Assembly (NCBI GenBank): GCA_028279805.1
Contig: JANQMZ010000007.1
Coordinates: 210,001-242,000 of the forward strand
Direction of reading: 5' to 3'
Source: an archaeon
Lineage (GTDB): Archaea > Iainarchaeota > Iainarchaeia > Iainarchaeales > JANQMZ01
Length of the DNA stretch: 32,000 nt
The translations under genes and the position numbers were made by a program. How positions within the stretch are numbered: position 1 is the first letter of the stretch; the number at the start of each line of letters is the position of its first letter. Positions 1 to 32,000 of this stretch are shown here, piece after piece. The notes under the pieces were generated by a model. The model did not search any database, was not told the DNA's origin, and worked only from the letters and a program-made list of their open reading frames with translations.

Positions 1-389
1 ATTGCTTTAAAGTTGCGTGCATAAAAAATTTCCAGAACAGTGTTCAGCAAAGCCAGAGCAAAAGCGTAAATGTTAATAAAAAAAGCCAACAATAAACCAA
101 AAGCAAATAATAAAATTGAAAAGTTTAGTGCCTGAGCTTTTGAAATTTTTCCTGAAGGAATCGGTCTTTGAGGTGCATTAATTTTATCAATTTCTGAGTC
201 AAAAAAATCATTCAAAACTATTCCTGCACCGGATATTACAAAAACAGAAATTAATGCCAAAATTAACGGAATTAAAAAAGAGCCAAAACCGATGAATCCT
301 AAGCTGACAAAAAAGCCAACCAGTACTCCAAGCATTGCCAAAAATCCGTCATTGGGCCTTAAAATTTTCCAATAATCTGTTAGTGCCAA
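1..389 (-). CDS. UbiA-family prenyltransferase, N-terminal part (3' end of the gene lies beyond the left edge); resembles digeranylgeranylglyceryl-phosphate synthase
   Basis: Not in the ORF track. My minus-strand translation from TTG at 389 reads MALTDYWKILRPNDGFLAMLGVLVGFFVSLGFIGFGSFLIPLILALISVFVISGAGIVLNDFFDSEIDKINAPQRPIPSGKISKAQALNFSILLFAFGLLLAFFINIYAFALALLNTVLEIFYARNFKA. It contains the N-terminal LRP motif and the first Asp-rich motif NDxxDxxxD followed by RPIPSG, and is strongly hydrophobic. An in-frame stop at 398-396 forces either a TTG start (389) or the internal ATG (335). Confidence 0.75.
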   Translation of the reverse strand, partial: MALTDYWKILRPNDGFLAMLGVLVGFFVSLGFIGFGSFLIPLILALISVFVISGAGIVLNDFFDSEIDKINAPQRPIPSGKISKAQALNFSILLFAFGLLLAFFINIYAFALALLNTVLEIFYARNFKA

Positions 390-683
390 ACAATTTCACC
401 TGTTTTTTAAAATAGTCAAACAAGTTAATTAAGTTTTTTTGACTTTGTGTTTTAATCTCAGTCTTTTGCTGCTGCATTTTCTGCATTTCAAGGGATGTTT
501 TCCCTCTGAACCCCTGTTTCTGGCGTTGCATTTCATGCAAATCCAGATATTGTTGAACAATCTTGCCTCAGCTTCCGCAAATTTTGCCAATTAAAACACC
601 TTTAAATCAGAATTAATAACTGTTATTAGGTTACATTTAAAAAGCATTTTATTGCCAAATTTCTGTTAGGCTACTTTTTAGCA

Positions 684-698
684 TTTTAACATTAAAAT
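684..698 (+). promoter_or_regulatory. Candidate TATA box for the tRNA-Glu transcript
   Basis: The AT-rich element attttaacattaaaa lies about 25-30 nt upstream of the first leader hairpin (716). This is the typical archaeal TATA-to-TSS spacing. The call rests on position only. Confidence 0.3.
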
Positions 699-715
699 GC
701 GAACGAAGTGAGCCG

Positions 716-760
716 GTGCCATTGCAAATGGCACGCGGAGTAACCGTACGCAATCGGTTT
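716..760 (+). repeat. Structured tRNA 5' leader module, copy A (hairpin GTGCCATT-GCA-AATGGCAC, GCGGAGT, hairpin AACCG-TACGCAAT-CGGTT)
   Basis: The module ends 1 nt before tRNA-Glu +1. The same architecture, with an identical 17-nt core CCGTACGCAATCGG plus GCGGAGT, is found at 8173-8222 abutting tRNA-Ala. Confidence 0.7.
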
Positions 761-835
761 GCCCCTGTGGTGTAGTTCGGTCAAGCATCCTGGCCTTTCA
801 AGCCAGTGACTCGGGTTCAAATCCCGGCAGGGGCA
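761..835 (+). tRNA. tRNA-Glu (anticodon UUC)
   Basis: The cloverleaf was read by hand. The acceptor is GCCCCTG/CAGGGGC with discriminator A. The anticodon stem is CTGGC/GCCAG with loop CTTTCAA (TTC). The T arm is TCGGG-TTCAAAT-CCCGG. No CCA is encoded. A run of eight T (837-844) follows. Confidence 0.92.
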
Positions 836-836
836 C

Positions 837-844
837 TTTTTTTT
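837..844 (+). terminator. Oligo-T terminator after tRNA-Glu
   Basis: There are eight consecutive T immediately after the tRNA 3' end. Archaeal RNA polymerase terminates at T-runs. Confidence 0.6.
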
Positions 845-880
845 GTTTCAAGCGCAGAAAAAAGCCAGTTAGTTAAATGC

Positions 881-1336
881 TTATTGAAAATCAAAAGGAA
901 GTTGTGTTATTCTTTTTAAATTTATTAAATGAATTTCTGTTTGTAAAATTTTCCGAACGTCTCTTCTTTTAACTGCCTGGCTTAATGTTAAATCTTCTTT
1001 GCCTTTTCCACTATGTGTTATAATTCCGCCTGCCCACATTGTTCCGTTTCGGTCCATTGTTACAGTTGTAACCAGAAAAAGGCGAGAATGATAAATACCG
1101 TCAACAGGTGTTTGATAAAATGCAATCACGCCCGGTTTTATTCCTATTCCGGAACGTGAATCAAATGTTGCATAACGAAGATCAACGGTTTCATGTTTTT
1201 TAAGTGCTTCAATTTTTCTTCTCAAATCTTGTTCAGAAATGATTTGCCTCCGCATTTTTCTTTTTGGATAACCCAGTTCTCCAAAAAAATGAGCTTCTTT
1301 AGGAGTTTGTTCAGGAATTCTTCTTTTTTCAAACAT
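881..1336 (-). CDS. Hypothetical protein (about 151 aa), second gene of a tightly coupled pair
   Basis: The ORF in the track is 881..1357. The ATG at 1336 (MFEKRRIPEQ...) lies 1 nt after the stop (1340-1338) of the upstream gene, which suggests translational coupling. I recognise no motif. Confidence 0.6.
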   Translation of the reverse strand: MFEKRRIPEQTPKEAHFFGELGYPKRKMRRQIISEQDLRRKIEALKKHETVDLRYATFDSRSGIGIKPGVIAFYQTPVDGIYHSRLFLVTTVTMDRNGTMWAGGIITHSGKGKEDLTLSQAVKRRDVRKILQTEIHLINLKRITQLPFDFQ

Positions 1337-1337
1337 T

Positions 1338-1802
1338 TTATTCCGCCAAAACAGCACTTGGATTTAATTCTTTTATTGGAAAAAGCCTTGCTTCTCGTTC
1401 CTCTCTTAACCTGAACAGAATTAAATCGTCTCCTTTTTTATAATTTGGAATGTCTTCAGGCAATTCTGAACGATGAGTCATTTTAATTACTGCATCAGGT
1501 TTTCCCTTAAAAATTATTTCAACGTAACCCCAGCACATTCTTTGCTTTGAATCCCACCACCGGATAACATCTCCGACTTTTAAGGCTCCAATAACACTGT
1601 GCCCGTGTTTTAATCTTCGCTGTTCTTCAATTTTTAATAATTCTGATTTGGAAATTTGCTGAACTGAAGTTAAAGGTTTTGAATCAATTTCACCGTTTTT
1701 TATTTCCAAAGTCATTCTGATTTTTTTGTTTGAACCGGCAACAAATTGTCTTGGTTTTTTCTCCGTTTTTTTCGGACGATGAACAGGCCTTCTTGTTCTC
1801 AT
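1338..1802 (-). CDS. Hypothetical protein with a basic N-terminus (about 154 aa)
   Basis: The ORF in the track is 1338..1871. The internal ATG at 1802 (MRTRRPVHRPKK...) sits about 21 nt downstream of a minus-strand TATA-like cttttataca, which fits a leaderless start. The longer form would add an odd MICFKLFSVES... extension. Confidence 0.6.
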   Translation of the reverse strand: MRTRRPVHRPKKTEKKPRQFVAGSNKKIRMTLEIKNGEIDSKPLTSVQQISKSELLKIEEQRRLKHGHSVIGALKVGDVIRWWDSKQRMCWGYVEIIFKGKPDAVIKMTHRSELPEDIPNYKKGDDLILFRLREEREARLFPIKELNPSAVLAE

Positions 1803-1885
1803 AATAATATGCAAGTGCCCGTTGTATAAAAGCTTTTTTGATTCAACAGAAAACAATTTAAAACAAATCATTCTATTGGTTAAAG

Positions 1886-2410
1886 ATGCAGTTAAAAAAA
1901 TTTTGGAAAGAGTTTTTGCTTGTATTTATTTTAACATTTGTTTTACAATTTTTGGCAGACTATTCTGATAACTTTGTTTCAGATGAAATTATCAGGGAAA
2001 ATTTGTTTTCACCGATTGTTTATCTGATTGCTTTTATTGTTTTAATGCTGCCATTGTTTGCAGCAATTATTGGAGGATATTTAATTTCAAAAAAATCTTT
2101 AAAAAAAACAGATTCAATGCTTGTTCCCGGAATTGCAGCCGCGCTTGCAGGAATTTTTTTGCTTTTAATTCCGTTAACACAGTTTTATTCTTTAAATGAT
2201 GCGGGATGGCAAGAAGAATTTTCAAAAGCAAAAACCGAAACTCAAAAACTTGGCTTAAACTTTTTTGAAGAAATGAATTTAGAGGATTTTAAAAATTTAA
2301 CAATTAATTCAACACTAATTGCTTTGCCTTTCATAGGCTTACTAAATCTGGCGTTCGGAATTGTAGGCGGACTTATCGGAAACTATTTGTATTCAAGAAA
2401 AAAAGGCTAA
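1886..2410 (+). CDS. Integral membrane protein, unknown function (about 4 TM segments)
   Basis: 174-aa ORF with several long hydrophobic stretches (LLVFILTFVLQFLA, IVYLIAFIVLMLPLFAAIIGGYLI, VPGIAAALAGIFLLLIPL, LIALPFIGLLNLAFGIVGGLIG). It is divergent from the 1338-1802 gene across a shared AT-rich promoter region. Confidence 0.7.
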   Translation: MQLKKFWKEFLLVFILTFVLQFLADYSDNFVSDEIIRENLFSPIVYLIAFIVLMLPLFAAIIGGYLISKKSLKKTDSMLVPGIAAALAGIFLLLIPLTQFYSLNDAGWQEEFSKAKTETQKLGLNFFEEMNLEDFKNLTINSTLIALPFIGLLNLAFGIVGGLIGNYLYSRKKG

Positions 2411-2517
2411 AAGTGCGTTAAAATTCGTTAATAAGCGTTAAAAGCAATCGTAAAACAGGAATATTTAAAAAGGATAAAAAATAGAAGTAGTTGAAGTATA
2501 TTTTTAGGAGGGATATA

Positions 2518-2886
2518 ATGGACCAACAGATAGGCGGATATGCCTTTTTAGGCGGTGCAGGATTAGCAATTTTGCTGGGACTGTTAGCAGGATTTGCGCC
2601 AACAACAGTTGATGCAAGCTTACAAGCATGGTTAGGATTCCTATTGGTAATTCTAGGTTTAATTGTAGGTTGGATGAACATTGGCGACAAAGATATCCAC
2701 GGTTTCCTATTAGCAGCAGTTGCTTTGCTATTAGTAGGCTCAGCTAACCTGGCAAGATTTGACATGATTCTACCATCATTGGGAACAGCACTTGATGCTA
2801 TTGTTACAAACATTTCATGGTTTGTAGCTCCAGCAGCATTGATTGTGGCCCTAAAATCCATTAAAGACCTTGGAAAAGGTATGTGA
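2518..2886 (+). CDS. Small integral membrane protein (122 aa), unknown function
   Basis: The Shine-Dalgarno-like aggagg lies 7 nt upstream of the ATG at 2518 (MDQQIGGYAFLGG...). The track ORF start at 2491 lies upstream of that SD. There are three to four TM segments, and a hairpin plus T-run follows. Confidence 0.75.
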   Translation: MDQQIGGYAFLGGAGLAILLGLLAGFAPTTVDASLQAWLGFLLVILGLIVGWMNIGDKDIHGFLLAAVALLLVGSANLARFDMILPSLGTALDAIVTNISWFVAPAALIVALKSIKDLGKGM

Positions 2887-2914
2887 AGCCCTCTAAAAGA
2901 GCTTCACTTTTTTT
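2883..2914 (+). terminator. Hairpin plus T-run terminator
   Basis: GTGAAGC (2883-2889) pairs with GCTTCAC (2901-2907) and is followed by a run of T, directly at the stop codon of the 2518-2886 gene. Confidence 0.6.
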
Positions 2915-3029
2915 CTTTTTTTTCTATTTTTTATTGTTTTTTGGCATTTAGCTGTAAAAACGGCAAATTTGAAATAATTTTATAACGTTAAACAATAGGT
3001 TTAAATATATCTTTTGAGGCTATAGTATT

Positions 3030-3422
3030 ATGAACAAGCATATTTTTGGTAAAACCCTGATGTTTTTACTTGTTTTAATTTTAACAATGAGCACAGTTTT
3101 TGCATACCATGGGGGCAATTATCACAGGGATTACACTGCTTATGGCAAGTTAGCCTATGGCCATGACTATGATTACAGGTATCATAGCAAAAGCCATACA
3201 AGCATTCGTTACCATAAGGATCCGTGCAATACAAGTTTTGGAATTGATTATCACAGGAAAGGCAATCATTATGGTTTTGATTATTCTAAAAGCAGATGCT
3301 ATGGCCATGGCATAAGATATCATTCAGCTTATTATTCGCCTGGAAGATATTATTATGGAGGCCATTATCCTTACAGCGGCGCTCATTATTATTATAAACC
3401 AAATTACTACTACTATAGTTAA
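3030..3422 (+). CDS. Secreted Tyr/His/Gly-rich low-complexity protein (130 aa)
   Basis: The N-terminus looks like a signal peptide (MNKHIFGKTLMFLLVLILTMSTVFA). The mature part has about 28 Tyr and many His in about 105 aa, with recurring YH, DY and YYY(Y) units and two Cys. A TATA-like tttaaatata lies about 20 nt upstream of the ATG. Confidence 0.7.
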   Translation: MNKHIFGKTLMFLLVLILTMSTVFAYHGGNYHRDYTAYGKLAYGHDYDYRYHSKSHTSIRYHKDPCNTSFGIDYHRKGNHYGFDYSKSRCYGHGIRYHSAYYSPGRYYYGGHYPYSGAHYYYKPNYYYYS

Positions 3423-3454
3423 AGCATTGCAGGAATTTTTTAAAGTGATTTAAA

Positions 3455-3616
3455 ATGCCTAAGCATAATCATGTCAGCAAAGCATTTTTAAAAATTTTAA
3501 AAAGCGTTGAAGAAGAATTAAGTTTTCTGGATGTAAAAAAAGACGCTGATGAATTCAGAACAAAGCTAAGAAAATCTTCAAGAGTGGCAAAACACAAAAA
3601 CTGGGATTTGGTTTAA
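3455..3616 (+). CDS. Possible small protein (53 aa), unknown function
   Basis: Below the ORF-track cutoff. My translation is MPKHNHVSKAFLKILKSVEEELSFLDVKKDADEFRTKLRKSSRVAKHKNWDLV. It fills an otherwise empty gap but has no recognisable motif. Confidence 0.3.
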   Translation: MPKHNHVSKAFLKILKSVEEELSFLDVKKDADEFRTKLRKSSRVAKHKNWDLV

Positions 3617-3670
3617 GTTTTTAAAACCTTTCACTTGTTTTTTAATAATCAAAAATTTCAGGTTATTTTA

Positions 3671-3802
3671 ATGGGAACAAAAAGCAAGGACACAAGCCGG
3701 TTTAAAAAAACCAAGGCAAGACAAAGATGGAAATGGAAAAAGAAAAAAATGCGTGAAAAAAAACGCAAAAAAAGATACTTAAAAGCAAGAGCTAAAAGCT
3801 AA
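3671..3802 (+). CDS. Very basic 43-aa protein, candidate ribosomal protein eL41-like
   Basis: Below the ORF-track cutoff. My translation is MGTKSKDTSRFKKTKARQRWKWKKKKMREKKRKKRYLKARAKS. The R-x-R-W-K-W-K-K-K...KR..R pattern resembles what I recall of archaeal and eukaryotic L41e peptides (from memory, not verified). Confidence 0.45.
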   Translation: MGTKSKDTSRFKKTKARQRWKWKKKKMREKKRKKRYLKARAKS

Positions 3803-4722
3803 ATTTTTTGTTCAATTTTTTCAACAAGACCGGAAAACAAATTGTTTTCAATTAATGAAGCCAACTCGTTTTTGTGAATTTTTTTCAAAGCTTTTTCAAT
3901 TAAAGGAGGAATTTTTTCACTTGTTTTAATCAATTGTTTTTTGATTAGAGGCAATTGTTTTAATTCTTTTTCTGAAAAAGCTTTATCTGCATTTTTTTGT
4001 TTTTGAATTCTTTGTTTTAAAATTTGTTCAGCTTCTTTAACATAATTTTCAATGTAAAGATTTAATCTTTGCGCTGAAACTTTTTCATTTGAAAAAACAA
4101 TTGCAGCTAATTCGTTTGACAATTGCAATTCAATACTGCTTTTTGCATTAAAGCCACGCAGTTCTTTAAATGATTGAAATATATGGCGAACCTCATGTTC
4201 TAAAATTGAATTAAAATAATCTGATTCCAGTAAAAAGTTTTCAATAGTGTGAGAATTTTTTTGTTGCTGCATTGCTTTTTTTACTTCATTTAAGTCAAAA
4301 ATTCCAACTGAAACCAGTCCGGTTAATTCTTTTAATTCAAACAATTCAGGTTTTAAGAAAAGCAAAGCTTTTTGAGTTCCCTTAAAACCAAATTTTTCTT
4401 TTAATTTCTGAGAATTTGGGGAAGCAATCAGAAAGCCTATGCCATAATAAAACGCTTTTGCTGCAATTACATCACTTTTGTTCAGATTAATGCCAAAAAT
4501 TTTTTTAAAAAATTTTTTCGGATTCAAAACTTTTGAAGAATATTTTGAAACAATTTTTGATTTTTGTTCAAAATTTCTAACCATTTTATCAAGCTGTTCT
4601 TTTTCTTCGGGAACAACACAACATCTTTGGTTAACAACATGAAAAGCTTTTTTTGGATTTAAGCCTTGTTTGATTAATTCCTGAAAAACAGTTTCAGCTT
4701 TTTCCAGTGAAAGCATGTTCAA
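3799..4722 (-). CDS. Hypothetical protein with a single HExxH motif (307 aa)
   Basis: The ORF contains LEHEVRHIF (HEVRH). Otherwise it is Lys/Glu-rich and looks helical. It is co-directional with the UbiA gene at 4750-5652 and lies 27 nt downstream of it. Confidence 0.65.
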   Translation of the reverse strand: MNMLSLEKAETVFQELIKQGLNPKKAFHVVNQRCCVVPEEKEQLDKMVRNFEQKSKIVSKYSSKVLNPKKFFKKIFGINLNKSDVIAAKAFYYGIGFLIASPNSQKLKEKFGFKGTQKALLFLKPELFELKELTGLVSVGIFDLNEVKKAMQQQKNSHTIENFLLESDYFNSILEHEVRHIFQSFKELRGFNAKSSIELQLSNELAAIVFSNEKVSAQRLNLYIENYVKEAEQILKQRIQKQKNADKAFSEKELKQLPLIKKQLIKTSEKIPPLIEKALKKIHKNELASLIENNLFSGLVEKIEQKI

Positions 4723-4749
4723 TTAATGGTTTGAAAATATTTAAATCTT

Positions 4750-5652
4750 TTAGAAAAACAGATATAATGCTATAAATCCTGCTATGAACAAAAAATTGTG
4801 AAAGTATACGGCTCGATAAAGAAATCCGATGTCCGCCTGGTGCGGCCTTCGCAAAGCATTCCAGTAAATTGGCAAAAAAAACAATGAAACAAAAGCCAGC
4901 AAAGCAAACCTTGAAGGCAAAAAACCTATTACCTGTTCGTTTAATCTGAAAAGCTCGTTAAAGCTTAACAATGTAAAAGACAATGCGCCGATTATTAAGG
5001 AAAAGTATGACAAAATTCTTATTTTCCTCTCACCAAAAACCGCAGCAGAACTTTTATAACCTAATTTTTGTTCATGTTGTTTGCTTGACAACCTGTACAA
5101 GGCATATCCTCCGAATTGCACTCCCAAAACAAACAACACAGCTAACAATGGAGCTGAAAAATTTGGAACAAATAATGTCCAGCCGGCATAAAACCTGAAA
5201 AACGGATTAATCAAGGAACCTGAAATCAAATCAAAAGGAGCTTTTTTTTTCAGATTAAAAGGTTTTAAAGTGTAAAAAATCTGGTTAACAAGCATTGCAG
5301 TTAAACAAATTAAAAAATAAAAATTTAAAGAAAAAGCAATAAGAAAAGAAAAAAGTATTAAAAAAATTGCAAAAATTAAAGCATGCCGTGGCAAAACTTT
5401 TCCTGAAGGAATTGGCCGAAATTTTTTAACCTTGTGCTTCAAATCAGCTTCCCAGTCAGTATAATCATTCAAAGTATACAGGCCGGACCATAATGCTGCA
5501 ACAGCAATAAAACCATACAAAAACAAATTAAAATCAAGAGAAACAGGAATAACGTAAGAAGCAATGATTACAGCAATAATCATATTGCCAAAACTTTTAG
5601 TCCATTCAGCCGGACGCATTAAATGAATTAAACCGTTTAAAAAAGAAAGCAT
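4750..5652 (-). CDS. UbiA-superfamily prenyltransferase (300 aa, polytopic)
   Basis: It carries the motif YTLNDYTDWEADLKHKVKKFRPIPSGKV (NDxxDxxxDxxH...K..RP..SG), the N-terminal LMRPAEW, and 8-9 hydrophobic segments. The Asp-rich motif followed by H and K-x-F-RP resembles the decaprenyl-phosphate phosphoribosyltransferase-like branch (from memory). Confidence 0.85.
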   Translation of the reverse strand: MLSFLNGLIHLMRPAEWTKSFGNMIIAVIIASYVIPVSLDFNLFLYGFIAVAALWSGLYTLNDYTDWEADLKHKVKKFRPIPSGKVLPRHALIFAIFLILFSFLIAFSLNFYFLICLTAMLVNQIFYTLKPFNLKKKAPFDLISGSLINPFFRFYAGWTLFVPNFSAPLLAVLFVLGVQFGGYALYRLSSKQHEQKLGYKSSAAVFGERKIRILSYFSLIIGALSFTLLSFNELFRLNEQVIGFLPSRFALLAFVSLFFLPIYWNALRRPHQADIGFLYRAVYFHNFLFIAGFIALYLFF

Positions 5653-5780
5653 AAGAAATAAAAGTGAAATTAAGCTTTTTTTAATGTTTTGGATAAAAAA
5701 ACAAATCCAAAAAATGCCTCAATTTAATTCTTTTTAAATGAGAAACTTTTATAAAACTCAAAAAACAATGTTTTACTGAA

Positions 5781-6251
5781 ATGCCAAAAAAAATGCCACA
5801 TGAAACGCCTCGAGAAAAAGGCAACCAAAAACATTCGGGAAGACCCGGAGAGAGAAGTGCAAATGTTTCTGAGGAGTTAAAAAGAATAACCGGGGAATTG
5901 GAAAACACAGATCCTTATGCCAGAGAAAAAGCCAAAGCCGACCTTATACACTTAAGAGGCCCGGAAGTTGCACAGGAACTAATAAGAGCATTAAATCATC
6001 CTAATCCAGAGGTCAGAATTGAAATTGTCAGAAAACTTGGAGTTATGGAAGACCCGCAAACAGTAAACGCATTAGCAAGAATACTAGAAGAAGATTCTGA
6101 TGTCAGAGTCAGAGCTGCAGCTATCGGAACACTTGGAAACATCGGAGGCCCTGAAGCAGTATCAGCGCTGGAAAAAGCACAAAATGATTCCAACCGCCAA
6201 ATCAGGGAAGAAGCTGGCTGGACACTTGGACAAGCAAAAAGAAAACAATAA
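5781..6251 (+). CDS. HEAT-repeat (PBS-lyase HEAT-like) protein (156 aa)
   Basis: There are three tandem units of the D/N-P-x-V-R-x-x-A-x-x-x-L-G type (NHPNPEVRIEIVRKLG, EEDSDVRVRAAAIGTLG, NDSNRQIREEAGWTLG). A TATA-like ttttataaa lies about 27 nt upstream of the ATG. Confidence 0.75.
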   Translation: MPKKMPHETPREKGNQKHSGRPGERSANVSEELKRITGELENTDPYAREKAKADLIHLRGPEVAQELIRALNHPNPEVRIEIVRKLGVMEDPQTVNALARILEEDSDVRVRAAAIGTLGNIGGPEAVSALEKAQNDSNRQIREEAGWTLGQAKRKQ

Positions 6252-6268
6252 AAAAAATAAAAAATTTC

Positions 6269-6284
6269 GAGAAAGCTTTATAAA
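6269..6284 (+). promoter_or_regulatory. Candidate BRE/TATA promoter of the rRNA operon
   Basis: cgagaaag followed by ctttataaa (TATA at 6277-6284) lies about 290 nt upstream of the mature 16S 5' end and directly after the HEAT gene stop. A second AT-rich box at about 6450-6465 could be a second promoter. Confidence 0.45.
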
Positions 6285-6497
6285 CCTCGTTAAATACTAT
6301 TAGTAGGGGCTGAGGAAATAACTGAGAGACTTTTACCCTCTTTTCAATTGAAAAGAAAAAGGTGAAAATCTCATCTATTTACCCATTTTTAGCCAAATTT
6401 TAGGTTTAAAGCTCCGCATCAAAAAAATAATTGAAAAATTTTTTCAGATGCATAAAATTAAATGAGCACTTTCGCTTTTGAAAGTGTGATGTATAAC

Positions 6498-6526
6498 ACC
6501 TGTGAACATGGGAAATTCGTACAGCT
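6498..6526 (+). other. 5' arm of the 16S processing stem with a bulge-helix-bulge motif
   Basis: ACCTGTGAAC-a-TGGG-aaa-TTCGTACAGCT is complementary to 8075-8103 (AGCTGTACGAA-CCCA-aaaa-GTTCACAGGT). This gives 11 bp, a 3-nt bulge, a 4-bp helix, a bulge on the opposite strand, and then 10 bp. Confidence 0.8.
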
Positions 6527-6575
6527 AAGCTGAACAAATTAACCCATAAGTGCAAACAATTCTATTAGTACCCAA

Positions 6576-8061
6576 ATTCCAGCTGATCCTGCTGGCGAAC
6601 ACTGCTATTGAGATTCGATTAAGACATGCAAGTCTGAGAAACAAAGTTATGGTTGTTTCTGGCGAACGGCTCAGTAACACGTGGGTAATCTGCCCTTGGA
6701 AAGAATTAAACCCGGGAAACTGGGCATAATGTTCTATAGGCAAAATATTCTGGAATGATTTTTTGCTAAAAGGTTGTAACACCATGCTGTTACAATGTCC
6801 AAGGATGAGCCTGCGGTGGACTAGGTTGTTGGCGGGGTAACTGCCCACCAAGCCTTTGATCCATACGGGCCTTGAAAGAGGTGGCCCGGAGAAGGGAACT
6901 GAGATACGGTCCCTAGCCCCACGGGGTGCAGCAGTCGCGAAACCTTTACAATGCACGAAAGTGTGATAAGGGAATCTCAAGTGCTACTTTTTGTGGCTTT
7001 TGCCAACTTTAAAAAGGTTGGCGAATAAGTGGAGGGCAAGATACGTGCCAGCCGCCGCGGTAACACGTACTCCGCAAGTGGTGTTCACTAATATTGGGCC
7101 TAAAACGCCTGTAGCCTGTTCAAAAAGTTTTTGGTGAAATCGGCAAGCTCAACTTGTCGAAGTGCCAAAAATACTGTTGAACTCGAGACCGGGAGGTGTG
7201 AGAGGAATTTTCGGAGTAGCGGTGAAATGTTATGATCCCGAAAGGACCACCAGTAGCGAAGGCGTCTCACAAGAACGGTTCTGACGGTGAGAGACGAAAG
7301 CTGGGGGAGCGACCCGGATTAGATACCCGGTTAGTCCCAGCCGTAAACGATGTGGATTAGGTGTTCTGACACTGTAAAGTGCTGGAGCGCCACAGCGAAG
7401 GCGTTAAATCCACTGCCTGGGGAGTAAGGTCGCAAGGCCGAAACTTAATGGAATTGGCGGGGGCGCACTACAAGGGGTGGATGCTGCGGTTTAATTGGAT
7501 TCAACGCCAGACAACTCACCAGGGTTGACAGCACAATGATGGACAGTCTGAAGGGCTTTCCTGAGGCGCTGAGAGGTGTTGCATGGCCATCGTCAGCTCG
7601 TACTATGAAGCGTCCTGTTAACTCAGGCAACGAGCGAGACCCACGCCACTAGTTGCTATTCACCTATTAGGTGGAGCACTCTAGTGGGACTGCTTGCGTA
7701 AGTGAGAGGAAGGAGTGGGCCACGGTAGGTCTGTATGGCCCGAATGCCCTGGGCTACACGCGGCATACAATGGTTAAGACAATGAGTTTCGAGTCCGAAA
7801 GGACAAGGTAATCCCCTAAACTTAACCTCAGTCCGGATTGAGGGTTGCAACTCACCCTCATGAAGCTGGAATCCCCAGTAATCGCGTGTCATTATCGCGC
7901 GGTGAATAAGTCCCTGCGCCTTGCACACACTGCCCATCAAGCCAGCTGAATAGGGTTTGGATGAGCTGTTTTCATCTGAGGATATCAATTCCATGTCCTG
8001 TAAGGCGGGCTAAGTTGTAACAAGGTGTCCGTAGGGGAACCTGCGGACGGATCACCTCCTT
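6576..8061 (+). rRNA. rrs: 16S (SSU) rRNA, archaeal
   Basis: The 5' end is attccagctgatcctgctgg. The 515 region gtgccagccgccgcggtaa is at about 7044-7062. attagatacccggttagtcc is present, and the 3' end is ggatcacctcct (anti-SD). Length is about 1.49 kb with no insertion. The minus-strand ORFs here are spurious. Confidence 0.95.
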
Positions 8062-8074
8062 AATTTATCAGCAA

Positions 8075-8103
8075 AGCTGTACGAACCCAAAAAGTTCACA
8101 GGT
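8075..8103 (+). other. 3' arm of the 16S processing stem (BHB partner)
   Basis: See 6498-6526; the complementarity was read directly from the sequence. Confidence 0.8.
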
Positions 8104-8172
8104 AAAAATGGCTGAATATGAGTATTTAAAACATTTAAATGTTTTCAATCAAAAAGTTCTATAGTGTTTTAT

Positions 8173-8222
8173 GTGCTATCTTTAGATAGCACCTGAAGCG
8201 GAGTGTCCGTACGCAATCGGAC
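8173..8222 (+). repeat. Structured tRNA 5' leader module, copy B (hairpin GTGCTATC-TTTA-GATAGCAC, ctgaa, GCGGAGT, hairpin GTCCG-TACGCAAT-CGGAC)
   Basis: The module ends exactly at tRNA-Ala +1 (8223). It shares GCGGAGTnnCCGTACGCAATCGG with copy A at 735-757. Confidence 0.7.
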
Positions 8223-8295
8223 GGGCTCATAGCTCAGCTGGTAGAGCGCCGCCTTTGCAAGGCGGAGGCCACGGGTTCGATCCCCGTTGAGTCCA
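8223..8295 (+). tRNA. tRNA-Ala (anticodon UGC) in the 16S-23S spacer
   Basis: The acceptor is GGGCTCA/TGAGTCC with the G3:U70 identity pair. The anticodon stem is CCGCC/GGCGG with loop TTTGCAA (TGC). The T arm is ACGGG-TTCGATC-CCCGT. No CCA is encoded. Confidence 0.93.
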
Positions 8296-8318
8296 TGCCC
8301 GATGTTTCGGGCGGGAAC

Positions 8319-8360
8319 GTGTCATTTGCAATGACACTGGCACTTTGCGGAGTGCAAATT
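8319..8360 (+). repeat. Partial third copy of the leader module (hairpin GTGTCATT-TGCA-ATGACAC, 9-nt spacer, GCGGAGT, GCAAATT)
   Basis: It has the same GTG..CAT..ATG..CAC hairpin type and the GCGGAGT heptamer as copies A and B, but lacks the CCG-TACGCAAT-CGG hairpin. It lies 24 nt downstream of tRNA-Ala. Confidence 0.55.
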
Positions 8361-8579
8361 AGACTTAAATCCATTTTTTGGATTTATTGTTCCGTTTGGA
8401 ACTGCGGGTCTGTCGCTTTTGACGGACTTAAGTAATTGACGTATGTTTTTTTCAAAACAAGGTTTTGAAATTGTCACTGAAAGTGATATGTAAAGTGCGC
8501 TTGTAAAATAGCGCCGCAAAGCACAGCGTCGGTTTTGCATTGGTAGGCAAATTGGTCTATTAATTAGTCATTAATTCAG

Positions 8580-11561
8580 CGAGTACAAGAGTTAATACTA
8601 AGCCAGCTAGCGAATAACTTGGCTCAACCACCGATGACAGGCGTGGCAAGCTGCGATAAGCCATGGCGAGACGCATGCAGTCTTTGAACCATGGATTCCT
8701 TAATTATTCCGAAAGGAAGGGTAATGCGGTGAATTGAAGCATCTTAGTAACCGCAAGAAAAGAAATCGAATGAGATACCGTTATTATCAGCGAGAGAAAA
8801 CGGTTCAGGTCAAACCGAATCCTTCATTGCAAAATGTTGGAAATGTGGTGTGAGCAGTTTACATCCAAATTTATTAGAAGAAGTTTTCTGGAACGTAATG
8901 CCATAGAGGGTGAAAGCCCCGTATTTAAAATTTTGGAGGATGATTTTCTGTTTCAAGAGTAGCGTGCATTGGATATTGTGCGCAAACATGGGCATCTTTA
9001 ATGCCTAAACCTAAAAATGTGTTGAGTCCGATAGTGAACTAGTACTGTGAAGGAAAGTTGAAAAGCATCCCTGACGGGAGTTTAAAAGCGTTTGAAACTA
9101 GTTGGTGATTGGCTGATGCAGCGTGAAAGAAACGATTCTCTTAAAAGAAACTTTTTGAAAAATTGGAATCGATAAGAGATGATCAGCGTTGCATCGTTCG
9201 TCTTGAAACACGAGCGAGGGAGTTTGTTGTTGTGGCGAGATTAATTTCATTATGAAAGAAATCATAGCGAAAGCGAATAGTTCGCAGCTTCGGTGAGGAA
9301 CAAAGTATGTTCTGCTTTTAGTCACTGCAACAAGACCTGAAAACAGGTGATCTATTCTTGGGCAAGATGAAGCCCTCCTTCCGGGGGGTGGAGGTCTGAA
9401 CAGTAGCTAGTCTATCTGCACTGATGATCTGAGAATAGGCGTAATATGCGACTCGAACCTGTCGATAGCAGGCTCCTCTTAAAGTAGCTCTCAGGCTAGC
9501 CTGGTTGGAGAAGCCATATGGTGTAGAGATACTGATTAAAAAGTACTGGGGCGAGAGCCCTAGCTTTTTTGTCAAACTCCAAAGTCATATGGTTTGTAGA
9601 AAACCGGAGTAGGAGCATTCGGGTAAGCCGAATGTTCTTGAGGGGAACAACCCAGTCGTAGGTTAAGGCCCATAAACACCAGTTAAGTGTTAAACCGAAG
9701 GGTGTTCTTATGCTAAAACAGTAGGGAGGTTGGCTTAGAAGCAGCCATCCTTTAAAGAATGCGTAACAGCTCACCTACCTAGGATGAGAGCCCCAAAAAT
9801 AATCCGGGCTAAACTGGTTGCCGATACCTACGGGCACTCATTTTTTGAGTGGTTCAATAAAGAGGTATTCTGATGGAGTTAAAGCAAGGCAGTAATGTCT
9901 TGTGAATCTTTCAGAAAAATGGATCCTCGTGCTAGTATTAACTATTGAGCGGTGAGAATCCGCTCCCCCGAAAGGACAAGGGTTCCTTAGCGCTTATTAT
10001 AAGCTAAGGGTCAGTCGGCCCTAAGCATGTTCATAACTTGAAACATGCAAAAGGGAAACAGGTTCATATTCCTGTACTATTCAAATACGCTTTCGGCAAC
10101 GAATGGCTATTTTTTGACGCTTTGAGCTAGGAAAGTTTTCTTGTCTGAAAACTTAACAAGCATAGTTCTTTGGAGAACTGTCATTGTGAGAAAAAGAATA
10201 AAGCTTGGAATAGCCGCAAGGTTTTTCCGATGCTCATAGCCCTTGAAAAGAAAAATAGCAAGAATTTTGAATAACCGTACCGAGAACCGAGAAAGGTGTC
10301 CTGGCTTAGGAAGCCAAGGGGTATCAGGATAACAACGTTGAGGGAATTCGGCAAATTAGCCCTGTATCTTTGGTATAAGGGGTGCCTGTTTTGAAGAAAG
10401 CAGGTTTCAATAGCAAAGGGAGTCCGACTGTTTACTAAAAACACAGGTCCCTGCAAGTCTGTAAAGATGTGTATAGGGGCTGACTTCTGCTCACTGCCAG
10501 TACGTGAAACTCCGGTTCAATGGAATTAAGCGCTGGTAAAGAGCGGGCCTAACTCTGAGGCTCTTATGGTAGCGTAATACCTTGCCGGTTTATTGCCGGC
10601 TTGCACCAACGAAGTAACGAGATTCCCACTGTCCCCAACATTGGCCTGATGAACTCGCTGCCCGGTGAACATGCCGGGGACTTCCAACGGGAAGAGAAGA
10701 CCCCACGGAGGTTTACTACAGTCTGATGCTGTGATATAATTTTTGGAGTACAGTGTAGATGGGAGTAATCGAAATAATTTCGCTAGGAATTATGGATACA
10801 TCAATGGAACACCATCCTTCAAAAATTGTACCGCTTACTCGTAAGAGGACACCATCAGGTGGGTAGTTGGACTGGGGCGGTACGCCCCTGAAACAGTATC
10901 AGGGGCGCCCAAAGGTCTGCTCAGACGAGTCGGGAATTCGTCGTAGAGTGCAAGAGCAAAAGCAGGCTTGACCTTGTTTCACAAAGCAAGAAACGAGGAT
11001 TCGAAAGAACGGTCTAGCGAACGACAGTGTGCCTTTTAAAGGGGCCCTGTTCTGACAGTGAACTTACCCTGGGGGTAATTGTGTTGTCGTGGGTAAGAGT
11101 ACACATCGACCCCACGGTTTGCTGCTTCGCCGTCGTCTCATGGCATCCTGGGCGTGCATAAGCGCCCAAGGGTGGAGGTGTTAACTCATTAAAGCCGTAC
11201 GTTAGTTGGGTTGAGAACGGTGCGAGCCAGTTTTGATCCTATCTGTTGGAAGTGCAAGGTGACTGAGGGGAAGCTCCAATCAGTACGAGAGGAACGTTGG
11301 GTCGCAGCCACTGGTTTACCAGTTGTTTGACAAAGCATTGCTGGGTAGCTACGCTGTAACTGATAAGGGCTGAAAGCATCTAAGCTCGAAGCAGTCCCTG
11401 AAAAGAGTCACCTATGACTGAATATGTTTTTTCTGCGGAAAAAATATCTAAGTCCGAGAGTTCCCGTAAAAGACGGGTTTGATAGGCTGGAAGTGTAAGC
11501 TAAAAGCTTCGGCGATTAGTTAAGCTCACCAGTACTAAACACTTGAGTTGACTCTTGTACA
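8580..11561 (+). rRNA. rrl: 23S (LSU) rRNA, archaeal
   Basis: The 5' sequence gagtacaagagt (8580-8591) pairs with the 3' sequence actcttgtac (11551-11560) to form helix 1. Conserved stretches include ggcaagctgcgataagcc, the sarcin-ricin region agtacgagaggaac and ggataacaggctga-like regions. Length is about 2.98 kb. The flanking TTGGTCTA (8551-8558) and TAGACCAA (11589-11596) can extend a processing stem. The exact ends are uncertain by about 10 nt. Confidence 0.93.
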
Positions 11562-11627
11562 AAGAACAGTGAGTTTGTGGCAAATTGGTAGACCAAGCCT
11601 ACAACCAATGCATGTTTTTTATTTTTT

Positions 11628-12170
11628 TTGAATAATGTTGATTGCATGAGCAGATTAAGAGAATTAAAAAAAGCGAAAAATGAAACCAAAAACAATTCAA
11701 TGATTTGGCTGGTTGCCGGAATTGTTGTATTGCTTGGAATTGGAAGTGCTTTGTTTTTATTTAGTGGATCATCCAATTCCGGAAATTCTTCAGAATTGAA
11801 TACTGCCGGTTTAAGTTTTCCTTTGGTTAATGTTCACTGGCATGCCACTCCTATTGTAAATGTTTGCGGTGAAAACAAGCCAATTCCTGTTGCGCCTGTT
11901 ACTGACCATTTGTTGCACACTCATGAGGACAGATTAATTCATATTGAAGGCACTGTTAACAGCCCTGAACAAATTACTTTAGGCCGGTTTTTCGGTTTGG
12001 TTGGAGTTAAATTTTCTTCAACTCAGTTGTTGGATAAAACAAATGGCGATGTTTGTGAGAACACTGGACAGCCTGGAAAAGTTTCAATGACTGTTAATGG
12101 TGTTCCAAGTGAAGAGTTTGAAAACCATGTTGTAAGGCATGGTGAAACAATTATAGTAAGTTTTGATTAA
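11628..12170 (+). CDS. Membrane-anchored extracytoplasmic protein, conserved family of unknown function (HxH ... HTH(D/E) motifs)
   Basis: 180-aa ORF with one N-terminal TM (MIWLVAGIVVLLGIGSALFLF). The motifs are VHWHATPIVNVCGENKPIPV, LLHTHEDRLIHIEG, ITLGRFF and VNG...GETIIVSF. I recall this pattern from uncharacterised secreted proteins of bacteria and archaea. The true start may be the ATG at 11646. Confidence 0.7.
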   Translation: MNNVDCMSRLRELKKAKNETKNNSMIWLVAGIVVLLGIGSALFLFSGSSNSGNSSELNTAGLSFPLVNVHWHATPIVNVCGENKPIPVAPVTDHLLHTHEDRLIHIEGTVNSPEQITLGRFFGLVGVKFSSTQLLDKTNGDVCENTGQPGKVSMTVNGVPSEEFENHVVRHGETIIVSFD

Positions 12171-12208
12171 TCAATAAGCTTTTTATACTCTCAATGAGCA
12201 ATTATAAT

Positions 12209-12529
12209 GTAAGGTAGTGAAAGGGCAGTTAAGGAATTCTCTGAATTCTTAGGAAAGTCCACCCACTCGTTAAAAATCTCGCAAGAGAAATTCTCGAAAG
12301 GGAGTCCATTGGAACAGAAACGAACTCAGGCAAACTTTGACAATGATAAAAAATTGAGTTGTTTGTTTTTGGGATGAAACGGCTGATGGTTTGAGTGCAA
12401 GTCATTGAGACGCTTAGACGAATGCTGCCAAGATGTGCTTTGTCAAAAAAGCAGGAATCAACAACAGAATGATTCTCGGTTTTTGAAACCGTATCCTAAC
12501 AGAAGGTGGCTTACTCTTCACTGCCTTAC
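12209..12529 (+). ncRNA. rnpB: RNase P RNA (archaeal type A-like)
   Basis: The terminal helix P1 is GTAAGGTAGTGAA (12209-12221) paired with TTCACTGCCTTAC (12517-12529). A P3-like hairpin is aaggaattc-tctg-gaattctt. The CR-I element is aggaaagtcca. A gggatgaaacggc (CR-IV-like) element is present. The CR-V element is aacagaaggtggcttac. A run of seven T follows at 12531-12537. No ORF occupies the region. Confidence 0.85.
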
Positions 12530-12530
12530 A

Positions 12531-12537
12531 TTTTTTT
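12531..12537 (+). terminator. Oligo-T terminator after RNase P RNA
   Basis: A run of seven T lies 2 nt after the P1 3' strand. Confidence 0.55.
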
Positions 12538-12579
12538 GCTTTTTAAATGCGATAGGAATATATATGTGAAAAAGCAATA

Positions 12580-13476
12580 TTGTTTTCTATGGCTAGTGGA
12601 AGTTTTAAAAGAGGTGCTGCGATTCTTTCTCTCGTTGGCGCTTTGGCTGCATCTCCAGTGGTGGAAAGAACCGCTGTCAGGATGAATGCTCCGGCAATAA
12701 GAAAACAGGTTGATGTAACGCTTAAGAGGTCTGGTGAAAGAGCTGGTGTTAGATCATTTCAAAAGCGTGCTTCAGAAATGACTCAGTATGTTAAAAGAAG
12801 CAATCAGGCTCATAGACAAGGTAATGCCGGGCAAGCAGCCCAGTTTAGAAATCTGGCAGAAAAAAGAGCAGTCGAACTTTATGCTGATTCTGGATTTATT
12901 TTGAGAAAAAATCCAAGACTAAGAGATAGAATTATGGCAGATCCAGAAGGTTTTCCTTCTTCTACTTCTTCCACAAAGCGATCTGAACCAAAAAGCAAGC
13001 CGTATGATCCATTTTGGATGTTTGGCGGGGGAGTTATTGGTTTTCTTGTATTTTATTTTTTCTTTATTGACGGAGATAATGGATATTCAAGTACGCGAGA
13101 ATTAAGAGAAGAGACAGAAGAATTAAAAGAAAGAGAAAAAACTTCTTCTTCTGAACCGCCTCAGCCAGATCCTTTTGAAGAGGTGGTTAAAGAAACTAAA
13201 TCTGAATTAGAACAAGTGGAAAAAGCACTTGGTGAACATTATGTTTCTGCTTCGGGTTTGGAAAGATCTGAATTGAAAGCACTTTCTGAAAAAAAGGAAA
13301 GGCTTGAAGCCCGACTGCAATCATTAAGGGATGCTCAAAAAGTTGTCCAACAAGGGGGAAACCTTAAACAATTAATTACAGCTTTAGCTGAAAAAGGTGC
13401 AAGAAAAATGAAACATGAAGCTAGGGAAGCTCCAGGAGCGCCTAAAAGACAACCTAGAAGAAGACCGGGAAGATGA
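12580..13476 (+). CDS. Hypothetical membrane protein with coiled-coil C-terminal half and basic tail (298 aa)
   Basis: The ORF has an N-terminal hydrophobic segment (GAAILSLVGALAASPVV) and a central TM (WMFGGGVIGFLVFYFFFI). A Glu/Lys-rich, heptad-like region follows (ELEQVEKALGE...KKERLEARLQSLRDAQK). The C-terminus is PKRQPRRRPGR. I recognise no family. Confidence 0.65.
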   Translation: MFSMASGSFKRGAAILSLVGALAASPVVERTAVRMNAPAIRKQVDVTLKRSGERAGVRSFQKRASEMTQYVKRSNQAHRQGNAGQAAQFRNLAEKRAVELYADSGFILRKNPRLRDRIMADPEGFPSSTSSTKRSEPKSKPYDPFWMFGGGVIGFLVFYFFFIDGDNGYSSTRELREETEELKEREKTSSSEPPQPDPFEEVVKETKSELEQVEKALGEHYVSASGLERSELKALSEKKERLEARLQSLRDAQKVVQQGGNLKQLITALAEKGARKMKHEAREAPGAPKRQPRRRPGR

Positions 13477-13510
13477 CATTTTTAATCTTTTGTTTCTTTT
13501 TCTTTTTGTT

Positions 13511-13747
13511 ATGGTTAAAAGAAATGATTTGATTGCAGTTGCTTTTGTTGCATTGGTTTTGGCTGCGGTTGGTTATTTGTGGATGACTGATGGTTCTCAG
13601 CCAAAGCATGATTCTCATGGTTCTGATCACGGGCACGGAGAAGAACATGATGATGAGCACGGAACTCATGCTGATGATTCTCATGAGAATGAAACTGCTC
13701 ATGCTCAAAGTTTTTTTGAATTAAAACGCTTTAATCATGCTTTTTAA
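13511..13747 (+). CDS. Small membrane-anchored His/Asp/Glu-rich protein (78 aa)
   Basis: The ATG at 13511 gives MVKRNDLIAVAFVALVLAAVGYLWM (a TM anchor). This is followed by PKHDSHGSDHGHGEEHDDEHGTHADDSHENETAH, with 9 His in that stretch (10 in the whole protein). The track ORF start at 13415 overlaps the previous gene and adds a non-hydrophobic extension. Confidence 0.6.
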   Translation: MVKRNDLIAVAFVALVLAAVGYLWMTDGSQPKHDSHGSDHGHGEEHDDEHGTHADDSHENETAHAQSFFELKRFNHAF

Positions 13748-13790
13748 CCCAAGAAATGCTTTTAAAGCACTTTAACTATTTATTTCTAAC

Positions 13791-16457
13791 ATGGGTTTGG
13801 ACAAAAAAAAACTGGCAAAACAATTTCAAAAAGACTGGAAAAAACACTACAAAGTGAAATTCTTAGAACAAAGCGGTTTTAAAAGAATTAAATGTCAGTC
13901 CTGCGGAAAACATTTTTGGTCATTGGATTCTGACAGAAAAACTTGTGCTGATTCAAGTTGTGTTGGATTTGAATTTATCGGACAAAAAGGAAAAAATTTG
14001 GGTTATACTGAAACATGGGAAAAAATTGAAAAATATTTTACAAACAAAGGACACAAATCCATTACCCGTTATCCAACTGTTTGCAGGTGGCGTGATGATT
14101 TATATTTTACTAATGCTTCAATTATTGATTTTCAGCCTTACGTTGTTTCCGGTGAAATTGAGCCTCCGGCAAATCCTTTGATTGTGCCACAGCCAAGCAT
14201 CAGGTTTAGTGATATTGAAAATGTCGGAGTAACAGGACAGCATTATTCTTCGTTCATAATGTTCGGACAGCATGCTTTTAATTCAAAAAAAACAGGATTG
14301 TTTTACTGGAAAGATGAAGCACTGGAACATGATTTTAATTATTTAACAAAAGTTTTGGGCGTAAAAAAAGAAGACATAACTTTTATTGAAGATGTTTGGA
14401 TGGGTGGAGGAACTTTTGGCCCGAGTATTGAATATGCAGCAAAAGGTGTGGAACTGGGTAATTGTGTGTTTATGCAGTTTAAAGATTTGGGTAAAGGAAA
14501 ATTTGAGGAATTGCCGACAAAAGTTATTGATATGGGAGCCGGACTGGAAAGGCTGGCATGGTATACTAATGGCAGCCCCACAAGTTATGAAATTACATTC
14601 GGACCTGTTGTGCAGAAAATGAAAAAAAATGCAGGCATAAAAATTGACAACAAGTTGTTCACAGAATTTTCAAAACTTTCAGGTGCACTTGACGTTGAAA
14701 CTCATAATGTTAAAGAAAAAAGAGAAAAAATTGCAAAGCAATTAAAAGTTGATGAAGAGGAATTTTTTGGCACTTTAAAGCCTTTGCAGGCTGTTTATGC
14801 TTCAGCAGACCATTTGAAAACATTGCTGTATACGGTTGGTGACGGGCAAATGCCAAGCAATGGTTCAGGCGGATATAATCTGAGAATGCTGTTAAGAAGA
14901 GTTTTTGGTTTTAATGAAGAGTTTGATTTAAGGCTTGATTTTATCCAGGTGTTAAGAGAACATGCTGATTATTTGAAAGATTTTGACCCGATTTTAAAAG
15001 AAAATGTTGAAACTGTTGTTCAGGTAATTGAAGAAGAAGAAAAAAAGTTTGAAGAAACAAAATTAAAAGGAGCAAGAAAAATTGAAACAATTGTTAAAAA
15101 GAATAAAAAAATTGATTCAAAAGAATTAATTAAATTATATGAAAGTGATGGTATTTCTCCTGAATTAATTGAAGAAAAAGCACAGGAAGCCGGTGTTAAA
15201 ATAAATATTCCTGAAAATTTTTATGGTTTGATTGCTGCAAAAAATGAAAAAGACAAAAAACTGATAAAACATGAAATTGATGTAAGGCCTTACAAAAAAA
15301 CAAAAACATTGTTTTATGAGGATTCTTATTTAAGGGAATGCAATGCAACTGTTTTGGGAGTAATAGACAAAGGAATTATTTTGGATCAGACTGTTTTTTA
15401 TGCAGAGGGAGGAGGACAGGAATCCGATGAAGGTTTTATTGACGGCATAAAAGTTGAATTTGTTGAAAATGTGGACGGAGTATTGATACATTTTGTTGAA
15501 AATCCTGATAAATTTAAAAGAGGAAAAAAAGTTTTTTGTGAAATTGATTGGAACAGAAGAATTGATTTAATGAGGCATCATACCGGTGCTCATCTGTTAA
15601 ATGCAGCAGCAAGACAGGTTTTGGGAAAACATGTCTGGCAGACAGGAGCCCATAAAGCAAGAGAAAAAGCACATTTAGATATAACCCATTACAAGCGTAT
15701 TACCGGTAAAGAATTAAAACAAATGGAGTTATTGGCTAACCAGTTTGCATTGGAACAGCATGAAGTTGAAACAATGTTTATGCTGAGAAATGAAGCTGAA
15801 AAAAAATACGGATTCAGGTTATACCAGGGAGGGTTTGTGCCTGGAAAAACAATCAGAATTGTTAATGTTAAAAGTGTTGATGTTGAAGCATGCGGCGGAA
15901 CACATTTAAAAAATTCGTCAGAAGTCGGGTTATTCAAAATTTTAAAAAGAGAAGGAATTCAGGACGGAGTTGAAAGAATTGTATATGTATGCGGGTTGCC
16001 TGCAATTAAGGAAATGCAGAAAAAAGAAAGCTTGTTAAAAGATGCAGCTGAAAAACTTTCGGTTCCTGAAAAAAGTTTAACAAAAACAACTCAAAGATTT
16101 TTTAATGAATGGAAAGAGCAGAAAAAAACAATTGAATCACTGGAAAAAGAATTGATTGAATTAAAAACAGCAGAATTGCTGAAAATGGATGAAGAGATAA
16201 TCACAACTTATGTTCACGGACTGACTGCACAGGGTTTGATGAATTTGGCTAAAAAAGTTTTAAATGAAAAAGAAAATTCTTTATTGATAATAGGTTCAGG
16301 GGAAAATGTTTTTGCATTATCCGGAAAAAAATGTTCAAAAAATGCAAAAAAAGAACTGGCATTATTGTTACAGGAAACAAAATGGCAGGGTGGAGGCAAT
16401 GAAAAGCTTGCAAGGGGCAAAGTCCAAAATGCAAAAGAGTTGGAAAAACTGCTTTAA
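13791..16457 (+). CDS. alaS: Alanine--tRNA ligase (archaeal type, 888 aa)
   Basis: The N-terminal region is typical of archaeal AlaRS (FWSLD..., FQPYVVSGE, PQPSIRFSDIENVG, FEMLG-like FIMFGQHAF). The editing domain carries HTGAHLLN and CGGTHL. The C-terminus is a DHHA1-like GGGNEKLARGK. Confidence 0.95.
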   Translation: MGLDKKKLAKQFQKDWKKHYKVKFLEQSGFKRIKCQSCGKHFWSLDSDRKTCADSSCVGFEFIGQKGKNLGYTETWEKIEKYFTNKGHKSITRYPTVCRWRDDLYFTNASIIDFQPYVVSGEIEPPANPLIVPQPSIRFSDIENVGVTGQHYSSFIMFGQHAFNSKKTGLFYWKDEALEHDFNYLTKVLGVKKEDITFIEDVWMGGGTFGPSIEYAAKGVELGNCVFMQFKDLGKGKFEELPTKVIDMGAGLERLAWYTNGSPTSYEITFGPVVQKMKKNAGIKIDNKLFTEFSKLSGALDVETHNVKEKREKIAKQLKVDEEEFFGTLKPLQAVYASADHLKTLLYTVGDGQMPSNGSGGYNLRMLLRRVFGFNEEFDLRLDFIQVLREHADYLKDFDPILKENVETVVQVIEEEEKKFEETKLKGARKIETIVKKNKKIDSKELIKLYESDGISPELIEEKAQEAGVKINIPENFYGLIAAKNEKDKKLIKHEIDVRPYKKTKTLFYEDSYLRECNATVLGVIDKGIILDQTVFYAEGGGQESDEGFIDGIKVEFVENVDGVLIHFVENPDKFKRGKKVFCEIDWNRRIDLMRHHTGAHLLNAAARQVLGKHVWQTGAHKAREKAHLDITHYKRITGKELKQMELLANQFALEQHEVETMFMLRNEAEKKYGFRLYQGGFVPGKTIRIVNVKSVDVEACGGTHLKNSSEVGLFKILKREGIQDGVERIVYVCGLPAIKEMQKKESLLKDAAEKLSVPEKSLTKTTQRFFNEWKEQKKTIESLEKELIELKTAELLKMDEEIITTYVHGLTAQGLMNLAKKVLNEKENSLLIIGSGENVFALSGKKCSKNAKKELALLLQETKWQGGGNEKLARGKVQNAKELEKLL

Positions 16458-16469
16458 AAGGTGTTATAA

Positions 16470-19346
16470 GTGAATTTTAGCTCTATTGAAAAAAATAGTC
16501 AGAAAACTTGGGAAGATGAAAAACTTTTTTCTCCGGAAATTGATTCAGAAAAAAAAGGATTTTACATTCAGGTTGCTTACCCGTATCCAAGCGGGGCAAT
16601 GCATATAGGACATGCAAAAACGTACACTACTACAGATATTATTGCAAAATACAAAATGCTTGCAGGCTATAATGTGTTAATGCCAATGGGATGGCATGTT
16701 TCAGGAACACCCGTGCTGGCAAGCGTTGAAAAATTAAAGGAAAAAGATTCTGAAACAGTTAAAATTTTTACAGAAAATTTTAAAATTCCTGAAAAAGATT
16801 TAAAAAAAATGCATACGCCTGATGGCCTTGTTAATTATATGGTTGATGAAGCGGAATACGGTTACAAAAAAGGAATGAAAATTTTGGGATTCGGAATTGA
16901 CTGGAGAAGAGAGTTGAAAACAATTGATGAACAATATAAAAAATTTATTGAATGGCAGTATGAAAAACTGAATCAAAAAAAATTAATCGGAAAAGGAAAA
17001 TATCCGATTCGTTATTCACCAAAAGACAAAATGGCTGTCGGAGACCATGATTTGAAAGAGGGAGAAGGAATAGGAATTCAGGAATTTACTTTGCTGAAAT
17101 TCAAACTTGAAGGATTTAAGAACAGGTTTTTGGTTGCAGCTACTTTAAGGCCTGAAACAGTTTACGGGCAGACAAATTTATGGTTAAATCCGGAATACAA
17201 ATACACTGTCATAAAAACAGGTAAAGAGGAATGGATTTTAAGTGAAAAAGCGGCAGAAAAGTTAATTTATCAAAAAGAAAACATAAAAAAAATTGGGAAA
17301 ATGAACTCAAGAGAGCTTTTAGGTGAAAAAGTTGAAGCTCCTGGAATTGACAGAAAAATTCCGATCTGGCCTGCTTCTTTTTGTGATCCTGAAATTGGCT
17401 CAGGAATTGTAACAAGTGTTCCGAGTGATGCTCCTATCGACATGGCCGCTTTGATTGACCTGCAGTCTGATGAAAGCATTGCAAAAAAACACGGGCTTGA
17501 TTTTGAGGAAATTAAAAATACAAAAATTATTCCGATTATTAAGACCAAAAAATTCGGAGAAAATGCAGGGGAAAAAATTTTAAAAGAAATGAATATAAAA
17601 AATCAAAAAGAGCTTGATAAGCTAGAAAAAGCAAAAGAAATTGTTTACAAAGAAGGGTTTCATTCAGGAGTCATGCTTGAAGCTGCCGGAAAATTCAAGG
17701 GATTAAAAGTTTCAAAAGCAAAAGATTTGATTAAGGAAGAATTGATTAAACAGGGAAAAGCTGATTTATTTTTTGAACTTGAAGGAAAAGTTGTTTCCAG
17801 GTCGGGCGGAGAATGTGTTGTTCGTTTGCTTGATGACCAGTGGTTTGTAAAATATGGCAATAAAGAATGGAAAAAGAACAGTAAAAAAGATTTGGACGGA
17901 ATGAAAATTGTTCCGGAAGTTTTTAGAAAACAGTATGAACAGATTTTTAACTGGCTTGATGACAAGCCTTTGACCCGTGCCAAAGGCCTGGGTACAAAAT
18001 TTCCATGGCAAAAAGACCAGGTAATTGAACCGCTGGGAGATTCAACTGTTTACATGGCTTATTTTACTATTGCACATTTGATTAATACAATTGAAGCTCA
18101 AAAGTTAAACGATGAGTTTTTTGATTTTATTTTTCTGGGAAAAGGTTCAGCAAAAAATGTTGCCGATAAAACCGGTTTAAAAGTGGATTTAATTGAGGAA
18201 TTGAAAAAAAATTTTGATTATTGGTATCCTCTGGCTTTTAATGTTTCAGCCATTGAATTGATTCCGAATCATATGAGTTTCAGCATTTTTCAGCATAATG
18301 CAATTTTTCCTCAAAACAAAAGGCAGATTGGCACAATTAATTTGGGAATGCTTATTTTGGAAGGAAAAAAAATGAGCTCATCAAAAGGAAATGTTATTCT
18401 GATTAATGATATTTGCAAAAAAATGGGAACTGATTATGTCAGGTTTTCTTTAATGAATTTTGTTGAACCGTGGGAAGAAATGAACTGGCAGTCAAAAGAA
18501 GTGTCAAAAGGAATTAAAAATTTGAATAATTTTGTTGAACAAATTTTCAAACTTGCAAACTCGGTTGATGAAGAAAAAATTGATTTAAAAAAATTAAATG
18601 ATGTGGATAAATGGTTTTTGAACCGGATAAATTTTAGAATTAACAATTATATTGGAAAAATGAATGAATTTGAATTAAGATCAGCCTTGCAGGAAATGTC
18701 CTTTAATTTGGCAAAAGATTTTAAGTGGTATAAAAGAAGAAATTCAAAATTAAACAATGCGATTATTTTTTATTTTGTTAAAAACTGGTGTAAAATTATT
18801 TCACCTTTTATGCCTCACCTGGCTGAAGAATTATGGAGGCATGTTTTGAAACAAAAAAACTCCGTTTTTTTATCAGGTTTGCCTGAAAAGCAAAAAATTG
18901 ACAAATCAGTGGGGGCGGGAGAAAACTTAATTGAAAAAGTTTTGGATGACGTTATTGCCATTAAGGCTTTGGCTAAAATTGAAAAACCTAAAAAAATTGT
19001 TTTTTACATTGCCGATGAATGGAAATGGAATGCTTTGAAATTGCTGAAAAAAGTGGACAGGCCTGATTTTGGCTTGGTTATAAAAACTTTAATGGCTGAT
19101 AAAACTGTTAAAAAACAGGGTAAAACTGCTCAACTGGTAGCAAAAGAATTTTCTTCAAGATTAATGGAGTTTAAAGATTTGGAAAAAATTGATGAGGAAA
19201 AAATTTTGAATGATTCAAAGGAGTTTCTGTTAAAGGAATTGAATGCTCAAAAAATTGAAATTTTTCATGAGAAAAAATCAGGTTTTGACCCCCAAAACAA
19301 AGCGGTTAAATCAATGCCGGGAAAGCCTGCAATTTATTTGGAGTAA
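16470..19346 (+). CDS. leuS: Leucine--tRNA ligase (archaeal/eukaryotic type, 958 aa)
   Basis: The start is GTG, with aaggtg 6 nt upstream. The HIGH motif is AMHIGHAKTY and the KMSKS motif is KMSSSKGN. A large CP1 editing insertion is present. The gene begins 12 nt after the alaS stop, so the two are probably co-transcribed. Confidence 0.95.
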   Translation: MNFSSIEKNSQKTWEDEKLFSPEIDSEKKGFYIQVAYPYPSGAMHIGHAKTYTTTDIIAKYKMLAGYNVLMPMGWHVSGTPVLASVEKLKEKDSETVKIFTENFKIPEKDLKKMHTPDGLVNYMVDEAEYGYKKGMKILGFGIDWRRELKTIDEQYKKFIEWQYEKLNQKKLIGKGKYPIRYSPKDKMAVGDHDLKEGEGIGIQEFTLLKFKLEGFKNRFLVAATLRPETVYGQTNLWLNPEYKYTVIKTGKEEWILSEKAAEKLIYQKENIKKIGKMNSRELLGEKVEAPGIDRKIPIWPASFCDPEIGSGIVTSVPSDAPIDMAALIDLQSDESIAKKHGLDFEEIKNTKIIPIIKTKKFGENAGEKILKEMNIKNQKELDKLEKAKEIVYKEGFHSGVMLEAAGKFKGLKVSKAKDLIKEELIKQGKADLFFELEGKVVSRSGGECVVRLLDDQWFVKYGNKEWKKNSKKDLDGMKIVPEVFRKQYEQIFNWLDDKPLTRAKGLGTKFPWQKDQVIEPLGDSTVYMAYFTIAHLINTIEAQKLNDEFFDFIFLGKGSAKNVADKTGLKVDLIEELKKNFDYWYPLAFNVSAIELIPNHMSFSIFQHNAIFPQNKRQIGTINLGMLILEGKKMSSSKGNVILINDICKKMGTDYVRFSLMNFVEPWEEMNWQSKEVSKGIKNLNNFVEQIFKLANSVDEEKIDLKKLNDVDKWFLNRINFRINNYIGKMNEFELRSALQEMSFNLAKDFKWYKRRNSKLNNAIIFYFVKNWCKIISPFMPHLAEELWRHVLKQKNSVFLSGLPEKQKIDKSVGAGENLIEKVLDDVIAIKALAKIEKPKKIVFYIADEWKWNALKLLKKVDRPDFGLVIKTLMADKTVKKQGKTAQLVAKEFSSRLMEFKDLEKIDEEKILNDSKEFLLKELNAQKIEIFHEKKSGFDPQNKAVKSMPGKPAIYLE

Positions 19347-19771
19347 AAACCTTTGTTTTCATAATCTAAATACATTTTACAGCATAGTGAACCTTTGCTT
19401 ACAGCTTCATGCAAATCTTCCGAAGTGCCCCATTTTATTGCTTGATATTGTGTAATTCCTTTTATAGGCTGAGGTGCTTTTGGTTTTCCGTGCACTATCT
19501 CTGCTTCATATTCTTTCATATTAAGAATATATTTTTCCCGTTCTGTCTGGTCTTCCCCAATAAGTTTAATTATTTTGAGCTTTACTCCAAGTTTTTGTTT
19601 TCCTGAACGCAATGTTGCTTTTTCAAAAGATTCATCTTCTTTAACTGAACCTGCTGGTAAACCCCAAGCCCCTGGCAGGTTTTCATCATCGTCTGGCCTT
19701 TTAACTATTAAAAATTTTGATCTGTCTTCAGTGTAAATCACATAAGAAATTGCGTTCTTTACTGGTTTCAT
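19334..19771 (-). CDS. Nudix-fold protein with a degenerate Nudix box (145 aa)
   Basis: GSVKEDESFEKATLRSGKQKLGV aligns with Gx5Ex7REUxEExGU. G, E, R and GU are conserved, but REUxEE is replaced by RSGKQK. It lies 39 nt downstream of the RSH gene on the same strand. A minus-strand TATA-like tttatataa lies in the gap. The 3' end overlaps leuS convergently by 13 nt. Confidence 0.8.
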   Translation of the reverse strand: MKPVKNAISYVIYTEDRSKFLIVKRPDDDENLPGAWGLPAGSVKEDESFEKATLRSGKQKLGVKLKIIKLIGEDQTEREKYILNMKEYEAEIVHGKPKAPQPIKGITQYQAIKWGTSEDLHEAVSKGSLCCKMYLDYENKGFYSK

Positions 19772-19810
19772 ATCTTTTATAGGAGCAGAGACTTATATAA
19801 AATTTTTCAT

Positions 19811-21595
19811 TTATTTTGAGAGTCCTTCTTCAACATTTGTAACTTTTTTAACTTTTTTAAGTGCTTTCATGGCTTTGTCAAATTTGGTTTTTGTTTTTGC
19901 ATCAACCCTGAATTCAACGTAAAGATTTTGACCAAGCCTTTCCTGATAAACATTTTCAATATTTATTTTAAATTTTGAAAGCACGCCAGTTAAGTCATGC
20001 ATTAAGCCTATTCTGTCACCTGCTCTTACAAAAATATATTTTAAACCTATTTTTTTGTCGGATTTTCTGGTTGACAATTTTAATGCTTTTATTATTTTTT
20101 CTTTTGTCTGAAGAGAATTTGTCATCTGAAGCCAGTCCGTTGAAACTGTTTTCTTTTTTGATTTGACGCATTCAATTCTGTTTCCGGAATGAAGTTCTGT
20201 GAAAAAAGGAACTTCTTTTCCGTTAACAAAAACTTTTTTTAGGTTGTTTCCTGTGTTTTTGTCAATGTGATATGCATAGTCCAGAGCAGTTGAATGTGAA
20301 GGTAAAGAATCAATTTTGCCGCTGTTGTCAAAAACAAAAATATGGTTTTGCAAAAATTCTTCTTTTAATGCGTCAAAAAATTTGTCACTTGACGCCAGTT
20401 TTAATTCTAAAACAGCTGCGGCTCTTCCAAGTTTTTTCTGGTAAAGAGTTTTTGAGCCTTTTTCAGGATCCAGGGCTGCTATTCCTTTTCTGGCAATTTT
20501 GTCCATTCTTTCAGAACGAATATAAACACGTACAGGCAGGCCTTTTGGGCCCAAAACTGTTGTGTGAATTGAACTGTATGTTCCGTCTCTTGGAACCGCT
20601 ATAAAGTCTTTTAATTTTCCGGGAATTGGGTAAAAAGTTGAATGAATTAAACCTAAAACTTCATAGCATTCAGTGAAATTTTTGGTAACAACTACCAGTA
20701 CAAGATAGTCATATATTTCGTCAAGTGAACGGTTTCCTTTTTTCATTTTTGCATAAATGTTATACAAGCTTTTTTCAAGAGTGTAAAAACGATAATTTCT
20801 GAAAGGAAAAACAATTTTGTTTTTTAAAATTTGAATCATTGAATCTGTTTGTTTTAACTTTGATTTTTTTTGTTTTTTAATTTTTTCTGACAATTCCTGA
20901 AATATTTTTGGTTCAAGAATTTTAAAACTTGAATCTTCCATTTCCCTTGCAATTGAATGCAATCCGAACCGGTGTGCTAACGGTGCATAAACCTGTAAAA
21001 TTTGGTTGGCAATTCTTTTCCTTTTTTTTGGTTTTAAATATGATAATGTTCTTGAATTATGAAGCTTGTCTGCAAGTTTTATCAAAATGACTCTGTAATC
21101 TTTTACCGATGCCAACAAAAGTTTTTGAAAAGATTTTAATTCTGCGGTTTTTCTTCCTTCAAGGGAAATTATGTCAAGTTTTGTTACTCCTTTAACAAGT
21201 TCTAAAACTGTTTTTCCGAATTTTTCTTCAACTTCTTTTTCTGTAGCATCAGTATCTTCCAAAACGTCATGCAATAGTCCTGCAATTATTATTTCATTTG
21301 AAACGTTGTATTCAAGCAAAATGTTTGCAGTTTCATAAAGATGAACAAAATATTTTTCGCCCGATTCTCTTTTTTGTTTTGAATGTTTTTCTTCGGCAAA
21401 AATAAAAGCTTCTTTTATTTTTTTTATATTTGGTTTTTTTATGTTTTTCCTGGCTTTTTTTAATAAAAGTTTTAATTCTTTTCTGAAAAGTTTTGCTTCT
21501 TTTTTTGTAAATGCTTTTAAAAAATCAAGTTTTGGCAGGCTTGGAACGCTTTTCAAAATGGGTTTTTTTGACATATTATAGTATATTTGAAGCAA
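19811..21595 (-). CDS. RelA/SpoT homologue (long RSH): HD hydrolase domain, degenerate synthetase-like domain, TGS and ACT
   Basis: HD motifs: HSKQKRESGEKYFVH, LLHDVLEDT, KLADKLHNSRTL. Synthetase-like region: EKSLYNIYAKM, IYDYLVLVVV, FIAVPRDGTYSSIHTTVLGPKGLPVRVYIRS. TGS: IFVFDNSGKIDSLPSHSTALDYAYHI...VNGKEV...LHSGNRIE. C-terminal ACT-like: IFVRAGDRIGLMHDLTGVLSKFKINI. The likely true start is the ATG at 21574 (MSKKPILK), 21 nt downstream of a minus-strand TATA tttttataaa (21605-21596). Confidence 0.9.
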   Translation of the reverse strand: MLQIYYNMSKKPILKSVPSLPKLDFLKAFTKKEAKLFRKELKLLLKKARKNIKKPNIKKIKEAFIFAEEKHSKQKRESGEKYFVHLYETANILLEYNVSNEIIIAGLLHDVLEDTDATEKEVEEKFGKTVLELVKGVTKLDIISLEGRKTAELKSFQKLLLASVKDYRVILIKLADKLHNSRTLSYLKPKKRKRIANQILQVYAPLAHRFGLHSIAREMEDSSFKILEPKIFQELSEKIKKQKKSKLKQTDSMIQILKNKIVFPFRNYRFYTLEKSLYNIYAKMKKGNRSLDEIYDYLVLVVVTKNFTECYEVLGLIHSTFYPIPGKLKDFIAVPRDGTYSSIHTTVLGPKGLPVRVYIRSERMDKIARKGIAALDPEKGSKTLYQKKLGRAAAVLELKLASSDKFFDALKEEFLQNHIFVFDNSGKIDSLPSHSTALDYAYHIDKNTGNNLKKVFVNGKEVPFFTELHSGNRIECVKSKKKTVSTDWLQMTNSLQTKEKIIKALKLSTRKSDKKIGLKYIFVRAGDRIGLMHDLTGVLSKFKINIENVYQERLGQNLYVEFRVDAKTKTKFDKAMKALKKVKKVTNVEEGLSK

Positions 21596-21605
21596 TTTAT
21601 AAAAA
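21596..21605 (-). promoter_or_regulatory. Candidate TATA box for the RSH gene
   Basis: The minus strand reads tttttataaa immediately after the argS stop. It is 21 nt upstream of the ATG at 21574, which fits a leaderless or short-leader transcript. Confidence 0.35.
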
Positions 21606-21609
21606 TCTT

Positions 21610-23319
21610 TTACATTTGCTCTAATGGTTCAACATTTAACAATTTTAAGGCTTTTTTCAGGACAATTGAAAAAGCTTTTACAAGTGAGAGTCTTGCTTTA
21701 ACGGTTTCCTTGTTTTCAGCATTTAAAACGGGGATATCCTGGTAAAAAGAATTAAACGAGGTGGCCAATTCGTTTAAATAAATGCATAAATGATGCATTG
21801 AATTTGAAGAGCGGCTTTTTTGAACAGCATCTTTAAAATGCCATAATTTTTTTATAACTTCAAGTTCTTTTTTTTCTTTCAACAAAGAAAAATCTGCATT
21901 TTCAGGATTTGAAGCTTTTCTTAAAATTCCTTTTGCTCTTGCATAAGAATACATTAAATATGGTCCTGAGTCTCCCTCAAAAGATAATGATTGCTGGGGA
22001 ACAAATGTAAAATTTTTTTTGGAATCAATTTTTAACATTGAAAATTTTATTGCTGCAAGAGCTATTTTTAACGCTCTTTTTTCTAATTCATCTTTTTTTA
22101 CATTTGGAAATCTTTTAATAATTTCTTTTTGTGCGGAATTTTTTAACTGTTTTATTAAATCATCAGCATCAATTGTGTTGCCTTCACGGCTTTTTAATTT
22201 TCCTTCAGGCAATAAAACCAGGCCATAACTTAAATGATGAGATTTTTTTGCTTCACTGTAACCCAATAAATCCATTATTTTGAACAATTGTTTAAAATAC
22301 AAGTCTTGTTCTGATGCAACAACATAATAACTTTCATCAAATTTGTAATCTTTAAATTTTTTTAACATTAAAACCATGTCCTGGTTAATGTAAATTGATG
22401 AACCGTCTGAGCGCAGAATTATTTTGTTCGGAATTTTATATTTTTCCAAATCAGCTATAATTCTGTTTTTATCATCTTTAACAAAAACACCTGTTTTTAG
22501 CCCTTTTTTTATCAAAGGTTTTGCTTTGTCATACAAATCTGATTCAAAATAAATTTTGTCAAATTCTGAACCGAATGTTTTGTAAGTTTCTTTAAAACCT
22601 TCAAGAGCCCAGTCTCTTGATTTTTTCCATAATGCTCTTACATTTTTATCTTTTCTTTCCCAGTCTAAAAGCATTTTTTGTGCTTCTTTTTCAAGTGTTT
22701 CATCTTTTTTTGCTTTTTCGTGAAACAAAACATAATATTTTCCGGCAAACTTGTCTCCTTTTAATTTTTCTTTTTCAGGTGTTGAATTTTTTCCGAATTT
22801 TTTGTATGCAACAAGCCCCTGGCAGATGTGAATGCCCCGGTCATTTATTATGTTTACTCGTGCGACTTTGTTTTCATAAAATTCGAGCAAATTTGAAAAA
22901 GCCATTCCGATGCTGTCATTTCTTAAATGCCCTAAATGTAAAGGTTTATTTGGATTTGGCTGGGAATATTCCACTACAATTTTTTTATTTTCAGGTTTTG
23001 GTTTTCCAAAATTTTCTTTTTTTTCAAAAATTTCTGTTAAAATTTTTTGAGTTAAAAATGTGCTGTTGACAAAAAAATTCAGATAAGGCCCTGCTGCTTC
23101 CGCTTTTGATAATTCTTTTGGCATTTTTAATTTTTGTGAAAGATTTTTTGCAATTTCATTCGGGTTTTTTTTAAGCTCTTTTGCGAGCAAAAAACAGGGA
23201 AAAGCGTAATCACCGAGCTTTGAATCCGGGGGAATTTCCAACGCTTTTATTATCTGCTTTTCTTTTAATGAGGAAACTTCCTTGGATAAAAGTTTTGCGA
23301 TTATTGTTTTAAAATGCAT
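21610..23319 (-). CDS. argS: Arginine--tRNA ligase
   Basis: The HIGH-type motif is NPNKPLHLGHLRN, the MSTR-like region is KLKSREGN, and a C-terminal DALR anticodon-binding-like region is present. The track ORF extends to 23421. That extension would overlap the divergent gene starting at 23384, so the ATG at 23319 (MHFKTIIAKLL...) is preferred. Confidence 0.93.
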   Translation of the reverse strand: MHFKTIIAKLLSKEVSSLKEKQIIKALEIPPDSKLGDYAFPCFLLAKELKKNPNEIAKNLSQKLKMPKELSKAEAAGPYLNFFVNSTFLTQKILTEIFEKKENFGKPKPENKKIVVEYSQPNPNKPLHLGHLRNDSIGMAFSNLLEFYENKVARVNIINDRGIHICQGLVAYKKFGKNSTPEKEKLKGDKFAGKYYVLFHEKAKKDETLEKEAQKMLLDWERKDKNVRALWKKSRDWALEGFKETYKTFGSEFDKIYFESDLYDKAKPLIKKGLKTGVFVKDDKNRIIADLEKYKIPNKIILRSDGSSIYINQDMVLMLKKFKDYKFDESYYVVASEQDLYFKQLFKIMDLLGYSEAKKSHHLSYGLVLLPEGKLKSREGNTIDADDLIKQLKNSAQKEIIKRFPNVKKDELEKRALKIALAAIKFSMLKIDSKKNFTFVPQQSLSFEGDSGPYLMYSYARAKGILRKASNPENADFSLLKEKKELEVIKKLWHFKDAVQKSRSSNSMHHLCIYLNELATSFNSFYQDIPVLNAENKETVKARLSLVKAFSIVLKKALKLLNVEPLEQM

Positions 23320-23383
23320 GGAATAATTAGAAAAAACCCTTTTAATAAGGTTTTCCAGCTCTACTTTTTTTTGGTGAAATTGG

Positions 23384-24037
23384 ATGTATGCAGTATCTTC
23401 ATCCGGAGGAAAAGACAGCACTTTTGCATTGTTTAAGGCATTGGAACAAAATTTTAAAGTAACTCATCTGATTCATGTTTACAATCCGGATACTTCAAGG
23501 GTAAGATTTCATGGTTATAAGCCTGAAATGGTTTCAAAACAAGCTGAACTTTTAGGGCTAAAGGAAATTATAAAACCCACAAGATCTGAAAAATTTGAAC
23601 AGGATTTTGAACTTGTTTTAAAAGAAGCAAAAAAACAGGGAATAAAAGGGTTGATTTTTGGAAATCTTTTTCTTGAAGATGTAAGAGAATTTTATCAAAA
23701 AAATGTCACAAATGCAGGCCTGGAATATTATGATGTTTTATGGAAACAGCCGACTGAAAAAGTTTTAAAAAATTTTATTAAAACCGGTTTTAAAGCAATT
23801 ATAACTTCGGTTTGGTTAAAAAAACTTGATAAAAAATTTTTAGGAAAACATATTAATGAAAAATTTTTAAAAGAAATTAAAAAAGAAAAAAATGTTGATT
23901 TCTGCGGAGAAAACGGAGAATATCATTCTCTTGTTTTTAACGGGCCGTTATTCAAAAAACCGCTGGAATATGAAACATTTGGTGTTCATGAAGAAAAGGA
24001 AAACATTTTTTTGGATATAAGAAAAAAAGAAAATTAA
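23384..24037 (+). CDS. dph6: PP-loop ATPase of the MJ0570 / diphthine--ammonia ligase (Dph6) family
   Basis: The N-terminal SGGKDS PP-loop is MYAVSSSGGKDSTFAL, and the C-terminal signature is GENGEYHSLVFNGPLF (GExGE(F/Y)H..V.dxPxF). The length of 217 aa matches the stand-alone archaeal form. Confidence 0.78.
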   Translation: MYAVSSSGGKDSTFALFKALEQNFKVTHLIHVYNPDTSRVRFHGYKPEMVSKQAELLGLKEIIKPTRSEKFEQDFELVLKEAKKQGIKGLIFGNLFLEDVREFYQKNVTNAGLEYYDVLWKQPTEKVLKNFIKTGFKAIITSVWLKKLDKKFLGKHINEKFLKEIKKEKNVDFCGENGEYHSLVFNGPLFKKPLEYETFGVHEEKENIFLDIRKKEN

Positions 24038-24678
24038 ACTGCTTGTGCTTTTTCCTGTTTTCTTTTAAATCGTTTTAATCTGAACGTGTCTTCTCTTTCC
24101 ATTTCTTCAAGCCTTAACTGAATAAATTTGGCATCCAGTTCCATTGCGGGAATAATGTTGAATTCCAAAGCATTTACCCTGCGTTTTGTTTTGCCTATTT
24201 CCATCAATAATTTTTTTAAAGTGGTTTCAATTTCAGCTGCAATAATAATATTTTTAATTAAAGTGCCGTAACTTTTGGCGGCATCATCAATGTAAGCCGA
24301 TGTTCCAATTACACCATAACCTCTCTCATTAAACTTCCATTCTAAAACACTTGAATCTGAATCAATTTCAGGGACCCTTACACCCATAACCATTTTGCTG
24401 TTAACATTTAAATTTAATTCAGAAACTCTTCCAAGAGCAGCTGATTTAACAGAAAAAGTTCCTTCAATTGCCCTTGCAAGATTAATTGAATCAGTTGCTT
24501 TTTTAAAATTTTGATTTAACTCTGACTTCATTTCTTTTGCTTTTTCAAAAACTTTAAAAAATTCTCTTATTAAACCGTCTCTTTTTCTCTGAAGCAAAGA
24601 ATGCCCGGATTTTGCCAGCTTGATTTTTCTCCTCAGTTTTAATAACTCGGAACGAGTTGGTTTAATGTCTTTAGCCAT
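24034..24678 (-). CDS. atpD: A/V-type ATP synthase subunit D
   Basis: MAKDIKPTRSELLKLRRKIKLAKSGHSLLQRKRDGL is the typical subunit D N-terminus. This is the last gene of the operon, after atpB. Confidence 0.93.
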   Translation of the reverse strand: MAKDIKPTRSELLKLRRKIKLAKSGHSLLQRKRDGLIREFFKVFEKAKEMKSELNQNFKKATDSINLARAIEGTFSVKSAALGRVSELNLNVNSKMVMGVRVPEIDSDSSVLEWKFNERGYGVIGTSAYIDDAAKSYGTLIKNIIIAAEIETTLKKLLMEIGKTKRRVNALEFNIIPAMELDAKFIQLRLEEMEREDTFRLKRFKRKQEKAQAV

Positions 24679-24687
24679 TTTTTCACT

Positions 24688-26115
24688 TTATTCTTTTTCA
24701 GTAACAGTTTCTTTTTCTTTCTCTTCAGGTTTTTGTTCCTGAACATTTTCTTCCACAGGTTTTTCAGTGTAATATTTTTCAATTAATTCTTCATCAATTC
24801 TTGTTAACTCTGTTCTCGGCAACAAGGATAACAAGTCCCAGCCAAGATTTAATGTGTCATCAATTGACCTGTTTTCATGGTTTCCCTGTGCAATAAATTT
24901 TTGTTCAAAATTGTCTGCAAATTTTAAAAATCGTTTATCCCTGTCACTCATTGCTTCCTCACCAACAATTGTAACAAGCCCTCTTAAATCCCGTCCCTCT
25001 GCATAAGCAGCATACAGCTGATTCGAAACCGCTTTATGGTCCTCTCTTGTTTGTTTCGGGCCTATGCCTGCATTCATTAACCTGCTTAAACAGGGCAGAA
25101 CATCAATAGGCGGCATGATTCCTTTTCTGTTCAAATCTCTTCCCAGAACAATTTGCCCCTCGGTAATATACCCTGTCAAATCGGGAACAGGATTTGTAAT
25201 GTCATCTCCTGGCATTGTTAAAATTGGCACCTGTGTAACAGAGCCTTGTTTGTTTTTGATTAAGCCTGCTCTTTCATAAATGCTTGCCAAATCTGTATAC
25301 ATGTAACCAGGATAACCACGCCTGCCCGGAACTTCTTCTCGTGCCGCGCCTATCTCCCTTAAAGCTTCACAGTAATTTGTCATGTCAGTCAAAATAACAA
25401 GCACGTCCATTTTTTCTTCAAAAGCCAGGTATTCTGCGGTTGTCAAAACCATTCTTGGCGTAATTAACCTTTCAATTGCAGGGTCGTCTGCCAGATTCAA
25501 AAAAATTGCAGTTCTTTCCAGTGCACCTGTCTCCTCAAAATCACGGATAAATTGCTGGGCTTCCTCGCTTGTAATTCCCATAGCCCCAAACACAACTGCA
25601 AAATTTCCTCCTTTGGCTTTGGATTGTCTTGCAATCTGTAACGCAATTTCATTGTGAGGCAAACCTGAACCTGAAAAAATCGGCAGCTTTTGTCCTTTAA
25701 CCAAAGTATTCATTCCGTCTATTGTTGAAATGCCTGTCTGAATAAAATCTTTAGGAGAATCTCTTGAAAAAGGGTTGATAGCAGCGCCATTAACATCTTT
25801 TTTTTCTTTTGGAATAATTTCAGGACCTTTGTCTATCGGTTTTCCAAGACCTGAAAAAACTCTGCCAAGCAAATCTTTTGACACGCCAAGCCGGATTGTT
25901 TTTCCCGTAAATTTAACAGTTGAAGCTTTTTCTATTCCGGATGTTCCTTCAAAAACCTGTACAACAACAACATCTTCAGATGTGTCCAGTACTTGTCCGT
26001 TTTTTTTCTCAGAACCCAAATCTATTTCAACCAATTCTCCGAATGAAACGTCGTGTGTTTTTTCAACAAAAATTAAAGGGCCTGCAACTTTTGAAATTGT
26101 TTTATATTCCTTCAT
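24688..26115 (-). CDS. atpB: A/V-type ATP synthase subunit B
   Basis: [19 protein letters not shown]...; the non-catalytic nucleotide-binding subunit pattern is [20 protein letters not shown]. The C-terminus has a Glu/Lys-rich tail. Confidence 0.95.
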
Positions 26116-26118
26116 TTT

Positions 26119-27879
26119 TTATCCTCCAATTAAACCATTAACCTCTTTTTCAATTTTTTCAGAAATTTCACTGATTTTTTTGTTAAAATTTTTTTCTTCA
26201 ATTAATCTTGCTTTAACAAGCTCGTTTTTACTTTCAATGTTTGTAACAGCTTCGACACTGACACCTTTATCTACAGCATTTTCCGCCAAATCTCCAAATG
26301 AAATAATTGCTTTTAACAATCCGGATTGTTTTTTTAAAGAACAAAAAGAATCAATTTCATGAAAAGCATTCTGCTGCAAAAAAGCTTCCCTGATAATTCT
26401 TGCAATTTCCAATGTTAACCTTTCTTTTTCCGGTAAAGAATCAGAACCAACAAGCTGAACAATTTCCTGCAGTTCGTCTTCTTTTTGCAGAATATTCATT
26501 GCCTTTGTTCTTAAATAAATTGAATCCTTTGAAACATTGTCAACATACCATTGCTTTAACGGCTCATTATACAAAGAATAAGAATTCAGCCAGTTAATTG
26601 CCGGAAAATGCCTTCTGTGAGCCAATTTTGCGTCCAATGCCCAGAAAACTTTTGTAATTTTTAACGTATTTTGGGTTACAGGTTCAGAAAAATCTCCGCC
26701 TGGCGGGGACACAGCACCTATTGCTGTAACCGAACCAATTCTTTTTTTGTCAGAGCCTAAACAGCTTACCCGGCCGGCCCTTTCATAAAATTCAGCCAGT
26801 CTTGCAGCAAGATATGCAGGATAACCTTCTTCACCCGGCATTTCCTCCAGTCTTGATGAAATTTCTCTCATTGCTTCAGCCCATCTTGAAGTTGAATCCG
26901 CCATCAATGAAACATCATAACCCTGGTCTCGAAAATATTCTGCAATTGTCATTCCGGTATAAATTGAAGCTTCTCTTGCAGCCACCGGCATGTTGGATGT
27001 GTTTGCAATTAAAACAGTTCTTTCCATTAACGGCCTGCCGGTTTTAACATCCTGCAATTCCGGAAATTCTGTTAAAACTTCCGTCATTTCGTTTCCTCTT
27101 TCACCACAGCCGATATAAACAACGATTTCAGCATCAGACCATTTGGCTAACTGTTGTTGTGTAACCGTTTTTCCGGAACCGAACGGTCCTGGAATGCTTC
27201 CTGTTCCACCTTTTGCAATCGGAAAAAAAGTATCCTGCAGTCTTTGTCCTGTGATTAAAGGAATTTCAGGAAACAGTTTTTCTTTTGAAGGCCTTGGCCT
27301 TCTTACAGGCCAGTAATGGCCCAGATATAATTTTTCACCGTTGTCTAATTCGCCAATTGTTTCTTTTACGGTAAAAGAACCTGATTTAATTTTTTTAATT
27401 TTGTGTGAAACTTTTCCGGTAATTGTAGGCGGAATCATTATTTTGTGAACAATGTTTTCTGTTTCCTTAACAGTGCCAATCACATCCCCGCCTGAAACTT
27501 TGTCACCTTTTTTTACTGTTGCATTAAATTTCCACTTTTTTTTAACATCCAAGCCGGGAACATCTGCTCCTCTTAAAATAAAATTTCCCATTTGTTTTAC
27601 AAGAACAGGCAAAGGCCTCTGAATTCCGTCATAAATCTGTCCAAGCATTCCCGGTCCCAGAAAAATTGACAAAGGTTTTCCTGTGTTTGAAACTTTTTCT
27701 CCCGGTTTTAATCCGGTTGTTTCCTCATAAACCTGAATTGTAACTTTGTCGCCGGAAATCTGAATAACCTCACCCATTAATTCTTCTTCACCGACTTTAA
27801 CCAAGTCATACATTCTTGCTTTCAGTCCCTGTGCAACAACAACAGGTCCGGAAATTCTGTAAATTTTTGCTACTTCCAT
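26119..27879 (-). CDS. atpA: A/V-type ATP synthase catalytic subunit A
   Basis: The Walker A motif is GPFGSGKTV, and [13 protein letters not shown] and [10 protein letters not shown] are present. The protein is 586 aa with no intein. Confidence 0.96.
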
Positions 27880-28169
27880 AAGTCCACCCCAACATTTTGT
27901 TTAATCATTTCACGCAGGCTTACTTCCTGCCCGGTTTCAGATAATGTCACTATAACCGGTGTAACAGCCTTTTCAAGCCTTTTTTTTGTGTTAAAAGATA
28001 ATGCCTGAAAATCTTTTTCCTCCATTACCAGCACACCAAAATCCTGGTTGCCGATTAGCCTGTTTACTTTTTCATCAATCTCTTTGTCTGTTACAACAAA
28101 AGAATGTTTTAAACCTGCCAACTGAAAGCCTGTTACAAAATCATCAGAACCAATTATTGCCATTTCCAT
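27870..28169 (-). CDS. atpF: A/V-type ATP synthase subunit F
   Basis: 99 aa, with [18 protein letters not shown] typical of subunit F. It overlaps the atpA start by 10 nt and abuts the atpC stop. Confidence 0.88.
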
Positions 28170-29147
28170 TCAAATCACCAAATGCTGTTCTATTATTTCA
28201 GAATCAATATTGTTATGTTTTCCTCTTATAATCAAACGCAAATTCCTCACTTCATTTTCTTTTGCCAAAAAATAACCCAAAACAGGTGCAAAAGTTCTTT
28301 TAAAAATATGAACTTTTCTTATAGCAGTTTTGAGCAATTTTTTTCTTAAACTTAACGGGTTTTCAGGTTCTGATTCTTTTGACTTAATCTTTTTTTTATT
28401 GTTGTCAAATCCTTTAATTAAATATTTTTCAATTTCTTCATCTTCAAATCCTTCATTTTTTGCCCTTATTTTATTCAACTGGTTTAAAATTTTGACTTCA
28501 TCCGACATGTATTTTTTTAATTCGGGCTGGCTTTCCTGAACAACAAACTCGTAATAATATTTATCCAGTTCATCTTCCAGAACTCCCAGATTTTCCTGAT
28601 TGCTTCTTAAAATTTCATAATAAGGTTCGTTTTTAAGCATTAGAACAGCTTCATCAAAATCTGAAGCATTTTCAACAATGTTTTCAAAAAATTGTTTTAA
28701 ATGTTCATCAAAAACAATCAGGTTGTTTAAAATTTCACTTTTTGATGTTTTTGTCAGTTTTCCTCTTAAAATTGTTTTAACATTAAAAATTTCCCATTTT
28801 TTTAAATATAATCCAATCTGGTGTCTGGCGTTTTTCATTGAAAAGCTGTAAATTTTTTTAAACGTATTTTCAAGATTTTTATTCAATCCGTATTCAATTA
28901 AAACAACGCCTGAATATTTTAAAGCCAGTTCACTTATTTCTTTTCTGTAAGTTGTTTCACCCAAATATCTTGTAAGTTCATTTACACTCATTTTCAAAAG
29001 TTTTTGGTAATCATTTTCTGTTAAAAGTTCATGTTTCATCGCCCTTACTCTTGTATTGGTGTAAGCAAAACCTCTTCTGTTTTCAGAAAGATTATTCAAA
29101 TAAATTTTTTGCAAGTTCATTAAAATTTTCCTCTTTAATTCTTTCAA
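28170..29147 (-). CDS. atpC: A/V-type ATP synthase subunit C (eukaryotic d homologue)
   Basis: It has the N-terminal FAYTNTRVRAMKHELL motif, the right size and the right operon position. The start is uncertain: ATG 29147, ATG 29120, or a TTG overlapping the atpE stop. Confidence 0.85.
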   Translation of the reverse strand: MKELKRKILMNLQKIYLNNLSENRRGFAYTNTRVRAMKHELLTENDYQKLLKMSVNELTRYLGETTYRKEISELALKYSGVVLIEYGLNKNLENTFKKIYSFSMKNARHQIGLYLKKWEIFNVKTILRGKLTKTSKSEILNNLIVFDEHLKQFFENIVENASDFDEAVLMLKNEPYYEILRSNQENLGVLEDELDKYYYEFVVQESQPELKKYMSDEVKILNQLNKIRAKNEGFEDEEIEKYLIKGFDNNKKKIKSKESEPENPLSLRKKLLKTAIRKVHIFKRTFAPVLGYFLAKENEVRNLRLIIRGKHNNIDSEIIEQHLVI

Positions 29148-29655
29148 GAATTATTTCAAAAGTTTGGTCAACACGAATTGTTTTGTCCGCATTTTCCAGA
29201 ATCACGCCTCCAAGGCATTCAATTTCACCTGAAAAAGACAATTCAGGAAAAGCTTTCATGACAAACTTTTTATCCTCTTTATTGGAATAAAAAAATTTAG
29301 CATCAGGAAGCTCGTTTAAACCTATTTTAACAGTATTTTCAAGCACTTTTTCTTTTTGTTTTTTTGGCATTTTTTTGATTTTGTCAAAGGTTTTTTCCAT
29401 GATATCCCGTACAACATCTCTTTTGAATTTCATTGACTTTTTTTTAATCAAAATTTCAGTTGCAGAAATTTCTTTCCTGTCAAATTCCTGTGCAAATTCA
29501 AGCGTTTTTTTCTTTGTTTTTGCATGAAGTTTGTCTGCTTTTTTCCGCGCTTCTTTTTCAAGCGAAGACGCTTCCTGTTGCGCTTGTGAAACTATGCGTT
29601 TCTCTTCTTCATGCGCTTGTGACAGTATGCCATCCAATACTTTTTTGAGAGTCAT
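29092..29655 (-). CDS. atpE: A/V-type ATP synthase subunit E
   Basis: 187 aa. The N-terminal helix is rich in A/E/K (ILSQAHEEEKRIVSQAQQEASSLEKEARKKA) and the C-terminus is globular. aaggag lies upstream of the ATG. Confidence 0.88.
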   Translation of the reverse strand: MTLKKVLDGILSQAHEEEKRIVSQAQQEASSLEKEARKKADKLHAKTKKKTLEFAQEFDRKEISATEILIKKKSMKFKRDVVRDIMEKTFDKIKKMPKKQKEKVLENTVKIGLNELPDAKFFYSNKEDKKFVMKAFPELSFSGEIECLGGVILENADKTIRVDQTFEIILERIKEENFNELAKNLFE

Positions 29656-29684
29656 TTTTTCTCCTTAAAAAACTTTTTCAATTT

Positions 29685-29912
29685 TTAACCGGCTAATCCG
29701 ATTATCAGAATGCTTGTAACAAGTCCAAAAATGACAATTGTTTCAGGTATAACCATTAGAATCAATGAAGGAACAAAAAGTTTTTCATTTTCAGCTAATG
29801 CTCCCAAAGCAGCTGTGCCTATTTCAGTTTCTGCTTTTGCCGCAGAATACGCGGATATTCCGATTGCAAAAGCCGCTGCAAATGCAACCATTCCCAATTC
29901 AAGTTCTACCAT
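29685..29912 (-). CDS. atpK: A/V-type ATP synthase proteolipid subunit K (c), single hairpin, 75 aa
   Basis: It has two TM helices with the conserved carboxylate in VIPETIVIFGLV. ggaggag lies 8 nt upstream of the ATG. Confidence 0.9.
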   Translation of the reverse strand: MVELELGMVAFAAAFAIGISAYSAAKAETEIGTAALGALAENEKLFVPSLILMVIPETIVIFGLVTSILIIGLAG

Positions 29913-29972
29913 CTTTTAATCTCCTCCTGTTTTTTTTACCATATTAAAAGTTAGGTAAGTATAATTTTTTAT

Positions 29973-31784
29973 TTAATCCCCTCTTTTCCACCCGAAAGGC
30001 ATATATCTTATGCCATTTCCTTTGTAAAATTTTGTAAAAAATTCAACATAATGCAATCTCATGCTCTGAATAAATGAGCCCATTACTCCGAGCCACAAAT
30101 TTATTGCATGCCCCAACAAAATTACTATTAAGCCTATAATAAAACCTGTAATACCGTTCCAGATATGCTGTCCTGCCAGATTATTTATAATTAAGGCAAG
30201 CTGCACTGAAGATAATCCTATTCCAAAAAGTCTTGCATATGAAATAATGTGTCCTACTGCTGACGGAATTTCAATTATTCCTGCAAACCCTTCCCCTTTA
30301 ACCATTAAAACCAATGCGATTAGTGAAATTATCCCGCCTGAAATTAATCCAAAGCTGATCATTCCAAAGTTTTCCAAAATAACAAGCGCAACTCCTAACT
30401 CCAGCAAAATCCATGAAATTCCTTCCTCAATCGCCCCCATCAAACCATGTTTTGCAAAACCGTTTACAGCCTTTAAAACAAAACCAAGGTTTATGTGTAA
30501 TACGCCCACCAGCACTGAAATTAAAAGCATTTGAGTAATTCCATGAACCCTGTTAATCAAAGGATTGTGAACAAACTCTACTCCAAAAAATTCTGCAAAA
30601 ACAAATCCAAAAAATATTGTTGAAATGCTTGAAAGCAAAAGAATTGTCAAAAGATTTTTCAGCTGTTTTCCTGGCTTTAAAAGCCTTAAACCGGTGTAAG
30701 ATATCAAAAAAACAAGCAAGCCGTAACCCACGTCTCCAAGCATAAAACCGAAAAATAAAGGAAAAGTTATTGAAAACAAAACGGTGGGATCTAATTCATA
30801 ATATTTTGGCAAAGAATACAAGTCCAGAAACAGTTCAAAAGCATTTGTTGGTTTAGGATTTTCAAGCTTTGTAGGAGCTTTTTCCCCGGCGTCAAATTTT
30901 TCAATATGAATTCTTTTTTTTGCAGCCAGACTTAAAGAATTTTCAAATTTTTGCAAGCTTTCAGCAGGAATCCAGCCGTTTACAAAAAAAGAACGCATGG
31001 ATGAAGCAAACTGAAGAGGCGCTTCAGCTTTTTCATTTAACTGTGTTAAAGCCTGTTCAAATGAATTGATAAAAAGTTTATGTTTTTTTTTAATTGCCCT
31101 TAATTCTTTTCTTTTAAGCCTTATTTTTTTTCTGACGCTTGCCAGCATTGATTCAAGTTCTTTTTTTGATTCGTCAAACTTGATTTCAGATTCAGCAAAA
31201 CCATGTGACAATAAAATTTTTCTGGTTTTCTCTTCCTCTGAAAGAGGAACAACAAGAATGAAAGCATTAGCTGTTTCCTCATTGTTTCCCATTAAATAAT
31301 ATGACTTGACTTCATTTTTCAGTTCAGGTTCGAAATCTGACTGGCAAACTCCCTTAAACAGTTTAACATTTGAATAACCTTTAAGCAAAAAAGGCTTAAC
31401 ATTAAGATTCAAAACAGGTTCTTCAAGTTTTCTTTTAATTGCCTCTCTTTCCTTCCTTAATCCAGTTAATTCAGAGTTTAGAAATTTAACTTCCTCAAAA
31501 ATTTTGACAAATCTTGCATTAGCCTGTGAAATGTTTTCAATTTTTTTAATTTTTTTGCTTTTCCTGATTTTTAACAAGTCAATAACAGAACGCAGTTCAA
31601 CCAAAGTCTTTGAATATTCTGAAGCTTCATCAAAAGAATTGCCTGAATTAAAAAAATCATTTTCTTTTTTTTTGAAAGGATTCACATGCAAAAGATTTAA
31701 GTCATACAATGAGCCTATAATTTCCTTCATCAAATTTTTAGGGCCGGAAATTCTGACCTTAACCATTTCTTCAGCGTGAAACAC
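29973..31784 (-). CDS. atpI: A/V-type ATP synthase subunit I (a)
   Basis: The start is GTG (MFHAEEMVKVRISG...). The N-terminal half is a soluble coiled coil and the C-terminal half is polytopic membrane. The conserved region SYARLFGIGLSS and the RLHYVEFF motif are present. Confidence 0.93.
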   Translation of the reverse strand: MFHAEEMVKVRISGPKNLMKEIIGSLYDLNLLHVNPFKKKENDFFNSGNSFDEASEYSKTLVELRSVIDLLKIRKSKKIKKIENISQANARFVKIFEEVKFLNSELTGLRKEREAIKRKLEEPVLNLNVKPFLLKGYSNVKLFKGVCQSDFEPELKNEVKSYYLMGNNEETANAFILVVPLSEEEKTRKILLSHGFAESEIKFDESKKELESMLASVRKKIRLKRKELRAIKKKHKLFINSFEQALTQLNEKAEAPLQFASSMRSFFVNGWIPAESLQKFENSLSLAAKKRIHIEKFDAGEKAPTKLENPKPTNAFELFLDLYSLPKYYELDPTVLFSITFPLFFGFMLGDVGYGLLVFLISYTGLRLLKPGKQLKNLLTILLLSSISTIFFGFVFAEFFGVEFVHNPLINRVHGITQMLLISVLVGVLHINLGFVLKAVNGFAKHGLMGAIEEGISWILLELGVALVILENFGMISFGLISGGIISLIALVLMVKGEGFAGIIEIPSAVGHIISYARLFGIGLSSVQLALIINNLAGQHIWNGITGFIIGLIVILLGHAINLWLGVMGSFIQSMRLHYVEFFTKFYKGNGIRYMPFGWKRGD

Positions 31785-32000
31785 TTTTCAATTCCTCTAA
31801 AAATTTTTTAAAAATAAAATTAACCTGTTTTGAAGTTTTTGGAATTACCTTTTTCTTCAAAGAATTCAACTTTTTTTCAGCTTTTACCTTAATTTCTTTT
31901 TTCTTTTTTTCAATTTTTTTCTCTTCCTGTGAAAAAATTTTTTCACGGAATTTAGCATCATTTTTTTCAGCATTAATTCCGACCTGAAGAGCTGATTTTT
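31771..32000 (-). CDS. atpH: A/V-type ATP synthase subunit H-like, C-terminal part (5' end of the gene lies beyond the right edge)
   Basis: Not in the ORF track. My minus-strand translation is ...KSALQVGINAEKNDAKFREKIFSQEEKKIEKKKKEIKVKAEKKLNSLKKKVIPKTSKQVNFIFKKFLEELKSVSR*. It is Lys/Glu-rich and helical, it overlaps the atpI GTG by 14 nt, and it sits in the position expected for ahaH/atpH. Confidence 0.55.
   Translation of the reverse strand, partial: KSALQVGINAEKNDAKFREKIFSQEEKKIEKKKKEIKVKAEKKLNSLKKKVIPKTSKQVNFIFKKFLEELKSVSR

Follow-up and report, generated by a model that had tools for sequence, protein, structure and literature searches.

The window analysed here is a 32,000-nt stretch of archaeal DNA from a host genome of 876 kb (34% GC, 94% complete). 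It carries Rfam matches to 16S rRNA, tRNA-Ala, 23S rRNA and RNase P RNA, and ARAGORN finds two tRNA genes in it, Glu(UUC) and Ala(UGC), the latter located in the 16S-23S spacer (Table 1). As an earlier sequence-only reading of this DNA had pointed out, the same module lies 5' of both tRNA genes: an 8-bp hairpin (hairpin B) and a 25-nt core whose last base is 0-1 nt before tRNA position +1. Both cores read GCGGAGT and then NNCCG-TACGCAAT-CGGNN, and the variable positions of this second stem are compensated between the copies (AA/TT versus GT/AC), again as claimed. The window contains the 23-mer GCGGAGTNNCCGTACGCAATCGG at two places only, compared with 0.00 matches in shuffled sequence.

Copy 1 is preceded by an accessory hairpin (hairpin A), which recurs in the host genome at the Asp copy and at the copies near 252k and 780k, and whose GAACGAAGTGA motif is seen again in hairpin loops of relatives. 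The minimum free energy fold of copy 1 offers an alternative pairing between hairpin A and the core, which is not kept in other copies. Hairpin B of copy 2 is one member of a GTGCTATC...GATAGCAC subfamily that occurs at three further sites in the genome. The linker between hairpin and core is 0 nt long in 5 of the 7 host-genome copies and consists of 4-9 A/T-rich nt in most relatives. Downstream of tRNA-Ala follows a GC-rich hairpin string, separate from the module but related to it; the same string is also found 3' of tRNA-Ile(UAU), tRNA-Arg(UCU), tRNA-Trp and tRNA-Ser(GGA) in the host genome, and the leader of tRNA-Thr(UGU) begins with the same string. A second pseudoknot, between the TGTT loop of the trailer hairpin and GAAC downstream of it, was set aside as sterically unlikely.

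Table 1. Features of the window and copies of the module in the host genome (window positions for all features except the last seven rows, which give positions of host-genome copies on contig C9)
Feature	Position	Strand	Remarks
TATA-like boxes ATTTTAAC, ATTAAAAT	about 683-698	+	A/T-rich, 5' of copy 1; putative promoter of module and tRNA-Glu, start predicted
Accessory hairpin A (GCGAAC-GAA-GTGAGC)	699-713	+	tandem G.A/A.G mismatch
Hairpin B, copy 1, GTGCCATTGCAAATGGCAC	716-734	+	8 bp, loop GCA; 0 nt to core
Pseudoknot core, copy 1	735-759	+	S1 735-737/749-751; S2 742-746/755-759
Loops of core, copy 1	738-741; 747-748; 752-754	+	L1 GAGT; L2 TA; L3 AAT
tRNA-Glu(UUC)	761-836	+	ARAGORN; begins 1 nt past core (one spacer base)
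16S rRNA	6576-8060		Rfam
TATA-like boxes TATTTAAA, CATTTAAAT	about 8124-8141	+	within 16S-23S spacer; possible internal promoter
Hairpin B, copy 2, GTGCTATCTTTAGATAGCAC	8173-8192	+	8 bp, loop TTTA
Linker, copy 2	8193-8197	+	CTGAA
Pseudoknot core, copy 2	8198-8222	+	S1 8198-8200/8212-8214; S2 8205-8209/8218-8222
tRNA-Ala(UGC)	8223-8295	+	Rfam and ARAGORN; rRNA spacer; core-tRNA spacing 0 nt
GC-rich hairpin string 3' of tRNA-Ala	8297-8355	+	GCCCGA-TGTT-TCGGGC, GGGAAC, then two more hairpins
23S rRNA	8585-11558		Rfam
RNase P RNA	12213-12525		Rfam
Host-genome copy	210735		5' of tRNA-Glu
Host-genome copy	218198		5' of tRNA-Ala
Host-genome copy	251053		between two tRNA-Ser genes, opposite strand, pseudoknot 0-2 nt from tRNA 3' end
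Host-genome copy	252485		
Host-genome copy	400300		5' of tRNA-Thr(UGU)
Host-genome copy	430344		5' of tRNA-Asp
Host-genome copy	780785	-	touches stop codon of a 485-aa ORF

A hairpin followed by an H-type pseudoknot

The core had been described as a heptamer followed by a hairpin. Both are present, but GCGGAGT is not a single strand: nt 1-3 of it are base-paired to nt 3-5 of the hairpin loop, and the core is thereby a pseudoknot with the order S1 (3 bp), L1 (GANN), S2 (5 bp), L2 (UA), S1', L3 (AAU) and S2'. Base 1 of the heptamer covaries with base 5 of the hairpin loop (GCG/TACGCAAT, TCG/TACGAAAT, CCG/TACGGAAT), and heptamer positions 2 and 3 covary too (GCC/TAGGCAAT, GGG/TACCCAAT), so that stem 1 is found as GCG/CGC, UCG/CGA, CCG/CGG, GCC/GGC and GGG/CCC. 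A loose search pattern, GANNNNCCSTANNNAATSGG, does not require its variable positions to pair, and all 8 pairs are present in 72 of its 85 matches. The sequence-only reading had staked its claim of a structure on covariation persisting once more copies were aligned, and it does persist: across 48 distinct cores, 98.7% of cells are paired and double-sided changes occur in 6 of the 8 pairs (2 of 3 in S1 and 4 of 5 in S2, each helix being about 99% paired), values reached by 0 of 500 shuffles. When the partners were slid by 1-3 columns as a control, pairing fell to 17-40%. The invariant positions among these 48 cores are partly imposed by the search pattern. Two interlocked stems with compensatory changes thus define an H-type pseudoknot, and covariation far beyond what the two window copies had offered, including that of the pseudoknot itself, bears out a folded nucleic-acid structure rather than a duplex DNA site.

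The covariance model alone contributes 40 further matches, with relaxed loops (UG or GA in L2, AAC in L3, AANN in L1) and new compensated variants of stem 2 (CGGCC/GGCCG, CGACC/GGTCG, CAACC/GGTTG). Position 3 of L1 is G only where the adjacent S2 pair is G-C, which hints at a base triple. The loops are conserved across families, which would suit a mobilising enzyme and an RNA-binding partner from the host equally well. Nearly every core has a hairpin in front of it, and the stem sequence of this hairpin is free while pairing is kept: 66 distinct hairpins contain 521 Watson-Crick pairs, 18 G.U and 7 A.C. Internal G.U pairs are present and internal A.C pairs absent, so the selected strand is the one that reads hairpin and then pseudoknot. 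No Rfam 15 family matches the module, either at the gathering score or at E<=5, and no description was found in the literature on pseudoknots or RNA motifs of DPANN, Diapherotrites or Iainarchaeota and on pre-tRNA leader pseudoknots. The GA-rich hairpin loops were also considered as K-turn or L7Ae sites and rejected; they contain tandem G.A pairs but lack the 3-nt bulge that defines a K-turn.

Copies, genomic contexts and flanking duplications

The host genome has 7 copies, all on one contig (Table 1), and the 485-aa ORF touched by one of them appears to be glyS, as read from sequence alone. A pattern scan of the order gave 85 matches in 28 of 196 genomes, against 13 for a reversed control, and a phylum-level sample added one borderline match outside the order. 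With the covariance model, copies were found in 25 of 125 Iainarchaeota genomes, each at least 85% complete, at 1-22 per genome. Their distribution is patchy by family: 10 of 16 genomes in f30 and 4 of 8 in f2 carry copies, and four other families carry none (0/14, 0/12, 0/11 and 0/14). When one genome per prokaryote species was searched, the titled, fully paired matches among those listed all came from Iainarchaeum or from 'uncultured archaeon' MAGs; one further fully paired match (L197) closely resembles a Lysobacterales match and looks like chance, and the many GC-rich bacterial pattern matches among those listed lack the pairing and were dismissed as chance. The viral contigs scanned gave only unpaired chance matches and no copy. 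With no convincing copies elsewhere among the matches listed, the module is lineage-specific, as the sequence-only reading had supposed. Copies within a genome are more alike than orthologous copies across genomes. A genome-wide census of 11-mer repeats was too noisy for use, and GC skew was too weak to tie the element's orientation to replication.

About 115 copies were examined for their context. Some 14 lie in sense with their last base at -4 to +3 nt from a tRNA 5' end, one lies 1 nt 5' of the 16S 5' end, and about 15 face a tRNA 3' end from the other strand, their pseudoknot being 0-2 nt away from it. At least 7 copies, including the one at 780785 in the host genome, abut the stop codon of a convergent protein gene (-2 to +3 nt), and in at least two tRNA genes the element lies antisense within an intron. 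In two genomes (G049 and G050) it occupies the P3 region of RNase P RNA, directly 5' of the conserved GAGGAAAGUCC. In another genome (G011) it stands directly 5' of the SD and ATG of uL2, uL16, uL29, eL19 and uL18, and likewise of genes for an AlaX-type editing protein, an HVO_2753-type zinc-finger protein and an epimerase, its upstream neighbour being the preceding operon gene (uL23, uS3, eL32, eL19). The G011 copies before protein genes are all in sense, and copies are strongly enriched next to translation-apparatus genes; a host function could lie behind both. Many 'ORFs' 3' of copies in GC-richer relatives look spurious and were left out of these counts. Overall, about 29% of copies touch a tRNA gene and tRNA genes make up a few per cent of all genes; thus the tie to stable-RNA genes is real, though it holds in both orientations. 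In particular, the tRNA-Ala of the rRNA spacer has a sense copy at its 5' end here and an antisense copy at its 3' end in G179. In G037, a tRNA-Ala(UGC) gene also has an antisense copy at its 3' end.

In many copies (about a fifth), the sequence right after the pseudoknot is repeated shortly upstream of the hairpin. Exact direct repeats of at least 9 nt were found at 13 of 77 copies and 3 of 77 controls, and 16-mers with at most 2 mismatches at 15 of 77 copies and 2 of 77 controls; the 40 covariance-model matches add six more cases. These duplications vary in length (11-23 nt), begin immediately after the last pseudoknot base (offset 0) and are made of sequence local to the site. The repeat is the final 23 nt of an intact tRNA-Gly gene at L008 and 11 nt of another tRNA at L018; it is 20, 16 and 13 nt of antisense tRNA 3' ends at L009, L083 and L069, respectively (the 20 nt from tRNA-Ala), and the last 17-18 nt of a C/D-box-like sRNA at L007 and L010, which belong to two different families. 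In G011 the unit, about 66-75 nt long, consists of TATAATTATTACC, the hairpin, ACATAAA and the pseudoknot, and its flanking duplications of 13-19 nt include the SD and ATG of the target gene; a 78-nt insertion in the epimerase gene keeps the frame. The two ends of this unit, TATAATTATTACC and ...AATYGGGT, are not complementary, and its sole inverted repeat is the internal hairpin. Inserts range from 66 to 156 nt, and their left part varies in length and sequence between genomes, while the right end is always the pseudoknot. At L039, L041 and L069 the repeats are part of tandem duplications of the whole unit; thus not all cases are clean insertions. None of the 7 copies of the host genome has a detectable duplication.

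Occupied and empty sites can be compared at the orthologous tRNA-Thr(UGU) gene. The module is present in G029, in a diverged form in the congeneric G191, and absent in G195 and G189, where a plain TATA box lies about 26 nt upstream of the tRNA. In G029 the TATA box is retained, with about 95 nt between box and tRNA.

The promoters of the host tRNA genes bear on how the tRNA-adjoining copies are expressed. A TATA-like hexamer lies at -24 to -42 in 18 of the 35 host tRNA genes but in none of the four module-bearing ones, and the 30 nt upstream have a GC content of 57-60% in the latter (57% for tRNA-Glu) versus 10-37% in a typical host tRNA gene. The nearest TTTAAA/TTTATA box is at -89 to -125 for Glu, Ala and Asp (for Ala, TTTAAA at -98 and -89), and that of tRNA-Thr(UGU), a TATTTAAA box, lies immediately before the full string of hairpins, farther upstream than the 130 nt covered by the scan. 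Judged from this promoter geometry, with distant boxes and no near TATA hexamer, the window modules would almost certainly lie in the primary transcript between promoter and tRNA +1; they would be part of the tRNA transcript, and RNase P would take them off. Upstream regions that are long, GC-rich and folded, made of other hairpin modules, are also present at tRNA-Ser(UGA), tRNA-Arg(GCG) and tRNA-Arg(CCU), and RNase P would thus have long, folded predicted leaders to handle at 7 of the 35 host tRNA genes.

The sequence-only reading had gone further and suggested that this leader could be a recognition element for RNase P or another processing or chaperone factor, or a lineage-specific regulatory RNA element, and that it may be the 5' end of a primary transcript. 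The TATA-like boxes that it saw upstream of both copies are there, and the transcript's 5' end is placed by predicted starts. A scan of the genome and its relatives for the core, with downstream contexts recorded, did find a subset of copies before tRNAs, but also many other contexts. The role of a dedicated tRNA-processing signal does not survive these contexts, since only about 14 of the roughly 115 copies examined precede a tRNA in sense, a comparable number lie antisense at tRNA 3' ends, and others are at protein genes, in RNase P RNA or in tRNA introns; moreover, many copies have flanks resembling target-site duplications, and orthologous tRNAs work without the module. The earlier interpretation is therefore partly supported: the module is a structured, lineage-specific RNA and very probably a leader at the two window loci, yet no dedicated tRNA-processing signal.

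The search for a mobilising enzyme was largely negative. The host genome was scanned for Y1_Tnp, TnpB, RVT_1 and Cas1, none of which was found, leaving no candidate among these for a transposase acting in trans as on a MITE. Y1_Tnp (PF01797) is absent from G000, G011, G005, G029 and G193, with one fragment in G024, and no cognate RAYT (Y1 HUH) gene accompanies the copies in the carriers tested; an IS200/IS605 or REP origin was rejected on the absence of Y1_Tnp and TnpB from the host genome and from the complete genome G029. RVT_1 occurs in 1 of 5 genomes tested, Cas1 is absent from the host genome, G011, G024 and G176, and an Xer-like tyrosine recombinase is present once per genome. No autonomous parent or longer element was found, the genes upstream of copies being ordinary host genes, and a MATCAP-like gene between two hairpin strings of the host genome proved unrelated. 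The lack of a transposase, reverse transcriptase or Cas1 in the host and most copy-rich genomes speaks against insertion, as do the lack of terminal inverted repeats and the variable length of the duplications, both unlike ordinary MITEs.

A proposed miniature insertion element and its rivals

We propose, with a probability of roughly 0.6, that the module is a new miniature insertion element ending in a pseudoknot, which landed here between promoter and tRNA. Such an element would be short (about 50-160 nt), non-coding, interspersed and confined to Iainarchaeota (DPANN archaea), with a variable 5' part, a covarying GC-rich hairpin and the 25-nt H-type pseudoknot as its 3' end. The last base of the pseudoknot would form the right-hand target junction, the target would be duplicated over 11-23 bp, and copies would gather at the edges or permissive sites of highly expressed stable-RNA and translation-component genes. 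The two window copies may be old insertions whose duplication is gone, transcribed as structured leaders of 45-65 nt, with RNase P cutting directly 3' of the pseudoknot at both tRNAs. The fold, the family of copies, its distribution, the flanking repeats and the occupied and empty sites are all observed. We infer that the duplications record insertion and that the pseudoknot is the part recognised by the copying or inserting machinery; the most economical reading is that the part under selection is the hairpin-pseudoknot end of a non-autonomous insertion element.

Several observations would also suit a host cis-acting RNA 'punctuation', in which a lineage-specific protein or nuclease cuts or protects the 3' edge of the pseudoknot and so defines transcript ends, the spread of copies being secondary. 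The edge is 0-3 nt from a gene boundary in most copies, these are enriched at tRNAs, 16S, uL2, uL16, uL29, eL19, uL18 and AlaX, their orientation in the G011 r-protein operon is sense, the single-stranded loops are conserved, and the module is retained in the P3 of RNase P RNA in two species. We nonetheless consider this unlikely, given that about 22 copies lie antisense to tRNA or protein-gene 3' ends, where there is nothing to process, that orthologous tRNAs lack the module, that the element is missing from 100 of 125 genomes of the order, and that the target duplications indicate insertion. More generally, antisense copies, empty orthologous sites and absence from four-fifths of related genomes are hard to reconcile with a host function. 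It is more doubtful that the copies are a family of small stable RNAs whose 3' ends arise when RNase P cuts an adjoining tRNA, or a cloverleaf-like antisense tRNA, so that the tRNA serves the module. The equal 0-3-nt spacing to sense tRNA 5' ends and antisense tRNA 3' ends would be accounted for in this way, and TATA boxes about 26 nt before the first hairpin at the Thr and Asp copies, as well as a G.U strand signal also in two antisense-context copies, are in line with it; however, over half of the copies have no tRNA-like neighbour and no terminator follows them, hairpin sequences differ among copies with no common trans target apparent, and copies embedded in RNase P RNA or in a tRNA intron could not exist as free sRNAs.

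Two further explanations seem very improbable. As a compact H-type pseudoknot with invariant loop bases, of a size like preQ1-I-type aptamers and directly 5' of SD sequences in G011, the module might be taken for a riboswitch-like regulatory structure co-regulating translation-apparatus genes. Yet its copies hold no consistent sense position before related genes, as a riboswitch or cis-leader would: the neighbouring genes form no coherent set, with an ABC transporter and an epimerase among them besides the antisense contexts, an expression platform is missing, SD sequences fall outside the fold, tRNAs are untranslated, the distribution is patchy with polymorphic sites, and no Rfam family matches. 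Just as remote is a role at the DNA level, as a promoter-proximal operator or protein-binding palindrome of stable-RNA genes. A/T-rich boxes do abut the hairpins, both orientations occur, and the loop of one hairpin subfamily contains a TTTAAA correctly placed, on the other strand, as the TATA box of tRNA-Ser(GGA); but the stems change freely in sequence without losing their pairing, they accept G.U and not A.C, and the three-base pseudoknot covaries with the loop, for which a duplex-DNA site cannot account.

How a miniature insertion element of this kind might have moved is a separate matter. The element may spread through an RNA intermediate: leader RNAs cut off by RNase P precisely at the 3' edge of the pseudoknot would be copied back into DNA at highly transcribed stable-RNA genes. 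Such a route would account for the tie to tRNAs as well as for an exact 3' junction combined with a variable 5' extent and variable duplications. These three traits do resemble retroposition, but with no reverse transcriptase to carry it out we regard it as a rather improbable, minority possibility. Alternatively, and with as little probability, a protein-binding pseudoknot may have been co-opted into the P3 of RNase P RNA.

Significance and comparison with known systems

DPANN archaea have tiny, streamlined genomes in which few repeats or structured non-coding RNAs have been described. The module adds a new and well-supported RNA fold, with about 115 copies and covariation in every variable pair, including those of the pseudoknot, and its covariance model is ready for annotating such elements. 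Its mobile-like behaviour is unusual in combining an exact pseudoknotted end, long and variable duplications and a preference for tRNA, rRNA and RNase P RNA. Even the essential RNase P RNA harbours the element, within P3 in two species, and essential r-protein operons tolerate intergenic copies. A new transposition mechanism could come to light once the enzyme or RNA pathway behind its movement is identified; if spread by an RNA intermediate were true, archaea would thereby gain their first described SINE-like retroposon.

Like ordinary archaeal pre-tRNA leaders, the window module would lie between transcription start and tRNA +1 and would need removal by RNase P. In most other host tRNAs the TATA hexamer is at -24 to -42, which implies leaders of a few nt, whereas the predicted module leaders are 45-110 nt long, GC-rich and folded up to -1. 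The preQ1-I riboswitch (RF00522) offers a likeness in fold, being a compact pseudoknot of ~25-34 nt in which loop bases are conserved and a short stem is crossed by an A-rich loop. In the element, however, the stem order is reversed (short stem first), the sequence is unrelated with no Rfam match, and there is neither a coherent gene association nor an expression platform.

Among mobile elements, casposons also produce duplications, about 14-16 bp in length, and their insertion sites are the 3' ends of genes for tRNAs or proteins. With terminal inverted repeats and a length of kilobases, they encode Cas1, the gene lacking from the host genome and the three others named above. SINE-type retroposons, which move by target-primed reverse transcription and are to our knowledge not known in prokaryotes, share with the element a precise 3' end, a variable 5' extent, duplications of variable length, an association with tRNA genes and a structured 3' end, but the element lacks both a tail, poly(A) or A-rich, and a promoter derived from a tRNA, and only 1 of 5 genomes tested has RVT_1. 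REP/BIME repeats, with their RAYT (Y1 HUH) enzymes, are likewise GC-rich hairpin repeats at gene ends, in both orientations, mosaic and homogenised within genomes. A REP is a simple palindrome that has a conserved 5' tetranucleotide and is accompanied by a cognate RAYT gene, whereas the element has a pseudoknot core and Y1_Tnp is missing from the host genome and 4 of 5 copy-rich genomes. MITEs, too, are short, non-coding, multi-copy, structured, flanked by target-site duplications, polymorphic in their presence between related genomes and free to lie in either orientation, and the element behaves likewise, with the atypical trait that its duplications are long and not of fixed length (11-23 bp). 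It differs from them in having no terminal inverted repeats matching a parent IS, with no parent IS or transposase found, and in that only its right end is precise and its conserved part is a pseudoknot. We thus place the element among the short interspersed structured repeats, MITE- or REP-like, with an unusual anatomy.

Element copies within and beside genes of relatives

In one relative (genome G011), a copy of the pseudoknot element, a GC-rich hairpin followed by a 25-nt H-type pseudoknot, lies just 3' of the start codon of a gene for an NAD-dependent epimerase together with a 7-nt duplication (ATGAAAA), and the reading frame is preserved across both. The upstream ATG is preceded by an SD, and its use would give the epimerase 26 extra residues. 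The element is also found inside an RNA gene: in two related species (G049 and G050), P3 of RNase P RNA carries an insertion of 70-77 nt, which consists of the element's hairpin plus its pseudoknot and ends directly 5' of the conserved GAGGAAAGUCC. In the window, P3 of RNase P RNA is a plain hairpin, and this gene follows the 23S gene on the same strand, separated from it by about 650 nt with no assigned feature; Rfam detected no 5S rRNA within the window.

Small RNA candidates accompany other copies. About 60-120 nt upstream of the pseudoknot element at loci L007 (G016) and L010 (G011) is a C/D-box-like small RNA (TGATGA ... CTGA), on which Rfam made no call at either locus. Its last 17-18 nt are duplicated 3' of the pseudoknot, and the two copies of this repeat are identical within each genome and differ by 1 base between the two genomes. 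At a further locus of G011, L026, three diverged tandem units start with GCCTCAGACAGC and finish with CGGCGAGTGCG, with hairpin modules between them, one of which is the pseudoknot element; these units may represent an unannotated small-RNA family.

Coordinates of the features described (G000, genome of the window; C9, contig bearing it; (-), minus strand)
Feature	Sequence	Positions
Epimerase gene, element copy and duplication	L020 (G011:C4)	~1440-1530
RNase P RNA with P3 insertion	L267 (G049)	250-573
RNase P RNA with P3 insertion	L268 (G050)	231-613
RNase P RNA, plain P3	window	12213-12525
Between 23S and RNase P RNA genes	window	11559-12212
Tandem units	L026 (G011:C12)	1380-1800
Second pseudoknot type	G000:C9	317053-317097, 600931-600972, 832846-832889(-), 392781-392830(-)
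Second module at tRNA 3' ends	window	8297-8355
Second module at tRNA 3' ends	G000:C9	834546, 244661(-), 26946, 250857(-), 400220, 251269(-)
tRNA-Arg(CCU) folded leader	G000:C9	776230-776340(-)
GTGCTATC-TTTA(A/G)-ATAGCA(T/C) hairpin	G000:C9	250975-250994, plus strand
GTGCTATC-TTTA(A/G)-ATAGCA(T/C) hairpin	window	8173-8192

A second pseudoknot type and a hairpin subfamily

The GTGCCAnTGnAAnTGGCAC hairpin also precedes another type of pseudoknot in G000. Here GAC and a further 4-6 nt lead into a 6-bp stem whose two strands flank the loop R-GTC-AG, and the loop GTC could base-pair with the upstream GAC. G000 has four copies, and no tRNA 5' end adjoins any of them. A hairpin subfamily, GTGCTATC-TTTA(A/G)-ATAGCA(T/C), holds a TTTAAA-type box in its loop, and the G000:C9 hairpin, read on the minus strand, is at a suitable distance (about -39) for a putative TATA box of tRNA-Ser(GGA).

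Other structured modules at tRNA genes

In G000, tRNA 3' ends are adjoined by a second recurring module, distinct from the hairpin-pseudoknot element, in which a 6-bp hairpin with the loop TGTT is followed by GRGAAC, a second hairpin, frequently with a bulged A (NNNN-GCC-NTN-GGC-A-NNNN), and a third hairpin. It lies 3' of tRNA-Ala, Ile(UAU), Arg(UCU), Trp and Ser(GGA), begins the leaders of tRNA-Thr(UGU) and tRNA-Ser(UGA), and stands in reversed orientation against the 5' end of tRNA-Arg(GCG). tRNA-Arg(CCU) has a folded leader too, some 65 nt in length, in the interval from a TATTTAAA box at -92 to +1, and the long-range stem GTGTTCCGG/CCGGAACAC of this leader encloses a second hairpin.

Follow-up and report, generated by a model that had tools for sequence, protein, structure and literature searches.

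We describe here a full-length RelA/SpoT homologue (RSH) of an archaeon in which a degenerate synthetase site stands beside an intact hydrolase site. The gene lies in the window, that is, the whole stretch of 32,000 nucleotides of contig JANQMZ010000007.1 that was analysed. In our view, the protein is probably a ribosome-independent, hydrolase-only long RSH of the SpoT[Hs] type with a regulatory pseudo-synthetase domain, belonging to an old archaeal clade in which the gene is inherited together with its neighbours in an argS-RSH(-leuS-alaS) block. According to this reading, an Mn2+-dependent HD pyrophosphohydrolase would remove the 3'-diphosphate from (p)ppGpp, most probably, or from a closely related nucleotide, and the dead but conserved pseudo-synthetase, the Core helix pair, the TGS and the ACT domain would serve as intramolecular regulators or scaffolds of hydrolysis. 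The enzyme would act off the ribosome, both ribosome anchors (the helical domain, HEL, and the zinc-finger domain, ZFD) having been deleted and the CCA-reading histidine of the TGS domain being gone. The monophyletic clade, whose named members are labelled Diapherotrites (DPANN), would go back to one old event, after which the RSH gene would have been passed on within the block.

Domain layout and the two enzymatic sites

The long-RSH gene occupies positions 19811..21574 of the reverse strand and encodes 587 amino acids counted from the ATG at 21574; this form is identical in sequence to the database protein P0001. An alternative TTG start at 21595 gives a longer ORF (19811..21595, reverse strand) of 594 amino acids, in the numbering of which the layout is as follows: HD domain (~63-212), pseudo-synthetase domain (~275-374), two-helix Core, TGS domain (420-477), a short helical remnant and ACT domain (521-589). 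The earlier note had proposed a full-length relative of the long RSHs with all four modules and had advised HMM searches, and these bear it out, since HD_4 (3.4e-43), RelA_SpoT (3.3e-22), TGS (2.1e-6) and ACT_4 (6.2e-8) all exceed the curated Pfam cut-offs. The succession of HD_4 and RelA_SpoT within one polypeptide defines the long-RSH class, and the C-terminal TGS and ACT domains make up its regulatory region. In contrast, the match to the NCBIfam model TIGR00691 (spoT_relA), which spans model positions 1-457 of 687, reaches 459 bits and thus stays below the cut-off of 499.2. The best sequence match is B. subtilis Rel (6yxa; 1e-96). In the AlphaFold model (pLDDT 84.5, pTM 0.73), the N-terminal half superimposes on solved Rel N-terminal domains with TM scores of 0.83-0.93, the highest being obtained with S. 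aureus Rel (7oiw; TM 0.93, 2.1-2.3 A); helices 374-389 and 396-408 form a folded Core that separates the synthetase domain from TGS, and the C-terminus adopts the beta-alpha-beta-beta-alpha-beta fold of an ACT domain.

Alignment to 6yxa with phmmer, and with MAFFT, shows that the HD motifs are complete, as had been supposed. All nine residues of the hydrolase-competent [H] set that were checked (R44, H53, H77, D78, E81, D82, D144, N148 and T151 in Rel numbering) are kept in the query; all 120 homologues share them without exception, as do 137 of another 141 sequences (140 library representatives and P0001). Bacteria conserve 43 HD columns to at least 93%, and in 34 of these the archaeal clade is unchanged. 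Two positions that are invariant in bacteria do differ: the equivalent of B. subtilis R125 is mostly Gln in the clade, and that of K126 is variable. The protein is predicted to be an active hydrolase.

The synthetase domain presents a different picture. With B. subtilis Rel (6yxa) as the reference for numbering, the same two alignments reproduce every one of the motif changes listed previously: GRPK has become TLEK, AVR has become VLV, EVQIRT has become RVYIRS, and AAHWAYK has become AALDPEK. The query therefore has Leu in place of R241, Val in place of R269, Arg in place of the catalytic E324 and Tyr in place of Q326, and the possibility that a proper alignment would restore the catalytic residues can be set aside. 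The degenerate catalytic strand reads P-V-R-V-Y-I-R-S (L-E-V-Q-I-R-T in B. subtilis Rel) and maps to about 20525..20554 of the reverse strand, as calculated from residues 349-356 of the 594-aa ORF. These changes are common to the whole clade, in agreement with the proposal that the degeneration is ancient and not the private decay of one gene. The E324 position holds Lys or Arg in 32 of 32 clade members of the first set, and Lys in 25, Arg in two and Gln in two of the 29 sequences (P0001 among them) from the representative library; the Q326 position is mostly Tyr, and both ATP-side arginines, R241 and R269, are gone. The residue set of synthetase-competent [S] enzymes (GRxK with R241 and K243, D264, R269 and E324-x-Q326) is invariant in the bacterial proteins and is incomplete here, and only 15 of the 36 bacterial-invariant columns of the domain are kept in the clade; the full GRKKDR..YHEQR signature is found in every bacterial protein of the first set of at least ~700 aa. 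We therefore infer that the protein lacks synthetase activity.

It should be noted that the pseudo-synthetase domain is not decaying freely: its mean within-clade identity (0.38) is close to that of TGS (0.39; HD, 0.48), each of the residues D264, K251, K297, Y308 and H312 persists in at least 25 of the 29 clade sequences, and the modelled N-terminal half fits the S. aureus Rel structure closely, as stated above. The preservation of the Mg-binding D264 and of the guanine-stacking Y308, together with a replacement of Glu by specifically Lys or Arg, could point to retained nucleotide binding or to altered catalysis rather than to a purely structural role.

The protein had been described as about 150 aa shorter than bacterial Rel. 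The shortfall is real and lies in a single place, between TGS and ACT, where the core spacing is ~50 residues in the clade versus ~204 in bacteria. The ~150 missing residues correspond to the helical (AH/HEL) and zinc-finger (ZFD/RIS) domains of the canonical architecture: none of 32 clade members has the CCxP motif of the zinc finger, which 41 of 44 bacterial proteins possess, and PF19296 and PF28438 are not assigned in the query, unlike in the bacterial matches. In addition, the TGS histidine of the ribosome-dependent Rel/RelA mode (H420 in B. subtilis, H432 in E. coli), which is 100% conserved in the bacterial proteins, is Asp in the query and Asp, Ser, Glu or Tyr across the clade. It has been shown that H420 stacks on the 3' CCA of deacylated tRNA and that specific tRNA binding needs both TGS and the helical domain (PMC7797070). 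Since this histidine is lost and the helical domain deleted, the suggestion that the TGS domain senses tRNA is unlikely to hold in the bacterial mode. The same losses suggest that the enzyme works independently of the ribosome. The pseudo-synthetase, TGS and ACT domains may have a regulatory role. The ACT domain is absent from a subgroup of the clade with proteins of ~480-512 aa.

An archaeal clade

The view that the gene is native to its genome, and as AT-rich as its neighbours, is supported by several observations. Archaeal genes for SSU and LSU rRNA, an RNase P RNA that is likewise archaeal and the operon of an A/V-type ATPase lie in the window; the RSH gene, with a GC content of ~0.32 that matches its neighbours, lies 8-12 kb from the RNase P RNA and the rRNA operon, and is flanked by an archaeal argS and an archaeal-type leuS. 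Moreover, at least six further archaeal contigs carry the argS-RSH-leuS-alaS block, and identity among their ArgRS proteins is no more than 48-63%. A bacterial contaminant, a chimeric assembly or a recent horizontal transfer of a gene without settled function would have a precedent in a 2.5-kb contig (L071) that is labelled Methanomethylophilaceae and bears a Coriobacteriia-like Rel. Composition, flanking genes, recurrence of the block and the monophyly and internal depth of the clade all speak against it, however, so that this explanation has effectively been refuted and retains next to no probability.

The same type of RSH is found in ~40 clusters at 50% identity. All 12 sampled loci are archaeal in appearance, those with a name being labelled Diapherotrites by NCBI, and intron-containing tRNAs occur at six related loci. 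As bacterial outgroup and synteny control, we used the 80 bacterial Rel/SpoT loci among the matches listed. In a neighbour-joining (NJ) tree, which relies on a simple distance model and on a bacterial sample biased toward the best matches, the clade is separated from all sampled bacterial long RSHs in 100 of 100 bootstraps with the full alignment, and the split is recovered in 47 of 50 bootstraps when only HD and TGS columns are used. The sequences of Vibrio, Pantoea, Alteromonas and Ralstonia group with the other bacteria, opposite the clade across the 100/100 bipartition; hence, the NJ tree does not place the archaeal proteins in the SpoT subfamily, the RelA paralogue of Beta- and Gammaproteobacteria. 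Jimmy et al. 2020 divide the long RSHs into 13 subfamilies.

The statement that long RSHs are absent from archaea is true of Atkinson 2011 (PMC3153485) only, and is contradicted by Li et al. 2021 (PMC8407392), according to whom RelA/SpoT occurs in 69% of the genomes of Diapherotrites, in 42% of those of Woesearchaeota, in 21% for Pacearchaeota and in 19% for Nanoarchaeota. Homologues from this archaeal clade are also present in public records, under the names 'bifunctional (p)ppGpp synthetase/hydrolase', 'GTP pyrophosphokinase' and 'HD domain-containing protein', so that the reservation in the earlier note that close homologues might already be annotated was justified as far as their presence is concerned. 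The DPANN proteins of Li et al. very probably belong to the same gene family; the accessible part of that paper predicts a bacterial origin for them and speaks of proteins that 'synthesized and/or hydrolyzed' (p)ppGpp, and does not deal with catalytic residues, domain loss or gene neighbourhood. Thus, the presence of the family in DPANN was known, and, judging from that part, the dead state of the synthetase site, the lack of the parts that bind the ribosome and the constant position beside arginine genes seem to be undescribed.

Relation to known RSH proteins and competing explanations

The closest parallel is provided by SpoT[Hs] of the Moraxellaceae, exemplified by A. baumannii SpoT (SpoTAb, PDB 7qpr), for which experiments have shown hydrolase activity only, a pseudo-SYNTH domain that is regulatory and a TGS that serves as a scaffold (PMC9974481). 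Both proteins combine an intact HD domain with a synthetase fold that has been retained without its catalytic residues, and both have a Core helix pair between SYNTH and TGS, which we see in the model of the archaeal protein and take for SpoTAb from the published description (PMC9974481). In SpoTAb, TGS likewise acts as a scaffold rather than as a tRNA reader, and the enzyme is ribosome-independent (PMC9974481). On sequence and model features, and with SpoTAb compared by its description (PMC9974481), the archaeal protein falls in the SpoT[Hs]-type monofunctional class, which is polyphyletic. The two differ in other respects. In the NJ tree, the archaeal clade does not fall among the Gammaproteobacteria, and its loss of the synthetase is independent. 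SpoTAb has lost the equivalents of D272, Q347, R249, R277 and Y329, whereas the archaeal clade has kept the Asp and the Tyr and lost the Glu, the Gln and both Arg. SpoTAb keeps HEL and ZFD, its activity being HEL-dependent, and operates alongside RelA; the archaeal proteins have neither domain.

With the bifunctional Rel enzymes (B. subtilis 6yxa, S. aureus 7oiw, RelSeq 1vj7), the archaeal protein shares the order HD-SYNTH-Core-TGS-...-ACT and identical hydrolase residues. These enzymes are, however, synthetase-competent, bind the ribosome via HEL/ZFD and read deacylated tRNA via H420 of TGS, and the sequence features for all three are missing in the archaeal protein. Small alarmone hydrolases and metazoan MESH1, whose HD fold is homologous according to the fold search, are also hydrolase-only RSHs, from organisms that lack an alarmone synthetase or in which its presence is disputed, but they are single-domain proteins of ~180 aa, while the archaeal protein has retained the entire long-RSH scaffold and groups with the long RSHs. 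Plant RSH1, which belongs to a plastid or eukaryotic lineage, is another long RSH held to be hydrolase-only on account of a substituted synthetase-critical residue, and retains TGS and ACT.

Several public annotations have it that proteins of the clade are ordinary bifunctional Rel enzymes that make and degrade (p)ppGpp, NCBI/JGI names including 'bifunctional (p)ppGpp synthetase/guanosine-3',5'-bis(diphosphate) 3'-pyrophosphohydrolase' and 'GTP pyrophosphokinase'. The RelA_SpoT score above the Pfam cut-off and the retention of D264, K297 and Y308 are in line with these names. Nevertheless, this explanation is very unlikely in view of the exchange of the catalytic Glu for Lys/Arg and of the Gln for Tyr and the loss of both ATP-side arginines across the clade, of the TIGR00691 score below its cut-off (459 versus 499), and of the finding that A. 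baumannii SpoT is synthetase-dead after comparable, partly overlapping residue losses (PMC9974481). The pseudo-synthetase might, alternatively, have taken on a new job, either as a nucleotide sensor (for GDP, GTP or (p)ppGpp) by which the hydrolase is switched, or as a new transferase using Lys-x-Tyr in place of Glu-x-Gln. Such a role would fit the specificity of the replacement (Lys or Arg in 32 of 32 sequences of the first set and in 27 of 29 of the second, with Tyr commonest at the Gln position), the retention of K297, H312 and Y308 on the guanine-nucleotide side and of D264, and the behaviour of bacterial Rel, in which occupancy of the SYNTH site is coupled to HD activity and in which the D264G variant has raised hydrolysis. 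With R241 and R269 lost and the charge reversed where the metal-binding Glu stood, neither the binding of ATP-Mg nor the transfer of pyrophosphate is likely; the sensor version is compatible with a hydrolase-only SpoT[Hs]-type enzyme and refines that explanation more than it competes with it. Taken as a whole, we regard a new job as rather doubtful.

A further alternative is that the HD domain acts on another substrate (NADPH or PAPS-like phosphates, as in metazoan MESH1; (p)ppApp or pGpp; or a tRNA with a 3'-pyrophosphorylated end) in an archaeal pathway unrelated to the stringent response. In its favour, (p)ppGpp had not been detected in any archaeon as of 2021 (PMC8646023). Likewise in favour of another substrate, no synthetase-competent RSH is visible within the window, the neighbourhood consists of aminoacyl-tRNA synthetase genes, the fold search lists NADPH- and PAPS-bound MESH1 structures among the HD homologues, and R125 and K126 are changed in the clade. 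On the other hand, the nine residues by which (p)ppGpp hydrolases are defined have all been retained, most of the bacterial-invariant HD columns (the 34 of 43 mentioned above) are unchanged, and the closest structures are (p)ppGpp-bound Rel N-terminal halves. We consider a different substrate conceivable, with a minor share of the probability. It is also conceivable, as a tentative idea, that the protein is an orphan hydrolase, preserved over a very long time in an archaeal, apparently DPANN, lineage that makes no (p)ppGpp itself, where it would destroy an alarmone or ppApp-type toxin products of partners or neighbours or act on a new substrate, with the ACT and pseudo-SYNTH domains tying it to arginine or amino-acid status; such a tie would explain the fixed place of the gene after argS or argH. 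If this were true, the clade would possess an archaeal, ribosome-free nutrient-signalling module made from stringent-response parts.

Under the preferred explanation of a hydrolase-only enzyme, the clade presents a puzzle similar to that of MESH1, namely a hydrolase whose checked residues are under strong constraint, with a dead synthetase site and no known source of substrate. The database names 'bifunctional (p)ppGpp synthetase/hydrolase' and 'GTP pyrophosphokinase' are then probably wrong for this clade, and inferences on the stringent response that metabolic reconstructions of DPANN have drawn from these genes need to be revisited. In addition, a protein that by nature lacks HEL, ZFD and the TGS histidine offers a minimal long-RSH scaffold on which control of the hydrolase by Core, TGS and pseudo-SYNTH can be tested.

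Gene order around argS

Directly upstream of the RSH gene and in the same direction lies argS (21610..23319, reverse strand; Pfam Arg_tRNA_synt_N, tRNA-synt_1d and DALR_1), which encodes arginyl-tRNA synthetase. On the other side, an archaeal-type leuS (16470..19346, forward strand; leuS_arch, 960 bits) converges on the RSH gene, and alaS (13791..16457, forward strand) completes the recurrent block. At the 12 archaeal loci, which are phylogenetically non-independent, argS precedes the RSH gene in seven and argH in two; the arrangement of argS or argH followed by rel was seen at 0 of the 80 bacterial rel loci among the matches listed. A leuS homologue is present beside or near the RSH gene at six of the 12 loci, and an AlaRS or AlaX homologue at five. 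From the argS/argH/his neighbourhood, a link to arginine or amino-acid status through the ACT domain is possible; equally, the adjacency to argS could reflect no more than inherited synteny, with no functional tie between the genes. The identities of ArgRS and RSH correlate with r = 0.45 over non-independent pairs, a value that supports co-evolution weakly.

Downstream of the RSH gene, at a distance of 39 nt, a Nudix-fold ORF (19334..19771, reverse strand) has a degenerate Nudix box, in which RE-x2-EE reads RS-x2-QK. Lack of conservation across the other loci makes it doubtful that this ORF belongs to the RSH unit: no similarity could be detected between it and the NUDIX gene of another locus (L083) or the small RSH-adjacent ORFs elsewhere, and we have dismissed the idea of a conserved Nudix partner. 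A reading as a defence system was likewise dropped, the RSH having no PADLOC match and the neighbours all being housekeeping genes.

The gap between argS and the RSH gene, which had been put at 14 nt, has this length if translation starts at the TTG, and is 35 nt (21575..21609, reverse strand) if it starts at the ATG. The 35-nt spacer holds a TATA-like sequence, TTTTTATAAAT, at 21605-21595, ~26 nt upstream of the RSH ATG as read from the sequence. In a genome this rich in AT, a TATA-like match may be fortuitous; nonetheless, such elements stand before each gene, which argues against obligatory co-transcription, and the RSH gene may have its own promoter and give rise to a leaderless mRNA.

Domain content and catalytic sites of the RSH

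The gene of the long RelA/SpoT homologue (RSH) is located at 19811..21595 on the minus strand of the window, and its ORF encodes 594 aa from a TTG codon or 587 aa from an ATG at 21574. A public protein, P0001, encoded on an 853,278-bp contig, is identical to the 587-aa form. A TATA-like element (TTTTTATAAAT, ~21595-21605) is present ~26 nt 5' of this ATG, and because the TTG overlaps its downstream edge by one base, the 587-aa form is favored. Another TATA-like element (TTTTATATAA, ~19788-19797) precedes the ATG of the neighboring Nudix-like ORF by ~30 nt, which suggests that the two genes may have separate promoters and leaderless mRNAs.

The earlier note recognized all long-RSH modules in this one protein, and an HMM search found each of them above the curated Pfam cut-off: HD_4 (hydrolase domain, HD; aa 63-212, 3.4e-43), RelA_SpoT (synthetase domain, SYNTH; aa 275-374, 3.3e-22), TGS (aa 420-477, 2.1e-6) and ACT_4/ACT (aa ~520-589, 6e-8). 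The score for the NCBIfam model TIGR00691 (spoT_relA), 459 bits, did not reach the cut-off of 499, with the alignment restricted to positions 1-457 of the 687-position model. An AlphaFold2 model built from the clade alignment (mean pLDDT 84.5, pTM 0.73) contains the HD and SYNTH folds, helices 374-389 and 396-408 at the position of the Core, a TGS beta-grasp, a short helical remnant (479-497) and a beta-alpha-beta-beta-alpha-beta ACT domain. With Foldseek, its N-terminal half matched the N-terminal domains of S. aureus Rel with pppGpp (7oiw; TM 0.93, rmsd 2.1-2.3 A), and the best full-length matches were E. coli RelA, B. subtilis Rel and A. baumannii SpoT.

Residues were compared in a phmmer alignment to B. 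subtilis Rel (PDB 6yxa, E = 1e-96), whose numbering we use, and in a MAFFT alignment of 120 homologues. Both reproduced each of the statements made before on the intact hydrolase site and the altered synthetase site. The hydrolase set R44, H53, H77, D78, E81, D82, D144, N148 and T151 is intact. In the synthetase domain, GRPK is replaced by TLEK (R241 lost, K243 kept), AVR by VLV (R269 lost), L-E-V-Q-I-R-T by V-R-V-Y-I-R-S (E324 to R, Q326 to Y) and AAHWAYK by AALDPEK (H343 lost); D264, K251, K297, Y308 and H312 are still present.

It should be noted that the gene is native to its archaeal contig. In the window, both the 16S-tRNA-Ala-23S operon (6576-11558) and the RNase P RNA gene (12213-12525) are archaeal, and there are also an A/V-type ATPase operon (24034-31784) and a LeuRS of the archaeal type (TIGR00395 leuS_arch, 960 bits). 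As the earlier note had it, the RSH gene resembles its neighbors in composition, GC being ~0.32 both across the gene and in the flanking protein-coding DNA, and the gene block is found again on other archaeal contigs. Together, these observations effectively exclude a chimeric or contaminant origin. No 5S rRNA gene was found adjoining the 16S-23S operon in the window. Several ORFs of 130-307 aa without a Pfam match are located at 881-4722, 11628-12170 and 12580-13476, two of which flank the RNase P RNA gene.

An archaeal clade sharing the synthetase-site loss

The nine hydrolase residues are present in all 120 best database matches, which fall into two sharply distinct classes by length and synthetase signature. 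All proteins of at least ~700 aa have the invariant signature G-R-K-K-D-R-R-K-K-N-Y-H-E-Q-R, whereas in ~40 proteins of 480-670 aa G240, R241 and R269 are missing, E324 is replaced by K or R, and position 326 is occupied by Y, F, H, R, I or S. The other short entries among these 120, a ~640-aa group and truncated bacterial fragments, retain E-x-Q. When 1.84 billion cluster representatives were searched with a profile, the best 150 matches included at least ~38 short-type clusters at 50% identity (single-stretch match, 464-635 aa). In a set of 29 clade proteins without the Glu (28 library representatives plus P0001, added as reference), position 324 is K in 25, R in two and Q in two, and position 326 is Y in 21; D264 is retained in 28, K251 in 26, K297 in 25, and Y308 and H312 in 27 each. 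The replacement of the Glu by a basic residue is thus itself conserved and, judging from these alignments, loss of the synthetase site is a trait of the clade and not the private decay of one gene.

The domain, predicted to be catalytically dead, is still under constraint. Among bacteria, 43 HD, 36 SYNTH and 14 TGS columns are conserved to at least 93%; the clade retains 34, 15 and 7 of them, respectively. Mean pairwise identities are 0.48, 0.38 and 0.39 within the clade, and 0.56, 0.53 and 0.56 in bacteria, respectively, indicating that the clade's SYNTH is relaxed yet constrained about as much as its TGS.

A neighbor-joining tree (Kimura distances, 552 columns) comprised 32 members of the clade, a diverse set of 44 bacterial long RSHs, and a group of eight proteins, most of them ~640 aa long. 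The short clade formed one bipartition in 100/100 bootstraps, and in 47/50 when only HD and TGS columns were used, so that the grouping is no artefact of shared SYNTH decay. It is internally deep, with long branches, and falls inside none of the sampled bacterial phyla. As the method is simple and the bacterial sample is skewed to best matches, we take monophyly as well supported and assign no donor. All 12 loci examined look archaeal: three clade members are labelled 'Candidatus Diapherotrites archaeon' by NCBI, six loci (L081-L085 and L089) carry intron-containing tRNA genes (seven matches, 106-171 nt against a 71-position tRNA model), Rpp14 is encoded at L082, and A-type ATPase operons are present at several loci.

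One further candidate was set aside. The contig CAVBAX010000206.1 (L071, 2465 bp), assigned to a 'Candidatus Methanomethylophilaceae archaeon' bin, encodes a complete Rel of bacterial type that pairs tip to tip in the tree with the Paratractidigestivibacter Rel (L040), and is probably MAG contamination rather than an archaeal RSH. In the ~640-aa group (P0016, P0019, P0021, P0022, P0028, P0085), E-x-Q is intact, R295 is replaced by E/Q and K297 by D, and the TGS-to-ACT span is also shortened. Finally, P0234, a protein of bacterial length (706 aa), carries the changes E324Q and Q326H and could represent one more pseudo-synthetase of independent origin.

The premise that long RSHs are absent from archaea, stated by Atkinson et al. 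2011 (PMC3153485) and adopted in the earlier note, is outdated. In the census of Li et al. 2021 (PMC8407392), the share of genomes with RelA/SpoT is 69.0% for Diapherotrites, 41.7% for Woesearchaeota, 21.3% for Pacearchaeota and 19.0% for Nanoarchaeota, and the DPANN genes are predicted to be of bacterial origin; its passage on the proteins describes them only as enzymes that 'synthesized and/or hydrolyzed' alarmones. Their presence in DPANN archaea was therefore already known, and the clade genes are routinely annotated in public records. Within the literature covered, which is incomplete, we found no description for archaeal RSHs of the degenerate synthetase site, of the missing domains and TGS His, or of the synteny with argS or argH.

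Reduced C-terminal region and predicted function

The ~150-aa shortfall relative to bacterial Rel, correctly noticed before, sits at one site: the TGS and ACT cores are ~50 residues apart in the clade versus ~204 in bacteria. A CCxP zinc-finger motif was found in 0/32 clade proteins but in 41/44 bacterial ones; PF19296 (RelA_AH_RIS) and PF28438 were assigned to bacterial matches, never to short ones; and a subclade of ~480-512 aa also lacks ACT. At the TGS position corresponding to H420 of B. subtilis Rel (H432 of E. coli RelA), 100% of the bacterial proteins have His; the window's RSH has Asp, and the clade as a whole D, S, E or Y. H420 stacks on the 3' CCA of uncharged tRNA, H420E abolishes specific recognition, and stable tRNA binding needs a TGS-Helical fragment, TGS alone being insufficient (PMC7797070). 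With both the His and the helical domain absent, canonical sensing of the ribosome and deacylated tRNA by the clade proteins is very unlikely, and the tRNA sensing via TGS proposed earlier is disfavored.

Most likely, the RSH acts independently of the ribosome as a monofunctional 3'-pyrophosphohydrolase of the (p)ppGpp-hydrolase type, in which the pseudo-SYNTH, Core, TGS and ACT would tune hydrolysis within the molecule. Nucleotide sensing by the pseudo-SYNTH is plausible in view of what is kept on the guanine-nucleotide side and of the conserved basic residue (Lys/Arg) opposite D264; responsiveness to amino acids is likewise plausible given the ACT domain and the argS, argH and his neighborhood. 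What is least certain is the substrate. As of 2021, (p)ppGpp had been detected in no archaeon (PMC8646023), which speaks for a non-alarmone substrate, or for an alarmone from outside the cell, a serious alternative to which we give perhaps one chance in four.

In mechanism, the predicted hydrolase comes closest to SpoT[Hs] of Moraxellaceae, a hydrolase-only enzyme with a regulatory pseudo-SYNTH, a TGS scaffold and ribosome-insensitive activity (PMC9974481). However, the clade differs from it in its independent origin and in having no known partner synthetase. Other residues are lost than in A. baumannii SpoT, since the clade keeps the Asp and Tyr that are gone there and loses the Glu, and the clade lacks the helical and zinc-finger domains on which the activity of that enzyme depends. 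The sequence evidence supports the earlier proposal of an anciently acquired, hydrolase-only RSH, and the clade is best described as a predicted archaeal [Hs] subfamily of long RSHs, whose C-terminal region is reduced and whose synteny is distinctive.

Gene neighborhood

The gene order in the window is the ATPase operon, argS, RSH and the Nudix-like ORF, followed by convergent leuS and alaS. At seven of the 12 loci (the window, L081, L083, L086, L087, L088 and L089), argS is directly upstream of and co-directional with RSH, with gaps of 0-168 nt in the latter six; identities across these loci are only 48-63% for ArgRS and 31-42% for RSH. At the closely related L085 and L091, argH (argininosuccinate lyase; 4481-5827 on the plus strand at both; TIGR00838, 334-337 bits versus a cut-off of 279.5) occupies this upstream, co-directional position instead, so that an arginine-related gene directly precedes RSH at 9/12 loci. 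A leuS homologue is beside or near RSH at six loci and an alaS or alaX homologue at five, and hisS and/or histidine-biosynthesis genes adjoin it at L083, L084, L085, L090 and L091. In the 6-kb flanks of 80 bacterial rel/spoT control loci, ArgRS, LeuRS, AlaRS and ArgH homologues were found at 0/80, HisRS at four and AspRS at five, in a tblastn comparison that is less sensitive across domains and in which the archaeal loci are non-independent samples. We regard the putative link of RSH to arginine and tRNA charging as a lead, a further caveat being that RSH and the Nudix-like ORF may each be transcribed from a promoter of their own. The histidine genes concerned are hisG, hisI, hisA/F, hisD, hisB/C and hisH, a context that recalls the Firmicute rel-hisS-aspS linkage, present in 4-5 of the 80 control loci.

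The Nudix-fold ORF (19334-19771, minus strand, 145 aa; Pfam NUDIX 5.7e-9) lies 39 nt 3' of RSH. Its Nudix box reads G-SVKED-E-SFEKATL-RS-G-K-QK-L-G-V, with S, Q and K in place of the catalytic glutamates of RE-x2-EE, and the protein may be a second pseudo-enzyme beside the pseudo-synthetase. It has a weak PADLOC PDC-S07 match (1e-11), and the canonical NUDIX genes close to RSH at L083 and L090 are not its homologues. A ~200-aa protein without a Pfam match and with a HEYAHFP motif is encoded between leuS and alaS at L086 (10954-11556) and L089 (10850-11455), on the minus strand in both; the two are 48% identical and absent from the leuS-alaS junction of the window. The mechanical argS ORF of the window (21610-23421, minus strand, 603 aa from GTG) overlaps a divergent PF01902, diphthamide-synthase-like gene (23384-24037, plus strand); since ArgRS homologues are 567-575 aa long, the true argS start is taken to be the ATG at 23319.
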